From Vicinamibacterales bacterium (lineage in GTDB: Bacteria; Acidobacteriota; Vicinamibacteria; Vicinamibacterales; UBA8438): a stretch of DNA of 64,000 nt. The stretch spans positions 1,173,914 to 1,237,913 of the forward strand of contig OZ252219.1 in assembly GCA_965249105.1 (NCBI GenBank). The letters are read 5' to 3'. Each line of letters opens with the position of its first letter. The stretch's first letter is position 1. A program made the translations under genes and the position numbers. Positions 1-64,000 of the stretch are shown here, in pieces. The notes beneath the pieces are model-generated. The model saw only the letters and a list, made by a program, of their open reading frames with translations. It searched no databases and was not told the DNA's origin.

Positions 1-221
1 CGCCGAACCAACGCTGGGTCGGGGACACGACGGAGTTTGTGATCGGCCGCGGCGGGAAGCTGTATCTCGCGGCGATTCTCGACCTGTACTCCCGCTTCTT
101 GGTCGGCTGGGCGGTGAGTGCCATCAACGATCGGCATCTCGTCATCAAGGCCCTCCAGCTGGCCGTGAAACGCCGGGCCCCTGCGGCGGGGCTCTTACAT
201 CACTCCGACCAAGGGAGTCCG
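1..221 (+). pseudogene. IS3-family transposase OrfB (rve/DDE core), N-terminal part, split by an IS30 insertion
   Basis: Frame is open from the window edge: PNQRWVGDTTEFVIGRGGKLYLAAILDLYSRFLVGWAVS...HHSDQGS, typical of the IS3 OrfB core. It resumes in frame at 1671. Confidence 0.8.
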
Positions 222-1670
222 GGTAGATTCAAACGGTCGTCGCAACACCTCAACGGTGAGGAGTTGCGATGGGAACACCGAAACGTCGTCGGTCACCCCG
301 TGCGGGACGTCTTCCGATGCGGTCGCCGGGTCGTCCCACGGCGGGACGCCGTGAGCATCGGCGTCGGTTCTGGGAGGCGATCGCCTGCGGGTTGTCCAGC
401 GACGAGGCGGCGCTGGGGGCCGGCGTGTCCCAGCCGGTCGGAACGAGATGGTTCCGCGAAAGTGGAGGCATGCCGCCGATCAGCCTGGCCCCTCTGTCGG
501 GGCGCTACCTGTCGTTTGCCGAACGAGAAGAGATCGCCATCTTGCACGCCCAGCACTGCGGGGTTCGTGATATCGCTCGGCGAATCAGCCGGTCCCCGTC
601 GACCATCTCTCGGGAGCTCCGTCGCAATGCGGCAACCCGCAGTGGCGGACTCGAGTATCGCGCGACGACCGCGCAGTGGCACGCCGACCTGAAGGCGAAA
701 AGACCGCAGGTGGCGAAGCTCGCTGCACACGACGAACTGCGCCGGTACGTGCAAGACCGACTCGCCGGCAGGATTACGGCCGCCGACGGGACGAGGGTGC
801 CTGGTCCCCATGTGCACTGGAACGGTCGCCGCCACGGGCGCCGTCAAGACCGACGCTGGGCGGCGTCATGGAGTCCTGAGCAAATTGCCAACAGACTCAA
901 GGTCGACTTCCCCGATGATGAGTCGATGCGGATCTCCCACGAGGCCATCTACCAGGCGCTCTACGTGCAGGGACGAGGGGCACTGCGACGCGACCTGGTG
1001 GCGTGCTTGCGGACCGGCCGGGCGCTGCGCGTGCCAAGAGCACGGACACGAGGACGCGGCAAGGCGTTCGTCACTGCCGAACTCATGATCAGCAAGCGCC
1101 CCGCCGAAGCAGACGATCGGGCGGTCCCAGGACACTGGGAAGGTGACCTGATTGTCGGACTGGGGAGCTCTGCGATTGGGACCCTCGTGGAACGCACCAG
1201 CCGATTCACGATGCTGCTGCATCTGCCTCGCATGGATGACTATGGGCAGCCTCGGATCAAGAACGGTCCCGCCCTGGCGGGGCATGGTGCCGAGGCCGTC
1301 CGAGACGCCATCGCGTCGTCGATCATCACGCTGCCCACGCAGCTTCGCCGTTCACTGACATGGGACCAAGGCGCCGAGATGGCTCAACACGTTCAACTCC
1401 GAATCGACACCGGTCTGCCAATCTACTTCTGCGACCCACACAGCCCCTGGCAACGCGGCACGAACGAGAACACCAACGGCCTGCTGCGGCAGTACTTTCC
1501 CAAAGGCACCGACCTGTCCAGACACTCTCGTGATGATCTTGACGCCGTTGCTGCTGCTCTCAACAGTCGCCCCCGCAAGACCCTCGGCTGGAAGACACCC
1601 GCGGAGGCACTTGGCGATCACCTATGCTCAATCACACAACGCGGTGTTGCGACGACACCTTGAACCCAAG
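222..1670 (+). mobile_element. IS30-family insertion sequence, copy 1 (about 1.45 kb)
   Basis: Imperfect IRs: ggtagattcaaacggtcgtcgcaacacc and the reverse complement of ggtgttgcgacgacaccttgaacccaag. A 3-bp direct repeat ccg flanks it (219-221 and 1671-1673). Removing the IS restores the IS3 OrfB frame (DQGSPYASDDY). Confidence 0.85.
269..1663 (+). CDS. IS30 family transposase (464 aa)
   Basis: N-terminal HTH (RDIARRISRSPSTISRELRRN) plus DDE core (HWEGDLIVG...WDQGAEM...YFCDPHSPWQRGTNENTNGLLRQYFPKGTDL). Second copy at 27504..28898. Confidence 0.9.
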   Translation: MGTPKRRRSPRAGRLPMRSPGRPTAGRREHRRRFWEAIACGLSSDEAALGAGVSQPVGTRWFRESGGMPPISLAPLSGRYLSFAEREEIAILHAQHCGVRDIARRISRSPSTISRELRRNAATRSGGLEYRATTAQWHADLKAKRPQVAKLAAHDELRRYVQDRLAGRITAADGTRVPGPHVHWNGRRHGRRQDRRWAASWSPEQIANRLKVDFPDDESMRISHEAIYQALYVQGRGALRRDLVACLRTGRALRVPRARTRGRGKAFVTAELMISKRPAEADDRAVPGHWEGDLIVGLGSSAIGTLVERTSRFTMLLHLPRMDDYGQPRIKNGPALAGHGAEAVRDAIASSIITLPTQLRRSLTWDQGAEMAQHVQLRIDTGLPIYFCDPHSPWQRGTNENTNGLLRQYFPKGTDLSRHSRDDLDAVAAALNSRPRKTLGWKTPAEALGDHLCSITQRGVATTP

Positions 1671-1946
1671 CCGTATGCGAGCGACGATTACCAGTGCATC
1701 ATCATGACGCACCGGATGACCAGCAGCATGAGCCGGCGTGGCAACTGCTACGACAACGCGGTGATGGAGAGTTGGTTCTCCACGGTGAAGCACGAACTCG
1801 GGGAACACTTCGAGAGCTGCGGAGAAGCGCAGATGGCGCTCTTCGACTACATTGAGGTGTTCTACAACCAGCGACGACGACACTCGACGCTCGGCCAGAT
1901 TAGTCCGGCTGAGTTTGAACGAAGGATGGTAACGTCGGCAGCTTAA
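1671..1946 (+). pseudogene. IS3-family OrfB, C-terminal part
   Basis: YASDDYQCIIMTHRMTSSMSRRGNCYDNAVMESWFSTVKHEL...YNQRRRHSTLGQISPAEFE, the canonical IS3 OrfB C-terminus. Confidence 0.8.
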
Positions 1947-1978
1947 CTAAACCGTCTACGAAACTGGATCAAGCCCAT

Positions 1979-3408
1979 GAGTGTGAGCGAAACTTAGTTG
2001 GAAATTGAAGCGGCTCCAAACCCTGTGGTGTGATGACATTGCGAGACGAACATCACGCCACGAGAGAAAGGAGCCGAGATGAGCAGTGTCCTACGGTCGG
2101 TCAGGAAGCGCAAGAAAGGTCGCACGTTGGGCGCGGTCGACGTCATCGACCGAGAGGAGTACGCCGAGCTGGAGGTCGATGCCAAGGTGGAGTTGATCCG
2201 GTCGTTGGTTCCGCTGGGCTTGATGCACATCGAGGAGTTGCTCGACGAGGAAGTGACAGCGCTGGCTGGCGAGCGCTATGCCCGCAAAGCCCCGTCAGTC
2301 GGCGGGCGCCGTCATGGCAGCAACCCCGGGACGGTCGGGTTGGCCGGCCAGCGCGTGCCGATTCGCGTGCCCCGGATTCGCCATGTCACGGAGCGCGAGA
2401 TTCCCCTGCGGTCGTACGAGGCGCTGCATGGCGATCGCGCAGTCAACGACCTGTTGCTGAGGCGCGTGCTGTATGGGATCTCGTGCCGCAACTACGCGGC
2501 GGCCGCCGAGGCGATTCCCAGGGCGATCGGCCTATCGGGGTCGACGGTGTCCCGCGCGTTCATTCAGGCCAGCGCGTCGAAACTCCGCGAGCTCCAGGAG
2601 CGGGACCTCTCCAGGGAGGACGTCGTGGCCCTCGTGCTGGACGGCAAGACGTTCGCCGAGGCGACGATGGTCGTCGCCCTCGGCATCACGATGACGGGGG
2701 ACAAACGGTTCCTGGGCGTCGTCGAGACGGACACGGAGACCGAGAAGGTGTTGACCCCGTTCCTCCGGTCATTGGTCGAGCGGGGCCTCGATGTCTCCCA
2801 GGGGCTTCTGGTGATCGTGGATGGCGGCAAGGGGCTCCGGGCGGCCGTGCGGAAAGCCTTCCGCCACCGCGCCCTGGTGCAACGGTGTCAGTGGCACAAG
2901 CGCGAGAACGTGGTGAGTTACGTGGCCAAGCGTGAGCAGCCGGTGTGGCGGCAGCGTCTCCAGCGCGCCTACAACCGTCCGGAGTACGACGAGGCCCTCG
3001 CCGCCCTCAAGTCGCTCCAGCATGAGCTGGAGGATCGGAACCAATCCGCGGCCGGCAGTCTGGCGGAAGGCCTCGACGAGACCCTGACGTTGCATCGCCT
3101 CGGGGTGTACGGTGTGCTGGGCCGGTCGCTGAAGACGACGAACGGCCTCGAGTCCATCAACGCGCTCATTGAGGAGCGCTGTGCGAAGGTCGATCACTGG
3201 CAGAACTCGAGTCAACGCCATCGCTGGCTGGCCACTGCGCTCCTGGACATCGAGCCACGCCTGCGCAAGGTGAGGGGCTACCGGCACCTGCCCAGGCTTC
3301 GTGACGCATTGAAGCGAGAGCTGAAGATCGACACGACGACGTCGACGAAGAAAGCCGCGTAAGCAATCAGGAGCCGCGGAGAGTTTCAACTAGGAATGGG
3401 CTTGACTC
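1979..3408 (+). mobile_element. IS256-family IS, copy 1 (1430 bp)
   Basis: Ends are gagtgtgagcgaaacttagttgg and ctaggaatgggcttgactc. 8-bp TSD aagcccat at 1971-1978 and 3409-3416. Confidence 0.9.
2079..3362 (+). CDS. IS256 family (Mutator-type) transposase, 427 aa
   Basis: Typical IS256 Tnp layout (LAGERYAR...VVALVLDGK...IVDGGKGLRAAV...QRCQWHKRENV...LESINALIEERC). Four near-identical copies in the window. Confidence 0.9.
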   Translation: MSSVLRSVRKRKKGRTLGAVDVIDREEYAELEVDAKVELIRSLVPLGLMHIEELLDEEVTALAGERYARKAPSVGGRRHGSNPGTVGLAGQRVPIRVPRIRHVTEREIPLRSYEALHGDRAVNDLLLRRVLYGISCRNYAAAAEAIPRAIGLSGSTVSRAFIQASASKLRELQERDLSREDVVALVLDGKTFAEATMVVALGITMTGDKRFLGVVETDTETEKVLTPFLRSLVERGLDVSQGLLVIVDGGKGLRAAVRKAFRHRALVQRCQWHKRENVVSYVAKREQPVWRQRLQRAYNRPEYDEALAALKSLQHELEDRNQSAAGSLAEGLDETLTLHRLGVYGVLGRSLKTTNGLESINALIEERCAKVDHWQNSSQRHRWLATALLDIEPRLRKVRGYRHLPRLRDALKRELKIDTTTSTKKAA

Positions 3409-3544
3409 AAGCCCATTCGCGTGAAGTGATGCGTGTGTGCCATCGTCCTCCTTGAGGCAGGGCAACAAGGGAAGAATCCATGTCCATGTGACGATAAGCC
3501 TAAGAGTCCGAACGCCACGTTAGTCAAACATCGGATGCGAAATG

Positions 3545-3889
3545 TCATGTAGCCTTCTGCCGGCATTCATCGCATTCGCAGATCGATCGCAAATACTCGA
3601 ATGCGAAGATTCCGGTAGCGTGGCCGTCCTTGAAGGCTATGCTGTAGGCATATTGACCCGTTGGTTGCAGGCTGGCGAGTTGTTCGCCGGAAGGGTCGAA
3701 GACCGGCAAGAGGTTGAGGCCGGTCGGTTGCACGACGGGCTTGTTCGCCTCCTCTTGACAAGAAGCGCAGGGACAGCGAGCGCGGAGCCAACCGGATCGA
3801 TATTGGCTGATGTGGCCGTCGCTCCAGTGGATCTTGATGCCCTGGGTTTCCCATTTTTCCAGTTTGAGAGGCTTCAGCGAATCCATCAA
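3545..3889 (-). CDS. DUF971-family protein (gamma-butyrobetaine hydroxylase-like N-terminal domain)
   Basis: IHWSDGHISQYRSGWLRARCPCASC...YAYSIAFKDGHATGIFAFEYLRSICEC. A 4-nt overlap couples it to the upstream Mrp/ApbC gene, a common pairing. Lower GC than surroundings. Confidence 0.7.
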   Translation of the reverse strand: MMDSLKPLKLEKWETQGIKIHWSDGHISQYRSGWLRARCPCASCQEEANKPVVQPTGLNLLPVFDPSGEQLASLQPTGQYAYSIAFKDGHATGIFAFEYLRSICECDECRQKAT

Positions 3890-4686
3890 AATGTCATCCC
3901 GGGGATCCTTGAGGATTCATGACCGGCAGCCTGCTCGCGGGCGCTACGAGCCACTTCCACCAAGGCTTTGGCCGCCGCTGATTCGGGGTCGCGTTTAACC
4001 ACCGGCAGACCCTCGTCGCCGCCCAACACCACGGCCGGATCCAGCGGGACGTGGCCCAAAAACGGTACTTCCAGCTGCTCAGCAGTGTTCTTGCCGCCAC
4101 CGTGACGGAACACCTCCGTACGATGCTGGCAGTTGGGGCACTCGAAAAAGCTCATGTTCTCTACCAAGCCAAGAACCGGGACCTTCAGGTTGCGAAACAT
4201 CTGCAAACCTTTGCGGGCGTCAATCAGGCTGACATCCTGCGGCGTGGTGACCACCACACCACCGGTCAGTGCTGTCTCCTGACACAATGTCAACTGGGCG
4301 TCGCCGGTACCGGGTGGTAGGTCGATAACCAAGTAGTCCAACTCACCCCACTCACATTGGTCCAACATGGCCTTCAAGTACTTGTGCACCATCGGCCCAC
4401 GCACAATGGCGGCTTCTTCCTGCGGCATCAAGAAACCGATGGACATCAGCTGTAACCCTAATGCCTCGATCGGCAAGAATGACTGTTGGGTGGTTCCCAT
4501 TCCAGGTTTAGCGTCTTTAACAGCAAACATGGTCGGCACGCTGGGACCATAAACGTCTCCATCCAGCAGTCCGACTTTCGCTGCCGATTCCGCCAAGACC
4601 AACGCCAGATTCGACGCCACGGTCGACTTACCCACGCCACCCTTGCCCGACGCAACCGCAATGAGCTGTTTGACTTGATCGATCAT
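3886..4686 (-). CDS. apbC: Mrp/NBP35 (ApbC) Fe-S cluster carrier ATPase
   Basis: Deviant Walker A IAVASGKGGVGKSTVASNLA, DLPPGTGD motif and C-terminal CPNC motif. Confidence 0.85.
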   Translation of the reverse strand: MIDQVKQLIAVASGKGGVGKSTVASNLALVLAESAAKVGLLDGDVYGPSVPTMFAVKDAKPGMGTTQQSFLPIEALGLQLMSIGFLMPQEEAAIVRGPMVHKYLKAMLDQCEWGELDYLVIDLPPGTGDAQLTLCQETALTGGVVVTTPQDVSLIDARKGLQMFRNLKVPVLGLVENMSFFECPNCQHRTEVFRHGGGKNTAEQLEVPFLGHVPLDPAVVLGGDEGLPVVKRDPESAAAKALVEVARSAREQAAGHESSRIPGMTF

Positions 4687-4738
4687 TGGGGTTCCTTAAT
4701 TGATAAGAGCACAGCTTTGTCCTTCCAGCCTCGACTGC

Positions 4739-6170
4739 GAGTCAAGCCCATTCCTAGTTGAAACTCTCCGCGGCTCCTGATTGCTTACGCGGCTTTCTTC
4801 GTCGACGTCGTCGTGTCGATCTTCAGCTCTCGCTTCAATGCGTCACGAAGCCTGGGCAGGTGCCGGTAGCCCCTCACCTTGCGCAGGCGTGGCTCGATGT
4901 CCAGGAGCGCAGTGGCCAGCCAGCGATGGCGTTGACTCGAGTGCTGCCAGTGATCGACCTTCGCACAGCGCTCCTCAATGAGCGCGTTGATGGACTCGAG
5001 GCTGTTCGTCGTCTTCAGCGACCGGCCCAGCACACCGTACACCCCGAGGCGATGCAACGTCAGGGTCTCGTCGAGGCCTTCCGCCAGACTGCCGGCCGCG
5101 GATTGGTTCCGATCCTCCAGCTCATGCTGGAGCGACTTGAGGGCGGCGAGGGCCTCGTCGTACTCCGGACGGTTGTAGGCGCGCTGGAGACGCTGCCGCC
5201 ACACCGGCTGCTCACGCTTGGCCACGTAACTCACCACGTTCTCGCGCGTGTGCCACTGACACCGTTGCACCAGGGCGCGGTGGCGGAAGGCTTTCCGCAC
5301 GGCCGCCCGGAGCCCCTTGCCGCCATCCACGATCACCAGAAGCCCCTGGGAGACATCGAGGCCCCGCTCGACCAATGACCGGAGGAACGGGGTCAACACC
5401 TTCTCGGTCTCCGTGTCCGTCTCGACGACGCCCAGGAACCGTTTGTCCCCCGTCATCGTGATGCCCAGCGCGACGACCATCGTCGCCTCGGCGAACGTCT
5501 TGCCGTCCAGCACGAGGGCCACGACGTCCTCCCCGGAGAGGTCCCGCTCCTGGAGCTCGCGGAGTTTCGTCGCGCTGGCCTGAATGAACGCGCGGGACAC
5601 CGTCGACCCCGATAGGCCGATCGCCCTGGGAATCGCCTCGGCGGCCGCCGCGTAGTTGCGGCACGAGATCCCATACAGCACGCGCCGCAGCAACAGGTCG
5701 TTGACTGCGCGATCGCCATGCAGCGCCTCGTACGACCGCAGGGGAATCTCGCGCTCCGTGACATGGCGAATCCGGGGCACGCGAATCGGCACGCGCTGGC
5801 CGGCCAACCCGACCGTCCCGGGGTTGCTGCCATGACGGCGCCCGCCGACTGACGGGGCTTTGCGGGCGTAGCGCTCGCCAGCCAGCGCGGTCACTTCCTC
5901 GTCGAGCAACTCCTCGATGTGCATCAAGCCCAGCGGAACCAACGACCGGATCAACGCCACCTTGGCATCGACCTCCAGCTCGGCGTACTCCTCTCGGTCG
6001 ATGACGTCGACCGCGCCCAACGTGTGACCTTTCTTGCGCTTCCTGACCGATCGTAGGACACTGCTCATCTCGGCTCCTTTCTCTCGTGGGCTGATGTCCG
6101 TCTTCTCAAACGTCATCAAACCACAGGGTTTGGAGCCGCTTCAATTTCCAACTAAGTTTCGCTCACACTC
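4739..6170 (-). mobile_element. IS256-family IS, copy 2 (1432 bp)
   Basis: Same ends as copy 1. Flanks tcgactgc and agtagcaa give no TSD. Confidence 0.9.
4785..6068 (-). CDS. IS256 family transposase
   Basis: Near-identical to 2079..3362. Start set at MSSVLRS, by analogy with copy 1 and the upstream aaaggag. Confidence 0.9.
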   Translation of the reverse strand: MSSVLRSVRKRKKGHTLGAVDVIDREEYAELEVDAKVALIRSLVPLGLMHIEELLDEEVTALAGERYARKAPSVGGRRHGSNPGTVGLAGQRVPIRVPRIRHVTEREIPLRSYEALHGDRAVNDLLLRRVLYGISCRNYAAAAEAIPRAIGLSGSTVSRAFIQASATKLRELQERDLSGEDVVALVLDGKTFAEATMVVALGITMTGDKRFLGVVETDTETEKVLTPFLRSLVERGLDVSQGLLVIVDGGKGLRAAVRKAFRHRALVQRCQWHTRENVVSYVAKREQPVWRQRLQRAYNRPEYDEALAALKSLQHELEDRNQSAAGSLAEGLDETLTLHRLGVYGVLGRSLKTTNSLESINALIEERCAKVDHWQHSSQRHRWLATALLDIEPRLRKVRGYRHLPRLRDALKRELKIDTTTSTKKAA

Positions 6171-6316
6171 AGTAGCAAGGAGGATGGGCACAGTGGACTC
6201 TGGAGCGTTTCCAACAGCGCCTAAGAGAGATAGTGGTGAAAAAGGACGAGCGGGCCAGTTCCAAGAAGAAAGTAAGAAGGGTACGAGAACGGGGCGAGCA
6301 AGCGTTGGAGCTGCGT

Positions 6317-6607
6317 ATGAACGTGAAAATCCTGTTGATTTTCACTTCTGAACTCTATTTGCAGGACAACTTGTTGGCCGAGTACGTGGAGAAAACCGAA
6401 TTACGTCGACCCGATAACTTTGACCGTATCTTCTTGATGGGGCGTGGGGTTCCGCAGTCCGGGGGAGACCCTGGAATCCGGAGGGAATACGATCCTGAAA
6501 CCTGCAGTTATACGTACCTCGAAGTAGGCCACAACCTCACCGAGGAACGCCATCCGGTCTTTGAAGTTCGCCTATCTGAGGAAGTCATCCCGCAAACTCA
6601 GGCTTAG
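6317..6607 (+). CDS. hypothetical protein (low-GC ORF)
   Basis: ORF only (MNVKILLIFTSELYLQDN...). No recognisable motif. Its 3' end converges on hicB. Confidence 0.25.
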   Translation: MNVKILLIFTSELYLQDNLLAEYVEKTELRRPDNFDRIFLMGRGVPQSGGDPGIRREYDPETCSYTYLEVGHNLTEERHPVFEVRLSEEVIPQTQA

Positions 6608-7032
6608 GCAATCGAGCGATCATCCACGACGAGGGCCCGTCCCACGGCGTGCAACGCCCGCTCCACCTGATCGATGCGTGACCGATGGTCGAGGTCCACC
6701 ATCCGTCGTACGGCAGCCTCACCCACACCCAAGCGCCGCGCCAGCTCCACCTTGGTAATCCGATGCCGGCGCATCGCCGTATACAGCGACAACTTTGCCG
6801 ACACCAACGCCGGGACACTAATCAAGATCTGCCCCGCCACCAGCGCCCCAGGCGCGGGGATGTCCCAGCGAGCGTCCACATACCCCCCCAGCGCACATAC
6901 CAGCGCGTCACCTGCGAGGGCCCGCGCCTCTTCGTAGGTGCTCCCTCCGGTGACGACTTCCGGCACATCTGGAACACGTACCAACCATTCATCTCCCTCA
7001 CGTTCAATGCAACACGGGTAGCTGTACACCAT
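6604..7032 (-). CDS. hicB: HicB-family antitoxin
   Basis: MVYSYPCCIEREGDEWLVRVPDVPEVVTGGSTYEEA (HicB fold) plus a C-terminal HTH (ITKVELARRLGVGEAAVRRMVDLDH). One-nt overlap with hicA. Confidence 0.8.
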   Translation of the reverse strand: MVYSYPCCIEREGDEWLVRVPDVPEVVTGGSTYEEARALAGDALVCALGGYVDARWDIPAPGALVAGQILISVPALVSAKLSLYTAMRRHRITKVELARRLGVGEAAVRRMVDLDHRSRIDQVERALHAVGRALVVDDRSIA

Positions 7033-7238
7033 CAAAAGTCCTCCTTCGGAAGATGGAGCTGCGCCAACATCGCCCGCAGTTTGCCAGGCCCAATCTCCCC
7101 GCGACTCAGCGTCGTGAAGTACTGCCCGACCCACACCCGGCCATGGCTTCCCTTCCCTCGTCGGCTGGTGAACGTGAACTCCAGACGGTGTTGCTTGGCG
7201 TACCGCCGAGCGCGTCTTAGAAATTCACGATCGTCCAT
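7032..7238 (-). CDS. hicA: HicA-family mRNA interferase toxin
   Basis: 68 aa with RRGKGSHGRVWVG...GPGKLRAMLAQLHL, upstream of hicB. Confidence 0.7.
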   Translation of the reverse strand: MDDREFLRRARRYAKQHRLEFTFTSRRGKGSHGRVWVGQYFTTLSRGEIGPGKLRAMLAQLHLPKEDF

Positions 7239-7251
7239 ACCGATATTATCG

Positions 7252-7294
7252 TCTATATATGAACGAACAACGATATTATTCGTTCATATATAGA
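7252..7294. promoter_or_regulatory. Perfect 16-bp inverted repeat in an AT-rich patch upstream of hicA (putative operator/promoter)
   Basis: tctatatatgaacgaa-N11-ttcgttcatatataga, plus a direct repeat cgatattat. The patch is AT-rich against a high-GC background. Confidence 0.5.
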
Positions 7295-7415
7295 AATTAT
7301 TGCGGGTTTCGCTCTCACCAGGAAGGCCAGAGGTTTGGCCATGATGCGGCTGTGGCGCGGGCAAGCGCTTGGATGACGTTGGGTGCTGGCGCGGTCGTGA
7401 TCGTCGAGACCGGCG

Positions 7416-7676
7416 TCACCGATTCGACGGCGGGTGACGCGCAGGCGAAACCTTCCCGCGGGCGGGGGTCGCGGGCGGGTACGGCGCTTCTCCGGCATAC
7501 CGCCTCGCTTCGGCAATCGGAATGCGGATGGTGCCACGGAGCCCGAACCGCCGGACCCGCAGTGCGCCGGCGTCGATCTCCTTGTAGATCATGCGTGTCG
7601 TGAGCCGGAGATACGCGGCCAGATCCGCCACCGTGACGAACGGCGCGTCATGCGTCCGCAAGTCGCGGACGGTCAT
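7416..7676 (-). CDS. excisionase-family (MerR/AlpA-like) HTH DNA-binding protein
   Basis: MTVRDLRTHDAPFVTVADLAAYLRLTTRMIYKEIDAGALRVRRFGLRGTIRIPIAEARRY. ATGA overlap with the terminase remnant stop. Confidence 0.6.
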   Translation of the reverse strand: MTVRDLRTHDAPFVTVADLAAYLRLTTRMIYKEIDAGALRVRRFGLRGTIRIPIAEARRYAGEAPYPPATPARGKVSPARHPPSNR

Positions 7677-8037
7677 CCGCCCTCCCGCGTGCGCGCGACC
7701 GAGGCCGCGCGGTACCCCAGCGCGACCGCCTCGAACGCCAGGGCCGCCGAGTCCGCCTGGTCGTCGTGCTTCGCCACCGGCACGCTGGCAGTTCCTCAAG
7801 CCACGCCTGATTCCACGCGCCCGTGAGCAGCCGCACGTTCCCCGCTTCGGCCTGCACGGCGAACGGCCGCCACCGCGTCGTCTTGGCCCCGGTGGCTGGC
7901 TGGCCTTGATAGTCGTAGCCGGCCAGCATTCGAGTGTGGCTGGCAATCACGTTCTTGCCGCTGTGCCCGCCTTCTTGCTCTTCCCGAATCCGCACACGCG
8001 GACCGTCCAGCTCGGCCGTCTGCCGAATCGCGAGCAG
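7673..8037 (-). pseudogene. phage terminase large subunit, C-terminal nuclease fragment (5'-truncated, frameshifted)
   Basis: LAIRQTAELDGPRVRIREEQEGGHSGKNVIASH...GNVRLLTGAWNQAWLEEL, then KHDDQADSAALAFEA in another frame. It ends exactly at the end of repeat copy A. Confidence 0.65.
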
Positions 8038-8617
8038 CGGAACATAATCCGCTGAGCTCGATCAAAAGTTTTAATCCGGGATAAGCCGGGATCATCCGGG
8101 ATGGCCCCGGGATGCGACTCGCGCGAGAACAACAACTTATCCTCCGATGCGGAGGTACCGACGCTGCCCGCCAAGACACTCCCCCTGAGCCGGTCAAGGA
8201 GTGTGAAGCGGGACATAGTAGGGACCCATCAAATATTCGTCGTTTATTCGCTTGACGACGTGCGAGACGGGTTCGCTCGAGACTGCCCCCACCGCCACCC
8301 AGTCTGGCTGATGCTCGCACTCCGGGATCGCTCGGGGGCGGCCCCCGAGTTTTTCTGTGGATGCCGGGCGATTTCGACGGTCGCGGGCGCGGCGCCGAGA
8401 AGACGAGACACGTCTGGAGCGAGGTGGCGCCGGTATGCGGGCGATCGTCTCGCGAGCCGGTTTCCGTGGTCCGGGTGGGGCGCACGTGAGAGCCTCCCGG
8501 GACACCTCTCCCACGGACGGCGGATCCGGCCTCGGCACGGCCCAATTCTGTCGCCCTCCCCGTCAGTCGTTGCGCCCGCGCGAGTCGCATCCCGGGGTCA
8601 TCCCGGGTTATCCCGGG
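8038..8617 (+). repeat. CCGGGAT-TIR element, copy A (main body; its right TIR is interrupted by an IS)
   Basis: Left end is cggaacataatccgctgagctcgatcaaaagttttaatccggg, followed by CCGGGAT at 8076, 8086, 8096 and 8107. Core is colinear with copy B (59202..59821). Confidence 0.85.
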
Positions 8618-8823
8618 AGGCACTTGCAAAACTCCTGGCCGACAGTGGAACAAGCGTCAGGGTTTGGGTGCAAACTGGTCACTCGGGCCCAGGGCACCGG
8701 GATCGAGGCACCGATTCATGAGGAGACGCAGGCCCGCCCGGGCATTGGGCGAGGGTCTGGCAAGAGCTGCCGCCTTCTGCGCGTAGGCAGCTGGGTGGAT
8801 CGAGGTCATCACGTCACCGATGG

Positions 8824-9963
8824 CTACGTGACGAGGCGCATGAGTTGGTCAGCGGTGAGTGCGAGCACGCCGAACATGCAGTGGCACATCACCTTCGCCG
8901 GGCCGCGGACCCGGACATGGCGACCGCCGAATTCGTCCTTGAGGCGGCCATTGACCCGCTCAACGGCCGTGCGTTCGTTGTAGCGAACGTCCTCCGGAAG
9001 CTGGAAGCCAAGCACCTGTCGGCGCCGAGCTTCCGCTTGGCGTTCTTCCTTCAGCGCCGTGTTGCGGCGCGTGTTGATGTCGATCAGCGGAACGTGGTTC
9101 AGCGAACGGCTGTGTGCCCGAATCTCCTGCGCATCGTAGGCGGCGTCCATCACGTCGTACAGATTGGTGCTCCGCTCGGCGGACAGGGTTGCGAGCGGAA
9201 TAGCGGCCTGGCTGTCATGAAGGGAGGCAGTGGTCAGTAGGCAGCTGATGGGGATCTGGCCATCGGCCACATCGATATGCAGCTTGTAGCCGACCCAGGT
9301 TTCCTTGTAGCCCTTGCTGTTCTTTTTCGTCCCGACATCGCAGGCCGTCGGGAGATCAGCGAGCATCTCCGGCTTGGTCATGGTGCCCTGCCGCTGCAGA
9401 CGCGTGGGCTCGTGAGGGCGCTCCTCTCCCTTCTTCGGTCGTCCCCGCTTCCGCTGCGAGGGCGCGGGCGGCTTGTCCTTCGTGGCGGGCTTCTCGCGTG
9501 CCGCAATCGCGGTGGAGTCTCGCGAGAGATGACCGACCAATCGGTCGTGATGCGTCTTCTGGATGACCGTCTCGTGCACGCGCAGAGGCAACTGCGTGGT
9601 CGCAAACTCGTCGAAGGCGTGTGAGAACAAGGATTCGCTCGGGACCTGGCGCCTAGTCTCCCAGCCGCAGATCCGGCGCAAGGGTCGATCGGTGGCCAGC
9701 CGATCGAGCAGCCTGCGTGTCGTCGGCAGGTCGTAGACGGCCTTGGCGACAAACGCGCGGGCGACGGCCGCGCGATCCTTGCGAGGTCGGCCGGGCATGC
9801 GGACGCGTCGGGGAATGTGGTCCTCGACCCGGATGACCTCCAAGGTCTGCACGAACTGCTGCTGTTTCTCCGTGAGTGGTCCCAGCTCTTCCTCCAGCCA
9901 TGGAAAGAGTGCGGTCTGAATGGACAGCCAGTGTGGTGCGAAGCACTCTCGGAGACGGCTCAT
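8824..9963 (-). CDS. DDE transposase, IS4/IS5 superfamily (IS1182-like), about 379 aa
   Basis: N-terminal DUF772-like region (GRPRKDRAAVARAFVAKAVYDLPTTRRLLDRL...RRICGW) and DDE core (GYKLHIDVADGQIPIS...DAAYDA). Start set at MSRLRE. Confidence 0.75.
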   Translation of the reverse strand: MSRLRECFAPHWLSIQTALFPWLEEELGPLTEKQQQFVQTLEVIRVEDHIPRRVRMPGRPRKDRAAVARAFVAKAVYDLPTTRRLLDRLATDRPLRRICGWETRRQVPSESLFSHAFDEFATTQLPLRVHETVIQKTHHDRLVGHLSRDSTAIAAREKPATKDKPPAPSQRKRGRPKKGEERPHEPTRLQRQGTMTKPEMLADLPTACDVGTKKNSKGYKETWVGYKLHIDVADGQIPISCLLTTASLHDSQAAIPLATLSAERSTNLYDVMDAAYDAQEIRAHSRSLNHVPLIDINTRRNTALKEERQAEARRRQVLGFQLPEDVRYNERTAVERVNGRLKDEFGGRHVRVRGPAKVMCHCMFGVLALTADQLMRLVT

Positions 9964-10026
9964 TTTCTTCTTGACTCCTGGGGCCAGGTCTAGCAGTATA
10001 ACAACTGCTAGACCGAATGGCACGAC

Positions 10027-10374
10027 ATGCCCACCCGTGACCCAACAACCGACACGCAGCGCTACGACGCGCTCAAGCGCACCGTCGCTGAGGTGGGATT
10101 GCTTCGACGTGGCAGCCTCGTGCAACGTTTCATGCCGTGCGGCAAGCCGAACTGCCGCTGCCAAGCGACGCCCCCGCAGCTACACGGGCCGTACTATCAG
10201 TGGACCCGCAAGGTCCGCGGCAAGACCGTCACCGTCCGTCTCACCGAGCAGCAAGCCGAGCGTGTCCGGGACTGGATCGAGAACGGCCGACAGCTAGACC
10301 GAATCGTTGTGGAAATGGAGACGTTGTCGCTGCGGATGACTGAGCGCCTGCTTCGTCAGCTCACGCCTGTGTGA
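10027..10374 (+). CDS. small Zn-ribbon-like protein (DUF6788-like), divergent from the transposase inside the IS
   Basis: CGKPNCRCQATPPQLHGPYYQWTRKVRGKTVTVRL. I recall this motif from transposase-adjacent genes; the family assignment is from memory. Confidence 0.5.
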   Translation: MPTRDPTTDTQRYDALKRTVAEVGLLRRGSLVQRFMPCGKPNCRCQATPPQLHGPYYQWTRKVRGKTVTVRLTEQQAERVRDWIENGRQLDRIVVEMETLSLRMTERLLRQLTPV

Positions 10375-10438
10375 TGTGGCCCGCACCGTGCGCAAGCCGC
10401 CAAAAAACTTCTCTACGCGCAGGGTTTTGCAAGTGCCT

Positions 10439-10479
10439 CCCGGGTTAAAACTTTTGTGACGATACGTGTGCCACCTCTG
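10439..10479 (+). repeat. CCGGGAT-TIR element copy A, displaced right terminus (Z-type end)
   Basis: cccgggttaaaacttttgtgacgatacgtgtgccacctctg is identical to 59781-59821 of copy B. Confidence 0.8.
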
Positions 10480-10768
10480 TGCGAAGCAGAACGGGTACGT
10501 CGAATCGTTCAACGGCAAGTTGCGGGATGAACTCCTCGACCGGGAGATCTTTTACACGCTGACGGAAGCCCAGATCTTGATCGAACGGTGGCGGCGGGAG
10601 TACAACACCGTGCGGCCCCACAGTGCACTGGGCTACCGCCCACCGGCGCCGGATGCGATCATGCCGGCTGCGCTCAGGAGCGTAGATGAGTCCAGCTCTC
10701 TCATAACAAGTGGTACAACCATGGGGGGCAGGTCACCACCCGCTCCGACTTCGCTTGACGGCTGTTGA
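10480..10768 (+). pseudogene. IS3-family (IS407-like) OrfB C-terminal fragment
   Basis: QNGYVESFNGKLRDELLDREIFYTLTEAQILIERWRREYNTVRPHSALGYRPPAP. It starts at the repeat end. Confidence 0.75.
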
Positions 10769-10782
10769 GCGACGTGAAACTG

Positions 10783-12426
10783 CTAATCATTCAGATAGGA
10801 GGGGAGGGTGGTTATCCGGGTGTCCTCGATGGGACCGCCGATCGTGAAATGGTAGAGGTCTTGGTACGTTCGGTCTCGGATGCCAAGGATCTGGTGCATG
10901 GAGTCGTCGAAGTAGCACCCGATGCCGGTACTCCGAATGCCGGCAGCTTCAGCTTCTAGGTAGAGCACCTGGCCTATCATCCCCGCTTCCCAGAACAGGC
11001 GAGGATAGAACCAGGGACCGTGGCGTTTAAGGGGTTCCTCGTACTTCGCAATCATCCCAAGACTGAAGCACCCATCGCTTGCAATGTCTTGGAAACACGA
11101 TACTTGCTGGGCAGTTTGCTGGGCATCAGTTTCGGTGAGGCAATACAGCTCCAGCTGCGGCGGACATCCGATGGGTTGCTTCCAGTGATCAGCGTTAGTC
11201 AACGCTTCTTCGAGCGCGCTCCTCTGTGACGCGTCGCGCACTAGGACGTACAGGCCAGAGGGAAGATCATCCACGCGGTGAACAAGAAGGGCCAAGTGAA
11301 TGTGCGGAGTCCACGGAAGCGTGTTGAAGGGAACGCTTCCCGGAACCGCGATGATCTTTCGGAGAATTCGATAGAACGTGTCTCGCGTCATACGAGTCTT
11401 TCTATCCATCGCCACCGCGCTGCGGCGCTGACGAATAACCTTCCGCAGTGAGACAGGCCGACAGTCCACGGACCACGACGTCGAGGGACTTTCCAGGCGC
11501 TCATACTGCTGCCGACCTCGCGGCTTCCGGACGGCGGCTGCCGTGTTCTCGATACCCCAGTCGAGGTGAGACGGGCTCAACTGATTGGCGCTGCCTCGCC
11601 AGTCAAGCGACCGGAACGCTTGGATCTGATCGTCCCGCAGCTTTATGGGCTGCAGGTCTTTGTTATACGGACTTACCGCCATGAGCACATCTGGCTCTTC
11701 CGACTCGGCATCGTCATCCCGATCTGTGCCCAGAAGCAGCGCCAACGCATCTGTGCCCATGTCGTCCAGGATCCGCGTCTGCCACCCCAGGCCAGAGGCA
11801 GCGATACTGATAGCGCCAATGGCATGACCAGCATCGTGCTGACAGTAGCGATACGCCCGCTGACCATACTTCCAGGCTTCTCGCCAATGAATGGACGTCA
11901 GTCCTATCAGAAACGTGTGCGCCGACGCGCCGGCGCACAGTGCGGCCCACAGTCCCAACTCAAACTCCGCCCGCACCTCCAACCCGTGTTCCTTCGGTGC
12001 GTAGTGGCACACCAAGGGCGTATCGCAAAGTCCCCTGATCGGACCGCAGATCAGATAGCCCTCGGTGGGATGTAGATTGCCACTGGATGGATTGACGCGC
12101 AGCGCCCAACTCGCCTCACCCGTGCTCTTCCACGCCGATATCGCCAAGCTGTCGTAGAAAAGCTGCGAGATGGTCCGCAGCGTCACCGGCGCAGGCAGTA
12201 TCCTGCCGAGAGCAAAGGCGTCATCGTATCGCGGCTCATCCGTCGTCGGGACTTTCTCGAGGGGCACGAGGCGCGCGCCAGAATACCGACGAAAAGGGTT
12301 TGGCTGAGTCGCCCAATCCAAATAGCCGGGTCCGCTGGCATAACCCTCAACGTGATGTTTGGTGATGTCGTGATAGTGGAACACCCGCTGAAGCGCGTCT
12401 AGGTTGGTCTCGGAATCGCTGTTCAT
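10783..12426 (-). CDS. SagB/ThcOx-type tandem nitroreductase-fold dehydrogenase (547 aa)
   Basis: Two nitroreductase-like halves (RVNPSSGNLHPTEGY... and ...YRYCQHDAGHAIG; C-terminal YPRLFWEAGMIGQVLYLEAEAAGIRSTGIGCYFDD). Confidence 0.7.
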   Translation of the reverse strand: MNSDSETNLDALQRVFHYHDITKHHVEGYASGPGYLDWATQPNPFRRYSGARLVPLEKVPTTDEPRYDDAFALGRILPAPVTLRTISQLFYDSLAISAWKSTGEASWALRVNPSSGNLHPTEGYLICGPIRGLCDTPLVCHYAPKEHGLEVRAEFELGLWAALCAGASAHTFLIGLTSIHWREAWKYGQRAYRYCQHDAGHAIGAISIAASGLGWQTRILDDMGTDALALLLGTDRDDDAESEEPDVLMAVSPYNKDLQPIKLRDDQIQAFRSLDWRGSANQLSPSHLDWGIENTAAAVRKPRGRQQYERLESPSTSWSVDCRPVSLRKVIRQRRSAVAMDRKTRMTRDTFYRILRKIIAVPGSVPFNTLPWTPHIHLALLVHRVDDLPSGLYVLVRDASQRSALEEALTNADHWKQPIGCPPQLELYCLTETDAQQTAQQVSCFQDIASDGCFSLGMIAKYEEPLKRHGPWFYPRLFWEAGMIGQVLYLEAEAAGIRSTGIGCYFDDSMHQILGIRDRTYQDLYHFTIGGPIEDTRITTLPSYLND

Positions 12427-12592
12427 CTGGCGGCTCTAGGATTCGACGCTCACGGACACTGCCCGCGGCTCTCACTTCCTCTCATCCTACAGTTGGTACG
12501 CTCGCCAGTCTGCGATCAGCGTTGGGCTGGGCGACCGTTCACTGCCAGACCGACCGCCGTCTAGATGCTCCAACCGCTAGAATGTCCAGGCT

Positions 12593-13423
12593 GTGAAGCT
12601 TGTCGTCTTCTATCCAGACGAGTCCTTTCTCGAACGGGCCGAGGAAGCATGGCAGCGCTTTGTGGAACAGGTCCAACCACCGCCGGTCGAGGTCACTGAC
12701 ATCTACTGGGGGTCGGCTCCTCAACCGCCGGCCGACGCGATGGCTAAGGCTGAGGTGGTCCAAGACCTACTAGATGACCCACGCCTGATTCTGCGGCTTT
12801 CAGCACAGTTCTTTCGGCTTGATCCATCCAGCCAGATGGTGACACTCCTTCACGAAACGATCCGCATGAACCTGGAGCTCACGGGGAAACGCGTCCAACG
12901 GGCCGACGATTTGTCCCAGGGTCATTTCCAAGGTAAGACGAGGTCCGAGCGGGCGTTTGAGACCCAACGCATCCAGCTTGCGCGAGGTTTGTATTTGTTC
13001 CCCGACGAGGTCATGGCCGAGAGACACTTACAGCAAGACTACCCAACATTCGCTGCTGACCGAGTCGGCCATTACAACGACGTCCAGGGGCGGGCCTCGC
13101 AGAACCGTGACTACGAGGCCGCAGAGCCTGGTCTAGAGTGGCCCGCCGCCCTCTGGTATTGGCTCCGCAATAAGCTGGGGGTTCTCATCGCCACCACGGA
13201 CGAATTTGGGACCGCCTTCGGTGACCGTGCTGCCTTCTTCGACGCCCGACTTCGGGACCTGCTGCCGGGCGATCAATATCGCAGGGTGACTGGATTGGGT
13301 CGTAGGCTCTTAGCAGCGGGGTCCGGCTCTCCTTCGCTAGATGAGGAGGCCGCAGGAGAGTTGTTCAGGCTGGTCGTCGATATCACGTATCGGCCGGCCG
13401 CCCAGTTGAAAAGTTCGCCATGA
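12593..13423 (+). CDS. hypothetical protein (276 aa)
   Basis: Long ORF divergent from the SagB-like gene. No motif recognised (HETIR is not HExxH). Confidence 0.45.
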   Translation: MKLVVFYPDESFLERAEEAWQRFVEQVQPPPVEVTDIYWGSAPQPPADAMAKAEVVQDLLDDPRLILRLSAQFFRLDPSSQMVTLLHETIRMNLELTGKRVQRADDLSQGHFQGKTRSERAFETQRIQLARGLYLFPDEVMAERHLQQDYPTFAADRVGHYNDVQGRASQNRDYEAAEPGLEWPAALWYWLRNKLGVLIATTDEFGTAFGDRAAFFDARLRDLLPGDQYRRVTGLGRRLLAAGSGSPSLDEEAAGELFRLVVDITYRPAAQLKSSP

Positions 13424-13614
13424 GCTAGATGCACCGAAAACCTGTGAGGGATCGGCGGCCGCCCCGGCGGTGGGTCACCACGCAGCTGAAACTCCTCCTC
13501 GCGGTATCCCCGGAAGCCGATCACGTTCCGGCTCATGTCAGAAGAGGTATTTCTGAGACACCTCTCCGGGAGGGCGAAAGTGGTCTCAAAGTAGCGTGAA
13601 ACGGCGTGGCGAAG

Positions 13615-13845
13615 GCACTGTCAAGTTAACGAGTCCGGGCCATATGAGGGCAAGCTAATCTGAGATCAGGCTGCTGTCACCGCGGTCCACACCGTGAGAG
13701 TTCGTGCCCGCAACATTCGATGATGAACCGATCTCAGCCGGTGCCGACCTACTCGAAACAGATTTTGAATGACGCCGTGAACGCGCAAGAACCGCTGCGC
13801 GTGGTCGGATGACGTGAAGCCCCGTAGTGTGCCAAAACTCGGCCG
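13615..13845 (-). pseudogene. IS6-family IS right-end fragment (IR plus transposase C-terminus)
   Basis: IR ggcactgtcaagttaac at 13615. Tnp tail is RGFTSSDHAQRFLRVHGVIQNLFRVGRH. Confidence 0.6.
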
Positions 13846-13850
13846 ACCAC

Positions 13851-14255
13851 TCACGCGGCTCGATAGTAGAAATTGAGCAGTCCGCCGAGACACTCCCGAC
13901 GTCTGATATCTGCTGTCAGACAGACGGGCGGCGGTGCTCGCTCAAGTAGCTGATTCTCGCATCCCTGATGATTCCGTTCGCGGTGGTAATGCTCGACGTA
14001 CTCGTGGACGAGGCATCGGAGATGGCTCTCACCGAGCGGCACCACGCGATGGAGACACTCATCCTTGATCGACCGGACGAACCGCTCCGCATACGCGTTG
14101 AGATTCGGACTCCGGGCTGGGAGACGGACCGGGTGGACACCGCCGCTTCTGAGAATCTCCTCGACGACCCTCGTGTACAACGGATCGCGGTCGTGAATCA
14201 GATGGTGTGAGGCTCGCAGAAAGCCCTCGTCTGGATCGGTCAGATTCAGTACCAT
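13851..14255 (-). pseudogene. rve-domain (integrase-core) transposase, C-terminal part; upstream part degenerate and cut by IS256
   Basis: DRDPLYT...[51 protein letters not shown]. Confidence 0.7.
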
Positions 14256-14349
14256 CGAGAGGCCGCGTGAACGGTCGGCCGATTAATGGCACGGTACGCG
14301 GTTCTCCAGCAGCTCCGACCACGTCTGGAGGAGCTTGGATCGCAGTCGC

Positions 14350-15781
14350 GAGTGTGAGCGAAACTTAGTTGGAAATTGAAGCGGCTCCAAACCCTGTGGT
14401 TTGATGACGTTTGAGAAGACGGACATCAGCCCACGAGAGAAAGGAGCCGAGATGAGCAGTGTCCTACGATCGGTCAGGAAGCGCAAGAAAGGTCACACGT
14501 TGGGCGCGGTCGACGTCATCGACCGAGAGGAGTACGCCGAGCTGGAGGTCGATGCCAAGGTGGCGTTGATCCGGTCGTTGGTTCCGCTGGGCTTGATGCA
14601 CATCGAGGAGTTGCTCGACGAGGAAGTGACCGCGCTGGCTGGCGAGCGCTACGCCCGCAAAGCCCCGTCAGTCGGCGGGCGCCGTCATGGCAGCAACCCC
14701 GGGACGGTCGGGTTGGCCGGCCAGCGCGTGCCGATTCGCGTGCCCCGGATTCGCCATGTCACGGAGCGCGAGATTCCCCTGCGGTCGTACGAGGCGCTGC
14801 ATGGCGATCGCGCCGTCAACGACCTGTTGCTGCGGCGCGTGCTGTATGGGATCTCGTGCCGCAACTACGCGGCGGCCGCCGAGGCGATTCCCAGGGCGAT
14901 CGGCCTATCGGGGTCGACGGTGTCCCGCGCGTTCATTCAGGCCAGCGCGACGAAACTCCGCGAGCTCCAGGAGCGGGACCTCTCCGGGGAGGACGTCGTG
15001 GCCCTCGTGCTGGACGGCAAGACGTTCGCCGAGGCGACGATGGTCGTCGCGCTGGGCATCACGATGACGGGGGACAAACGGTTCCTGGGCGTCGTCGAGA
15101 CGGACACGGAGACCGAGAAGGTGTTGACCCCGTTCCTCCGGTCATTGGTCGAGCGGGGCCTCGATGTCTCCCAGGGGCTTCTGGTGATCGTGGATGGCGG
15201 CAAGGGGCTCCGGGCGGCCGTGCGGAAAGCCTTCCGCCACCGCGCCCTGGTGCAACGGTGTCAGTGGCACACGCGCGAGAACGTGGTGAGTTACGTGGCC
15301 AAGCGTGAGCAGCCGGTGTGGCGGCAGCGTCTCCAGCGCGCCTACAACCGTCCGGAGTACGACGAGGCCCTCGCCGCCCTCAAGTCGCTCCAGCATGAGC
15401 TGGAGGATCGGAACCAATCCGCGGCCGGCAGTCTGGCGGAAGGCCTCGACGAGACCCTGACGTTGCATCGCCTCGGGGTGTACGGTGTGCTGGGCCGGTC
15501 GCTGAAGACGACGAACAGCCTCGAGTCCATCAACGCGCTCATTGAGGAGCGCTGTGCGAAGGTCGATCACTGGCAGCACTCGAGTCAACGCCATCGCTGG
15601 CTGGCCACTGCGCTCCTGGACATCGAGCCACGCCTGCGCAAGGTGAGGGGCTACCGGCACCTGCCCAGGCTTCGTGACGCATTGAAGCGAGAGCTGAAGA
15701 TCGACACGACGACGTCGACGAAGAAAGCCGCGTAAGCAATCAGGAGCCGCGGAGAGTTTCAACTAGGAATGGGCTTGACTC
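14350..15781 (+). mobile_element. IS256-family IS, copy 3 (1432 bp)
   Basis: Same ends. Flanks gcagtcgc and ggtatccg give no TSD. Confidence 0.9.
14452..15735 (+). CDS. IS256 family transposase
   Basis: Identical in protein to copy 2. Confidence 0.9.
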   Translation: MSSVLRSVRKRKKGHTLGAVDVIDREEYAELEVDAKVALIRSLVPLGLMHIEELLDEEVTALAGERYARKAPSVGGRRHGSNPGTVGLAGQRVPIRVPRIRHVTEREIPLRSYEALHGDRAVNDLLLRRVLYGISCRNYAAAAEAIPRAIGLSGSTVSRAFIQASATKLRELQERDLSGEDVVALVLDGKTFAEATMVVALGITMTGDKRFLGVVETDTETEKVLTPFLRSLVERGLDVSQGLLVIVDGGKGLRAAVRKAFRHRALVQRCQWHTRENVVSYVAKREQPVWRQRLQRAYNRPEYDEALAALKSLQHELEDRNQSAAGSLAEGLDETLTLHRLGVYGVLGRSLKTTNSLESINALIEERCAKVDHWQHSSQRHRWLATALLDIEPRLRKVRGYRHLPRLRDALKRELKIDTTTSTKKAA

Positions 15782-16055
15782 GGTATCCGATTCGACATGG
15801 GTGGGGATTATGGGGAATGACGCCTACGCCACGATGCCATGCACCGCCCCTCCAGACTCAGCGCGGGCACATCCACGTTCAACGCGGGCTCCCAGCAATA
15901 CTAACCCGGCGACGGGCGTGTCAAGGAACCCTCAATTTCCCCCGGTAAGATAAGGGGTAGATTGCTTGTAGTCACTTGATTAGAATGCTCTTCGTTTCCT
16001 CTTGAAACGAATATGGCATGTGAAGATGACTTTGAATGAGGAGTACGGGGTCCAG

Positions 16056-18122
16056 ATGAAGAAGTTTAAGTATATGTCTGTTGCGATGGGGATCTTAATG
16101 TTTCCTGTCGGCCTTGTAGGGCAAGAGTCTGCCAGCGACCGTAAGTATTCTGAACAGGACTGGCCGTTCGTCGGGGGTGACTGGTCGAGTTCACGGTACT
16201 CGACACTCTCAGATATTTCGACCGAAACCGTGGACCGGCTGAGTGGTGCGTGGGTGACGAGGCTCGAGGGCGGCGCCTCTCCACGAGCAACACCTGTCGT
16301 GAACGATGGCATCATCTATCTCACAGCCGGAGCAAACATCTTTGCAGTTGATGGTGCGACCGGTGAGACCGTGTGGAGGTGGCAGCCAGGTAGTTCTGAA
16401 TCCGAATTGCGGAGGGTTCCGTCGTGGCAAGGTGTCGGTCTAGGAGAGGACCTTATCTTTGTCGGACTGCGAAGCGCTGAAGTAGCAGCGCTTCGACAAG
16501 ACACAGGAGAGCTAGTGTGGGCCGAACCAGTCGGCAGTATTCCTGCACAGCACGGTGAGACTGTCACGACTGCCCCGATGTATGCGGGGGGCAAGGTGTT
16601 TGTCGGATTGGCCAATGGAGATGCTGGAGGGCAGGGGCGCATCGTTGCCCTTGATGCCAAGACAGGCGAAAAAGCGTGGACATTTTTTGTAGTGCCACGC
16701 CCAGGTGAATTCGGACATGACACATGGCCTCAAGACTCAGACATATGGAAGCTTGGTGGTGGTGGTGTCTGGTTGAACGGAACGGTGGACCCTGAACTCG
16801 GTCTGGTCTACTTCGCTACGGGTAATCCGGCCCCGATGTTCGGAGGGGAGCTTCGCGAGGGGGACAACTTGTTTACGGCGTCGATTCTCGCGCTCGACAT
16901 CGAGACGGGTGAGCGGCAGTGGCACTACCAAGTGGTCCGTCACGACATCTGGGACGCTGATATAGCAACGCCGATGCTCTTGTATGAGACTCAACTCGAT
17001 GGACAGACACGAAAAGCTGTGGCCGCGATGCGAGCCGATGGTTATCTTTTCCAGCTAGATCGGGAAACGGGGGAGCCAATCGTACCAATCGAAGAACGGG
17101 AAGTCCCCCAGGACCCATTTCTGAAGACAGCGCCGACGCAACCATTCCCTCTGTCGGACAGCATCTTGCCAGACTGTTCGTTTTGGCGAGACCAGGTACC
17201 GCCACCGTTCCAACTCAGCTGTAGTAGCTACACGCCACCGTCGCTCGATCAACACGCCGTCGTCGCACCGAGCGTGCCGATTCCGATGGTGCGGGTGACA
17301 CCGATGTCGTTCAGTCCCCAGACGGGCTACATCTATGCGCAGGGTCGCGCGCACGTGGGACGTGCCCGGCGAGTATCGGACCCATGGATTGCCGATAACC
17401 GACCAGGCGGCTATGACCGTCTGACGCTACCGGCGTCGACTGGCATTCTGGCGGCCGTGGATGGCCGGACTGGTCGGATCGCGTGGAAGCAGGAGTTTTC
17501 AGGTGGGCGACTCGGACTCAGCGGTCCGCTCACGACGGCCGGCAATCTGATGTTCTGGGGTTCTGCCGACGGACAGGTAGAAGCTTACGACGCGCGAACT
17601 GGCGAGCGCGTCTGGGCGTTCCAGACACTGGCCTCCGAGACACGGCTTCGACCGGGACCGGCGTCGACCTATGCTGTGGGCGGCCGGCAATTCGTCGTGA
17701 TTTCGATGGGACCGGAAATCTGGGCGTTCGCGTTGGACGGCACGGTGTCGGCGCGAAGTGCACCCGACTCGATAGAACTAGACGATTTAACCCGCTGGGT
17801 CGGCCCTGCCCCAAGACCGGTCGATACGATAGAGACCGCCATGCTCCGAGATTCCTGCTGCCCGGTCGGCGGTGAGCGGAACGCGATCGATGAATACGCG
17901 TTCAACCCACTTCGTGCTCGCCTGAGTGTCGGGGACCGTGTGCGATTCGTTAACAACGGTGAAATCGCACACACCGTCGCCTCACGTGACGGCAGTTGGA
18001 CCACAAACACGTTGGCACCTGGCATGTTTGAGTACGTGACCCTTGAGGAACCAGGAACGTTCCTTTATCACTGCACGGATCATCCTTGGTCGATTGGAGA
18101 GATTACGGTAGACCCAAGATAA
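16056..18122 (+). CDS. PQQ-dependent dehydrogenase (8-bladed propeller) fused to a C-terminal cupredoxin-like domain
   Basis: Signal peptide MKKFKYMSVAMGILMFPVGLVG. Quinoprotein motifs present (RHDIWDADIATP, GGGVW). C-terminus is VRFVNNGEIAHTV...FLYHCTDHPWSIGEITV, matching Y.C..H..M.G.I.V with Ser in place of Met. Confidence 0.8.
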   Translation: MKKFKYMSVAMGILMFPVGLVGQESASDRKYSEQDWPFVGGDWSSSRYSTLSDISTETVDRLSGAWVTRLEGGASPRATPVVNDGIIYLTAGANIFAVDGATGETVWRWQPGSSESELRRVPSWQGVGLGEDLIFVGLRSAEVAALRQDTGELVWAEPVGSIPAQHGETVTTAPMYAGGKVFVGLANGDAGGQGRIVALDAKTGEKAWTFFVVPRPGEFGHDTWPQDSDIWKLGGGGVWLNGTVDPELGLVYFATGNPAPMFGGELREGDNLFTASILALDIETGERQWHYQVVRHDIWDADIATPMLLYETQLDGQTRKAVAAMRADGYLFQLDRETGEPIVPIEEREVPQDPFLKTAPTQPFPLSDSILPDCSFWRDQVPPPFQLSCSSYTPPSLDQHAVVAPSVPIPMVRVTPMSFSPQTGYIYAQGRAHVGRARRVSDPWIADNRPGGYDRLTLPASTGILAAVDGRTGRIAWKQEFSGGRLGLSGPLTTAGNLMFWGSADGQVEAYDARTGERVWAFQTLASETRLRPGPASTYAVGGRQFVVISMGPEIWAFALDGTVSARSAPDSIELDDLTRWVGPAPRPVDTIETAMLRDSCCPVGGERNAIDEYAFNPLRARLSVGDRVRFVNNGEIAHTVASRDGSWTTNTLAPGMFEYVTLEEPGTFLYHCTDHPWSIGEITVDPR

Positions 18123-18299
18123 CGGTGATGCCTTGTGCTGCCACCAGATCTTCGACATCCCGGAAGCTCGGGCAGTATCGGTAGTAGAGCCACACGGCGT
18201 GGCTGATGATGTCGGGCGGAAAACGATGCCTCCGGTAGCAGGATCGACGAGTGTTCATCCCGACATTGTGCCGCGCGGGCAGTTAACCTGACAGAGCCC
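18123..18299 (-). pseudogene. IS6-family IS left-end fragment (IR plus first ~45 codons of the transposase)
   Basis: IR gggctctgtcaggttaac, then MNTRRSCYRRHRFPPDIISHAVWLYYRYCPSFRDVEDLVAAQGIT. It abuts the PQQ gene stop codon. Confidence 0.7.
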
Positions 18300-18882
18300 T
18301 CATCTGTCGGTAGTTCCGACTGGTAGCTTGCACCGCAGCCAGCACTTCTATCCTGCAGAGGTCGTAGCCAACCGCCTCCCCAACGTTTGCGCGCCAGCTC
18401 AACACGCGGCCACTTGGCTACCGGACGCCGGCGGATACACTCGCGGACACCGTTGCACTGACCGGTTGAATCGGCACCGTTACTCAGGAGTAGTCCAATC
18501 GGCGACTCCAGACCGGGCTGGAGTCGACTGATCCAGCCACATCGTCGGCAACCTTGCGAGCCCTCCGCCTCATCACATGAATGAGGCAGCCTCTTTCACC
18601 ATCGTGCGCGTTAGGGCTTGGGCCCTAGGCGATGCTCGTGCAGACTCCGGGGTATTTGAGCTGACTCCTGAGCAGGTGGAGGGCGCCAGCCCTGGCGGTC
18701 TCGGCCGACTCGCTGTCCTGTGAGAAGGACGGGCTGAGCGGCACCGTCAGATTCAGGGCATACGCGGCACACGACGCGAATGATGCGGCGGCCCGCTGAC
18801 ATTGTGAGATGATGAAGTTTGAGACTCTGAGCGGTCTACCATGCCGCTCTCGACTACTACGACGTGGCTGGAGAATCGTGAC

Positions 18883-19806
18883 ATGACCACGCACACGCCC
18901 CATCGGTTTCTTGTCGGTGTCGTATTCGCGGTGAGCCTCGTGGTGTGCGGTGCTAACCAGACGGCCGCGGCCGACGATCTGACCATCTTCGTAGCCCTCA
19001 CCGACAGCGAGGGTGAGCCGGTCACCGACCTTGCGGCTAAGGATTTCGCCATTCTATGGGACGGCGTGGCATGTGACATCCTCGAGATCGAGCCGCTCAA
19101 TCGGCCGGTGCGCGTGACCGTCTACTTCGACAACGCGACTGAGAGTGTGGCGGCTTTACCTGACATGCGCGAGGGAGTAAGGCTCTTCCTGGATGCGCTC
19201 CCACCAGACATCGAGGTGGCCGTCGGGTCAATCGCAGGACGCCCGCAGCTCCGCTCCCCCTACACCACTGACCGAGAAGAACTCCTCGACGCGATCGGCA
19301 AGATCGCTCCTGAAGGGGGCTCAGCGACCTTTTGGGATGCGCTGTACGAAGAAGCTGAGAGAATCGATAAGGACGAGGACCGTCAGTACACCCCAGTCAT
19401 CGTGATGGTTGCCGTCGGCGGGCCTGAGGCGAGCAGCTACGCCCGGTCCCAACCATTCGAGAGAGGGATGGAGCGCCTGTACGCGAACGGAGCGACAGTC
19501 CACACCTTGTTGTTTACGTCCCCAAGCGGTGTTGGGAGACAAACTGGGAGAAACCAGTCAGCCTGGGGAGCCGACATCGCCGCGTCGACCCACGGCAGGT
19601 TCCAACCTTTTGTCTCGTCCAATGCGTTCCGCACGCTGTTGCCGGAGCTCGCCAAGGACCTCGCCCGGAAAAACAAGCTGGTCAGCCACCAGTTTCGGGT
19701 GACCTACACGCCGCCGAAGGATGCGTCCGACCAGGCGCGTATCCAGCTGCAAACCAAGCGCGCCGGCCTCATCGCGGTCGTTACGGAAAACGGGAACATC
19801 CCCTAG
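18883..19806 (+). CDS. VWA-domain protein (acidobacterial TIGR03436-like)
   Basis: Signal peptide, then LTIFVALTDSEGEPVTDLAAKDFAILWDG and a VWA-like core (SATFWDALYEEAERI). Confidence 0.6.
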   Translation: MTTHTPHRFLVGVVFAVSLVVCGANQTAAADDLTIFVALTDSEGEPVTDLAAKDFAILWDGVACDILEIEPLNRPVRVTVYFDNATESVAALPDMREGVRLFLDALPPDIEVAVGSIAGRPQLRSPYTTDREELLDAIGKIAPEGGSATFWDALYEEAERIDKDEDRQYTPVIVMVAVGGPEASSYARSQPFERGMERLYANGATVHTLLFTSPSGVGRQTGRNQSAWGADIAASTHGRFQPFVSSNAFRTLLPELAKDLARKNKLVSHQFRVTYTPPKDASDQARIQLQTKRAGLIAVVTENGNIP

Positions 19807-20196
19807 GCGCGTCTGTTTGTGAGGTTCTCGTTACCGGCGATTGGATCGAGCGCCTATAGGCCCGCAAGGTCGCTGGAACACTTATATCTATTTCATCTCG
19901 AGTCCCGGGTGTGCCGGCGCTCTGCTGCGAACGCCGCCGAAAGGACATCACGGGCTCCGGCCCGACCCTGCGCTGAGGGGTGGCCGCCGATCGCAGCGCC
20001 GTTCTCACTTGTAAGGTAGGTCGCGCTGCCTGCAATCCGGACTTCAAGACGACACCGGGACACAGAGCGGACGCGCGGGTCGCGTCTTCGCACCATGAAA
20101 CCTCCTCGTCAGGTTCATGTTGCATCGACCCCCTGAATACACCCGCCAAGTGCGGAGTAGTTCGTCCGCCGCGCAGAGCCGAGACGGCGAGGAAAT

Positions 20197-20739
20197 CTAG
20201 TTAGCCGTTGCCGTTTCCTCGTCCAGCCGCTCGATGATCTGATCCGTCAGATCATAGCGGGGGTCCGCAAAGAACACTGATGGCGAAGGCCAACTGAACA
20301 CAAACTGGACGTCATGCTCTCCGGCCACCCGCTCGACGACCGGGCTGAGCTTGACGAGAAAGTCTGTTTGGAGATCCTGTTGGATGCCGAAGAACTCGGC
20401 CTGCGCGTCCTCCATAAAGCGCTGGAGGTCGAGCTCAAAGTTTTGAATCGCGTACTCGCGCAACCGCAGGGCATCTGGAGTCAGCACTGATTGGGCTTGC
20501 CCCAGCTGCCCTCGCTCCTGTTCGAGCTGCTGGTTGCGCTTCTCAATTTCCCGGTTCGTGTCCGCGCTGAACGCCTCCAGCTCGGCGATGCCTGCCTTGC
20601 CGAGCACCGAGTCCGTCGTCACCCGCTCGGGGCTGAAGACCGCCAGTCGGGCCGTTGGGAACCCGGGAGGAGTAATCTGTGCTAGCGCCGACGTCGGGAG
20701 CAGCGTCACGGCCAGAGCAACGAGTGTGGTGATCCTCAT
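20197..20739 (-). CDS. skp: OmpH/Skp-family periplasmic chaperone
   Basis: Signal peptide MRITTLVALAVTLLPTSALA and a coiled-coil body (EIEKRNQQLEQERGQL...DLQRFMEDAQAEF). Confidence 0.7.
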   Translation of the reverse strand: MRITTLVALAVTLLPTSALAQITPPGFPTARLAVFSPERVTTDSVLGKAGIAELEAFSADTNREIEKRNQQLEQERGQLGQAQSVLTPDALRLREYAIQNFELDLQRFMEDAQAEFFGIQQDLQTDFLVKLSPVVERVAGEHDVQFVFSWPSPSVFFADPRYDLTDQIIERLDEETATAN

Positions 20740-20915
20740 AGGGGTGCCTTTCTCGTTCTAGGTGGTGCCGTCCAGAGCTTTAGACGCTTCGGGCGATGTT
20801 TTGGTCGTCGGATCGTCTCTCGTAAGGAATACGAGGCGATAGCTCGTGCCCTGTCGCCCAGCGTAGAGGAATCAAACCGCCGCGACGGATCTAGTTGCGT
20901 CAACCCCCTCGTTGT

Positions 20916-20930
20916 GTTACATAGTGTAAC
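20916..20930. promoter_or_regulatory. BlaI/MecI-type operator palindrome
   Basis: gttacatagtgtaac (TACA/TGTA dyad) lies immediately 5' of the blaI start. Confidence 0.6.
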
Positions 20931-21341
20931 GTGACAACGCGTAGCAGCTCCCACCACGCACTCACCGACCTACAGCAAGCGATACTTGAGTGTATCTGGC
21001 GAAACGGGGAGGCCACAGCTGAAGACGTTCGCCAGGCGCTTGAACCGCAGCATTCGCTCAAGGATTCCACTATTCGTACGGTGCTTCGTCGTCTGGAAGG
21101 GCGTGGATACGTGAGTCATCGTCTCGAGGGACGAGCCTTCCTGTATCGGGCCGAACTGCCGCGGCAGCGAGTGGCTGCGTATGCCGTACGGCAGATCATT
21201 GACCGGTTCTGCTCCGGATCGGTTGAGCAGTTTCTCGTGGGGATGGTGGACGAAAAGGTTCTGTCAGCGAAGCAGATCGCCCGCCTCACGCGGAAGTCAG
21301 AGGGCACGGCGACGCGGAAGACGGTACGGAGGCGCACATGA
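20931..21341 (+). CDS. blaI: BlaI/MecI/CopY-family transcriptional repressor
   Basis: Winged helix LTDLQQAILECIWRNGEATAEDVRQAL...TIRTVLRRLEGRGYV. ATGA overlap with the M56 peptidase gene. Confidence 0.8.
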   Translation: MTTRSSSHHALTDLQQAILECIWRNGEATAEDVRQALEPQHSLKDSTIRTVLRRLEGRGYVSHRLEGRAFLYRAELPRQRVAAYAVRQIIDRFCSGSVEQFLVGMVDEKVLSAKQIARLTRKSEGTATRKTVRRRT

Positions 21342-23383
21342 GCGCGGTCCTGGTCGGTGTGCTTCTCGAGGTCTCTGTTCGCGTGGTGGTGCTCGCGGGC
21401 CTCGTGGCCGGGGCGCTCGCGCTGCTGAGGGTCCGCGCGAACGGCGTGCTCCATGCCGCGTGGACTGGAGTACTCGTGGCGATGCTGCTGATGCCCACAC
21501 TGCCCTCCTTCGTGCCGGCGGTCACGGTCCCTCTACCAGCGCCGGCGCGGCACCTTGTCGCAGTGGCGGGCGGACTGGCACCCAGACAGCCCGTCGCACG
21601 AGCCCCACGGGTGCTCCCGAGTTCACCGCCGAGGCGACCGACGGCCGCCACGCCGGCCCCGAGTGAGGCGCCCCGTCGCGGAGCGTCGTGGCCGTTCGTC
21701 GTACTCGTCATCTATGGGACCGGCGTCTTGTTCCTGCTGCTGCGCCTGGCGGTCGGCTGGCGGGGCGCCCGGCGCGTCTCACACGATAGCGAACCCGCGG
21801 TTCCCGAAGCCGCACGTCATCTCTCGTGGTGGCCGTCGACCGCCCGCATCTGCGAATCCCGATACGTGACGGTACCTGTGGCTCTGGGCGCGCTCGCGCC
21901 GGCCGTCGTTCTTCCGCTCGGGTGGAGGCGCTGGCCAGACGCGCAGCTCCGCGCGGTGGTCGAGCACGAGGTGGCGCACGTCGCGCGCCGCGATCCCCTC
22001 ATCGCGTTTCTCGCACGTCTCAACGCGTGTGTGTTCTGGTTTCATCCGCTCTCCTGGTGGCTGGAGCGCCGGCTGGCGGTCACGGCCGAACACGCGTGCG
22101 ACGAAGTCGCCGTGCGCGCGACCGGCGACTCAGGCGGTTACATCACCGTCCTCATGGAGATGGCGGCGACAGTCCGACGAGGGGGCGGGCGGTTGCGATG
22201 GCATGGCGTCGGCATGGACGGGAGCAGGCGCCTGTCGGATCGCATCGACCACGTGCTGGGTGGACCTGTCGGGCCGGACGTCTCGCGGTTCCGGAAGACC
22301 GCGGTGGCCGCAAGTTGCGGCGTGGCGATTCTCGCGGTGACAGCGTGTCGACTGCCAAGCGGTGAACGGTCGTACGAAGAGATGCGCCGATCGGTCGAGT
22401 GGCTGATCGAGCGGGGTTCAGGCACCGAGGTGGAGGTCTCGCAGGCCAACCGACCACTCGCCGAAGACGTGCTCCTCAGCAAACTCAGAGACGATCCGAC
22501 GGGGCCATGGTCGGCACGTCTCGGCAGCTTCTATGCCGCCAGCCTGGTCGGTCACTGGGTGCAGTTTTCGGAACGCGGACTGCACCACGAAGTCACCGAG
22601 GTCGACCCAGAGAGCCAATTTGCTGTGGCGGCCCGCGAGAAGTTGGACAAATCAACCGACCCGGTCATGCTTACCGCCGCCGCGAAGTTTCTCGTGCGTT
22701 CTCCCCGTCCAAACGGACGTTCTGACGAGGCTACCATCCTGCTGGCGAGATCGTACCTTGAACGGGCCGTCCGTCTGGCGCCGGAGTTGGCAGACGCTCG
22801 CGCGGAGCTCGTGTCGGTGGTCTCTCACACCAGAAGGCGTGCTCAGTGGCTGTTTACCCTTGAGGCGCCGCCGGTGTCGCAGTACGACGCGGTGATGTCG
22901 TTGCCGGGGCCGGACCGGTTCGAGCTATTGCCGTACGCGGCGATTGCCGCGTACAAGGCCGCTCGCCAGGTGGCGCGTAACAACAATCCTAATATGGCTC
23001 GGTACGTTCACGTGAAATTCGAGAACTCAAGACGCTTTGCGGAAGCCCTCCTGGCGCTGGCATCGGATTTCCGGACCCATCCGGACGTCGGAACGGCGAT
23101 CTACAAGGCCCACATGGTGTTGGCTGCTCATGCGCTGCGCGACGGACACGCGGACACCGCCGTCGAACACCTAGGGCTGGCGTCGATGGCGCCACCGTCT
23201 GATGGGTTGAAGTACGGCCGGCGGATCGCGTCGTGGCAGGTCGTTCTCGATCTCGTGAGTGCGGGTGAGGGCGCCGCTGTTGCCGAGTTCCTGGATCGGA
23301 TGGCGGAGACGAGTATCGTGGATCGCAGCCTGCTGCTCGAGTCGGCCGCAGCTGTGCGGAGCGGCCAACCTCCGGTCGGGTAG
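21338..23383 (+). CDS. blaR1: BlaR1-like M56-family membrane peptidase / signal transducer (681 aa)
   Basis: N-terminal TM helices, HEVAHVARRD zinc motif and a long helical-repeat-like C-terminal sensor region. Confidence 0.8.
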   Translation: MSAVLVGVLLEVSVRVVVLAGLVAGALALLRVRANGVLHAAWTGVLVAMLLMPTLPSFVPAVTVPLPAPARHLVAVAGGLAPRQPVARAPRVLPSSPPRRPTAATPAPSEAPRRGASWPFVVLVIYGTGVLFLLLRLAVGWRGARRVSHDSEPAVPEAARHLSWWPSTARICESRYVTVPVALGALAPAVVLPLGWRRWPDAQLRAVVEHEVAHVARRDPLIAFLARLNACVFWFHPLSWWLERRLAVTAEHACDEVAVRATGDSGGYITVLMEMAATVRRGGGRLRWHGVGMDGSRRLSDRIDHVLGGPVGPDVSRFRKTAVAASCGVAILAVTACRLPSGERSYEEMRRSVEWLIERGSGTEVEVSQANRPLAEDVLLSKLRDDPTGPWSARLGSFYAASLVGHWVQFSERGLHHEVTEVDPESQFAVAAREKLDKSTDPVMLTAAAKFLVRSPRPNGRSDEATILLARSYLERAVRLAPELADARAELVSVVSHTRRRAQWLFTLEAPPVSQYDAVMSLPGPDRFELLPYAAIAAYKAARQVARNNNPNMARYVHVKFENSRRFAEALLALASDFRTHPDVGTAIYKAHMVLAAHALRDGHADTAVEHLGLASMAPPSDGLKYGRRIASWQVVLDLVSAGEGAAVAEFLDRMAETSIVDRSLLLESAAAVRSGQPPVG

Positions 23384-23415
23384 ACCAGGGTCGTTGCTGA
23401 CCCCAGCCCCCCACA

Positions 23416-23449
23416 GATCCGGACATGCGGGTTCTTCCGCATCCGGCTC
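23416..23449 (-). ncRNA. Group II intron domain V
   Basis: The minus strand reads GAGCCGGAUGCGGAAGAACCCGCAUGUCCGGAUC. The canonical form is GAGCCGUAUGCGAUGAAAGUCGCACGUACGGUUC. The AGC triad and bulge are retained. Confidence 0.6.
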
Positions 23450-23466
23450 CTCGGCAGATGGTTTCG

Positions 23467-24140
23467 CTACACGCCGGTGGCGAAGTGAGCGGCCGTCATC
23501 CGCGGAAGAGGATATCGCGCGAGAAGGCGGAGGAACCGCGTCCACGGCATTGTCCTCTGCTGCGACCGGCGGTTGAGCCACTTTTGCCAGATGTGCACGA
23601 CGTGGAAGCCGAACGTCGTCAGGCTCGAGGCGTTCCCCCGAATCCCAAAGTAGGCACAATGCCCGCGCAGCTTCCACACCAACATCCGATGCTGCTTCGC
23701 GATCGATTCATGGCGGTGCGTACAACACCAGCGATTGACGGCCGTCAGGCTCCGCCGGAGGCGGTCCTTGGCCGTCTTGCGCTTGAGCACCCAGCTGCCG
23801 TTCCGGGCGATGCACCAGTAGTGCGTGAACCCCAGGAAGTCGAACGTGCCGGGTGGCGGGAATCTGTCACCGTTCTGCCCCGGGCGCCAACCCAAGCGCG
23901 GTCGGCGGAACCGAACCAGACGGCTCTTCTCCGGATGCATCGTGAGCCCGACCCGCCCGAGGCGTTTCGGGAGCACCTCCAGCACCCGGTGGGCGTCAGA
24001 TTCCTGCTCGACGACGATGACCACGTCGTCCGCGTAGCGGACGAGGACGCTGCGGCCACGGAGGCATGGTTGCACCTCCGTCGTGAACCATACGTCGAGG
24101 ACATAGTGGAGGTAGATGTTCGCCAACAGCGGCGACACGA
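23467..24140 (-). pseudogene. Group II intron reverse transcriptase/maturase, N-terminally truncated
   Basis: IVSPLLANIYLHYVLD...LVRYADDVVIVV (YADD)...FDFLGFTHYW plus a maturase X region. Confidence 0.8.
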
Positions 24141-25229
24141 TGCCTTGGTGCACAACTCGCGATCTCGGTCAATAATTGCCCTCCACCCCGAGATCCGAGG
24201 TCCCGCATGACGAGTTTCAAGCGCACCCAGCGGAAGTACGTCCAGAAGGCCTACCGTGTCCGGAATTGGCGGGAGTACGAGACGGGTCTCCGCGCTCGCG
24301 GGAGTCTGACCGTCTGGCTCGGACTCACCGATGGCAAGCTCGCCAACTGGAACTCGCCGAGGCCGACGCGCAGGAAGCCAGGCCGACAACGCAAGTACTC
24401 GAACCACGCCATCGAGACGACGGTCACCTTGGGCTTGGTGTTTGGCCTGGCGTCCAGGCAGACTGAGGGCTTCCTGCGCTCGCTGCTGACGCTCCTGAAT
24501 CTGGACAACGACGTGCCCGACCACAGCACGATCTCGAGGCGCAAGGCGAGGCTGGGGAAGGTTGCTTCCTACGAGAGGCGAACCGTGAAGCCCGTCCACC
24601 TCCTCATCGACAGCAGCGGTCTTTCAGTGCACGTCGGCCAGTTGCGCACTCCGCCGAAAGCCAGGGACTACCGCAAGCTGCACCTCGCTGTGGATGAGCA
24701 AACCAGTGACGTGGTCGCCTGCGAGCTCACGAGCAAGCGGGCTCGAGACGCTTCCCGGGTGGCGTCACTCGTCGGCCAGATCGAGCGTCCCATCGCCTCG
24801 GCCAAGGCCGACGCCGCGTACGACACCGGCGACGTCTATAAGACGCTGGAGAATCACCGTGCTCATCGATCGCCGAAGGTGCTGATACCGCCACGAAAGG
24901 GCGCTCAGCTCGCGCTCGACTCCGCGGGCACGCGACAGCGGAATCGTAACATCCGAGCACGATCACGTGTTGGGAAACGGAAGTGGTACGTCGCATCGGG
25001 CTACAGCAGGCGAAGCAAGGTGGAGACGACGTTCCACCGCTACAAGGCCATCCTGGGCTCAGCGATGCGAGCGAGGGGACTGGCGTCCCAGAGAGTCGAG
25101 GTGAGGTTGGGGTGCAAGATCCTGAACACCATGACGGCGCTCGGGATACCCGATGGCGAGATGATCGGATGACCGGCAGGCGGAGTCACGGGAGACTCTC
25201 AGCCCTCAATGGAGTTGTGCACCAAGGCA
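24141..25229 (+). mobile_element. IS5-family (IS903-group-like) IS, 1089 bp
   Basis: Perfect 18-bp IRs tgccttggtgcacaactc and gagttgtgcaccaaggca. The 9-bp flanks differ (gcgacacga vs gtgacggcc). Confidence 0.8.
24207..25172 (+). CDS. IS5/IS903-group transposase (321 aa)
   Basis: YRVRNWREYETGLRARGSLTVWL...RKYSNHAIETTVTLGLVF...IDSSGL...DAAYD, which resembles the IS903 Tnp. Confidence 0.8.
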   Translation: MTSFKRTQRKYVQKAYRVRNWREYETGLRARGSLTVWLGLTDGKLANWNSPRPTRRKPGRQRKYSNHAIETTVTLGLVFGLASRQTEGFLRSLLTLLNLDNDVPDHSTISRRKARLGKVASYERRTVKPVHLLIDSSGLSVHVGQLRTPPKARDYRKLHLAVDEQTSDVVACELTSKRARDASRVASLVGQIERPIASAKADAAYDTGDVYKTLENHRAHRSPKVLIPPRKGAQLALDSAGTRQRNRNIRARSRVGKRKWYVASGYSRRSKVETTFHRYKAILGSAMRARGLASQRVEVRLGCKILNTMTALGIPDGEMIG

Positions 25230-25573
25230 GTGACGGCCCAGAGATTCGCGAGCCCAAGTTGACCGTCCGTCTCCGTATTCAAGACAAGGTCACCGATCCA
25301 CCCGACAACTCCATTCAGGACCTGTTGTCGAGCTTCAATCTCATGAATCATGGGCACTGACACGTTGACCCTGTCCCCAAGTTGATTCGTCATCGAGACA
25401 GATACAAGCCGATCCGGCTCTGGAGAAGGGAGTTCTCGAAGCACCAAGCTATTGATCAAGCTGAAGATGCTAGCGTTAGCACCTATAGCCAGCGCCAGCG
25501 TGACCACCGCTACTACTGTCTGTGTTCTGGTTCTCCAGAGCGATCGCCAGGAGTGACGAAGGTCATGACCCAT
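25230..25573 (-). pseudogene. ADOP/MacB-type FtsX permease, N-terminal fragment cut by the IS
   Basis: MGHDLRHSWRSLWRTRTQTVVAVVTLALAIGANASIFSLINSLVLRELP, compared with the intact paralog at 56472. Confidence 0.7.
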
Positions 25574-25761
25574 TCCAGCTCACCATGGCGTTCTTAATCA
25601 ATTCTGGTCGCGGGATCACCGACGGACGAACGACACTCCACTTGATCATTCTCTTGGCGAACAGACCATTCGCGGATGTGTGCCCTGGCACAGACTTTGG
25701 CATGCGTGCTCGACTGAGTGCTTGCGAGTTCATCTCCGATATTCGAACAGGCGGGGCTCAG

Positions 25762-26136
25762 TCAGGCGTCGTCATGCGAGTTTACCTTCCGCCGAAGGCT
25801 GGGCAAGCGAAACGTCGGACGCGTCTCCTTGTTGGCGTCGGCGGCGTCAAGAAACTCGGAAATCAGGTTCTGGGTCCACGCCTGCGACAACGCATGTCTC
25901 AGCTCCGCAAGGTGGACCTCTCGGACCTCACTTGATGACAGGACGGGCAGATCCTTGCGAAAAATAGGATAGCAGCTGAGCCGCTCCGACAGCCATTCCA
26001 CTAGGTCCAGCCCTGTCTTGTTGAATAACGTGACAGTGATATGCAGTGACGGTTCGTTCACGGGATATGCAACATGCCACCATCCGCGTGGTAGGTAGAG
26101 AACCGATCCCGTTGATGATGGGGTTCTCGATGACAA
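25762..26136 (-). pseudogene. JmjC/cupin-like oxygenase, C-terminal fragment
   Basis: GSVLYLPRGWWHVAYPVNEPSLHITVTLF. The upstream half of the cupin is absent. Confidence 0.5.
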
Positions 26137-26520
26137 CTTGGCTCATACTGGCACGTCCCCGGAGTGCGCAAGCTCTTCCTGCTCTCCCATCTCCTACTGT
26201 CCTCTCATCAACGGCCCCGCTGATCGTGTTCGTTCAGACTGAAAAGGCCAACTGAGGCGGTGAAATAAGAAAGACTTCGCCCCCGCCATCGCCCTACGCC
26301 CGCTCAAGAGCCGCAATCTGACGGTCGAGCAGTGCTCGCTCGGTGCGGAGCTATTGGAAGGCCGTCTGCAACGCCTTGGACACAAGGCTCTCCTTCGACG
26401 CGGTGAACACGCGGCGCCGTTGCAGGCGATCGTGAGCATAGCCGACACGGCGTACGGATCAACGGTAATGATTTGCGACACTCACGCGCAAGGCCACGTT
26501 CACGCACGAGCGATTACAAC

Positions 26521-26783
26521 AGCTGACATCCCGGCAGCTCCCCCCCCGACCTCTTCCTCGCGCGAGGAGGCCACCGCCGCCGCCACGACCACCCTCGTCG
26601 CGCTCACGGCGCTCCCCCCAACCCGGACCACAGAACCGGGCTCGCGAGACGATCACGCGGACACCGGCCGCCACCTCGCCACAGGCGCGACTCACCTCCC
26701 CGGCGCCGCGCCCGTGACCGCTGAAATCGCCTGAATCCAACGAGGAAATCGGGGACGAACCTTCAGCGGGCGTCTCGGGTCAC
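26521..26783 (-). repeat. CCGGGAT-TIR element, core fragment (copy F)
   Basis: 26610-26745 aligns with 33398-33530 (ccggaccac.gaacc.ggctcgcgagacgatcacgcgg...ccgctgaaatcgcctgaatccaacgaggaaatcgggg). Confidence 0.7.
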
Positions 26784-26913
26784 GTCGATCAGAAGTTGTG
26801 ATCTCGGGACTTTACCGGGATCTACCGGGATAGCCGGGATGCCCGCGAGCGGCGCACGTCTCACTTGTTTCGGATAGTTCCGGAATATTTCGGATCAAAA
26901 CTTTCGATCGCGG
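26784..26913. repeat. Mini (TIR-only) derivative of the CCGGGAT-TIR family
   Basis: gtcgatcagaagttgtgatctcgggactttaccgggatctaccgggatagccgggatg faces its inverse ...cggatagttccggaatatttcggatcaaaactttcgatc. Confidence 0.6.
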
Positions 26914-27092
26914 ACATTCGGTCGTAAGCTTTCGGGGTCCGATTCGACCGCGGCGAGTGAAGACTCCACAGCCTCGACGTCCGCACGCAGTCCGGCGGCA
27001 TCTTCGTCATCGAGCTCGTCGATCGCCGGGCGCGCGTCGTCGAGCGCGGCTTCGGCATCAGCCACCAGCCCGCGCGTCTCCGTCTCGAGGCG

Positions 27093-27392
27093 TTGCCGGT
27101 CTTCTTGCTGCTGTATGGCGGGCTGGTCTCGATCCCCGCCTTCCTCGCCGAACGGGCTGAACCTGATGTGACCGTGTACGGCGTCGTCGACCAAGGCGGC
27201 GTACTGAAGCTCGACGCCGACGTCTCGCGCGCGCCGGTGGAGCTGCCGCCGCCCGTGCGGCAGGCGTTGGCGGCGTCCGGACAGCACCTGAACGAACAGC
27301 TGCTCTCGGTCTTCGGGGCGACGGTGTTCCGTCGCGTGGCCAACACCGACGCGGCGACTACCGCGCTGGGAGCGCAGCAGATCGCGGGGTAA
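27093..27392 (+). CDS. hypothetical protein (possible N-terminal TM; TTG start)
   Basis: Third-position GC is markedly higher in this frame than in the overlapping minus-strand ORF. No homology recognised. Confidence 0.3.
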   Translation: MPVFLLLYGGLVSIPAFLAERAEPDVTVYGVVDQGGVLKLDADVSRAPVELPPPVRQALAASGQHLNEQLLSVFGATVFRRVANTDAATTALGAQQIAG

Positions 27393-27495
27393 CTCACGAA
27401 ACACGCTGGCCCAGCTGAGTTCCAGCAATCGGCGCCGTTTCGGTCCCAGATGTTCCCAGGGATCGAACAACGCACCACTCTGACGGTCGCGAAGA

Positions 27496-28945
27496 GCTTG
27501 GGTTCAAGGTGTCGTCGCAACACCGCGTTGTGTGATTGAGCATAGGTGATCGCCAAGTGCCTCCGCGGGTGTCTTCCAGCCGAGGGTCTTGCGGGGGCGA
27601 CTGTTGAGAGCAGCAGCAACGGCGTCAAGATCATCACGAGAGTGTCTGGACAGGTCGGTGCCTTTGGGAAAGTACTGCCGCAGCAGGCCGTTGGTGTTCT
27701 CGTTCGTGCCGCGTTGCCAGGGGCTGTGTGGGTCGCAGAAGTAGATTGGCAGACCGGTGTCGATTCGGAGTTGAACGTGTTGAGCCATCTCGGCGCCTTG
27801 GTCCCATGTCAGTGAACGGCGAAGCTGCGTGGGCAGCGTGATGATCGACGACGCGATGGCGTCTCGGACGGCCTCGGCACCATGCCCCGCCAGGGCGGGA
27901 CCGTTCTTGATCCGAGGCTGCCCATAGTCATCCATGCGAGGCAGATGCAGCAGCCTCGTGAATCGGCTGGTGCGTTCCACGAGGGTCCCAATCGCAGAGC
28001 TCCCCAGTCCGACAATCAGGTCACCTTCCCAGTGTCCTGGGACCGCCCGATCGTCTGCTTCGGCGGGGCGCTTGCTGATCATGAGTTCGGCAGTGACGAA
28101 CGCCTTGCCGCGTCCTCGTGTCCGTGCTCTTGGCACGCGCAGCGCCCGGCCGGTCCGCAAGCACGCCACCAGGTCGCGTCGCAGTGCCCCTCGTCCCTGC
28201 ACGTAGAGCGCCTGGTAGATGGCCTCGTGGGAGATCCGCATCGACTCCTCATCGGGGAAGTCGACCTTGAGTCTGTTGGCAATTTGCTCAGGACTCCATG
28301 ACGCCGCCCAGCGTCGGTCTTGACGGCGCCCGGGGCGGCGACCGTTCCAGTGCACATGGGGACCAGGCACCCTCGTCCCGTCGGCGGCCGTAATCCTGCC
28401 GGCGAGTCGGTCTTGCACGTACCGGCGCAGTTCGTCGTGTGCAGCGAGCTTCGCCACCTGCGGTCTTTTCGCCTTCAGGTCGGCGTGCCACTGCGCGGTC
28501 GTCGCGCGATACTCGAGTCCGCCACTGCGGGTTGCCGCATTGCGACGGAGCTCCCGAGAGATGGTCGACGGGGACCGGCTGATTCGCCGAGCGATATCAC
28601 GAACCCCGCAGTGCTGGGCGTGCAAGATGGCGATCTCGTCTCGTTCGGCAAACGACAGGTAGCGCCCCGACAGAGGGGCCAGGCTGATCGGCGGCATGCC
28701 TCCACTTTCGCGGAACCATCTCGTTCCGACCGGCTGGGACACGCCGGCCCCCAGCGCCGCCTCTTCGCTGGACAACCCGCAGGCGATCGCCTCCCAGAAC
28801 CGACGCCGATGCTCACGGCGTCCCGCCGTGGGACGACCCGGCGACCGCATCGGAAGACGTCCCGCACGGGGTGACCGACGACGTTTCGGTGTTCCCATCG
28901 CAACTCCTCACCGTTGAGGTGTTGCGACGACCGTTTGAATCTACC
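27496..28945 (-). mobile_element. IS30-family IS, copy 2
   Basis: Same IRs as copy 1. 3-bp direct repeat gag at 27493-27495 and 28946-28948. Confidence 0.85.
27504..28898 (-). CDS. IS30 family transposase
   Basis: 464 aa, differing from 269..1663 at a handful of residues. Confidence 0.9.
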   Translation of the reverse strand: MGTPKRRRSPRAGRLPMRSPGRPTAGRREHRRRFWEAIACGLSSEEAALGAGVSQPVGTRWFRESGGMPPISLAPLSGRYLSFAERDEIAILHAQHCGVRDIARRISRSPSTISRELRRNAATRSGGLEYRATTAQWHADLKAKRPQVAKLAAHDELRRYVQDRLAGRITAADGTRVPGPHVHWNGRRPGRRQDRRWAASWSPEQIANRLKVDFPDEESMRISHEAIYQALYVQGRGALRRDLVACLRTGRALRVPRARTRGRGKAFVTAELMISKRPAEADDRAVPGHWEGDLIVGLGSSAIGTLVERTSRFTRLLHLPRMDDYGQPRIKNGPALAGHGAEAVRDAIASSIITLPTQLRRSLTWDQGAEMAQHVQLRIDTGLPIYFCDPHSPWQRGTNENTNGLLRQYFPKGTDLSRHSRDDLDAVAAALNSRPRKTLGWKTPAEALGDHLCSITQRGVATTP

Positions 28946-29063
28946 GAGTCAGCACGGCACAAGGATAATGCTTGGCTCACGTACTCACTCCCTTAAGCGA
29001 TGCAGACTTTTTGCCGGCCCGTCAACTTTTGACAATATCTCGGCTTCGGCACGGACATTCCGG

Positions 29064-30491
29064 TCAAGGGACCGACGGGAAGTACGGTTGGCCCTCGAGT
29101 CGTTCCAGCCGTGCGCGGTCCGTCTCGGAGTCGAGTTCATCCTGTACGTCGACGAAACGATACGGTCGCCTCACGGTGGCATAGAAACTGCGGTCTGGGA
29201 GCGGGGTGAACCGGGTCCCGAAGTACCGGTTCAACACCAAGCGGTAGCTGTTCACGTGGGACATCGCGGAATACGGGGCGACCAAGACCGGGTCCCCCAT
29301 GTCTGAACGAGAGTGCTGCGCCTGACCGGTCGCGTCTTCCTTGACAGGGGGAAGCAAGAAGGCGCTCAGCACGGACATCCGGTCGTGCAAGTAGGACACC
29401 TCCCAGCTGTCATGGCTGAAAAAGGCACCCGGTCCGTGATCTCCGTGCACGATGATGATCGGTGTCGTTTCCGCGGCAGCCAAGACGCCCACGATCGCTT
29501 CCCGCAACTGGTTGTTCACCCAGTGCAGCTGGTCCCGGAACTGGCGCTTGTAATCGCCACGCGTCAGTCCGCCGTCCCGAATAAGGTGACTCGCGCTCCG
29601 CTGTCCGAAAAAGCGCTGCTCGCCTGTGTCGCTTCCATCTCGGGCGACCACGAAGGGCGGGTGTGGCGCCAGGAAGAGGGCAAAGACGAACAGTCGCTCG
29701 TTGCGGGCGGCGAGCTCCGGAAGGCTCCTGAAGGCGTATCCTAATCTCTCCCGCTCAGACTGTCGCTGGCCACTTGAGGAAGTGGCCGTGGCCATAGCGA
29801 GCAGGGCCCGGTTGAACTCGTTCTGTTGCCCTGACGCTACGTAGATCGGAGTCGAGGAGATCGTGGTCGCCCAAAAGCCTGAATCGAGCGCGACGAAGGT
29901 GTAGCCCTGCTCCGCGAGAAGGCGACGGACCCGACTGTCCGCAAGACCACGCCGGAGCGGCTCGAGGTTGTTGCTGTCGGGCGCCACGTTCGCCACCAGG
30001 TTGTCCAGGTAGTCCATGTTCAACGTGGACGCCAGCGAGTGGATCGTGTGGCTGTAGTTGGCGCGACCTTCGTGCGCCACGAAGAACCCCTGTGCCTCGA
30101 GCCATCCCACGAACGGTGTGTTGTCGAAGTCATATAGCGCCGCCAGGGTGTCGGACCGACCATACGCATCGAGTACGATGTGGAAGATCGCAGGGTGGTC
30201 ATTGTCCGCGGCCCGAAGCACGCTGCTTTCCGCCGCGGGTGCTCTGAGCTCGAGCCAGCTCGAGTCGGCCTGCGCGACGGCAAAGTGAAGGACCGTGACG
30301 CCCGCCGTTGCGACGAGCACGCCGGCAAACGCGTCGAGCACCTTGGTCACGTGACGCAAGTGTCCTCGGGTGCGGAAGGTGAGCACCGCAAGGGGTGCCA
30401 TCACCGCCATAATGGCGCCGGCGGCCTGCATCTGGCTTCCGCCGAAGAGGTCGAGCAGGCGACCGTTGGCCCAGACCGACACGATAATCAT
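29064..30491 (-). CDS. membrane-anchored sulfatase-like (alkaline-phosphatase superfamily, LTA-synthase-like) protein
   Basis: N-terminal TM helices, then FHIVLDAYGRSD...NYSHTIHSLASTLNMDY...IIVHGDHGPG. The 5' end abuts a repeat fragment and may be truncated. Confidence 0.6.
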   Translation of the reverse strand: MIIVSVWANGRLLDLFGGSQMQAAGAIMAVMAPLAVLTFRTRGHLRHVTKVLDAFAGVLVATAGVTVLHFAVAQADSSWLELRAPAAESSVLRAADNDHPAIFHIVLDAYGRSDTLAALYDFDNTPFVGWLEAQGFFVAHEGRANYSHTIHSLASTLNMDYLDNLVANVAPDSNNLEPLRRGLADSRVRRLLAEQGYTFVALDSGFWATTISSTPIYVASGQQNEFNRALLAMATATSSSGQRQSERERLGYAFRSLPELAARNERLFVFALFLAPHPPFVVARDGSDTGEQRFFGQRSASHLIRDGGLTRGDYKRQFRDQLHWVNNQLREAIVGVLAAAETTPIIIVHGDHGPGAFFSHDSWEVSYLHDRMSVLSAFLLPPVKEDATGQAQHSRSDMGDPVLVAPYSAMSHVNSYRLVLNRYFGTRFTPLPDRSFYATVRRPYRFVDVQDELDSETDRARLERLEGQPYFPSVP

Positions 30492-30520
30492 CGTCGCGCC
30501 ACGTGGCGACCCGCCAGTGC

Positions 30521-30590
30521 CGTCGATCAAGAGTTTCGATCCGGGACATTCCGGGACTATCCGGGATCCATCCCGGTATCCGTCGGCATC
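30521..30590. repeat. CCGGGAT-TIR family, solo TIR-like fragment
   Basis: gtcgatcaagagtttcgatccgggacattccgggactatccgggatccatcccggtatccg. Confidence 0.55.
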
Positions 30591-30623
30591 CTTAATTCAT
30601 AGGATCAGTACGCGTCGGCGCGA

Positions 30624-31187
30624 TCACGTGCGCCGTGCCGATGTTGACGCTGGCCACGTGAGCGCGAGCAAGCCCGGAGCCCAGGCCAGCGCCCACATCG
30701 CAAACTGCAGCAGGTAGTTTCGACCCTCCGCAGGCGGCCGTCCCCAGAGGACGTTGCGGACCAGCGCGAACGCGATGCTAGCGGCGACAGCGGCCACGAC
30801 ACCTCGCGTCGCGACCTCCTTCCAGTCCCGTCGATTCGGTGCCCGCAGCCATCGTCCGTCAAGGGCGGCTAACAGGAACCACATGATCACCCAGGCGCCT
30901 GGGATCGCCGTGCCGTAGGTACGTGAATCCATCACGACGATGAGGAAGTAGTAGCTGAGGGCCCCGCCAAGGCCGGCCAGCGTACCGAGCGGAAGCCCCT
31001 TGACGAGGCCGCCGCCGGCCGCGCCGATCGCGCCGCCTACGGCAGTCAGCAGCAGCGCCCCGTGCACCAGACCGGCAACCATGGTGTGCCGCACTCCCAC
31101 GGTGTACCAGATGAAGTCGCCGAGGGTTGCAGCGGCGGCGACGACGACGATACCGGCAACAATGGTCATGTCAAGCCCCATCCTCAA
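30624..31187 (-). CDS. hypothetical integral membrane protein
   Basis: About 5-6 hydrophobic helices. No motif recognised. Confidence 0.5.
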   Translation of the reverse strand: MRMGLDMTIVAGIVVVAAAATLGDFIWYTVGVRHTMVAGLVHGALLLTAVGGAIGAAGGGLVKGLPLGTLAGLGGALSYYFLIVVMDSRTYGTAIPGAWVIMWFLLAALDGRWLRAPNRRDWKEVATRGVVAAVAASIAFALVRNVLWGRPPAEGRNYLLQFAMWALAWAPGLLALTWPASTSARRT

Positions 31188-31380
31188 GCTCGCGTGGGAT
31201 TATGGCTGCCAGCGCGCTGACCTGGGGCCTGTTCTTCCTGGCGACCCCCTGGGCGCGTTGTTCCTGGGCACCGCCGAGACGCCATTGGCGCGGTTCCAGA
31301 TGGCACTCGCATTTGGAGTCCCTGCCTTGCCGGACTTGGTACTGGTCGCCGTCATTCTTCTAGCGTAAGCGGGGGAGCCC

Positions 31381-31482
31381 ATGCCAAGCTATCGCAGTCT
31401 AAACCACACGAAGTGGGCCTGTCAGTATCACGTGGTGTTCATCCCCAAGTATCGGAAGAAAGTCATCTACGGAACCGCCTAA
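31381..31482 (+). pseudogene. IS200/IS605-family TnpA (Y1 HUH transposase), N-terminal 33-codon fragment
   Basis: MPSYRSLNHTKWACQYHVVFIPKYRKKVIYG. It is followed by the hairpin ggaaccgc-N5-gcggttcc. Confidence 0.6.
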
Positions 31483-31723
31483 CGCGGTTCCGCTCCATCC
31501 GCGGGCCCATCCATGACACAGGTCAACCGCCACACAGGTAGTGGCGGACCAGATCGCCGGGGCCGACGCTGCCGAGATCGACGCCGGCGAGGAGGAAAGC
31601 GCCCGGACTGAGCTCTATTGACCCGATTCCCGGACGGTCCCTCTCGGTCGGCGAATGTTCGAGTGAGGGCTCCGCCGGTTTAGGTCCACTCGGAGCGTGA
31701 GACTGCGCCCGGTCGTGGCCGCG

Positions 31724-31855
31724 CATCCCGTTTATCCCGCCTAGTCCCGCAAGATCCCGGATCAAGACTTTTGATCGCGCACATCCGCGTCTTCTTGCTC
31801 TACTTATCCCGAGGTTATCCCGGGTTTCAAAACTTCTGATCGAGGTCAGCCGCCC
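31724..31855. repeat. Two tandem degenerate TIR-like modules of the CCGGGAT-TIR family
   Basis: catcccgtttatcccgcctagtcccgcaagatcccggatcaagacttttgatcgcg and ttatcccgaggttatcccgggtttcaaaacttctgatcgagg. Confidence 0.55.
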
Positions 31856-32117
31856 TGGGGGAACACTGGAAGTTGACCCGACCCGAGCGGGCACTCAACT
31901 CAGCCCCGGCTCCGAATTGAACGACGCGAAACGGTTGGTGGCGTTCTTGCGCTGAAGGCGATCTATGGAATCGGCCATGCGTTCGTCGATGGAGGTCATG
32001 GCACTCCCTAGCTAGATGTCTCCATCCCTTTCTTCTGCCGACCTCACAGCGGCGATGATCAGGGCGTTCGGAAACTCCCGCAATCCTTCATGACGGGCGG
32101 CGTTCAATTTCGCGATC

Positions 32118-32591
32118 TTGTCCTGCGACGACTGCTGCCATTCATTTCGTCGCTGCTCAGTCACACCCGTCGTGAGGGCAATCGAGGTGCCCCTTGACGA
32201 CTTCGACAACGTTGATGTCACCGTTAGCTTCATCGGCAAGCATTCTACGGGCCTCATCGAAGCGATGCCTAGCAACGCGACGATGGTCGCGTTCCACGAG
32301 TTGGGCCTCCGCAGTTACGTCTCGGAGCCGGATCGCGGGCGGCGCAAATTGGAGAACGTCATCGAGTGGCAAGCGTCGGTGTTCCTGCGCGGTCATCCCA
32401 ACATCCTGAAGCGACTGCTCATCCAGGTCTGTACGACTATCGGCAGCTACGGGGTGATTCCGGATCCCACCGACGAGAAGGCGGTGTGGATTTCGGCGAC
32501 GCGCTTCCCGGGACAGGTCGCCCGGCTGCACCTCGGCGACAGCCCGCCGGACCGCAGGGCTTCTTCAGCCGCGGGCTGGATGGACGCATAG
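32118..32591 (+). CDS. hypothetical protein
   Basis: GC3 is roughly 85% in this frame, versus the overlapping antisense ORFs. No homology recognised. Confidence 0.35.
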   Translation: MSCDDCCHSFRRCSVTPVVRAIEVPLDDFDNVDVTVSFIGKHSTGLIEAMPSNATMVAFHELGLRSYVSEPDRGRRKLENVIEWQASVFLRGHPNILKRLLIQVCTTIGSYGVIPDPTDEKAVWISATRFPGQVARLHLGDSPPDRRASSAAGWMDA

Positions 32592-32790
32592 ACAACCCGA
32601 ACGGAGGGTGGAAGGGTCGCGGCTTGTGGGCGACGTACGGTGACGCGGTGACCTGGCACATCGAAGGGGGGGTGGGCGTCAAGCCGGGCCTCCTGAAGTT
32701 CCAGGTCCGTCCGGATCCCCTCGCCAACTGAGCGGTCGTTAGTTAGTTCGCCGTCACTCCTTCAGGCCGTTGCGAAGCGCCGGGAGTTCG

Positions 32791-33854
32791 TTTTAATCCG
32801 GGATAAGCCGGGATCATCCGGGATGACCCCGGGATGCGACTCTCGCGGTCGCAACGACGTACGGGGACGCGGCGGCCCCAGCGGGGGGCGGTGGGCCGGG
32901 TGCGGCTCTACAACGTCACCGACGATGCAGTCGTCGATGGCCCCCAGTCAGGTGGTGCTGGGTGGGCGGAAGGTCGCGATCCGGCGGCCGCGCGGCCGCC
33001 GCGACGGCGCAGGAGCTGCGGATCCAGCGTGGCGCGTTGCGCTCGACGACGAGGCGTTCGTCGTCGATGCCCGGGTCGGTGTACGGTCGGTCGTGCAGCC
33101 CGGCGTGGATCACGCGCACCAGCTTGTGGGCGGTGGCCAGGATCCATCCCGGTAGCCGACGCTCTGTGGGCGCAACGACTGACGCCGAGTCCAGCGCCGG
33201 GACGCCACGTTGCACCTGCCGGTGCAGGTCCACGCGCGCCGCGCGTCATGGTCAGTTTCTGTGCCGTGGGCTCGGCCGCCGCGCCGCGAGAAGTTCTTGC
33301 AGCGGCATATTCCGGGACTTGCCGGGCTCCATCCCGGAATCCGACGCTCCGCGGACCCGACGACTGACAGGGGTCAGTCGTACATGGCTCTCTCAAAACC
33401 CCGGACCACCGAACCTGGCTCGCGAGACGATCACGCGGACCCCGGCCGCCACCTCGCCCCCGGCGCGACTCACCTCCCCGGCGCCGCGCCCGTAACCGCT
33501 GAAATCGCCTGAATCCAACGAGGAAATCGGGGGCACCCCTCGAGCGATCCCGAAGTGCGAGCATCGGCAGGACTGGGTGGCGGTGGGGGCAGTCTCGAGC
33601 GAATCCGTCTCGCACGTCGACAAGCGAATAAAAGACGAATATTTGAAGGGTCCCTACTATGTCCCGCTTCAAACTCCTTGACCGGCTCAGGGGGAGTGTC
33701 TTGGCGGGCAACGTCGGTACCTCCGCATCGGAGGATAAGTTGTTGTCCTCGCGCGAGTCGCATCCCCGGGGTCATCCCAAGAGTCGCATCCCGGGGTCAT
33801 CCCGGATTATCCCGGCTTATCCCGGATTAAAACTTGGGTCATGCCTAGCTGAGC
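32791..33854 (-). repeat. CCGGGAT-TIR element, copy D (1064 bp, longest; carries an IS110-like remnant)
   Basis: Both TIRs are present. The core is colinear with A, B and C. Extra DNA sits between two right-end-like modules. There is a partial internal duplication of the left TIR (gagtcgcatcccggggtcatccc, twice). Confidence 0.85.
33022..33144 (-). pseudogene. IS110-family transposase, C-terminal remnant
   Basis: ILATAHKLVRVIHAGLHDRPYTDPGIDDERLVVERNAPRWI resembles the conserved IS110 Tnp tail (A.KL..II...L..G..Y......NAPRW). Confidence 0.55.
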
Positions 33855-34349
33855 CTCTCTGAACGTTCCGACCTGGTACCCCGCCGATCTGAAAATGGCC
33901 GATTGCGTCGAGGTTGGCTTTGACCGTCTCTGCCAGGCACCCTTCCATGATCTGCATATGGTAGAAGTCGTACTGCAGTAACACATTGTCGGTGCCAACC
34001 TGATGAATGATCCTCTGGGCCTGCGCGCTCCGCGTCAGAAAATAGCCCGGATTGTCCCGAGTGTTGAGTGGCTCGATGAGGAGGCGCACGCCAAGCGGTC
34101 TCGCCTGCTCGGACGCCCACTGCACGTTGGATACAAAGGTACCCTCGGCTCGCGTGTCGTCGGTCTTGCCAGCCAGGCAGTGCAGTTGACGGCAACCAGT
34201 AGCCTCGGCGTACTCGAGCGCCCGCGTGACGTCCTGTTCGAATTCAGCCTCCTGTCCGGGAATGGCACCGACGGCTGTCGGCAGGTTGAACAGCACCGGG
34301 GTCAAGTCGTGACACCTGAGGCGGTCGGCGATGTCTTCCGGTGCGGTAT
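33855..34349 (-). pseudogene. hyi: hydroxypyruvate isomerase (xylose-isomerase-like TIM barrel), truncated at both ends
   Basis: LTPVLFNLP...GQEAEFEQDVTRALEYAEATGC..LHCLAGK...LLIEPLNTRDNPGYFL...LLQYDFYHMQIMEG...IGHFQIGGVPGRN. Both ends stop at repeat termini. Confidence 0.75.
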
Positions 34350-34533
34350 CGGAACATAATCCGCTGAGCTCGATCAAAAGTTTTAATCCGGGATAAGCCG
34401 GGATAATCCGGGATGACCCCGGGATGCGACTCGCGCGAGGACAACAACTTATCCTCCGATGCGGAGGTACCGACGCTGCCCGCCAAGACACTCCCCCTGA
34501 GCCGGTCAAGGAGTTTGAAGCGGGACATAGTAG
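34350..34533 (+). repeat. CCGGGAT-TIR element, left-end-only fragment (copy E)
   Basis: X-type end plus TIR plus the first ~115 bp of the core, breaking at gcgggacatagtag. Confidence 0.8.
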
Positions 34534-35483
34534 TAGCCCCCCGCGCTCGACTCGGCGAGCACGATGTCATCCCACACGCTCGGGTTGAGGACGTAGTGCG
34601 TCGCCATCGACCGACCGGTAAACCGGATCAGCGTCTTGGCCTTCCGCAGGACGTTGAGCGGTTTCGAGCGCACCACGTTGGTTCCCGTGCCCGTCGTCGT
34701 CCAGCCGATGTCCTGAATCCCCGTCACGGTGAGCAGGTCCCGGAGGTTCGGTGCCGTCCCGTCGCCCTTCAACGTCGCGAGGTCGACCGCCTGGCGCACC
34801 ATGAAGGGCAGCGTGTCGTCCAGGTAGCTTTCGACTTGCGGCTCGTCCTCCATCTCCTCGCGGGTGACGGGAATGTGGGTGGCGATCTTGCGGACCGCGG
34901 TTTCCTGCTGCGTCAGCGCGAGCGTCGACTCCGGCGCCCAGCCCGCGTCGGTCTTGAACAGCGTCGCCAGGATCGCGTCGTCCCGCACCAAGAGGGTGCT
35001 CTTGAGCGGGAGGCTCGCCATCTGACTCGCAAACGCCGCCGAGCCGAGCGCGGGAATGTCCCCCTGCTGCGTGAAGTCCGCGCGGATCAGATCCGCGAGC
35101 TGCGCCCGCGGCGCAGGGCGGACGAGCTGGACCGGCGCTGGGTCGGCAGCGCTGACGCCGCCGCCGCGATTGCCGGCCCGAATGTCCTGCGCCACGCGAT
35201 CCAGCTCGGTCCGCTCCGTGAGCGCGTCTTCGAGCCCCGAGAGCTCCGAGTGGACGCCAATCAGCGCCTCGCACTTCTCGGCCAGGCTCTTCCCGTCGCC
35301 AATCGCGGTGACCTTGGCGAGATCGAGATCGTCGCCCGCTTGGTCAAACGCGTTTTGCATGGCGCGCTCGACCTCGTCCCGCTTCGTCGTGATCGCCGCG
35401 GCGGGCTTGCCACGCCACGCGGTAAAGGTGTCCTTCCGCTTCGTCTCGTCCACCGAGGCGAAGGGTTTCATGGGCTGAGTCAT
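34534..35483 (-). pseudogene. HK97-family phage major capsid protein, 3'-truncated by repeat copy E
   Basis: Delta-domain-like N-terminus, then THIPVTREEMEDEPQVESYLDDTLPFMVRQAVDLATLKGDGTAPNLRDLL. The C-terminal ~60 aa are missing. Confidence 0.75.
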
Positions 35484-35995
35484 GCTGCTGCCTCCTGTTG
35501 GGCCTTGAGCCGCCACCTGGCCAGCACGCGCCGAGCCACGGCCCGCGCCTGTACATCCTGGGCAGTCGTCGCCGCTGCCGTGTCCGCAATCACCGCCGTC
35601 GCGAAGCCCGCGGTGACGGCCTCCTCCGGCGCGAACCACGTGTCATCCTTGAGCCACGTCGTCACTTTCTGGCGCGACGCGCCCGTGCGCTCCACCAGTA
35701 CATCCCGATTCGTCTTTTCCGCCGAGCGCAGCCCACCCACGACTTTCGTCACGGTGTCCTCAATGTCGTCCGCGGCGCCCGCCATCAGGAGCAGTGACCA
35801 CGGGTTGTGCACCATCAGTTCCGTGCCCGTGGTCATCGTGCGAGTCTCGGCCGCGAGGAAGGGCAAGACGGCCGCCGAGGCCACCACGCCGCGCGCCTCT
35901 GCTGTGACCGTGACGCCGCTCCGCGCCCGCGCGCGCTTCGAGGAGGGCGCGAAGATCCATACCGCCAGCATGGACAATCGCGATCGCGTCGACAA
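35480..35995 (-). pseudogene. phage prohead protease (ClpP/S49-like), 5'-truncated and possibly frameshifted
   Basis: ARGVVASAAVLPFLAAETRTMTTGTELMVHNPW...TWFAPEEAVTAGFA. 4-nt overlap with the capsid gene. Confidence 0.6.
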
Positions 35996-36046
35996 GGACA
36001 TCCTGTCAGGGGGACAGGATGTCCGCCCCACCCGCGCGGGTGGGGC
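35996..36046. terminator. Two adjacent perfect GC-rich hairpins
   Basis: ggacatcctgtc-N5-gacaggatgtcc (35996-36024) and gccccaccc-gcgc-gggtggggc (36025-36046). No U-tract follows. Confidence 0.4.
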
Positions 36047-36061
36047 GACGCAACAGTTCTA

Positions 36062-36090
36062 TTGACAACAGAACACATCTGTTGCATACT
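36062..36090 (+). promoter_or_regulatory. Putative sigma70 promoter of hicAB-2 with an embedded dyad
   Basis: TTGACA-17 bp-CATACT. The spacer contains acaga-N5-tctgt. The ATG is 13 nt after the -10 element. Confidence 0.5.
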
Positions 36091-36102
36091 GGGGTCGTGC
36101 CG

Positions 36103-36288
36103 ATGACGCCCAAGCAGTTCAAGCGGTGGTTAGGTCGGCAGGGGTGCACGTTCGAGCCAGGGAAGGGCGGACACCTCACGGTGCGGCGCGGCGACCGCGT
36201 GGCCTCGCTCCCGATGCACGGCAAGCGCGACATGCCGACAGGGACGATGGAAGGGATCAAGAAGGCCCTTGGCTTGAAGAATGGGTGA
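36103..36288 (+). CDS. hicA: HicA-family toxin
   Basis: MTPKQFKRWLGRQGCTFEPGKGGHLTVRRGDRVASLPMHGKRDMPTGTMEGIKKALGL. Confidence 0.8.
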   Translation: MTPKQFKRWLGRQGCTFEPGKGGHLTVRRGDRVASLPMHGKRDMPTGTMEGIKKALGLKNG

Positions 36289-36706
36289 CAAGATGTTGTG
36301 CTATCCAGTAAAACTGACCACGGAGGACAACCACGTCCTGGTGTCGTTTCCCGACGTGCCCGGCGCGCTGACCTACGGGGACGATCGAGACGAAGCGCTG
36401 ACGCGCGCGGTCGACGCGCTGGCCACCGTGTTCGATGCCCTCATGAAGGATCGGCGACCACTCCCGGCTCCCTCACGTCGGAAACGCGGCCCCTTCGTCG
36501 CGCTTCCCGCGCTCATGGTGGCCAAAGTCGAACTGTACAACGCCATGCTCAGGCAGAAGGTCGGAAAGGCCGAGCTCGGCCGACGACTCAACTGGCATCT
36601 CCCGCAGGTCGACCGCGTGCTGGACATGACGCATGCCTCGCGTGTCGACCAACTCGAACAGGCGCTTGGAGCCGTCGGAAAACGGCTCGACCTGCACGTC
36701 GTGTAG
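36281..36706 (+). CDS. hicB: HicB-family antitoxin
   Basis: CYPVKLTTEDNHVLVSFPDVPGALTYGDDRDEA plus a C-terminal HTH. Paralogous to 6604..7032. Confidence 0.8.
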   Translation: MGDKMLCYPVKLTTEDNHVLVSFPDVPGALTYGDDRDEALTRAVDALATVFDALMKDRRPLPAPSRRKRGPFVALPALMVAKVELYNAMLRQKVGKAELGRRLNWHLPQVDRVLDMTHASRVDQLEQALGAVGKRLDLHVV

Positions 36707-36747
36707 GGGGCATCTGACAGCACCTTTTAACTAAAAATCAGAAAGCT

Positions 36748-37284
36748 ATGGGAACAAAAAAGGTGAATATGTTGTCTGCTGGGCTGTGGCATTATGGGCG
36801 GGAGTTCATAGAGACCGCCGCCGCCGCGTTGGACCTCTACAAGAAGAATAATCCCACCAATCCCATCGGTCCCAGCTACGCCCCATTCGCGATCTACTTC
36901 AATTTCTTGCACGGGATTGAACTCGGCCTCAAGTCTTACCTGGTCCATGAAGCGGGGATGCTTGAGAAGGAGCTTCGTGAGAAAAGGTTCGGTCACAAGC
37001 TTAACCGTTTACTCAATAAGGCGCTTCGTCACGGTCTGCAGTCCGCTTGCACTGAATTGACAGACACCGATCTTCAGGCAATTCGACTTTTAAGCAAGCA
37101 CTACTCATCCAAGAAATTCGAGTACATCTGGATGGACGGTCCTTTGGAAATGTTGGACATCGATCAAGTTGCCAAGACTGCCAATAACCTGATTTCTGGT
37201 CTCAAAGACCTTGTCTCATTGGAGGCGCTTTCCGACTCCGAGAAGAAGGAAGTGCTTTCCGACTTCAAGAAGAAGAGAGCTTAA
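36748..37284 (+). CDS. hypothetical alpha-helical protein on a low-GC islet (possible HEPN-like)
   Basis: Visibly lower GC than the high-GC prophage remnant around it. The REKRFGHKLNRLL stretch fits a loose R-x5-H HEPN-like pattern. Weak call. Confidence 0.5.
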   Translation: MGTKKVNMLSAGLWHYGREFIETAAAALDLYKKNNPTNPIGPSYAPFAIYFNFLHGIELGLKSYLVHEAGMLEKELREKRFGHKLNRLLNKALRHGLQSACTELTDTDLQAIRLLSKHYSSKKFEYIWMDGPLEMLDIDQVAKTANNLISGLKDLVSLEALSDSEKKEVLSDFKKKRA

Positions 37285-37310
37285 GTACTAGCCCGCTGCT
37301 CGTAAAGCGG

Positions 37311-37493
37311 TCAGGGCGAGACAGGCGACTGCTGGATCAAGAGCCGCAGGGCGATGATGACCGGCCCCGGAATCGGCCCGTGGCCGTTCTGCCACCGACG
37401 CACCGACCGGGGGTCCACACCCAAGCGCTCGGCCAGCTGCTCGACCGAGAGCCCAAGCGCGAGACGGTTGTCCCTAAACTCACGCGGCGTCAT
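37311..37493 (-). CDS. XRE-family HTH protein (60 aa)
   Basis: LALGLSVEQLAERLGVDPRSVRRWQNG. Confidence 0.6.
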   Translation of the reverse strand: MTPREFRDNRLALGLSVEQLAERLGVDPRSVRRWQNGHGPIPGPVIIALRLLIQQSPVSP

Positions 37494-37780
37494 GCGCTCG
37501 TGCGCTCCGTCGAGACGAGCAGCTTGACGGTGGCCGGCGGGGACCCGACCCGCTGGCGGATCTCCAGCAACGCCTCAATCAACCGGCGCTCTGGCACGGG
37601 CGGCCCGCCGTCACGCCCCAGCCACCATTCCCGTTCACAGCCTGGACACCGGAGTGCCCCCGGCTGGCGGCCGGCGGACTCCAGGTTGGCGATCACGATC
37701 CCGTGCCCGCACGCCGTGCATTCGATCATCAGCGACGTGATGTCAGCTGCCGTGAACGTGTACAGGGTCTCAGCCGTCAT
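37490..37780 (-). CDS. small CxxC...CxxC zinc-ribbon protein (96 aa), paralog 2
   Basis: ECTACGHG...RCPGCEREWW. Start and stop overlap the neighbouring genes. Confidence 0.5.
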   Translation of the reverse strand: MTAETLYTFTAADITSLMIECTACGHGIVIANLESAGRQPGALRCPGCEREWWLGRDGGPPVPERRLIEALLEIRQRVGSPPATVKLLVSTERTSA

Positions 37781-38060
37781 CGCGGTCGCCCTCCGCCATC
37801 GGCCGTTCGAACACCAGCCGCACGTGATACGCCCGCTCGGCGTCGCGTTGCACGCTCCTCAGTTCATCGCACAACCGCCGGAGGGCGGTGACGCGCCCGG
37901 TCTGCAGATACCAGTCGACGTCGCAGTTCGGACACCGCGCCGGGAAAACCGAGGACCAGGTGCTCAGGTGAATCGTGATCGCCGTGCGGCAGTTCTTGCA
38001 CGCCAGTTCGACCACCGCCACGTCTTCGAGGTCAATGCGACGCGTTTCGTGCGTCGTCAT
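37770..38060 (-). CDS. small CxxC...CxxC zinc-ribbon protein (96 aa), paralog 1
   Basis: ACKNCRTA...RCPNCDVDWY. ATGA overlap with the portal stop. Confidence 0.5.
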   Translation of the reverse strand: MTTHETRRIDLEDVAVVELACKNCRTAITIHLSTWSSVFPARCPNCDVDWYLQTGRVTALRRLCDELRSVQRDAERAYHVRLVFERPMAEGDRDDG

Positions 38061-38599
38061 GTCGTCTCCTTCGTCGCCGTCTGTGTCGGGGCGCCCTTCG
38101 GTTGCAGCAGTCGATCGCCGTCGGGCACGGGCGGCAAGCGCAGGAGGCGCCGCCCCTCGTTGATCGTCATCACCCCCGCCTTGGCGACGGCCTGATCCAC
38201 CGCGCGGACCTGCTCGGTCCACGAGCCCGCGCGAATACGATCCGCCGGCATCCGCACCACGAGCCCATCGGCGGCGTCGTCCGCTGACACCAACTTCGTC
38301 GTCAGCTGCGCTTGCACGCGCTGGACGTGCTCTTGAATCGACCACCGCTCGAAGTCCACCGCATGCCCCTCGAAGGTCGTCGCCACCTTCGCGCCCTCGT
38401 GGAAGTGCCCGAGCATCCGCGGCGGCACCCCGAACGCCCGCCCGACGTCCTCGACGCTATACTTCAGGAGCTCGATCAACTGGATGTCGGCAGCGCTCAG
38501 TCCCCCAACCGTGTCGAGCCCAAAGCCGGGCGGGAAGACCGGAATTTGGCCCTTGCGCCGAGCCGCCTCGTAGCTCTGGTTGAGGTCATCCTGAAACTG
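38057..38599 (-). pseudogene. phage portal protein, C-terminal fragment (5'-truncated at repeat copy G)
   Basis: LQQFQDDLNQSYEAARRKGQIPVFPPGFGLDTVGGLSAADIQLIELLKYSVEDVGRAFGVPPRMLG...INEGRRLLRLPPVPDGD. Confidence 0.7.
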
Positions 38600-38713
38600 C
38601 TGGAGCGCGCACAGTGAGGTCGATCAAAAGTTTTGATCCGGGATAAGCCGGGATCATCCGGGATGACCCTGGGATGCGACTCTCGCGGTCGCAACGACGT
38701 ACGGGGACGCGGC
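38600..38713 (-). repeat. CCGGGAT-TIR element, right-end-only fragment (copy G, V-type end)
   Basis: ctggagcgcgcacagtgaggtcgatcaaaagttttgatccggg plus the TIR plus gtcgcaacgacgtacggggacgcggc, as in C and D. Confidence 0.8.
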
Positions 38714-38863
38714 CTGGAACATCTCCAACGTCGGCTTCGAGACGCCGCCTGCGGCTGCCAGGGCACTCACGACCAGCACGACCGAGGCAGGGCTTCGCAG
38801 GGTCGAAGTGCAGCCGCTGGCGCGCGGGGTCTGACGAGACATCATGGGGGGATCTCCCGTCTC

Positions 38864-39245
38864 TCACGCTCGCGCGTCCACACCACCGACGCCAGGCTGG
38901 GACGCCTCGCCTGGGTGTCCACGCGGCTCTCCATCATGACCGGAGGGAGACGCGAACCCCAGCCGCGCCCGCTGCGCAACCCAGGCCACCGGCAGGCGGG
39001 TGTCGTGCATGAGCGTGGTGGCCGTCAGCGCGGCCGGCTGCCGGCCTTCGACGATGGCGGCGACGATGTCCGGGGCCAGGTAGCGCAGCCGCAGCAGGCG
39101 GGTGACATACGAGGCGGACACCTGCTCGGCCGCCGCGATTTGGGGCAGCGTGCGCGCGGGAGGCTGCGTCAGCCGATCATGGATCGTGACGGCACGCCCC
39201 AGCAGCCGGATCAGGCACGGGTCCGCGTGGGTGTGGGTGGCGAAT
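38864..39245 (-). pseudogene. C-terminal DNA-binding fragment resembling serine-recombinase-family proteins (catalytic domain absent)
   Basis: LPQIAAAEQVSASYVTRLLRLRYLAPDIVAAIVEGRQPAALTATTLMHDTRLPVAWVAQRARLGF. I recall this motif from recombinase-family proteins; the assignment is from memory only. Confidence 0.35.
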
Positions 39246-39556
39246 TACTAATCGGCCCGTAATCCGGTTGTATTCAGGCGCTGTTTCGCAGCTCCAAAAG
39301 GCCAGAATCTGGCCAGATCTAGCACACTTACCCCCGGTTTGGACTGTGAGCCGTGCACGGCGTCTTCGGTTGGCTCACCACCGCCTGCTCCGAAGCCGAG
39401 CGTTCGTCGAGTGGGAGGCGATGAGGTGCGCCTCTTGAACAGCTGGTCGGTGCTCGGTTGCTACCGCTGAGTAGTTTCTCCACTTCGTCAAGTTGACAGC
39501 ACCCGGTGTATTGTTAGGTTCTTGAACCCGGCGGCTTTCGTGTCGAAGGAGACCTC

Positions 39557-40624
39557 ATGCGGCTGTTTCTGATCGTCCTGCTGTTTCCGCTTTCGCTGGT
39601 GATCGCCTGCGGTCCGGCGCCTGTTGAAGAGATGTCGGCGACGGACATACCGGCGGAGGAAGTCCAAGCCGGCCAGATGACGGAGTTCGGGGAGTCGCTC
39701 ATTCGGCCGGGCGCGACCCCTTCCGATCTACTGATGGGGCCGGACCCCGCGCAGATGGAGGATGCGCCCCCGCTCGGCTATGGGCCAGTGCCTCACGGTC
39801 TGCAGATTCCCGTTGACCTGGAGCTCGGCGCGCCGTCCAGCGTCGCCTGGACTGGCGAGGATCGCCTCCTGCTGTTCAACCGGGGCCCCAATCCGTTGGC
39901 CTTGTTCGAGGCTGACGGGACCTTCGTGCGGTCATGGGGGCAGGGCCAGTATCTGAGACCGCATGGGATGCGACTCGATACTGATGGCAACATCTGGGCG
40001 ACGGACGTCGCCGGTCACACCGTTCGGAAGATGAGCCCGGAGGGCGACGTGCTGATGACACTCGGCGTCCATGAAGAGGTCGGCGAGTGGGAAGTAGGAG
40101 CGAGCGAGGGCCTGCTCAATGAGCCCACCGACCTAGCTTTCGGACTCAGCGGGGAGATCTACTTGATCGTCGGGCACGGCAGCGGCCCGCCCGTAATACT
40201 GAAGTTCGACAGCGCCGGCACCCTGCTTGCGAAGTGGGGTAGTCGGGGCACTGGGCCGGGTGAGTTCGACACGCCCCACTCGGTCGTGGTCGACGCGGAA
40301 GGGCTCGTCTATATCGCCGACCGGCAGAATCGTCGCGTTCAGATCTTCGACGCCGACGGAAACTACCTCTCGGAGCGTCAGTACAAGGGGCTTCCGTGCG
40401 GCCTCTACATCCACGACGACCAGCAGATGTACATGGTGAGCGGGTTCTCGGGGGAGATTCTGAAGCTCGATGAAGACGGCAAGGCCATCGGTGCCACCGG
40501 ACAGCCAGGTCCGGGGCTCGGCGAGTTCGGCGAGGCCCACTACATGACGATCGCGTCGAACGGAGACATCTACGTCGCCGACACCGTCAAGCCCGGGCTT
40601 CACAAGTACGCGAAGAAGATGTAG
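39557..40624 (+). CDS. NHL-repeat beta-propeller lipoprotein (peptidylglycine amidating lyase-like)
   Basis: Lipobox LSLVIAC. Repeats include PHGMRLDTDGNIWATD, PTDLAFGLSGEIY, PHSVVVDAEGLVYIADRQNRRVQIFD and AHYMTIASNGDIYVAD. Confidence 0.75.
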   Translation: MRLFLIVLLFPLSLVIACGPAPVEEMSATDIPAEEVQAGQMTEFGESLIRPGATPSDLLMGPDPAQMEDAPPLGYGPVPHGLQIPVDLELGAPSSVAWTGEDRLLLFNRGPNPLALFEADGTFVRSWGQGQYLRPHGMRLDTDGNIWATDVAGHTVRKMSPEGDVLMTLGVHEEVGEWEVGASEGLLNEPTDLAFGLSGEIYLIVGHGSGPPVILKFDSAGTLLAKWGSRGTGPGEFDTPHSVVVDAEGLVYIADRQNRRVQIFDADGNYLSERQYKGLPCGLYIHDDQQMYMVSGFSGEILKLDEDGKAIGATGQPGPGLGEFGEAHYMTIASNGDIYVADTVKPGLHKYAKKM

Positions 40625-40736
40625 TCGCCGCCGGCGGCTCCAGCAGGTCCAGAACCGGCTCTGTCAGGTTGACCCCCCTGGTGGGCAAACGGCCGAAGCG
40701 CTGCTCGCGTGCAACATACTGAACGCGATGACCGAC

Positions 40737-41696
40737 CTAGTCCTGGCCTCCCTCTTCGCGCGCCTCGTCGGCGCGCGCGCCGCTCAACATGCTGGTCATC
40801 GCGTGCTTGTTCCCCTCGTGACAGGCGTACTCATACATGGAGTACTCGTCGAAGCGCGACAGACCGATGGCTGCCTTCCACGGTGTCACCCAGGTTTCCG
40901 GATCGCCGACGATCGCTTCGTAGTCGAGCGAGTCTTCGCCGGTCGGGGTGAATCGCTCGGTCACGGTCAGCTGGTCGGTGTGCGCGTTTCCTCGGATTGC
41001 ACTTCTGTCGGTGAAGTTCGTTGTCTCCACGACCAGCGTGTTGCCGTCGAAGTATCCCCGGGACCGGCCCATCCAGAGCCGGATGTCCGATTCGGGCAGA
41101 GGCCCGTCCGATAGCGGGATGATGCGCGCGTCGTGGATCATCTCGTAGCGGATGACGACGTATCCCGGAACCTGCAGGATCTGATAGGCGTTGTTGTAGA
41201 GAGAGGGAAACGTCGAGGCCGGAACGCCTCGGGTGATGCAGCGTACCCACGGATCGAGGTAGACGTACGAGTCGAACGCCTTGCGGCAGACGTTGTCGAT
41301 CCGCTTGCTTCCAGTCTCCGTCAGCGGCGGCAGCCTGCCGTGCGCCGGTTCCGAAATGAGGCTCGGTCTCACCTTCCCCACGTCCGTGGCCGTTTCGAAC
41401 CAGTGTGCGGGGATACCGCCAATCACCGCGTCGGGGTTGCTCTCGGGCTGGGGCTCATCCGATGGGACACAGGTCCCCGTGCCGATCAACTGGCGAGTGG
41501 CCCTCGTCCCGGGAGGAGCCGGCGCCTCCAGACTGAACCCCTCGCCCAGATCGAAGTTCGTCCAGATTCCTTGGAGATCCGGGTCGCCCCACGGGGTCGT
41601 TGACGGCTGCCCACTGGCCACCGACGGACTGAGCATGGTGAGCGCGGCCACGAGCGCCAGGCACGCGAAGTGAACTGTGGATCGATGTGTCGTCAT
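40737..41696 (-). CDS. secreted protein of unknown function (paralog 1; WG.PDL.G.W ... ACHEGN family)
   Basis: Signal peptide, TTPWGDPDLQGIWT, C-terminal YEYACHEGN. Homologous to 41978..43036. Confidence 0.6.
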   Translation of the reverse strand: MTTHRSTVHFACLALVAALTMLSPSVASGQPSTTPWGDPDLQGIWTNFDLGEGFSLEAPAPPGTRATRQLIGTGTCVPSDEPQPESNPDAVIGGIPAHWFETATDVGKVRPSLISEPAHGRLPPLTETGSKRIDNVCRKAFDSYVYLDPWVRCITRGVPASTFPSLYNNAYQILQVPGYVVIRYEMIHDARIIPLSDGPLPESDIRLWMGRSRGYFDGNTLVVETTNFTDRSAIRGNAHTDQLTVTERFTPTGEDSLDYEAIVGDPETWVTPWKAAIGLSRFDEYSMYEYACHEGNKHAMTSMLSGARADEAREEGGQD

Positions 41697-41977
41697 TGGT
41701 CTTCCTTCGTGGTGTCTTTCGTTCCGTCTTGACTTTACCACTGCTGATGATACCCAGCCTCTTTCTTCCAGGTGCGCCCCCCGACCTCCCGGATTCGCTC
41801 GATGACCCGATCGCGCACCTTCGACCGTCCTCGCCGTGGCGAGATCCTCGTGTAGGAAGCCAGTTTCTCAGGAGTGCCTGTTGAACTGTCCCACGTTCCA
41901 CGCTAGGGTAGTCGCGTTGATCTGTCCATTGCGGTGACCTGTCGGTTCCGGAGACCTGCCCATACAGTGAGGTCCAG

Positions 41978-43036
41978 ATGAGGTATCCATCTTTAATGGT
42001 TGTATGTATCGGGACCCTGGTCGTGGGGCTGACGCCAATGCTTGCAGCGGCGCAGGCAACCAACACACCGCCGCCTCGCACCGCATGGGGCCAGCCGGAT
42101 CTCAGGGGTGTGTGGGAGTTCAGGACGCGTACGCCGCTGCAACGTCCCGAACGGCACGCCGATAGAGAGTTCTTAAGCGAAGAAGAGGCCGCCGAACTCG
42201 AGCGGAGAGAGATTGAGCGGAACACACGTCTGAGTAACCTGCCTGCGCAGCGAGCAACGGTTATCCCCGATCCAGATTCCCCCGCCGGCCGAGCGCTGCT
42301 GGACTCGCCGAGTCACCCAAGCCTCGACGGGGCACCGGCCGCGTACAACAACTTCTGGTTCGATTGGGGCACGACCGTCGTTGGTACGAGGCGCACGTCG
42401 CTGATCGTGGATCCGCCGCATGGGCGGCTTCCGGCCAAGACGGAGGCCGGACGGGCGAGGGCCGCGGCCATGAGCGCTCACTCGTCCTTTAGCGGTACGA
42501 TCGCCGAGTCACACACGGACCTCAGCAATTCCGATCGCTGCCTGACGGGCTCAAACGCCGGGCCACCCATGACGCCGGGTGCGTACAACAACAACGTGCA
42601 GCTGTTTCAGACTCCGGAGTACGTCGCGCTTGTCAACGAGATGGTGCACAGCTTTCGCATCGTGCCGCTCGGCGGGCGTTCCGGTCGTACCCCCGATGTT
42701 CGCCAGTGGTCGGGGGATTCGCGCGGCCACTGGGAGGGCGATACGCTGGTCATCGAGACGGCGAACTTCAACGACCATAACGTCTACAACACGTGGCGGA
42801 GTACCAGTCAGAACATGCAACTGGTGGAACGCTTTACCCGCGTCGATGCGGATACCCTGGAGTACCGATTCACGGTGACGGATCCGGAGACCTGGGAAAG
42901 TTCGTGGACGGCCGACGTTCCGATGCAGCGCAGTGACCTGCCGATATACGAGTTCGCCTGTCACGAAGGCAACTACGGTCTCTACAACATCCTCGCTGGC
43001 GATCGCATCAAGGAAGCCGAGCAGGCAGGGCGGTGA
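41978..43036 (+). CDS. secreted protein of unknown function (paralog 2)
   Basis: TAWGQPDLRGVWEF...HGRLP...YNNNVQLFQTPEYVALVNEMVH..RIVPL...WEGDTLVIETANF...YEFACHEGN. Confidence 0.6.
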   Translation: MRYPSLMVVCIGTLVVGLTPMLAAAQATNTPPPRTAWGQPDLRGVWEFRTRTPLQRPERHADREFLSEEEAAELERREIERNTRLSNLPAQRATVIPDPDSPAGRALLDSPSHPSLDGAPAAYNNFWFDWGTTVVGTRRTSLIVDPPHGRLPAKTEAGRARAAAMSAHSSFSGTIAESHTDLSNSDRCLTGSNAGPPMTPGAYNNNVQLFQTPEYVALVNEMVHSFRIVPLGGRSGRTPDVRQWSGDSRGHWEGDTLVIETANFNDHNVYNTWRSTSQNMQLVERFTRVDADTLEYRFTVTDPETWESSWTADVPMQRSDLPIYEFACHEGNYGLYNILAGDRIKEAEQAGR

Positions 43037-43068
43037 CCGGCTGGCGTCGACACAACTGAGCGCCGGGA

Positions 43069-44424
43069 CTAGATATCCGAGAGGTGCTGCAGCTCCCCCC
43101 TGCTGTCGCCGATGCTCTCGACCGGCACGCCCACCTTGTTCAGGAGGCTGACGTACAGGTTGGTCAGCGGGGTGCCCTCCGGATACCGGAGGTGACGCCC
43201 TCCGCTGAGCTGTCCCGCGCCACCGCCCGCGACCACCAGCGGCAACCCGAGTGACGTGTGGGCGTTGCTGTCGGACATGCCTCGGCCGTAGAGCACGGCG
43301 ACGTCGTCGAGCAGGCTGCCGTCGCCGTCGGGCGTCGACCGCAGCTTCTCGAGGTAGTACGTGAGCAGCCCCGTGTGGTAGGTGTTGATCTTCGTCAGCT
43401 GCGCGAGGTTCTCGGCCTTGCTCTGATGGTGCGAGAGGGCATGGTGCGGATCGGGGACCCCGAGCTCTGGATAGGTGCGCCCGCTGAGCTCGGGCGCCAT
43501 GATGCAGGTAATGACGCGCGTCAGGTCGGCCTGAAACGCCACGACCTGCAGGTCGAACATCAGCTTCGCATACGCGTCGAAGTCGGCGGGCACACCTGGT
43601 GGCTGGTCGACCACCGGAAGCTCGCGGTCGCTTTGCACCTCGGCCATCCGGATGCGCCGTTCGACGTCACGCACCGCGTCGAGATACTCCGTGAGCTTGG
43701 CGCCATCACGGGTGCCGAGCCGCTTCTTGAGATGCGATGCCTTGTCGGCGACCGAATCGAGAATGCTGCGATCGGTCCTTGTGCGCGCGGCTCGAGCCGC
43801 CGGATCGGTGCTCTGCATGTCGCCGAAGAGCCGCTCGAAGACCGCGCGCGGGTTGTTCTCCATCGGCAGGGGCGTCGTCGGCGTGCGCCACGAGATCGTC
43901 GTCGTGTAGGCGCAGCTGAACCCGGCGTCGCAGGCGCCGGCGAACTCGGTCGACTCCAGGCTGAGCTCCAGCGACGCGAGCTGCGTGTGCCGGCCGAGGT
44001 GGGTCGCCGCGATCTGGTCGATCGAAACGCCCGCTTCGAAATCGGCACCTTCCGTTGGCTTGGCGTGCACGCCGGTCAGATACGCGCCGCTGATGCGCCC
44101 GTGGCCGCCGGCGGGCTCGCCCGGGCGCCGGACGGCCGGTGCGTTGTCGAGACCGGTCAGAACGAGCACCCGATCGCGGACCGGCGCTAGCGGCGACAGG
44201 ATCGCGCTGAGCTCGAACCCGGGTCCCTCGAGCGCGGGCGTCCAGTTCTCCATCACGGCGCCGTTGCCGAGATAGAGGATGCTCAAACGGGGCGTCGGTT
44301 TGGCCGCGCTGTTGCGGATCGCGGCGAACGCCGGCACCATGCCGTCGAGCAACGGAAGGGCGATGCTGGCGCCGAGGCCTCGAAGCACGGTGCGCCGCGC
44401 CAGCGCTTTCTTCATGACGATCAT
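43069..44424 (-). CDS. DUF1552-domain protein (Tat-signal-like N-terminus)
   Basis: MIVMKKALARRTVLRGLGASIALPLLD... and a C-terminal HT...LPLVVAGGGAG. ATGA overlap with the upstream DUF1592 gene. Confidence 0.75.
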   Translation of the reverse strand: MIVMKKALARRTVLRGLGASIALPLLDGMVPAFAAIRNSAAKPTPRLSILYLGNGAVMENWTPALEGPGFELSAILSPLAPVRDRVLVLTGLDNAPAVRRPGEPAGGHGRISGAYLTGVHAKPTEGADFEAGVSIDQIAATHLGRHTQLASLELSLESTEFAGACDAGFSCAYTTTISWRTPTTPLPMENNPRAVFERLFGDMQSTDPAARAARTRTDRSILDSVADKASHLKKRLGTRDGAKLTEYLDAVRDVERRIRMAEVQSDRELPVVDQPPGVPADFDAYAKLMFDLQVVAFQADLTRVITCIMAPELSGRTYPELGVPDPHHALSHHQSKAENLAQLTKINTYHTGLLTYYLEKLRSTPDGDGSLLDDVAVLYGRGMSDSNAHTSLGLPLVVAGGGAGQLSGGRHLRYPEGTPLTNLYVSLLNKVGVPVESIGDSRGELQHLSDI

Positions 44425-46880
44425 GATTCGGACCTCCTCATTGTGAACGGCACGCTCCGGGCAACGCCCAGGATGATCGACGACCACCGGTGGTCGGGGC
44501 CGGCGCCTCGCACGATCTGCCGAATGGCCGGCTGATCGTAGTGCTCGACCCCGCGGCCGAGGGCGTAGGTCAGCAGCCTAGCGGTCACCGTCTCGACGAA
44601 CGCCTCCCGGCGCGAGTCTAGCAGCGCGCGCAGTCCCGCGGGTCCATCGAACGCCGCGCCATCGGGTAGCGTGGCGGACGCGTCGACCGGCTCGCCGCCG
44701 TCGTGGGTTCGCCATCTGCCGATCCCGTCGAAGTTCTCGAGCGCGAACCCGAGCGGGTCCATACGCGCGTGGCAGCTCGCGCACACCGGATTTGCCCGGT
44801 GTTGCTCCAGCCGTGCGCGCTGCGAGCGGGGCGCCGCGCCGTCGACGTTCTCGTCGAGGGCCGGCACGTCCGCCGGTGGCGGTGGCGGTGGCGCACCCAG
44901 GATGTTCTCGAGCACCCACTTGCCGCGCAGCACGGGCGACGTTCGCGTCGCGTGCGACGTCGTCGTCAGGATGCTGCCGTGCCCGAGCAGGCCCCGGCGC
45001 CCCTCGTTCACCGTGACACGGCGAAACCGGCTCCCGTAGACGCCGGGGATCCCGTAGTGCCGCGCGAGGCGCTCGTTGACAAACGTGTAGTCTGCGGTCA
45101 GCAGGTCGGTCACGCTGCGGTCTCCGCGCAGTTGGCTCTCGACGAACAGCTCCGTCTCCCGCTGGAACCCGTGCCGGAGGTTCTCGTCGAACTCCGGAAA
45201 CAAGTTCACGTTGGGCGCAACGCGTCGCATGTTGCGCAAGTGCAACCACTGCGCCGCGAAATTGGTCACGAGGGTCGACGATCGCCGGTCGGCCAGCATC
45301 CGCCGGACCTGCCGCTCGAAGACCGCCGGGTCGCTCAGCCGCCCGTTGGCGGCGAGGTCGAGCAGCTCGTCATCCGGGAGGCTGCTCCACAGAAAGAACG
45401 ACAGCCGCGAGGCGAGCTCGAGGTCGCTCAGCCGATACGGCGTCCCGGGCGCGGCGCCCGGCGGGTCGGCCTCGAGCCGAAACAGGAACTCAGGGTCGAC
45501 CAGGATCCGCGTCAACGCCCGCTGGATGCCGACGTCGAACGCGCCGGCCTGCCGACCAGCCTCGTAGAAGCCGACGAGCGTGGCGACGTCGGCCTCCACC
45601 ACGGGACGGCGGTAGGCCCGGCGCGCCAGCGTCGCGAGGATCTGCCGCGCGCACGGTTCTTCGGCGTCCGGTGTTTCCGGCTGGCAGACGAAGATACGAC
45701 GCCGGCTCGCAGTGTCGCCGGGTCCGGTGGGGTCGTGCGGGCCGTCGATCGCGAGGCTGCCGATGCCCATCCGTTCGGACTCGAGCCGATCGCGCACGGA
45801 GCTCAGGATAAAGTTGCTAACCGGCAGGCGGCGAGGGGTCACGCCCTCGGGCGCCAGCGTCCGCCGCAGGAACGCGACGCCGACCGACCGCGCACCGGCC
45901 TCGACCCGGACGCGCACCGTCAGCCCGGCGTCGGCGTCCATGCACTCGCTGTAGTTTGTCCCCCCCACCTTCAACGTCTGGCTGCACTTCGGGTCGCCGC
46001 CGGCGGCGAACAGCGCGACCCGCTCGCCGTCGATGCGGCCCTCGAGCTGCTCGGCGCGGGCCAGACCGTAGATGTTGCCGATCACGTCCCGCTGGAGGCG
46101 GAGGCGCAGGATGTAGTCGGCGTCGAGCGGGAAGTAGTGCCGCACCGCGATCCCGCCACGCGACCCCAGGGGAAGCGCTTCGCTGGCGCGGGTATCCTGC
46201 ACGCGGGCCCGCGCGAGGTCGTAGGTCTGCACGGTGGGCGCGACGTCGGAGTTACCGATCGCCAGGCGGCTGACCTTGTGGGCCGCCGAGACGTAGCGCT
46301 CCATCAGCGCCGGCGAGACGTTCAAGACGTCCGCGTTGTTGTCGAAGCCGAAGCCGAGGTCGTCCGCGGGCAAGAGCGACGGCCCGTCGATCTCGAGCGC
46401 CAGGAGATCGCGGATCGCGTTCGTGTACTCGGTGCGGTTGAGCCGATGGACCGACGGCCGCCCCGGGTTCGGCGCCGCGGCGCCGGCCTCGTCGAGCGCG
46501 GTCTCCAGCCACCCCGCGAACCGCTCGTAGGTGGCCGGCTCCGGCCGTGCCTGGCCGCCGGGCGGCGGCATCGTGCGCGTCCGCAGCTTGCGCAGCACCT
46601 TCTCCCAGACCGCCGCGTCGGGGCCGACCGGCTCGAGCGCCACGGCGTCGAGCGCCAGGTTCGCCGTGCGGAGACGGGAGTTGTGGCACGTCACGCAGTA
46701 GCGATCGAGGACCGCACGATACGTCGAGGCCGACGGGACAGCGAGGACCGGCGAGGCCGATTGCTGCGACGGCGCGGCAGCGCGGCGGGCCGGGCGGGCG
46801 AGCGCACCCGCTCCTGGCCAGAGCAGGGCGCTGGCCAGCGCACAGAGGACACCCCATCCCATCGGGTGGCGCATGTTCAC
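44421..46880 (-). CDS. DUF1592/DUF1595/DUF1587/DUF1588/DUF1585-type protein with CxxCH motifs (819 aa)
   Basis: CVTCHN near the N-terminus and CASCH near the C-terminus. Usual partner of DUF1552. Confidence 0.75.
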   Translation of the reverse strand: MNMRHPMGWGVLCALASALLWPGAGALARPARRAAAPSQQSASPVLAVPSASTYRAVLDRYCVTCHNSRLRTANLALDAVALEPVGPDAAVWEKVLRKLRTRTMPPPGGQARPEPATYERFAGWLETALDEAGAAAPNPGRPSVHRLNRTEYTNAIRDLLALEIDGPSLLPADDLGFGFDNNADVLNVSPALMERYVSAAHKVSRLAIGNSDVAPTVQTYDLARARVQDTRASEALPLGSRGGIAVRHYFPLDADYILRLRLQRDVIGNIYGLARAEQLEGRIDGERVALFAAGGDPKCSQTLKVGGTNYSECMDADAGLTVRVRVEAGARSVGVAFLRRTLAPEGVTPRRLPVSNFILSSVRDRLESERMGIGSLAIDGPHDPTGPGDTASRRRIFVCQPETPDAEEPCARQILATLARRAYRRPVVEADVATLVGFYEAGRQAGAFDVGIQRALTRILVDPEFLFRLEADPPGAAPGTPYRLSDLELASRLSFFLWSSLPDDELLDLAANGRLSDPAVFERQVRRMLADRRSSTLVTNFAAQWLHLRNMRRVAPNVNLFPEFDENLRHGFQRETELFVESQLRGDRSVTDLLTADYTFVNERLARHYGIPGVYGSRFRRVTVNEGRRGLLGHGSILTTTSHATRTSPVLRGKWVLENILGAPPPPPPADVPALDENVDGAAPRSQRARLEQHRANPVCASCHARMDPLGFALENFDGIGRWRTHDGGEPVDASATLPDGAAFDGPAGLRALLDSRREAFVETVTARLLTYALGRGVEHYDQPAIRQIVRGAGPDHRWSSIILGVARSVPFTMRRSES

Positions 46881-46931
46881 GGCCAGAATGAATACTAGCG
46901 CAATGCGACGACGACCGAAAGGCCGAAGCGC

Positions 46932-48395
46932 GTGGAATGGGCTGGTGCTGGGAACGCACCCATGGCAGAATCGTCAATCATGATGTGCGAGGGCCCGACC
47001 CGCTCGAGGAGCGGACCCGGCGTGTGGATCGCCGTGGTGCTCGTCACGACCGTGCTCGGAGCCGAAGCGGACCGGCGGCTGATCGAGGCGGTTAAGCGGG
47101 ACGATCGGGCAGCGGTTGCGGCGTTGCTGGCCGAGCGCGTCGACGTCAACGCCGCCGACGCGGATGGCTCCACGGCTCTGCACTGGGCGACCTACGCCGA
47201 CGGCCACGCGACGGTGCGCCTGCTGCTGCGCGCCGGAGCGGACGCGAACGCCGCCGACGCGCACGACGTCTCGCCGCTGACGCTTGCCTGCACGAACGGG
47301 AGCGCCGCGCTCGTGACAACCTTGCTCGGGGCCGGGGCCCATCCGAACGCCGCGACGTGGAGCGGCGAGACGGTACTCATGACCTGTGCACGCACCGGCA
47401 GTGTCGAGGCGGTCGAGGCCCTCCTGGCCGCCGGTGCGGACGTCAACGCCGCCGAGCCGGAAGAAAACCAGACGGCGTTGATGTGGGCCGTGTCGGAGCG
47501 ACACGCGGCCGTCGCGCACGCCCTCGTCGCGCACGGCGCCGATGTGACATCACGGTCCAGGCGCGGGTTCACGCCGCTGCTGTTTGCCGCCCGCGAGGGC
47601 GACCTCGACAGCGCGCGGCTGCTCGTGCAGGCGGGAGCGCGCCCAGACGAGGTGGCCGGCGACGGCACGAGCGCGCTGGTGGTGGCGACGGTGCGCGGCC
47701 ACGCCGCGCTTGGGATGTGGCTGCTTGAGCGGGGGGCCGATCCGAACGCTGCCGGCGCGGGGTACACCGCCTTGCACTGGGCGTCCGGGCTGTGGGAAAC
47801 GGAGCTGACCGGCCCGGCCGGCATCGTGACCGACCGCGATGACGAATGGCGCGCGCTGGCAGGCGTACCGACCGGCAAGCTGGACCTGGTGCGCGCGCTG
47901 CTCGCCCATGGCGCCGATCCGAACGCCCGGGTCGACAAGACGCCGTTGAGCATCGGCTATGGCGGCGGCCCGAACGCCGACGGGGCGACGCCGTTCTATA
48001 TCGCGGCGATGGCGGCCGACCTCGACGTCATGCGTCTGCTCGTCAGCGGGGGGGCCGATCCGACACTGCCCAGCGCGCGAGACATGACGCCGTTGATGGT
48101 GGCCGCCGGTGTCGGCCGGCGCCTCACGATCGCCGAGGGCAGCATCACGGCGGAGCAGGCGCTCGCGGCGACGCAGCTCGTCTGGGAACTGGGCGGGGCC
48201 GACATCAACGCCGTCAACGACGCTGGGGATACGGCGATACACGGCGCAGCGAGCGTCGGCTCGGCTGCGCTGGTTCGGTTTCTGGTCGACAACGGTGCCA
48301 TCGTGAACGTCGAGAACGAGCGGGGCCAGACCCCGGTGATGAGGGCGGCGGGCACCGAGGCCGAAGCGCTCCTCCGGGAGCTGGCCTCACGGTGA
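46932..48395 (+). CDS. ankyrin-repeat protein (secreted or membrane-anchored)
   Basis: At least 10 repeats of the G.TALHWA...GH..VV.LLL..GADPNA type. The exact start is uncertain. Confidence 0.8.
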   Translation: MEWAGAGNAPMAESSIMMCEGPTRSRSGPGVWIAVVLVTTVLGAEADRRLIEAVKRDDRAAVAALLAERVDVNAADADGSTALHWATYADGHATVRLLLRAGADANAADAHDVSPLTLACTNGSAALVTTLLGAGAHPNAATWSGETVLMTCARTGSVEAVEALLAAGADVNAAEPEENQTALMWAVSERHAAVAHALVAHGADVTSRSRRGFTPLLFAAREGDLDSARLLVQAGARPDEVAGDGTSALVVATVRGHAALGMWLLERGADPNAAGAGYTALHWASGLWETELTGPAGIVTDRDDEWRALAGVPTGKLDLVRALLAHGADPNARVDKTPLSIGYGGGPNADGATPFYIAAMAADLDVMRLLVSGGADPTLPSARDMTPLMVAAGVGRRLTIAEGSITAEQALAATQLVWELGGADINAVNDAGDTAIHGAASVGSAALVRFLVDNGAIVNVENERGQTPVMRAAGTEAEALLRELASR

Positions 48396-48620
48396 TGATG
48401 TCGGTCGCATCGACCTGGTCGAGGAGAACCGGGTCCTCAAAGGGCAGCTTGGTGGCCGGAAGCTCCGGCTGACTGACGATTAGCGTCGCACGCCCAAACG
48501 GGCGCCCCGCCTGACTTGTCACTGACCGATGCGGTACCACTCTGGTCTCCCGAGGCCGGAGAATTGGCTTTCATCCATGGCACCCGGCGCGTCAGAATAA
48601 TGGTGCGGGGGGGGTGACAC

Positions 48621-50753
48621 ATGCTGCGATCCACGACAATCGACCGGCGGCGACGCGTGTCCCCGGCGGCCATGCTTGCCGGCGGCCTCGCCGCCGGCGT
48701 CGTCGCGCTCGGCGCCGCGCAGACGGCCGGCATCCAGACGGCGACGCAGGCGGACAGCGGCCGCGCGGTCTACGAGCGTGAGTGCGCCGCCTGCCATCTG
48801 GCCGATTTGAGCGGTGCGTTCGAGGCGCCACCGCTCGCCGGTGCCAACTTCCTGAATTTCTGGGGCGATCGGAGCCCGCGCGATCTCTTCCAGCAGATCA
48901 AGCTCTCGATGCCGCAGGACCGGCCGGGCGGTCTCGAGGATCAGGAGTACGTCGACATCGTCGCCTACATCCTCCGCCACAACGGCGCGCCCGACGGGAG
49001 CGTGCCGCTGACGATGGAGACGACGGTCGCGATCAACTCGGTTACGACCGGTGAGGCGCCGCCCGCGCCCGCGTCGCCAGCCCCCCTCGGCTTCCCGACC
49101 GAGGGCCTCACCGTCACCGGGGAGGTGGACGGGTTCCGGCCGGTCACCGACGCGGAGCTGCGGAACCCGAACCCGGACGACTGGCTGATGATCCGAGGCA
49201 ACTACGGGGCCTGGAGCTATAGCTCGCTCGCGGACATCACGCGCGAGAACGTCGGTGGGCTGCAGCTGGCCTGGACCTGGTCGATGAGCGACGGTGGCTG
49301 GAGTGCCCCCTCCCCGCTCGTCCGTGGCGGCGTCCTCTATCTCGTCAACTACGGCATGGTGGTGCAGGCGCTCGATGCCGCCACCGGCGACTTGATCTGG
49401 GAGAACCAGGTCGGCGCGGAGGTGCGCGGCTACACCGGCATGAGCCGGAACCTCGCCATCCACGAGGACAAGCTGTTCTTGGCGACGTCCGACGCCCGCC
49501 TGGTCGCGCTCGATGCCCGAACCGGCGCCGAGGTCTGGAGGACCCGCATCGCCGACCCGTCACTGGGCTACCAGCAGTCGAGCGGGCCGGTCGTCGTCGG
49601 TGGCACGGTGATCCAGGGGCTCGCTGGCTGCGATCGCTTCACCCGCGCCGGCTGCTTCATCAGCGCGTACGACGCCGGCACCGGACGACAACTCTGGAAG
49701 TTCAACACGGTGGCGCGGGACGACGAGCCGGGCGGCAACACCTGGGCCAACCTGTCAAACGTGCTGCGCGGCGGCGGCGACACCTGGATCACCGGCAGCT
49801 ACGATCCCGAGCTGAACCTCGTCTACTACGGCGTCGCGCAGGCAAAGCCGTGGGTCGCGGCGAGCCGTGGAATGACGACGAGCGACCCGGCGCTCTACAC
49901 AAACTCGACGGTGGCGCTCCGGCCGGAGACAGGCGACCTGGTCTGGCACTTTCAGCACGTGCCGGGTGAGACGCTCGACCTCGACGAGGTGTACGAGCGG
50001 GTGCTCGTCGATCTCGGGAGCCGCAAGGTGGTCTTCAGCGCCGGCAAGCACGGTATCCTGTGGAAGCTCGACCGGGAAACCGGCGCGTTCCTCGGCCACA
50101 AGGAGACCGTCTTCCAGAACGTCTTTACCCGGATCGATCCCGAGACCGGAGCGGTCACCTACCGACAAGACATCATCGACGCCACGTTGGAGGAGCCGAT
50201 CCCGGCCTGCCCCAGCACCGCCGGCGGCAAAAACTGGCACCCCATGAGCTACCATCCGGTCGCGGGGTTGCTCGTCCTGCCGCTGGCGCAGACCTGCATG
50301 GACATGGTCGCACGCGCGGTGGTGCTCGAGGAGGGTTCGGGCGGCATCGGGATGAGCGCGCGCCCGTTCTACGAGATGCCGGGCACCAACGGCCGGCTTG
50401 GCAAGTTGGCCGCGTACGACGCCGAGACGATGGAGGAGGTCTGGAGCGTCGAGCAGCGCGCGCCCTTCCTCACCGGCGTGCTGTCGACCGGCGGCGGGCT
50501 CGCCTTCGTCGGCGATCTCGACCGCCGTTTCCGAGCGTTCGACGTCGAGACTGGCACCGAGCTCTGGAGCACCCGCCTTGGCACGTCGGTTCAGGGCTTC
50601 CCCATCACGTTCCGCGCCGGCGGCAGGCAGTACGTGGCGGTCACGGCCGGGCTCGGCGGCGGCAGCCCCCGGATGGCGCCACGGGCGCTGGCGCCCGAGG
50701 TGCGCTACCCGTCGAGCGGGAACGCGCTCTATGTATTCGCGCTGCCTGAGTAA
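48621..50753 (+). CDS. quinohemoprotein: N-terminal c-type cytochrome domain plus PQQ-dependent dehydrogenase propeller
   Basis: RRRR leader, CAACH heme motif, then PQQ-propeller repeats (WSY., [31 protein letters not shown]). Confidence 0.8.
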
Positions 50754-50911
50754 CCCGCCCTCATCGGTCTGTCCCTTCCCCCGCCCTACAGCTCTTCCAC
50801 ATCACGGAAGCTCAAGCAGAAGCGATGGAGGGGTATGACGGCAGCGGCACCCAAGCAGGCGAGGATACTGGCGGCCTATCAAGAATCGTCCTCGTAAAAC
50901 CCTCGGGGCCA

Positions 50912-51295
50912 CTATTTCAGGGCCACGACAACACTGCAGAGGGTCATTAGAAACGCCACCGGCGCCCAGAGCATGCGCTCCCGCCTACTGGGCGTTATCA
51001 GATTCATGGTCAGTGCGACCAAGCTGAATAGAACAGCACCCCACACTGCCTTCTGGGAGAACACGTATAGCCGGGGTAGCAGAAAACCCGCTTTGACAAA
51101 GACCGTTAGCGCAAGCAGAAAGAGCACGACGGCTTGTACCATCGCTGCGATTCGCATCCCGGTTGGCAGCTGGCCCGGAAACCGTCCACCCATGGCCAGC
51201 TCGCCCCACGGCACTCCGGCGGCAAGGGCTAGCTGGAAGACAATCAACGACAGTACGAGAAGGCCAAAGATGCCGGCTGCTACGTCCGAAAACAT
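50912..51295 (-). CDS. hypothetical membrane protein (4 TM)
   Basis: Hydrophobic 127-aa ORF on a lower-GC patch. Confidence 0.5.
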   Translation of the reverse strand: MFSDVAAGIFGLLVLSLIVFQLALAAGVPWGELAMGGRFPGQLPTGMRIAAMVQAVVLFLLALTVFVKAGFLLPRLYVFSQKAVWGAVLFSLVALTMNLITPSRRERMLWAPVAFLMTLCSVVVALK

Positions 51296-51338
51296 CCAGA
51301 TTCTGCTCCTGACGCCTAACGAAGGTTAAACCGAACTG

Positions 51339-51445
51339 CGGCGTGGCTGATGATGTCAGACGGAAAGCGATGCCGAAGGTAGCGGGGCCGGCGAGTGTTC
51401 ATCCCGGCATTGTGCCGGGCGGAGAGTCAACCTGACAATACCCCG
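51339..51445 (-). pseudogene. IS6-family IS left-end fragment
   Basis: IR cggggtattgtcaggttgac plus MNTRRPRYLRHRFPSDIISHA. Homologous to 18123..18299. Confidence 0.65.
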
Positions 51446-51478
51446 TCCGATGCGGTGATCCGGCCGCGCGCCGGCACG

Positions 51479-52150
51479 TCACGCTGCTGAGAGAGCGACG
51501 GCGTGCTCGAGGTAGGCGCGCTCCTCGCCCACCTGCCGCAGGAAGCGGGCGACCTGTCGGCGCGAGACGCTCCACGTCTGCGTGTGCCCCTGTGGCGAAG
51601 CGAAGGCCGGCGTTGCCGACGCGTCGTTCGTCAGGTGAACCGGCTGAGCGATGACCCACTCGAGCTGGCTCTCGCGCACGGCCTGCTCCTGCATTTCGGT
51701 GTCCTCGATCTGCGGCCTGAGCAGTAGCGTGAAGAAGAGCCGATCCACCCAGCGCAGGCGACCACGGGTGTTGCCCACGCCAAACGAGCTCTGCACCGCA
51801 AGGCGTCGCACGCCGTGACGTCGCATGGCCGCAATCACATTGCGGGTGCCCGCTGATCGTACGTCCGTCGGCGTCTTAGCCGCTCCGAAGAGGCGCACGC
51901 GCAGCGGGTTCTCGGTGATACCCAACGTGACCACGACGGCGTCGTGGCCGGGCACCACGCAGTCGACATCGTCGGGGTCGGTGGCGTCTCCGTTGACGGT
52001 GTAGAGCCGATCCGACAATCCTTCGAGCGTGTCAGCGTGGCGGGAGAATGCTGTCACCCGGTGTCCAGCGTTGAGCAACTCTTCCACCGCGGCGCGTCCC
52101 GATCCGCCCGTTGCCCCTACGACTAGGACGTTCATCGTCTGTTCCTGCAT
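51479..52150 (-). CDS. NAD(P)H-binding NmrA/atypical-SDR family protein
   Basis: MNVLVVGATGGSGRAAVEELLNAGHRVTAFSR. An AGGAGG sequence lies upstream of the chosen ATG. Confidence 0.75.
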   Translation of the reverse strand: MQEQTMNVLVVGATGGSGRAAVEELLNAGHRVTAFSRHADTLEGLSDRLYTVNGDATDPDDVDCVVPGHDAVVVTLGITENPLRVRLFGAAKTPTDVRSAGTRNVIAAMRRHGVRRLAVQSSFGVGNTRGRLRWVDRLFFTLLLRPQIEDTEMQEQAVRESQLEWVIAQPVHLTNDASATPAFASPQGHTQTWSVSRRQVARFLRQVGEERAYLEHAVALSAA

Positions 52151-52298
52151 CGCTCTGTCCTCCTTCGTGGTTGTGATTTCCAATGGCATCCATTGTGGGA
52201 CGATTATTCTGGATGAACAATGATTCAGAGTCCTGATTAGATTGCCATTCGTCCAATCAATATGGACGAACGGCAATTGGACCGGTAGGGTGGATGGC

Positions 52299-53279
52299 AT
52301 GACCAACGACCCATGGGCCTCTGTGGATCCCCTCGGGCAGGCGCTGCACTTCCTGCGCATGAGCGGCACATTCTACTGCCGCTCGGAATTCACCGCTCCC
52401 TGGGGCGTGGGTCTCCCGCCCATGCGGGACTGCGTCATGTTCCACGTGTTGCTCACAGGTCCCGCATGGCTCGAAGTAAATGGAGCCGAGCGCTGTCGCC
52501 TGCAGCCAGGCGACCTGGTCTTGGTGCCACACGGCGAAGGGCACCTGCTGCGCGACGAACCGGGCACGTTTGCGGCGCCGTTGTTCGACCTGCCTCGCGA
52601 GGAGGTCGGGGCCCACTACGAGCTCCTGCGACACGGTGGCGGGGGCGCACCGACGACGATGATCTGTGGAGCCGTGCGTTTCGACCACCCTGCAGCCCGT
52701 CACCTCGTGGGCTTGCTGCCGAAGCTCATCCACGTCGACACATGGAGCGGTACGGAAGGGGAATGGATCCAGAGCACCGTGCGGCTGATGGCTACCGAGG
52801 CCCGCCAGGTACGCCCCGGCGGCGAGACCGTGATCACGCGCCTCGCCGACATTCTGGTCATCCAAGCCATCCGCTCGTGGATCGATTCCGCGCCAAGCGA
52901 GGAGAAGGGGTGGCTGCGTGCCCTCGAAGACGAGCAGATCGGCCGGGCCATGGCGGCCGTGCACCGCTACCCTGGCCGCATGTGGACGGTGGCGTCCCTG
53001 GCGAGCGAGGTCGCCATGTCTCGCTCGGCGTTCGCCGCCCGTTTTGCGGCGCTCGTCGGCGAACCGGCGATGCACTACGTGGCAAAGTGGAGAATGCACA
53101 CCGCGCTGACGTGGCTCAAGGAAGACGATACGCCACTCGGTGATCTCGCGAGCCGTCTCGGCTACCAGTCCGAGGCCGCGTTCAGCCGAGCCTTCAAGCG
53201 CCTTATCGGTATCTCGCCCGGTGAGGCGCGTCGGAACCAGTCCAGGGTGAACGTGAGCGATCCGGTAACGGTTCCGTGA
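52299..53279 (+). CDS. AraC-family transcriptional regulator (cupin sensor plus HTH)
   Basis: C-terminus WTVASLASEVAMSRSAFAARFAALVGEPAMHYVAKWRM...GYQSEAAFSRAFKRLIGISPGEAR. Divergent from the NmrA-like gene. Confidence 0.8.
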   Translation: MTNDPWASVDPLGQALHFLRMSGTFYCRSEFTAPWGVGLPPMRDCVMFHVLLTGPAWLEVNGAERCRLQPGDLVLVPHGEGHLLRDEPGTFAAPLFDLPREEVGAHYELLRHGGGGAPTTMICGAVRFDHPAARHLVGLLPKLIHVDTWSGTEGEWIQSTVRLMATEARQVRPGGETVITRLADILVIQAIRSWIDSAPSEEKGWLRALEDEQIGRAMAAVHRYPGRMWTVASLASEVAMSRSAFAARFAALVGEPAMHYVAKWRMHTALTWLKEDDTPLGDLASRLGYQSEAAFSRAFKRLIGISPGEARRNQSRVNVSDPVTVP

Positions 53280-53422
53280 CCCTTGTCACCGTTCCTCCAC
53301 TGCAGAGTTGCTTCGGCTCCTGCCCGATTAGTCCTGCCTTATGTGGAGTGATGGCCGGCGGGTTCCCCGAAGGCAGGATCATGAGCAATCTCCGGCCACG
53401 CGTTCGAATCCTCAGACCCGGG

Positions 53423-53869
53423 CTAATTCCCAGGGCCGTTGTCAATCCAATAACGAGGCCCCGGGCCGAGGCGAGCCGCACGGTCTCCAGGGTTCGCTAG
53501 GTGACAGCTGTCGAATGACAGGCAGCCACAGCCGATGCACTGCGTGAGGCCGGCCCCGAGGCGCTCGAGCTCGGCGATTCGGGCCCGAATCCTCGCCTTC
53601 CACTTGCCCATGAGGCGCGACCAGTCAGGGCTGGATGGCACTCGATTCTCCGGCAGCTTGGCGAGCTCGACGCCGATCTCATCGAGGGTCAGACCGACCC
53701 GCTGGGCGTAGACGATGAAGGCGACACGGCGCAGGACCTCGCGGGAAAAGCGTCGGTGGCCGGCGCCAGAGCGGAACGAGGCGATGAGGCCGCGCTCCTC
53801 GTAAAAGCGCAAGGCCGAAGCGGCCACACCGCTCCGCTGTGCGACCTCGCCGATAGTGATGACTGCCAT
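53423..53869 (-). CDS. soxR: SoxR, redox-sensitive MerR-family activator
   Basis: MerR HTH (ITIGEVAQRSGVAASALRFYEERGLI) and the [2Fe-2S] motif CIGCGCLSFDSCHLANP. Confidence 0.85.
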   Translation of the reverse strand: MAVITIGEVAQRSGVAASALRFYEERGLIASFRSGAGHRRFSREVLRRVAFIVYAQRVGLTLDEIGVELAKLPENRVPSSPDWSRLMGKWKARIRARIAELERLGAGLTQCIGCGCLSFDSCHLANPGDRAARLGPGPRYWIDNGPGN

Positions 53870-53873
53870 GGGG

Positions 53874-55305
53874 GAGTCAAGCCCATTCCTAGTTGAAACT
53901 CTCCGCGGCTCCTGATTGCTTACGCGGCTTTCTTCGTCGACGTCGTCGTGTCGATCTTCAGCTCTCGCTTCAATGCGTCACGAAGCCTGGGCAGGTGCCG
54001 GTAGCCCATCACCTTGCGCAGGCGTGGCTCGATGTCCAGGAGCGCAGTGGCCAGCCAGCGATGGCGTTGACTCGAGTTCTGCCAGTGATCGACCTTCGCA
54101 CAGCGCTCCTCAATGAGCGCGTTGATGGACTCGAGGCTGTTCGTCGTCTTCAGCGACCGGCCCAGCACACCGTACACCCCGAGGCGATGCAACGTCAGGG
54201 TCTCGTCGAGGCCTTCCGCCAGACTGCCGGCCGCGGATTGGTTCCGATCCTCCAGCTCATGCTGGAGCGACTTGAGGGCGGCGAGGGCCTCGTCGTACTC
54301 CGGACGGTTGTAGGCGCGCTGGAGACGCTGCCGCCACACCGGCTGCTCACGCTTGGCCACGTAACTCACCACGTTCTCGCGCTTGTGCCACTGACACCGT
54401 TGCACCAGGGCGCGGTGGCGGAAGGCTTTCCGCACGGCCGCCCGGAGCCCCTTGCCGCCATCCACGATCACCAGAAGCCCCTGGGAGACATCGAGGCCCC
54501 GCTCGACCAATGACCGGAGGAACGGGGTCAACACCTTCTCGGTCTCCGTGTCCGTCTCGACGACGCCCAGGAACCGTTTGTCCCCCGTCATCGTGATGCC
54601 GAGGGCGACGACCATCGTCGCCTCGGCGAACGTCTTGCCGTCCAGCACGAGGGCCACGACGTCCTCCCCGGAGAGGTCCCGCTCCTGGAGCTCGCGGAGT
54701 TTCGTCGCGCTGGCCTGAATGAACGCGCGGGACACCGTCGACCCCGATAGGCCGATCGCCCTGGGAATCGCCTCGGCGGCCGCCGCGTAGTTGCGGCACG
54801 AGATCCCATACAGCACGCGCCTCAGCAACAGGTCGTTGACTGCGCGATCGCCATGCAGCGCCTCGTACGACCGCAGGGGAATCTCGCGCTCCGTGACATG
54901 GCGAATCCGGGGCACGCGAATCGGCACGCGCTGGCCGGCCAACCCGACCGTCCCGGGGTTGCTGCCATGACGGCGCCCGCCGACTGACGGGGCTTTGCGG
55001 GCGTAGCGCTCGCCAGCCAGCGCGGTCACTTCCTCGTCGAGCAACTCCTCGATGTGCATCAAGCCCAGCGGAACCAACGACCGGATCAACGCCACCTTGG
55101 CATCGACCTCCAGCTCGGCGTACTCCTCGCGGTCGATGACGTCGACCGCGCCCAACGTGTGACCTTTCTTGCGCTTCCTGACCGACCGTAGGACACTGCT
55201 CATCTCGGCTCCTTTCTCTCGTGGCGTGATGTCCGTCTTCTCAAACGTCATCAAACCACAGGGTTTGGAGCCGCTTCAATTTCCAACTAAGTTTCGCTCA
55301 CACTC
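53874..55305 (-). mobile_element. IS256-family IS, copy 4 (1432 bp)
   Basis: 8-bp TSD ccatgggg at 53866-53873 and 55306-55313. The TSD includes the soxR start codon. Confidence 0.9.
53920..55203 (-). CDS. IS256 family transposase
   Basis: Near-identical to the other three copies. Confidence 0.9.
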   Translation of the reverse strand: MSSVLRSVRKRKKGHTLGAVDVIDREEYAELEVDAKVALIRSLVPLGLMHIEELLDEEVTALAGERYARKAPSVGGRRHGSNPGTVGLAGQRVPIRVPRIRHVTEREIPLRSYEALHGDRAVNDLLLRRVLYGISCRNYAAAAEAIPRAIGLSGSTVSRAFIQASATKLRELQERDLSGEDVVALVLDGKTFAEATMVVALGITMTGDKRFLGVVETDTETEKVLTPFLRSLVERGLDVSQGLLVIVDGGKGLRAAVRKAFRHRALVQRCQWHKRENVVSYVAKREQPVWRQRLQRAYNRPEYDEALAALKSLQHELEDRNQSAAGSLAEGLDETLTLHRLGVYGVLGRSLKTTNSLESINALIEERCAKVDHWQNSSQRHRWLATALLDIEPRLRKVMGYRHLPRLRDALKRELKIDTTTSTKKAA

Positions 55306-55334
55306 CCATGGGGAGAGTTCACCACATTTCTCGC

Positions 55335-55365
55335 TTAACTTCAAGTTAACTTTAACTTGTAGCAT
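55335..55365 (+). promoter_or_regulatory. SoxR-box promoter (MerR-type 19-bp spacer)
   Basis: TTAACT-tcaagttaactttaacttg-TAGCAT. The spacer matches the E. coli soxS operator CCTCAAGTTAACTTGAGG at about 14 of 18 positions. Confidence 0.6.
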
Positions 55366-55430
55366 GGTTTCGAAGCTCGTCACGGGAGTGACCGACATCG
55401 AGAACCCTAGAAACAGAAAGGGTAAGACCA

Positions 55431-55471
55431 CGGATTAAAACTTTTGATCGACCTCACTGTGCGCGCTCCAG
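55431..55471. repeat. Solo V-type end of the CCGGGAT-TIR family
   Basis: cggattaaaacttttgatcgacctcactgtgcgcgctccag. Its outer 31 bp (55441-55471) are the reverse complement of the V adaptor at 38600-38630. Confidence 0.7.
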
Positions 55472-56199
55472 GGGCCTTCTATTGGCTTCGCAACTGGCAA
55501 GAATACAAGGATCAGCAGTTGCGCTACTGCCATTTTCCTTGCGAACATGGCCCAGCGACTCAGAGCTTCGACTACGCGCTCGAGCGTGCTCCCTTGGACG
55601 CTGAAACCTCGCGAGAGATCCGTACGGCCGCCAGGGCGATGGGCGTCACAGTGTACGCGTTTATGTACGCGGCGTTTTGCGTCCTCCTGCACTCATACAC
55701 GGGACGTACACGTCTGACTGTGTGGACCAATTTGCACAACAGGTCGAGGACGCATGCAGCGGAGGTCGTTGGGTGGTTCGTTAGCTCACATATGCTGGGT
55801 GTCGATCTGCGGGACAATCCTTCCGGCGTGGAGCTTGTACAGAAACTTCAAAAGGACCTAACGATGGCGCACCGTTACATGCACGTGCCGCTCAGCCACT
55901 TGTGGCGTGTCATAGGAAGGTCTCTCGAGAAGAGTGACGTGAGGGTAATCTTCGAACAAGTGACGAAGAAGGAGTTGGATCTTGGGTCAGGGATCGCAGC
56001 CACTGAGGTCCTGCCTCACCGATGGAGTGGTCAAGGACACCTGACTGTATCCGTGAGCAAGGGAACGACGTTGGAGCTCACTGCGATGTACTCGACCGTT
56101 CGATTCAACAGCGCGTTTATGCGAGGCTTTTTGGAGCGCTTGTGTGCCTGTGCGCTGGGGTTGGTGTATGCGCCGACTTCGGCTGTCTCAACCTACTAG
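55472..56199 (+). pseudogene. NRPS-type condensation-domain protein, C-terminal subdomain only
   Basis: VTVYAFMYAAFCVLLHSYTGRTRLTVWTNLHNRSR..AEVVGWFVSSHMLGVDL...HRYMHVPLSHL. The HHxxxDG half is absent. Lower GC. Confidence 0.5.
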
Positions 56200-56471
56200 A
56201 GAGTTCATTGCCACTGGTCGTCGCGCCAGACGTGCCAAGCGGCCCGTAGATACTGAATAGTCGGCGGTGAGCCTCATTCAGGCTCTTCGTCTCTATTCGA
56301 ACGATTAGATTCGCCTCCGGGAAACTAGTTTCCCGGAGGCGCGGGTGTTATCGTTCGAAAAACACTTGATGTTGGCATCCACTATCGAGGATGTGACGCT
56401 GAACTGCTCTCGGGTGCCCGCGCTGAATCGACTACGCCCCGTCGGACATTGCTCTCTAGGAAACCATCACA

Positions 56472-58880
56472 GTGTACGGTGACCTCCGCTTCAGCGTTCG
56501 CTCCCTAGCGCGAACGCCGGGTTTTACCTCTGCGGTCGTTCTGACTCTCGCACTTGGCCTGGGTGGCAACGCGGCCGTATTTAGTGTGGTGGATGCCGTT
56601 CTCATTCGACCCCTACCTTATCCAGAACCACAGGATCTTGTCGCCATCGCCTACAGTGGGAAGGGGCCTGTGAGTTCGGGAAGTCAGATACCAAGTCCGC
56701 TGTTTTTGGCGCTTTCTGAAGAAAGTCGGACTCTGCAAGGGATCGCGGCGTACAATATCGGCTCAGTAACGTGGTTAACCAACAACCGCGAGCAGATACG
56801 TGTTTTGGGAGCCCGTCTCTCGCCCAACCTGTTCTTCCTCCTTGGAGCTGCGCGGCCTGCGTTCGGGCGCCAGTTGAATGCCCAGGACGGTGTGGTCGAG
56901 GCGCCGCGGGTTGCTCTATTGAGCCACTCGTTCTGGCGCGCTAGGTTTGGTGGTGACCGATCCATTCTGGAGCACAGCCTCACACTCGACGGTCGCTCCT
57001 ACCAAATTGTCGGCGTCGTGGCCGAAGGGTTCCGTTTCCCCGGTCGTGATACTCCGGACGTGTTCCTGCCTATTCAACTTCCGGTGAACGAGTCGTCCGT
57101 CCGATTCCTCAACGCGGTCGGTCGCGTAGTGGAAGGGGGAGACATTGATCAGGTGCAACAAGAGGCGACCCTCGTCGATCGACGGCTGTCCGTGAGTTAC
57201 CCGTCTTCCCTGCAGCCCCTCGTTGAGGATGGGGTAGCGCCTCGAGTTCTACCGCTACAAGAACACATAGCCGGCGATCTTCGAGACACCTTGTTGCTCA
57301 TCCTTGGTGTCGCCGCGTCTGTGCTGTTTTTGGCCTGCGTCAACGTGGCGAGTCTGTTACTCGCGCGGCTTAACGCTAGGGCCAATGACTTCACATCAAG
57401 GTTCGCAGTTGGTGCCACTCCTTTCCAGCTAGCTCGGCAGGCACTTGTTGAGGCAACAGTTCTGTCGACACTCGGTGCCATTGCAGCGCTAGCTACGGTC
57501 TGGGTGTCGATGGAAGGCATTCGTGAACTACTGACGGGTAACATCCCTCACTCGGACACCGTTTCCCTCGATTTGAGATCGCTCGTAGTCCTGGGCACCG
57601 CTTCTGCTGTGGCAGGTATGCTATGCGCGTCGTACCCACTTCTTGCCTTGTCTCGGTGGCACACTCGAGTTGCCGCCTGGTCTGGTCGAAGGTCAATGGG
57701 TAGTCGCTATCGTGATTTTCTGGTGGCTGCCCAGGTTGGGGTTTCGGTGACCCTTCTTGTGGGGAGTCTTCTGCTAACGAAGAGCCTTGCGAACTTGACT
57801 GGAGTCAATCTGGGCTTCGATCCTAACAGCGTCTTGAGTTTTCGGATGCCAGCGGCTAGAGGGACACAGGCCGAGCGCGGGGCTGGAGTCCGTGAGGTCC
57901 TCCGGCGGACTAGGGGACTGCCAGGTGTGCTGGCGGCTGGAGCCACGACGGCGCTTCCGCTCGAAGGCCGCAGTTTCGAATTCGCGATCAGCGTAAACGG
58001 AAACGCGAAGCCACCTCCTGGAGCGCCCCTGACCGCGGTCGATGTTGCATCTCCAGATTACTTTCGCGCGTTAGGTGCGACGCTTGAGACAGGGCGGGGA
58101 TTTGATCATTGGGACATCGATGGTGCTGCCCCCGTCGCGGTTGTCAACGAAGCATTCGCTGAGCTTCGGCTCGCTGGCAGGGATCCGCTTGGTAGTCGAC
58201 TTAGTTTGGGTGGAGACCCGGAAGACGCTGACATTCTGGTCGTAGGGGTGGTCCGTGACGTGCAGAACGAGGGTCCGCGAGACAACGTTCTGCCCCACGT
58301 ATACCGTCCGTTTTCCCAGGCTGCCCCACAATTGGGCTGGCACACTCTCGTTGCCATCGTTCGCACGAAGGCTGAACCACTTGCCATGGTTCGGTCAGTC
58401 CGATCAGAGATCGCTCAGATTGGTGGATGGGGAGTCATGTATGATGTTCGAACACTGGATCAGCGTTTGTCGTCGCTGGTCGCCCCAGACCGACTTCGAG
58501 CAAGCTTGACCAGTCTCTTTGCACTAGTCGCAGTAGTCTTGGCGGGTATCGGTGTGCTGAGCCTGGTTAGTTACACTGTTGCCAGGCAGCTGCGGGAATT
58601 TGGTGTCCGACGTGCGCTCGGCTGCCAACGCTTTCAGTTGCTGATATTGGCAATGGGAAGGGGGTTAGTGCCAGCCAGCGTTGGGATTGCCCTTGGCCTG
58701 GCCGGATCGGTGAGCCTGTCTGGCTTCCTTACCGGGTTTTTGTACGGTACTAGCTCAAGTGACGCAGCTACGCTGTCTTTGGCAGCTGTCATTGTGCTTA
58801 GTGTTGCAGCGGTTGCCAGCTACGGGCCTGCCCGCCGCGCCTCCGAAGTAGATCCGGTTCGGATTCTGAAAAACGAGTAG
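56472..58880 (+). CDS. ADOP-family duplicated FtsX/MacB-type permease (802 aa)
   Basis: Two MacB-periplasmic-core plus FtsX modules. N-terminus is LRFSVRSLARTPGFTSAVVLTLALGLGGNAAVFSVVD. GTG start. Confidence 0.85.
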   Translation: MYGDLRFSVRSLARTPGFTSAVVLTLALGLGGNAAVFSVVDAVLIRPLPYPEPQDLVAIAYSGKGPVSSGSQIPSPLFLALSEESRTLQGIAAYNIGSVTWLTNNREQIRVLGARLSPNLFFLLGAARPAFGRQLNAQDGVVEAPRVALLSHSFWRARFGGDRSILEHSLTLDGRSYQIVGVVAEGFRFPGRDTPDVFLPIQLPVNESSVRFLNAVGRVVEGGDIDQVQQEATLVDRRLSVSYPSSLQPLVEDGVAPRVLPLQEHIAGDLRDTLLLILGVAASVLFLACVNVASLLLARLNARANDFTSRFAVGATPFQLARQALVEATVLSTLGAIAALATVWVSMEGIRELLTGNIPHSDTVSLDLRSLVVLGTASAVAGMLCASYPLLALSRWHTRVAAWSGRRSMGSRYRDFLVAAQVGVSVTLLVGSLLLTKSLANLTGVNLGFDPNSVLSFRMPAARGTQAERGAGVREVLRRTRGLPGVLAAGATTALPLEGRSFEFAISVNGNAKPPPGAPLTAVDVASPDYFRALGATLETGRGFDHWDIDGAAPVAVVNEAFAELRLAGRDPLGSRLSLGGDPEDADILVVGVVRDVQNEGPRDNVLPHVYRPFSQAAPQLGWHTLVAIVRTKAEPLAMVRSVRSEIAQIGGWGVMYDVRTLDQRLSSLVAPDRLRASLTSLFALVAVVLAGIGVLSLVSYTVARQLREFGVRRALGCQRFQLLILAMGRGLVPASVGIALGLAGSVSLSGFLTGFLYGTSSSDAATLSLAAVIVLSVAAVASYGPARRASEVDPVRILKNE

Positions 58881-58992
58881 CCGGAGAAGCTGTCGTGGTG
58901 TCTGGCAGGCGGAGAGAACCAGGACTGACCCGACCCCCTGAGACCGTTCCAGCCCGAGCGGTAGAATTCGGGCGCAACGACTGGGAGGCAGG

Positions 58993-59130
58993 ATGCCGAG
59001 AAAGCGCTACAGCACAGAACAGATTGTCACGAAGCTCCGGCAGGCTGAGGTGGAGTTGAGCCGAGGTCTCCGGACGCCACAGGTCTGCAAGAAGCTCGGC
59101 GTCAGCGAGCAGACGTACTACCGGTGGCGG
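58993..59130 (+). pseudogene. IS3-family OrfA, N-terminal HTH fragment
   Basis: MPRKRYSTEQIVTKLRQAEVELSRGLRTPQVCKKLGVSEQTYYRWR, then loss of similarity before repeat copy B. Confidence 0.7.
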
Positions 59131-59201
59131 ACTTGGCCTTGCCTCGCGGATCAGAAATGTATCCACATTCGTGCAGTCGAGTCCGTGTCCGGTGACGGCC
59201 G

Positions 59202-59821
59202 GCTAGGCATGACCCAAGTTTTAATCCGGGATATTCCGGGATCATCCGGGATGACCCCGGGATGCGACTCGCGCGAGGACAACAACTTATCCTCCGATGC
59301 GGAGGTACCGACGCGGCCCGCCAAGACACTCCCCCTGAGCCGGTCAAGGAGTGTGAAGCGGGACATAGTAGGGACCCATCAAACATTCGTCTTTTATTCG
59401 CTTGCAGACGTGCGAGACGGGTTCGCGCGAGACTGCCCCCACCGCCACCCAGTCTTGCCGATGCTCGCACTTCGGGATCGCTCGAGGGTTGCCCCCGATT
59501 TCCTCGTTGGATTCAGGCGATTTCAGCGGTCGCGGGCGCGGCGCCGAGAAGACGAGACACGTCTGGAGCGAGGTGGCGCCGGTATGCGGGCGATCGTCTC
59601 GCGGGCCGGTTTCCGTGGTCCGGGTGGGGCGCACGTGAGAGCCTCCCGGGACACCCCTCACACGGACGGCGGATCGGGCCTCGGCACGGCCCAATTCTGT
59701 CGCCCTCCCCGTCAATCGTTGCGCCCGCGCGAGTCGCATCCCGGGGTCATCCCGGGTTATCCCGGGTTATCCCGGATTATCCCGGGTTAAAACTTTTGTG
59801 ACGATACGTGTGCCACCTCTG
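59202..59821 (+). repeat. CCGGGAT-TIR element, copy B (620 bp, uninterrupted; best reference copy)
   Basis: The left TIR has 4 CCGGGAT units and the right TIR has 5 ATCCCGG units at 10-bp spacing. Y-type left end and Z-type right end. No credible ORF. Confidence 0.9.
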
Positions 59822-60089
59822 AGTTCCTTCCTCCAGTGGAGAAGTCCGGAACAGTGAGGTCATGGTGAACGCTTCCGCGACTACGCGTGTCACTGTCGCT
59901 GGCGCCCACCCGCAATTGAAAGTCTCCACTGGGCAGCTGAAGCTGAGTCACTACTCGCAGGCCGTCCCGACGGACTGAGGAAGGAAGTAGGATGCGCCGC
60001 CCCTCTCGAACCTGACCGTTCCTGTCGGCGCTGATTGACAAACGGCCGTCGATTGTCCAGGAAGAGCTGGGTCCCTGACTCGGAAACAT
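59822..60089 (-). pseudogene. hypothetical protein fragment, 3'-truncated at the repeat end (possibly the C-terminal region of an acidobacterial VWA-type protein)
   Basis: LQLPSGDFQLRVGASDSDTRSRGSVHHDLTVPDF. Weak resemblance only. Confidence 0.25.
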
Positions 60090-60320
60090 CAGGCCGGTCG
60101 TCCGCGATTCATGTGCGATCGTTGACGTGCGCGGGGCTCTCTGTCGGGCACCGCGACCGGTCTATGCCCGCATTCGTCGCCAGAATCTGCTGCGGGGTAG
60201 CCGACCACCAAACGAACGCCGGTCGTGTTGACGCCCGAGAACGCCACCACAACAGTGCCGGCGCTATGCACGCGTACAGGGTTCAGGTCCGGAATCCGTA
60301 CCAGAGCGCCGTCCGGATCG

Positions 60321-60527
60321 TCAGCTTCCCTCGGCCCGCACCGTTCTTCGGAGGAATCGGTAGAGGACCATGTACCCTGCACCCTGGAATCCCGCCTGCG
60401 TGCCGATCCACAGGCCAAAGCTACGGTCGTAGAGCAGCACCGTGAGCAGGATCACGCCCAGGGCGATGATGGCGACGCCAAAGAGGAATCGGACGGGCGC
60501 CCTTCGAATCGTGCTGAACGGTTCCAT
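60321..60527 (-). CDS. small hypothetical membrane protein (68 aa)
   Basis: AAGGAG lies 9 nt upstream of the ATG. TM segment FLFGVAIIALGVILLTVLLY. GC3 is elevated. Confidence 0.35.
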   Translation of the reverse strand: MEPFSTIRRAPVRFLFGVAIIALGVILLTVLLYDRSFGLWIGTQAGFQGAGYMVLYRFLRRTVRAEGS

Positions 60528-60704
60528 TTGTCCAGGCTCCTTCCGCGATGCCGGCAATCATTCGTAGTCCGCGGCCGCCAGCGACGCGCGGATAATCTCT
60601 TGATCGTTGCGGTGGACGATGTGCCGGTTGGCGTAGGCAGGATGTGACCAGTTCACGATGCGGTCATAGTGTACCGCACCCGGTTCCTTGGACACACATT
60701 TGAG

Positions 60705-61255
60705 TTATGCGGCCGGGCGTAGCTCGTACGCCTCGCGCGCCTCGATCGGCGTCTGATAGCCTAGCTTCTCGAGACGCCAGCTCTCGTTGTACCGTGCGAC
60801 GAAGTCGGCGACCGCCGCCCGCACCTCCTCGAGGTTCTGAAAGACGCGACCGTAGATCGCCTGCTCCTTGAGCGTGCGGTTCCATCGTTCCGCGACGCCG
60901 TTGGTCTCGGGCTCCTCGATGAAGGTGAAGCTGGGGTGGATGCCCAGGTACCGGATCTGCTTCAGGAAGTGGTCCGAGAGGTACTGGCTGCCGTGGTCGA
61001 GCCGCAGTGCCAGCCCGCGAGCGACGTCAGCCTCCACCGAGCCGTACATCTGGCAAAGGCCTTGCGCAATGGGTTCCAAGGCCGCGAAGCGGCTCCCGAC
61101 TTTACACACGTGCCACCCCACGCACTCGGCGTTCCAGTGGTCAACCGCCGCGAAGGTCCAGACCCAGCCGTCGTCCACGGTGAACACCCGCACGCCGTCG
61201 GTGCCGACCTCGACATCGACGAGAGCACTCTCTCTAAGCAGGCGAGCAACACCTA
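60705..61255 (-). pseudogene. rve-domain DDE transposase (IS3-like OrfB), 5'-truncated
   Basis: DGWVWTFAAVDHWNAECVGWHV...LRLDHGSQYLSDHF...PETNGVAERWNRTLKEQ...YNESWRLEKLGYQTPIEAR. Confidence 0.75.
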
Positions 61256-61313
61256 CTACCGCCTAGGCATCGCTGGTTCTCGGCCGTCGAGCGTAGATCG
61301 CTCTTCCGGTCAC

Positions 61314-62051
61314 GCTCAGCTAGGCATGACCCAAGTTTTAATCCGGGATAAGCCGGGATCATCCGGGATGACCCTGGGATGCGACTCGCGCGGTCGCAAC
61401 GACGTACGGGGACGCGGCGGCCCCAGCGGGGCGCGTGGCGCTCGACGACGAGGCGTTCGTCGTCGATGCCCGGGTCGGTGTACGGTCGGTCGTGCAGCCC
61501 GGCGTGGATCACGCGCACCAGCTTGTGGGCGGTGGCAAGGATCCATCCCGGAATCCGACGCGCCGTGGACCCGACGACTGACAGGGGTCAGTCGTACATG
61601 GTTCTCTCAAAACCCCGGACCACCGAACCTGGCTCGCGAGACGATCACGCGGCCACCGGCCGCCACCTTGCCCCAGGCGCGACTCAGCTCCCCGGCACCG
61701 CGCCCGTAACCGCTGAAATCGCCTGAATCCAACGAGGAAATCGAGGGCAAGCCTCGAGCGATCCCGAAGTGCGAGCATCGGCAGGACTGGGTGGCGGTGG
61801 GGGCAGTCTCGCGCGAACCCGTCTCGCACGTCGACAAGCGAATAAAAGACGAATATTGGATGGGTCCCTACTATGTCCCGCTTCACACTCCTTGACCGGC
61901 TCAGGGGGAGTGTCTTGGCGGGCAACGTCGGTACCTCCGCATCGGAGGAGAAGTTGTTGTCCTCGCGCGAGTCGCATCCCGGGGTCATCCCGGATGATCC
62001 CGGCTTATCCCGGATTAAAACTTTTGATCGAGCTCAGCGGATTATGTTCCG
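61314..62051 (-). repeat. CCGGGAT-TIR element, copy C (738 bp, with a short IS110-like remnant)
   Basis: Y-type end on the right-TIR side and X-type end on the left-TIR side. The core is colinear with D. It lacks about 150 bp present in D. Confidence 0.85.
61431..61543 (-). pseudogene. IS110-family transposase C-terminal remnant
   Basis: AHKLVRVIHAGLHDRPYTDPGIDDERLVVERHAPRW, the same remnant as in copy D. Confidence 0.5.
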
Positions 62052-64000
62052 CGGCGTCAGGGAACCGGTGATGGTCCACCCATTCAGCATGTGGCTAATG
62101 ATGCCGTCCCACCGCCCGGTCCGTCCTCCCAAACTGTACTGAAACTCCATCGTTACGAGGTGGCGCTGATCAAAACTTGACGGCCCATGTTCGGCGTCGA
62201 GATCCAACCAGTCTTGTGCCGTGGCCGCTCCGTCCAAGCGCGGACCAGTAAAGGTCACACCGTCGTCCACCGCCTTTGCGAAGGTATACTCGACGCTAGC
62301 GGCCAGCCCCTGGCGCAGTCTACGCCTGAGTGCAATCTGACCCGCGTGGCGCGAAGACCCGCCGTCGGACGTCACATAGAGGAAGCCTACGGGACAGCTC
62401 GGACACGCGTTCGTAGCGCCCGGCGGATGGGTGTTGGGCAGAAACTGGCGCATCAGCCGGCTACCGTTAGTACCCATATAGGAGGTAGTGAGCGTTAGCG
62501 CCCACGGGACATCGATCTGGACCGACGCCGTCCAGTTCTGCGCCCGCGCGACACGAAGGTCCGGATCGACCGCGAACGTTGGTGGGGCATCCTCTGATGC
62601 CAACGTGAACCCGGTAGCTAGCGTCAACGGAAACACCTCGTTCCGTTCGATGTTAAGGGTGGACGACAGCGGCGGCTGATAGGCTAGTAGCGTCGCCAGC
62701 GACTCGTAGATCGCCGCGCTCCGGTAGACGCCGTAGCTAGCACGAACGATGAGCGGCAATTTGGGGTTGGGCCGCCAAGCCAAGCCGACGCGAGGCTGAA
62801 ACCCGAGTCGATCAGGGCGAAGAAGCGACGACGGATATCGACGGCCGGTAACCAATCCGAGCGGGTTGTCCGCGACCACGGAATCCGCCGACGAGAAGCC
62901 CGAGGCGACATCCAAATTCGCAAGGCGATTGAACCGCTCTACCCATGGCACCTCATACTCCCACCGCACCCCGCCGGTCACCGTCAAACTGCGCGTGATT
63001 CTCCAATCGTCGCTAACGTACGCATGGTAAGAGGGCGCGCTGAAATACCGGTCGGCATTGCCCAACGAAAGCGAGGCCGCCTGCGGGATACCGAGCAGAA
63101 AATCTGCCAGGTCCGAACCAGTCGCGTCCCCGGTGAAGAGGAACTGTCCTCGGGCGTCCTGTTGCGAGAACCTATCGGCACGATACCGGCTGAACCCCGC
63201 TCCAAATGTAATCGTGTGACGTCTGCGGCTAAAGAGCCCCGCCTCGACGGACCAGAATTGCTCAAGATCCCTGGGCGACCTGTATTGGACGTCGGTAAGG
63301 GTGGCCACCCCGCTTGAGAACCTGAGCGTCGGTGGACCCCAGTTCGCCGGATCTTGACTAGTCCCGGCGATTCCGGCATCTGCGGACACGTTGGTGACAT
63401 TCGCAAAATGCGGGTTGACGCGGGTCGAACGACGGTTGACCCGGTAGAGGATTCGCAGCCACAGCTGACGCGGCGCTTGGAATGACCATCGAAAGCTCGC
63501 GTCGAGATCCGACCCCTGCGTCAGCGGCTCAAAGCCAAACAACGTCGTGTCAGCCGTCGTCGTCCGGCTGTAGGAAAACTCGCCGGCTATCGCGTTGCGA
63601 GAATCAAGCGCCTGCGATAGCCGCAATCGAACACCGCTCCGCCGCACGGTCGTAGTGACTGGAGCCTGGTAGTTGTATAGACCACCGCTATCGAGGTTGG
63701 GCGTGGGATAGTAGCTGAGTAAGGCCTGGGCTTGCGAACTGACTCGATCTTGCGGAATCGTCATTCCATCGAACGGTCGGCCGGTCGACGGGTCGGTGAT
63801 GTCGACGAGAGACGCCGACCCGTCAAAGTTGCGCGAAAAATTACCCTGGCGTTCCAGGAGGGTCGGAACCCGCGCAAGCCGAGTGCTAGCCCGGGTGGTG
63901 ACCGATTGCCAGCCGCGCGCGAAGAAGACGCCTCCCCCTAGGAACGGGCCGCCAAGGGTGGCCGTCAAGTCTCGGTCAGCGTACGTGGGTTGTTGAGTTG
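62052..64000 (-). pseudogene. TonB-dependent receptor beta-barrel (acidobacterial type); runs off the window at its 5' side and is cut at its 3' side by repeat copy C
   Basis: Beta-strand-rich sequence (YSRTTTADTTLFGFEP, SYGVYRSAAIYE, QIALRRRLRQGLAASVEYTFAKA). The frame is open to position 64000. The C-terminus ends at the X-type repeat end. Confidence 0.7.

Follow-up and report, generated by a model that had tools for sequence, protein, structure and literature searches.

Small mobile elements with variable tips of fixed length in Vicinamibacterales, and a large serine recombinase as their candidate mobility enzyme

The whole stretch of DNA analysed here (64,000 nucleotides, hereafter the window) includes a small mobile-element family represented by nine or more copies and stumps, which also occurs at related loci (designated by L numbers) in other Vicinamibacterales assemblies. 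The family has variable tips of fixed length, and from comparison of these sequences it is probable that its recombinase would cut by distance from subterminal sites. The repeated end segments, originally predicted to be adaptors lying outside the element, form its outermost ~31 bp and move together with it.

Copies in the window and the structure of their ends

The copies, stumps and tips are as follows.

8038..10481, + strand: copy A; X tip, L end, interior, R' end, Z tip
26788..26910, + strand: diverged mini-element of ~120 bp with the same design (core-iterons...iterons-core)
31722..31862, - strand: nested ends; two diverged ends, one within the other's iterons, each with a 31-nt outer segment
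32791..33832, - strand: copy D; 1.04 kb, predicted non-autonomous; R end at 32791, L end at 33832
33833..33863, - strand: Y-long tip, the outer tip of the copy D L end; 31 nt, exact match
34350..34380, + strand: X tip, the outer tip of the copy E L end; 31 nt
34381..34533, + strand: copy E; an L end over 153 bp, from the core through four CCGGGAT iterons and beyond
38600..39242, + strand: copy F; right end of an autonomous element, broken at 39242
55431..55471, - strand: copy G; V tip and only 10 bp of element (TTTTAATCCG)
59188..59823, + strand: copy B; 0.64 kb, predicted non-autonomous; Y' tip, L...R', Z tip
61305..62051, - strand: copy C; 0.75 kb, predicted non-autonomous; X tip (62021-62051) at the L end, Y'' tip (61305-61335) at the R end

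Copy A resembles B, but a separate DDE_Tnp_1/DUF772 insertion sequence splits it at 8618-10435. The Y' tip and the ATATT iteron variant of copy B recur in L128, and the copy D type is present in L001, L004, L125, L126 and L128; the left side of copy D carries no recognised tip class (U, 32760-32790). Copy E is broken inside a second iteron-like module and then adjoins a truncated capsid gene, and the 10 bp of copy G are followed by unrelated DNA and an IS256-type element. The ORFs within copies A-D look spurious, one from the D-type middle giving no Pfam match; an IS110-like remnant suspected by eye in the middle of D was dropped for want of Pfam support. Rfam searches (gathering thresholds over the window, E<=1 over 32700-34600) gave no RNA family in the element, a tRNA search of the window gave no hit, and a promoter and terminator scan of copy B returned nothing above chance.

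Each element end is a terminal inverted repeat of ~88 bp made of three parts, which from outside to inside are a 31-bp outer segment of constant length, a palindrome, and four CCGGGAT repeats with 10 bp spacing. The palindrome reads GATCAAAA-G-TTTTGATC, with a central G at one end and a central C at the other. The aaaagtttt motif once regarded as the shared terminus is this conserved palindrome, its supposed terminus having been placed at the palindrome centre, and the element extends ~31 bp farther out; in annotation such elements are thus easily delimited 31 bp too short. Nesting has rebuilt element ends: the L end encloses a second, degenerate core and iteron module, and in three loci one end is inserted into another.

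The outer segments fall into discrete classes that are re-used, as the original prediction held, and the positions given there for X, Y, Z and V are confirmed. The X repeat is exact at 8038-8068 (+), 34350-34380 (+) and 62021-62051 (-); Z is found at 10451-10479 (-) and 59793-59821 (-), and V at 38600-38630 (+) and 55441-55471 (-). Y is exact at 33833-33854 (-) and 61314-61335 (+), and its third occurrence, at 59197-59218, is present but inexact, with 3 mismatches. For every one of these repeats shuffled sequences led us to expect 0 matches. Y is 31 nt long in copy D (33833-33863, TTCAGAGAG plus the Y core; Y-long), and Z is likewise 31 nt (C[T/A]CAGAGG...). The tip classes (X, V, Y with its variants, Z, W and T) have only a variable-length inner part in common, the shared stretches being 13, 16, 22 or 26 nt long before the sequences diverge, within a total that stays constant at 30-31 nt; even the first two bases differ between classes (CT, CG, TT, CA). 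One and the same interior is seen with different tip classes, the pairings being X/Z in A, Y'/Z in B, Y''/X in C and a unique end with Y in D, and the tips are heterologously paired in 5/5 complete copies. Tip class goes with end type: X stands on L ends (3/3), Z on R ends (3/3) and V on R ends in 8/8 cases where the end type is readable, copy G being too short for typing.

The flanks make it evident that the element meets host DNA at the outer edge of the 31-bp segment. V shows the same sharp outer edge in nine different, unrelated flanks (the window plus six loci in other Vicinamibacterales assemblies), X and Z in three each, Y-long in two and one variant, and Y' and W in two each; the Y-long 31 nt of copy D, for example, stand beside another flank in L001. 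In all, 20 junctions of V, X, Z and the Y variants adjoin 20 different flanks without a target consensus. The original prediction had itself named, as the first half of what would speak against it, that each adaptor is simply a conserved terminus, and the V edge bears this half out.

Flanks that never match are also the pattern of repeat-induced chimeras, and the related loci come from metagenome assemblies, so that chimeric joining of unrelated flanks at a repeated 0.6-kb element has to be weighed. We consider this very improbable. The same tips occur with other flanks in independent assemblies and on Mb-size contigs, which suggest long-read assemblies, and long reads should span repeats of 0.6-1 kb; chimeras cannot generate tip classes, and genes are truly truncated at the tips however the flanks were joined.

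The parent unit and its recombinase

The parent unit is ~3.3 kb long and carries genes for a DUF2924/RAMA protein and for a large serine recombinase of 609 aa, in the order tip, L end, ~0.7 kb of non-coding DNA, DUF2924/RAMA gene, recombinase gene, ~0.25 kb, R end and tip; this structure is a composite, because every autonomous copy is L-truncated or IS-disrupted and none is fully intact. In L125, L127 and L128 the DUF2924 and Resolvase/Recombinase genes lie between L-side sequence and an R end with V tip, and in L128 the L side begins with a Y' tip. Copy F, which comprises the V tip, core, iterons, a spacer of 233 bp and a recombinase gene reduced to its 3' part, is 97% identical to L125 6112-6753, L127 5453-6091 and L128 5453-6013, all of which sit downstream of intact DUF2924 and recombinase genes. 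The gene portion of copy F is the following.

38864..39232, - strand: recombinase stump; C-terminal 122 codons of a large serine recombinase gene

It is 94% identical to P0001, and its homologues are named site-specific DNA recombinase. The parent enzyme matches the Pfam families Resolvase (1.2e-36, residues 19-170), Recombinase (1e-13) and, weakly, Zn_ribbon_recom (0.069), the phrog_95 integrase family (5e-96) and, as best PDB match, the catalytic domain of TP901-1 integrase (2e-23), and on these similarities is a bona fide large serine recombinase. Its co-occurrence with the ends suggests that it moves these elements. A close relative with an 87% identical recombinase forms a 3836-bp unit that is 99.95% identical in two different contexts, which indicates that the recombinase clade is mobile. 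A sister element near P0042 (72% identical recombinase) was set aside, having no comparable ends. The fetched loci yielded neither an empty site nor a circular junction nor a clean insertion.

Copies A-D have two regions in common with the DUF2924 and recombinase units of L125, L127 and L128, namely the L side (to ~570 bp) and the R end. They are best read as MITE-like, non-coding derivatives of 0.6-1 kb, produced by internal deletion, and would depend on the recombinase in trans.

In genome-wide scans the element was found only in MAGs of Vicinamibacterales (Acidobacteriota), whose copies bear the same V and Y tips. A scan of metagenome contigs for the exact pattern of the inner repeat and a scan of viral contigs gave 0 matches each. 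A looser pattern (three CCGGGAT with 10-bp spacing) retrieved 120 loci, none BLAST-related to the element and none with a recombinase or DUF2924 gene; CCGGGAT-type 10-bp arrays elsewhere are common and unrelated. The elements are abundant in soil Vicinamibacterales.

The recombinase belongs to the same family as the integrases of phages WO and AcaML1 (from Wolbachia and Acidithiobacillus), with which it shares 32-47% identity over 66-93% of the protein. The gene order is also the same, a small protein of DUF2924 size (Gp4) being encoded directly upstream of the recombinase, which in that family can occur as separate 'large' and 'small' subunits, a split also seen in L125. WO and AcaML1 are, however, phages of 30-60 kb with a single attachment site, whereas the present unit is 3.3 kb long and multi-copy, with inverted-repeat ends and 0.6-kb derivatives.

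Truncated genes, mosaic copies and alternative origins of the tips

Gene fragments probably stop at the tips because insertions end there, and the elements mark places of gene truncation. Where the original prediction counted at least ten fragments ending at an adaptor, about seven do so and three do not. Pfam matches identify a portal fragment adjoining V at 38599 (profile 175-320/321), a condensation domain fragment adjoining V at 55472 (198-443/456), an OMP_b-brl_4 fragment adjoining X at 62052 (34-706/838), an rve_3 fragment of IS3 OrfB adjoining Z at 10480 and, by a weak match, a terminase_6C fragment adjoining X at 8037. One further fragment is cut at both ends, between two tips (Y and X) that face each other.

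33864..34349, - strand: hyi-like fragment (xylose-isomerase-like TIM barrel); Pfam AP_endonuc_2, profile 31-191/249, E=1.8e-24

The capsid gene (profile 58-192 of 280) stops instead at the break within truncated copy E (34533/34534), and the IS3 OrfA stump ends near 59135, 50-100 bp short of the adaptor, as does the rve stump left of copy C, which ends near 61210. The claim that the missing half of a gene never lies across the element stands, in that none of the complete copies A, B, C and D has both halves. Reciprocal halves of the truncated genes were not found, and target-site duplications are missing around all of A, B, C and D and around the L001 copy, where at most a 2-bp TG may be present.

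The interiors point to contact between copies. Among A-E the terminal 180 nt next to the tips are 96-100% identical, the tips themselves are unrelated, and the interiors overall are 75-95% identical, forming a sharp discontinuity; deeper interiors split into an A/B and a C/D group with 75-80% identity. Such mosaics, with identical ends and split interiors, indicate that exchange or gene conversion between copies is real. To this extent the predicted recombination between copies holds, but the deletions and inversions that it was thought to produce left no direct sign and no reciprocal halves. Later rearrangement of the copies is likely, and inter-copy deletions and inversions may be the source of the orphan gene stumps; matching halves would then be absent because deletions, inversions and exchanges followed in a region rich in insertion sequences and prophage debris.

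The original prediction went further and let the element end between aaaag and tttt, with outside adaptors re-paired through site-specific or homologous recombination that yields deletions and inversions. Several observations are in its favour: the heterologous pairing of all five complete copies, the mosaics, the near-identical L ends of D and E with their different tips (Y and X), the clustering of breakpoints near the core (G, L003, L004 and the U side of D) and the fact that every junction is palindromic, left and right being exact inverted repeats including the central G/C, which is the geometry of serine-invertase inversion sites. The likeness to Hin/hix and Gin/gix lies in these junction palindromes, present as inverted copies with an asymmetric centre, and each half-site here carries an A-tract ATCAAAA, as in hix and gix. 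Yet a crossover at the palindromic core keeps each adaptor on its own outer flank and so cannot place one adaptor, with the same 31-bp edge, beside many flanks, as seen for V (9), X (3) and Z (3). Hin and Gin are single-copy switches with 26-bp sites and a ~190-aa invertase, whereas the present element is dispersed, multi-copy and set in 20 different flanks. The frequent inversion of such switches is not seen either, and the confinement of X to L ends and of V and Z to R ends argues against free inversion of the interior. Given also that reciprocal products were not found, we regard this origin as unlikely.

In another reading the adaptors would be halves of a preferred target, a circular form of the element integrating at the palindrome centre into sites like GAGCTCGATCAAAAG joined to CTTTTGATCGAGCTC. 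The relatives of the recombinase are indeed phage integrases, and attB and attP half-sites have a proximal motif in common; X, V, T, W and diverged ends are conserved over their inner 11-16 nt (TCGATCAAAAG), which mirror the element's TTTTGATCC. Also in keeping with it, the element interior in L127 and L004 runs into a tRNA-like 3' half (T arm and CCA), which replaces everything outside the GGGTTCGC.CGAGACTGCCCCCACCGCCA point that the interior carries (ARAGORN reported no complete tRNA there). The outer half-site is absent altogether from Y and U, though, the sharp outer edges beside truncated genes are unlike a chromosomal target, and neither an unoccupied X+Z, V+Y or similar site nor a solo adaptor was present in the window, L001-L004, L125 and L126. 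Serine recombinases require an identical 2-bp overlap at both ends. The centres G and C are inverted, not direct, and therefore offer no identical 2-bp overlap in direct orientation, which rules out a crossover at the palindrome centre as attL/attR. We hold this reading to be quite improbable.

Positioning of the cut and comparison with known systems

We thus return to the variable-tip family as the favoured explanation. The near-identical 180 bp next to unrelated tips of equal length suggest that the cut site is set by distance. The recombinase, probably aided by the RAMA protein on the palindrome and iterons, would exchange strands at a set distance of about three helical turns; the position of exchange would be independent of the tip sequence, leaving that sequence unconstrained, and tips replaced through deletions, nesting or inter-copy exchange would then be inherited by daughter copies. 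A simpler origin is that the tip classes may be old diverged termini, partly homogenised from inside by gene conversion.

A stronger form of distance control would have the ends defined by a molecular ruler. The complex would assemble on the palindrome and the 10-bp-phased iterons and cleave ~31 bp farther out regardless of sequence, so that any foreign DNA within 31 bp becomes the new tip; adaptors would be captured flank, and the recombinase a low-specificity transposase with its own MITEs. We put this forward as a tentative possibility that is probably incorrect in its full form. Against distance control it counts that known large serine recombinases read half-sites of ~25 bp centred on the crossover; for an enzyme cutting 31 bp away from the main conserved motif, with free sequence in the proximal part, we know of no precedent. 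At the tip edges an identical 2-bp overlap fits only in the complete L001 copy (TG/TG), whose empty-site reconstruction (ORF continuity, GC3 phase) gave a right flank that does not look coding; A and B match crosswise only (AG, TG). These crosswise flanks prompted a Campbell-type origin of A and B, as insertions in an IS3 copy and a terminase gene, which was rejected: the IS3 stumps are ~900 bp apart in the IS, the right flank of B is not terminase, and crosswise 2-bp matches are expected by chance with 11 ends.

The IS607 family (IS607, IS1535) also has a serine recombinase as its mobility enzyme. In IS607 the subterminal DNA of each end contains protein-binding repeats, TnpA dimers form a filament, and insertion occurs without target-site duplication and with very low target specificity (PMC6188088). 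Subterminal repeats, the lack of target-site duplication and a very low target specificity are thus common to IS607 and the present element. The IS607 enzyme, in contrast, is small with an N-terminal MerR-like DNA-binding domain, whereas the 609-aa enzyme here has an N-terminal catalytic domain and a Recombinase domain and is accompanied by a separate DUF2924/RAMA protein. In IS607 terminal inverted repeats are lacking, and both the ends and the target bear a fixed GG; the present element has ~88-bp inverted repeats with a palindrome, phased iterons and variable tips, and flanks without GG.

As is predicted here, large serine recombinases move discrete elements into many sites in Tn4451/Tn4453 (TnpX), Tn5397 (TndX) and the multi-targeting systems of Durrant et al. 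(PMC10083194). These transposons produce no duplication beyond the 2-bp overlap, and no longer duplication is seen here either; the catalytic domain of the present enzyme has weak sequence similarity to TnpX (PDB 2mhc). A Pfam search of the N-terminal 447 aa of the recombinase did not return DUF4368, which is typical of TnpX-like enzymes. Elements of the Tn4451/Tn4453/Tn5397 type span 5-20 kb, carry cargo, use a fixed GA overlap and end in short, imperfect repeats. To our knowledge, no miniature non-autonomous derivatives, iteron arrays or variable tips have been described for transposons of this kind. Large serine recombinases are prized in genome engineering for reading long, specific attachment sites. 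If our interpretation is correct, a natural family of them with a RAMA-domain partner would behave like a transposase, insert at many unrelated sites, support miniature non-coding derivatives and tolerate or ignore the sequence beside the crossover; the enzyme class would then prove broader than is known, and its cut might be positioned by other means.

Copies A-D resemble MITEs in being short, non-coding, multi-copy and bounded by inverted repeats, and in their predicted descent from a longer coding parent. Known bacterial MITEs come from insertion sequence families with DDE transposases and have target-site duplications, whereas those duplications are missing here and the parent encodes a serine recombinase.

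Boundaries and copies of the element

The copies described here represent a type of small element that had not been described before. It is built on a module of DUF2924 and large serine recombinase genes; its inverted repeats are long and contain iterons, it has miniature derivatives, and its tips are constant in length but free in sequence. The repeated end segments X, Y, Z and V, called adaptors in the original prediction, are present at the positions and on the strands claimed (0 expected by chance), and they are indeed modular and interchangeable. The terminus had been set at the midpoint of aaaag|tttt. A conserved palindrome, GATCAAAA-G-TTTTGATC (the core), is centred there, and the predicted anatomy is 31 bp off. 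The element was sought in 185,579 reference genomes, where it was present in only three Vicinamibacterales MAGs; context look-ups added further loci of two soil assemblies. In the window and the related loci taken together, tip V is found nine times as one exact 31-nt sequence, with different outward DNA each time; X and Z occur three times apiece, Y twice in its 31-nt form plus one variant, and the further classes Y' and W twice each. The flanks of the 20 junctions in this whole set are all different (20/20) and show no target consensus. Because the same exact tips meet 20 different flanks, the adaptors are themselves the terminal 31 bp of the mobile element; host DNA begins at their outer edge, which is why gene fragments stop there. 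Recombination at the core, as originally suggested, cannot explain a single tip beside many flanks.

Copies A-G in the window were mapped with pairwise BLAST.

Copies and relatives of the element in the window
8038-10481: copy A, complete, with a DDE-type IS inserted at 8618-10435
26788-26910: diverged relative
31722-31862: diverged relative
32791-33863: copy D, complete, a 1 kb version
34350-34533: copy E, only the L end
38600-39242: copy F, R end and further DNA
55431-55471: copy G, only ten bases
59188-59823: copy B, complete
61305-62051: copy C, complete

The interior is asymmetric, with one L side and one R side; X lies on L and both Z and V on R in all cases, while Y is found on either side. 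The element flanked by these four tips is non-coding, and its ends consist of TTTTAATCC followed by four CCGGGAT units (iterons) at 10-bp spacing. Copy D carries a 26-bp tandem duplication within its L-end iterons (33771-33800, GCGACTCTTGGGATGACCCCGGGGAT), which is absent from its inverted neighbour E.

The claim that gene fragments end at adaptors holds in part. Pfam analysis placed seven stumps against tips (portal, condensation domain, hyi-like at both ends, outer-membrane barrel, IS3 OrfB and terminase), but three others stop elsewhere: the capsid gene at a break within copy E, and the IS3 OrfA and rve stumps 50-100 bp before the adaptors. As had been noted, the missing half of a gene is not across the copy, the two flanks being different genes for every complete copy. 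These mismatched flanks probably arose from secondary deletions, inversions and exchanges; no reciprocal product of inter-copy recombination was found.

The parent element and its coding module

Past its first 85 bp, copy F holds the minus-strand coding sequence (38864-39232) for the C-terminal 122 residues of a protein whose relatives carry the name site-specific recombinase. In three related loci (L125, L127 and L128), copy F DNA recurs at 96-98% identity downstream of two genes, encoding a 147-aa DUF2924 protein and a 609-aa protein with Resolvase and Recombinase domains; upstream of both genes is the same sequence as the L side of copies A-D. The L side of L128 starts with copy B's Y' tip and is interrupted by two unrelated IS elements. 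The parent is thus about 3.3 kb, with the order tip, L end, non-coding DNA, DUF2924, recombinase, R end and tip; this structure is a composite, since none of the copies found is fully intact. Copies A-D are internal-deletion derivatives of this parent.

The 609-aa protein is a large serine recombinase, which matches the phrog_95 integrase (5e-96) and has TP901-1 integrase as its top PDB match. DUF2924 is described as partly matching the RAMA DNA-binding domain (PMC11342252); the protein found here gives a weak RAMA hit in the Pfam search. The family has >8000 members at E<1e-30, many of them in Alphaproteobacteria and ~60% identical. Related integrases, at 32-47% identity to the recombinase, are those of phages WO (Wolbachia) and AcaML1 (Acidithiobacillus), and gene order is similar as well: a gene of DUF2924 size lies upstream of the recombinase in AcaML1, and a recombinase in a Wolbachia WO-like region has a DUF2924 gene before it. 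The recombinase occurs either as a single 609-aa protein or split into pieces of ~450 aa and ~130-160 aa (L125 4661-6489; AcaML1 Gp3/Gp2); the AcaML1 annotation names these pieces the 'large' and 'small' subunits. Many database members are ~455 aa long, so a split recombinase may occur naturally instead of resulting from a frameshift.

A relative of the recombinase with 87% identity resides in a 3836-bp unit (L131 2025-5860 and L132 2025-5860) that is 99.95% identical across two different contexts, indicating that the recombinase clade is mobile. In this unit the place of the R end is taken by an Amidohydro_2 gene, and upstream of DUF2924 lies a foreign R-type end; iteron inverted repeats are absent from its edges.

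Variable tips and strand exchange

Copies A-E are 96-100% identical over the 180 nt inward of the core and 75-95% identical deeper in the interior, whereas the 31-nt segments on the outer side of the core are unrelated from class to class. Some tips have an inner stretch in common (13 nt for V and T, 16 nt for X and V, 22 nt among Y variants and 26 nt among W variants), past which they are unrelated, yet all classes stop at a distance of 30-31 nt from the core. Gradual divergence cannot yield such an abrupt step beside a near-identical block; we infer that the outer part has been swapped repeatedly with its length preserved. Larger rebuilding of ends has occurred too: inside the L end lies another core-plus-iteron module, degenerate and bearing a 31-nt outer segment of its own, and at three loci ends are inserted into the iterons of other ends.

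The position of strand exchange would be set by its distance from the putative bound sites, the palindrome and iterons, irrespective of tip sequence. The nearest precedent is the IS607-type elements, in which serine-transposase dimers occupy subterminal repeats and target binding is non-specific (PMC6188088). Several observations pose difficulties for a serine-recombinase mechanism. The palindromes of the left and right ends are perfect inverted copies of each other, central G/C included, and therefore cannot be attL and attR with a shared 2-bp overlap; excision or integration by crossover at the core is ruled out, this geometry fitting inversion only. A common dinucleotide at the tip edges is found in the L001 copy only (TG/TG); those of copies A and B match crosswise only, within chance for 11 ends. 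The window and fetched loci yielded no empty site, no circle junction and no clean insertion.

Neighbouring elements and surroundings

The window is an IS-dense region with four IS256-type, two IS30-type and two DDE_Tnp_1 elements and IS3 remnants, together with a group II intron fragment and prophage debris.

IS copies in the window
2044-3408, 4738-6170, 14350-15782 and 53874-55305: IS256-type (Transposase_mut), 99-100% identical
222-1683 and 27484-28945: IS30-type (HTH_38 and rve)

The 1.8-kb IS at 8618-10435 (DDE_Tnp_1/DUF772 transposase) sits in the CCGGG of the R end's outermost iteron, beside Z. A 99.6% identical IS, which adds a DUF6788-type ORF, occupies the same iteron position beside V in another locus (L126 2711-4551), and this shared position suggests that the IS targets these iterons. 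CCGGGAT arrays with exact 10-bp spacing are frequent in unrelated metagenome contigs, AT-rich coral-associated ones included (at least 120 loci), and none of the loci listed (L005-L124) is linked to the recombinase.

In two related loci (L127 3048-3090; L004 about 3010-3050), a tRNA-like 3' half (T arm, acceptor and CCA) is joined to the element interior exactly at the site of a degenerate look-alike (GGGTTCGC.CGAGACTGCCCCCACCGCCA) in other copies, e.g. window 59410-59445. This fusion may be left over from tRNA-gene integration or may represent an alternative to it.

The group II intron match (Rfam RF00029, domains V-VI, 46.7 bits; 23375-23451, minus strand) is located at the end of an ORF for a BlaR1-type peptidase M56 (21227-23380). 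Planctomycete-type domain genes (DUF1552; DUF1592/1588/1587/1585/1595; 43072-46973) and a gene for an ankyrin-repeat protein with six-fold repeats (46899-48392) lie in a stretch of 70-72% GC, the rest of the window being ~62% GC.

Follow-up and report, generated by a model that had tools for sequence, protein, structure and literature searches.

Most bacterial MITEs can be traced to a parent IS through their short, simple inverted repeats. The repeat family described here, which was noticed in a 64,000-nt stretch of a Vicinamibacterales contig (hereafter the window), resembles bacterial MITEs such as Correia, RUP, Nezha and the Tn3-derived TIMEs in being short, non-coding and multicopy, in having inverted ends, in carrying no transposase of its own, and in often lying in or beside other mobile elements. 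It differs from them in that its ends are compound and ~100 bp long, whereas those of MITEs are simple repeats of 20-40 bp, and in that its tips vary, no target-site duplication (TSD) can be demonstrated and a parent IS was not found. At 0.6-1.1 kb, its members also lie at or above the usual MITE size range.

A second group of systems comes to mind when the ends are considered by themselves. In Tn7, Mu, Tn402/Tn5053 and IS21, as in this family, each end holds several repeats, the number of which differs between the two ends, and in those systems the repeats bind the transposase. However, the sites in Tn7, Mu, Tn402/Tn5053 and IS21 are 19-22 bp long and irregularly placed, whereas the family has a 7-bp core every 10-11 bp; the termini of Tn7, Mu, Tn402 and IS21 begin with 5'-TG (5'-TG...CA-3'), whereas the tips of the family start with C; and the TSD is fixed at 5 bp in Tn7, Mu and Tn402/Tn5053 and measures 4-8 bp in IS21, whereas none was seen here.

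Short repeated sites near the termini are also a feature of the eukaryotic hAT, CACTA (En/Spm) and P elements, which carry many 6-12-bp transposase-binding motifs within 100-250 bp of their termini, in opposite orientation at the two ends, and whose non-autonomous derivatives keep only these subterminal regions. These elements have defined short terminal repeats and generate TSDs of 8 bp or 3 bp. We know of no hAT-, CACTA- or P-like transposase in bacteria. Finally, the attP arm sites of lambda, L5 and HP1, together with the coupling sequences of Tn916, offer a parallel in their phased repeats on opposed arms, an internal tRNA 3' end, a partial copy at a real tRNA gene and junctions that lack a TSD. 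Unlike attP systems, the family has mirror-image arms, its copies are scattered over many sites other than tRNA genes and end at tips, and no integrase was found. By analogy, the ends are arranged less like those of Tn7, Mu, Tn402 or IS21 than like integrase arm sites or the subterminal repeat regions of hAT, CACTA and P elements.

In the analysis that follows we argue that the members of the family are probably, if by no means certainly, transposable elements of a non-autonomous kind that are bounded by terminal inverted repeats (TIRs), MITE-like but larger (0.6-1.1 kb).

Results

Four copies in the window are full-length (0.6-1.1 kb); a further six or more loci are ends that stand alone or have decayed. 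About 4.9 kb, or 7.7%, of the window is family DNA. Read from the outside inwards, each end consists of a variable tip of 22-26 nt, a near-palindrome of 17 bp (GATCAAAAGTTTTRATC), three to five CCGGGAT units placed 10 or 11 bp apart (about one helical turn), and a conserved inner box of the form GCGACTC..CGCGGGCGCAACGAC..CGGGGA (consensus GCGACTC(G/T)CGCG(G/A)G.(G/A)CAAC(G/A)AC..CGGGGA). The whole end, tip included, comes to ~100 bp, and these ends are the only part common to all copies. The first-pass annotation of the window had read this succession of near-palindrome and phased units, inverted at the other end, at a series of loci, and every one of those loci was found to carry the motif. 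With up to two mismatches allowed, GATCAAAAGTTTTRATC has 16 matches in the window against 0.00 expected, and CCGGGATNNNCCGGGAT, which represents two CCGGGAT units 10 bp apart, has 22 matches at no more than one mismatch against 0.06 expected. Within arrays, 29 of the 30 spacings between heptamers are 10 or 11 bp (10 bp in 21 cases and 11 bp in eight; the last is 9 bp). Repeat finding joined all copies by inverted arms of 62-94 nt with 85-97% identity, and the conserved sequence that had been reported to follow the array is present as gcgactcgcgcg directly after it in copies A and B. The length of ~68 bp first given for the TIRs, on the other hand, needs revision in view of the ~100-bp ends with their variable tips.

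At E < 1e-4, a profile HMM of the end recovered 14 instances from the window. When 44 distinct ends were aligned, information was concentrated in AAAGTTTT, the heptamers, TGCGACTC and CAAC.AC, with almost none in the tips. The non-coding, mobile-looking repeat family is real, and the original observation is confirmed.

Copy B, a full element of 634 bp (59190-59823, forward strand), has a T2b tip on its left and a T3 tip on its right. Its left compound end (59190-59286, forward strand) is made up of the tip (59190-59215), the palindrome AAGTTTTAAT, four units at 59226, 59236, 59246 and 59257 followed by GCGACTCGCGCG, and the inner box GCGACTCGCGCGAGGACAACAAC at 59264-59286. The right compound end (59714-59823, reverse strand) passes from the inner box through five ATCCCGG units (59738-59785) and TTAAAACTTTTGTG to the T3 tip, which ends at 59823. 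Copy A (8038-8616, forward strand), which is 92.6% identical to copy B over 607 nt, comprises a T1 tip, the left end with four units, the interior and the three units of the right array, within which it is split by an IS5-family element (8617-10437). The remainder of its right end, with a T3 tip, lies at 10438-10481 (reverse strand) and is flanked by the C-terminal part of an IS3-family orfB (..QNGYVESFNGK..). Read directly in copies A and B, the unit numbers agree with the first count of three in the right end of A, four in the left ends and five in the right end of B. Copy C (61307-62051, forward strand, 745 bp) has a T2b tip on the left and a T1 tip on the right, and its rightmost 363 nt are the reverse complement of the left module of copy B (93%). 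Copy D (32787-33861, forward strand, ~1.07 kb), which is without a left tip and has a T2a tip at its right end, encloses the decayed remains of an older end near 33140-33180.

The remaining loci are incomplete. One solo left end (34350-34533, forward strand; T1 tip + 184 nt) abuts a truncated phage-capsid-like ORF, and a second, with a T1b tip, lies at 38600-38713 (forward strand). A 40-nt remnant consisting of a T1b tip and the palindrome (55432-55471, reverse strand) marks a rearrangement junction that truncates a condensation-domain gene. At 30503-31863 (forward strand) there is an old, decayed relative in which a left end at 30525, with units CCGGGAC/CCGGGAT, faces tandem right ends at 31760 and 31823 across an interior unrelated to that of the other copies. 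Two decayed ends that face one another at 26785-26911 (no strand assigned) adjoin a fragment of the shared interior at 26547-26846.

Beyond the palindrome, homology between copies extends 22-26 nt outward into a small set of alternative tips, so that the true ends lie ~25 nt outside the coordinates first given. The main tip types are T1, which begins CGGAACATAATCC.. (in fuller form CGGAACATAATCCGCTGAGCTC), T1b, which begins CTGGAGCGCGCAC.. (CTGGAGCGCGCACAGTGAGGTC), T2a, which begins CAGAGAGGCTCAGC.. (CAGAGAGGCTCAGCTAGGCATGACCC), T2b, which begins CGGTGACGG.. (CGGTGACGGCC..), and T3, which begins CTCAGAGGTGGCAC.. (CTCAGAGGTGGCACACGTATCGTCAC); to these can be added T4, T5 and T6, the last seen only once. 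Types T1 to T5 each meet at least two unrelated flanks at one sharp boundary, T1 (n=5) and T1b (n=10) being those with the most. The first base of every tip type is C (as CG, CT or CA), and no other tip base is common to all. Tips are paired freely, copy A having T1/T3, copy B T2b/T3 and copy C T2b/T1. That the tips differ counts against a transposon reading, since DDE elements normally conserve their last bases.

With the same profile HMM, a total of 58 ends was reached in about 330 kb: the 14 in the window and another 44 in about 270 kb of other contigs from ENA soil metagenomes. These family-bearing contigs, some allelic and others related, come from ENA assembly ERZ26167216 and other ENA assemblies (L079, L080, L084, L095-L103, L115 and L117), and copies with unrelated flanks were seen on no fewer than 14 further contigs as well as in other MAGs. 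This is a dispersed family and not a local duplication, the outcome that had been named as a possible refutation. In a scan of genome contigs for three phased heptamers (one genome per species), the 78 loci found were for the most part simple microsatellites with a 10-bp period, from Actinobacteria among other groups; only three loci, in Vicinamibacterales MAGs, are true relatives (L002 and L006 from two such MAGs, with L028 more distant). Searches of JGI metagenomes, IMG/VR and PLSDB plasmids returned chance matches or nothing. The hosts of the family appear to form a clade of soil Acidobacteriota close to Vicinamibacterales. Phased 10-bp arrays that include CCGGGATATT were also found in non-coding repeats of a Verrucomicrobia MAG; these are embedded, between housekeeping genes, in arrays built from different 10-bp units (GTTTCAC), and they were set aside as no more than candidate relatives. 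In the literature searched we found no description of compound ends of this kind, and the word undescribed, as applied to the family at the outset, holds with respect to Rfam (at gathering score), PLSDB, IMG/VR and that literature.

The interiors of the copies are modular. Every full copy has a left module of 410 nt, which may lie in either orientation and adjoins right modules that differ from copy to copy. The copies are mosaics, in which interior modules are swapped while the ends stay. No Pfam domain was found in five ORFs tested inside the window copies, and homologous ORFs in protein databases have domains only where they read into neighbouring genes and look like Arg/Pro-rich artefacts. 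The ratio of synonymous to non-synonymous differences is ~1:3 in all six frames, the neutral expectation, for copies A, B, E and the L115 copy. An unusual fold is likewise absent from the left interior as RNA (z = -0.8 and -1.1) and from the end as single-stranded DNA (z = -0.4). Together with the long inverted ends, the latter value (-0.39) led us to reject IS200/IS605 and IS91, which have subterminal hairpins and no inverted ends, as models. In Rfam 15, no match to the element reached the gathering score; a weak EFASI match on the left end scored 21 bits against a cut-off of 51 bits (E = 0.12). The element interior is non-coding and unstructured. The full copies had been put at 620-1064 bp without a credible ORF: the lack of coding capacity was upheld by these results, and the extents were not, copy B for example occupying 59190-59823.

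Several insertions can be recognised by what they interrupt. Copy A lies within an IS3 orfB, the reading of which (..QNGYVESFNGK..) resumes directly past the T3 tip; another IS3 orfB is cut by an element end; an IS30-type transposase gene cut by an end has an intact relative in L103; and an AhpC gene that is intact in L080 meets a T1 tip in L079. Such interrupted genes of other elements, taken with the unrelated flanks and the occurrences on other contigs and in other MAGs, bear out the early description of a dispersed non-coding family. In the opposite direction, elements of the family have been hit by other ISs, namely IS5 (in the array of copy A), IS21 (inside an element or at its tip), IS3 and IS1595, and overall copies are nested with IS3, IS5, IS21, IS30, IS256 and IS1595 elements. 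The copies also recombine with each other, and the 2.7 kb between B and C are inverted in the window relative to L079.

This ready recombination raises the question of whether the family moves at all, or whether it is a repeated regulatory or structural module, for instance an array for a host protein, that has been spread by recombination within an IS-rich island. Such a module could account for the many solo ends and mosaic interiors, and two further observations speak for it, namely that the inner box GGGCGCAACGACTG is also present in the leader of an IS3 orfA at 58970 and that phased arrays with CCGGGATATT recur in the Verrucomicrobia repeats. A regulatory site, however, has no need of mirror-image ends, and it would not be expected to show sharp, repeated tip boundaries, each at many unrelated flanks, or to lie within the coding sequences of other elements and the AhpC gene. 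No consistent position relative to host genes was seen. We therefore regard a non-mobile module as very improbable.

If the copies are mobile, their flanks might record the event. In the case of copy A, GCGAGCAG before the T1 tip and CGAAGCAG after the T3 tip match at five of eight positions; when intact IS3 copies are set beside them, the target would seem to be the 8-bp sequence CGAAKCAG, the left side having additional bases. No duplication is present at the tips of the L115 copy (7938-8560), which is intact and lies in a quieter context. At four junctions, three with an intact paralogue of the target and one at a T1 tip, 4-8 nt fit neither partner (ATCC, TCCCGG and AAGGCCC where an intact version of the target is to hand). 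Among allelic contigs and paralogous IS copies, the loci of which are rearranged or ambiguous, no clean TSD was found, and the tabulation of flanks that the first-pass annotation had proposed yielded the imperfect match at copy A and no duplication of fixed length. The lack of a clean TSD and the 4-8 unmatched junction nucleotides both count against a transposon reading.

We turn now to proteins that could move the elements. In Pfam and NCBIfam scans of 40 ORFs from the window, no matching transposase was found, in agreement with the first reading; the transposases present belong to IS30, IS256, IS5 and IS3, and each of these has ends of its own. The longer copy encoding a transposase that it had been proposed to look for did not emerge either: there was none between such ends in ~390 kb of family-bearing sequence, and when an ORF running through both ends was used to query a protein database, each of the 81 hits proved to be either another copy of the element or a fusion with a neighbouring gene. 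The absence of a transposase-bearing copy is again a point against a transposon.

Individual candidates were considered at loci where a gene for a mobility protein adjoins the family. IS21 was rejected as a partner, since the L079 copy is nested in an element and the L080 copy lies at a tip, and the IstA/IstB pairs in both have multi-repeat ends of their own (TGTCAAGGGCGGAGCAAAA.., starting TGTCAA..). These adjacent IS21 copies with different ends, the C-initial tips and the 7-bp core leave the proposed link to Mu, Tn7, IS21 and Tn402 as an analogy only. IS3 was dismissed on similar grounds: the orfB fragments found just inside two right ends are closed off by inverted repeats of IS3 itself (..GGTCA and ..GGTACA), which end before the element sequence resumes, and the arrangement is therefore one of mutual nesting. 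In L102/L103, a left half and a right half flank a recD2-like helicase, and a short coiled-coil ORF (gene X) adjoins an end in L097, with a fragment of it next to a copy interior in L117. Neither protein resembles a transposase, and both loci are mosaics.

The association with IS1595 deserves fuller treatment, as it underlies a distinct explanation in which the family is a MITE that depends for its movement on a transposase of the IS1595 family (Merlin-like) encoded in the same genomes. Transposase genes of this family lie in or beside arrays at four family-bearing loci (L028, L084, L097 and L098/L099), and in L028 a gene with Zn-ribbon and DDE_Tnp_IS1595 domains ends directly beside a CCGGGAT array. 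There is also some likeness between the ends, in that the IS1595 inverted repeats contain TTTAACCGGA and begin CTGGGG, to be compared with TTTAAYCCGGGA in the element and CTGGAG in the T1b tip, and IS1595 elements make 8-bp TSDs, the length of the imperfect duplication at copy A. This similarity of ends, however, is short and falls at a different distance from the tip. Moreover, the IS1595 elements are complete 1.1-kb ISs with inverted repeats of 21-30 bp and 8-bp TSDs of their own, as seen in ten clean copies of the L028 group (compact, 1.1 kb, inverted repeat CTGGGGTATCCATTTAACCGG, 8-bp TSDs); the element in L097 sits inside an array, and that in L098 lies ~15 nt outside a tip and has its own TSD. 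Since IS1595 target sites (TTCGGGGA, AGCCCCGA, AGTCCGGA and others) resemble the heptamer, target preference alone explains the co-occurrence. These are separate insertions in or next to arrays, IS1595 was rejected as the partner, and mobilisation by its transposase is in our estimation quite unlikely.

A different line of evidence comes from the middle of the elements. At a fixed point in its interior, every copy carries a decayed T-arm and acceptor end of tRNA-Ser, GGGTTCG..CCGCCA, which in copy B was placed at 59419-59447 (forward strand) by alignment to tRNA-Ser. The sequence GGGTTCG..CCGCCACCCAGTC.. in all copies matches the tRNA-Ser end and the DNA just downstream of it, and from 59419-59447 rightward the interior of copy B matches DNA downstream of genuine tRNA-Ser(GGA) genes. 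Such genuine genes are found in the conserved recR-ybaB-dnaX context in L095/L096 and in L097, which represent two haplotypes; they come after dnaX and after what we take, reading it by eye, to be an SRP RNA gene (ffs). Here the right part of a copy starts at the last bases of tRNA-Ser(GGA) and falls into two subfamilies, C-type in L095/L096 and A-type in L097, and the C-type half in L095 runs through the array and tip. The arrangement looks like the attP and attL of an integrative element. Neither an integrase gene nor a second copy of the core (attR) was found in the 5-8 kb downstream in L095 and L096 or in the ~2.7 kb that precede the contig end in L097.

The presence of the tRNA-Ser fragment in every copy, and of half copies at tRNA-Ser, counts against a transposon and points to site-specific recombination; it is the main reason to retain a recombinase model. 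Under that model the family would be a miniature integrative element or a mobilised attP region that is moved by a tyrosine (or serine) recombinase, with the inverted arrays as arm-type sites, the central tRNA-Ser fragment as the core that recombines with tRNA-Ser(GGA), and the odd junction nucleotides as coupling sequences of the Tn916 type. The right halves directly after genuine tRNA-Ser(GGA) genes, the lack of a TSD with 4-8 unmatched nucleotides at junctions, and the phased direct repeats, oppositely oriented on two arms as in a lambda- or L5-type attP, are all in keeping with this. Yet the ends are near-perfect mirror images over ~100 bp, palindrome and inner box included, whereas attP arms are normally asymmetric; the dispersed copies are bounded by tips and are not opened at the central core; ~200-350 bp separate the arrays from the putative core, a long distance for arm sites; and the DNA available at the tRNA-Ser loci showed neither an integrase nor an attR. 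On this evidence a recombinase is a possible mover of the family, though an unlikely one. Alternatively, a transposon may have picked up the DNA adjoining tRNA-Ser, with sequence exchange between the two at a later time.

The number of units in the arrays is itself variable (three, four or five) between ends that are otherwise 97% identical, as in the right ends of A and B, with three and five units respectively. In relatives, whole arrays have shifted to a variant unit, CCGARAT/GYGAGAC or CCGGAAC, with the palindrome and inner box kept: CCGAAAT/GCGAGAC was seen in L098 and L097 and CCGGAAC in L098, and CCGGGAC at 30541 in the window is a further example. Given the spacing of 10-11 bp, all units of an array lie on one face of the helix. 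Arrays of this form fit the cooperative loading of one protein along each end, with the heptamers as its putative binding sites.

Discussion

Among described systems, the family works most like a MITE. Terminal inverted repeats are present in all copies, the copies are 634-1075 bp long and lack coding capacity, and they recur on other contigs and in other MAGs with unrelated flanks, so that the family has the hallmarks of a MITE apart from a clean TSD and a parent element. Under the preferred reading of the family as non-autonomous TIR elements, a single kind of DNA-binding protein, provided in trans, would load as several adjacent copies on the phased heptamers at both ends. We infer that this protein would most likely be a DDE transposase. 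The two ends would then pair, and the DNA would be cut at a fixed distance outside the palindrome. The family may also still be active.

The mover may be an enzyme not yet linked to ends of this kind. It could be a recombinase with arm-site arrays that also integrates at tRNA-Ser(GGA), or else an undescribed bacterial transposase that reads subterminal repeats in the manner of hAT or CACTA elements and makes its cut a measured distance away, irrespective of the tip sequence. We offer this tentatively, as conceivable rather than probable. The tRNA-Ser link provides a concrete place to look for such an enzyme. Were the recombinase option true, the family would be one of miniature integrative elements that resemble a MITE. 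Once found, the enzyme would add a new type of end to those served by a known transposase family, or else reveal a recombinase route to MITE-like repeats.

A phased array of short sites makes up the main conserved content of these compound 100-bp ends. These sites vary in number, and whole arrays have moved to variant units. Such a pattern is the one expected for cooperative loading of multiple protein molecules, and large transposons and eukaryotic elements are its more familiar examples.

In the IS-rich regions of soil Acidobacteria, which are abundant and poorly studied bacteria, the family accounts for several percent of the sequence. It drives inversions in these regions and attracts the insertion of other ISs. 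As for the wider gene content of the window, its genes include MacB/FtsX, OMP_b-brl_4, DUF1552/DUF1592 and PQQ dehydrogenases, which fit Acidobacteriota.

A tRNA-Ser gene associated with the family

In two soil-metagenome contigs, a genuine tRNA-Ser(GGA) gene is immediately followed by the right-hand half of a copy of the family: in L095 the gene at 5895-5987 adjoins the half-copy at 5988-6572, and in L097 the corresponding arrangement lies at about 8340-8700. Upstream of this tRNA gene are dnaX and then, as judged by eye, a putative SRP RNA gene (ffs). The locus is occupied by two different subfamilies of the repeat in two haplotypes, and the equivalent position in every dispersed family copy (59419-59447 in copy B of the window) holds a degenerate piece of a tRNA-Ser 3' end.

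Half-copies were also found facing each other across 3.35 kb at 2095-5480 of the metagenomic contig pair L102/L103, where a left half-copy of tip type T1b and a T3-like right half-copy flank a 115-aa ORF and a gene for a 726-aa RecD2-like helicase. Either the element exists here in a form that carries cargo, or the two truncated copies are unrelated to each other.

Insertion sequences and strain variation

The window is a nest of insertion sequences, comprising two IS30-family copies in mutually inverted orientation (222-1683 and 27484-28945; 99% identical), four IS256/Mutator-family copies (about 1978-3408, 4738-6170, 14350-15782 and 53874-55305; 99-100% identical), a single IS5-family element (8617-10437) and fragments of IS3 (58924-59135, 60705-61193 and 10482-10740). 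A match to the group II intron model Rfam RF00029, scoring 46.7 bits, above the gathering score, was recorded on the minus strand at 23375-23451, in the interval separating a BlaR1/M56-like gene from the ORFs that follow.

Two allelic contigs differ from the window in their organization. In L079, from the same metagenome, the 2.7-kb segment between full copies B and C is inverted (window 59265-62023 versus L079 12745-15503; 99.2% identity), an arrangement that resembles the product of recombination between the 363-nt modules which both copies share in inverted orientation. The second, L116, leaves the window sequence at position 15781, where an IS256 copy has its edge, and rejoins it at 39231 after 3.4 kb of other genes. 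It is therefore missing the entire 23-kb stretch rich in insertion sequences and family copies, so that strains differ here by a large structural change.

A widespread 1.1-kb IS1595-group element (inverted repeat CTGGGGTATCCATTTAACCGG, 8-bp target-site duplication) was repeatedly found within or adjoining CCGGGAT arrays, both in the more distant Vicinamibacterales relative L028 (about 7640-7705) and in the metagenomic contigs L097 (9575-10640), L084 (about 10390) and L098 (8751-9720). Its other target sites, TTCGGGGA, AGCCCCGA and AGTCCGGA, are heptamer-like, a resemblance which suggests that the element has a target preference.

Similar sequences outside the family

Pattern scans for phased heptamers return mainly unrelated simple repeats, because high-GC genomes, those of Actinobacteria included, commonly contain perfect CCGGGATNNN microsatellites 3 to >15 units long (e.g. 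L004, L029, L008 and L071). A Verrucomicrobiia MAG possesses non-coding repeats made of several arrays of 10-bp units (L062 3200-3560, L023 3360-3490 and L068 2930-3130), in which three or four copies of GTTTCACCTT recur every 143 bp and the final part consists of three copies of CCGGGATATT; these are placed between housekeeping genes, among them gatB and a sulfatase gene.

The 14-mer GGGCGCAACGACTG of the family's inner box occurs at window positions 33168-33181 and 58970-58983, the latter within the leader of an IS3-family orfA, where it is flanked by a TAGAAT box and a GGGAGG ribosome-binding site. A similar sequence, CGCGGGCGCCAACGAC, comes after CCGGGATATT arrays at loci L023, L047, L062 and L068 of a Verrucomicrobia MAG.
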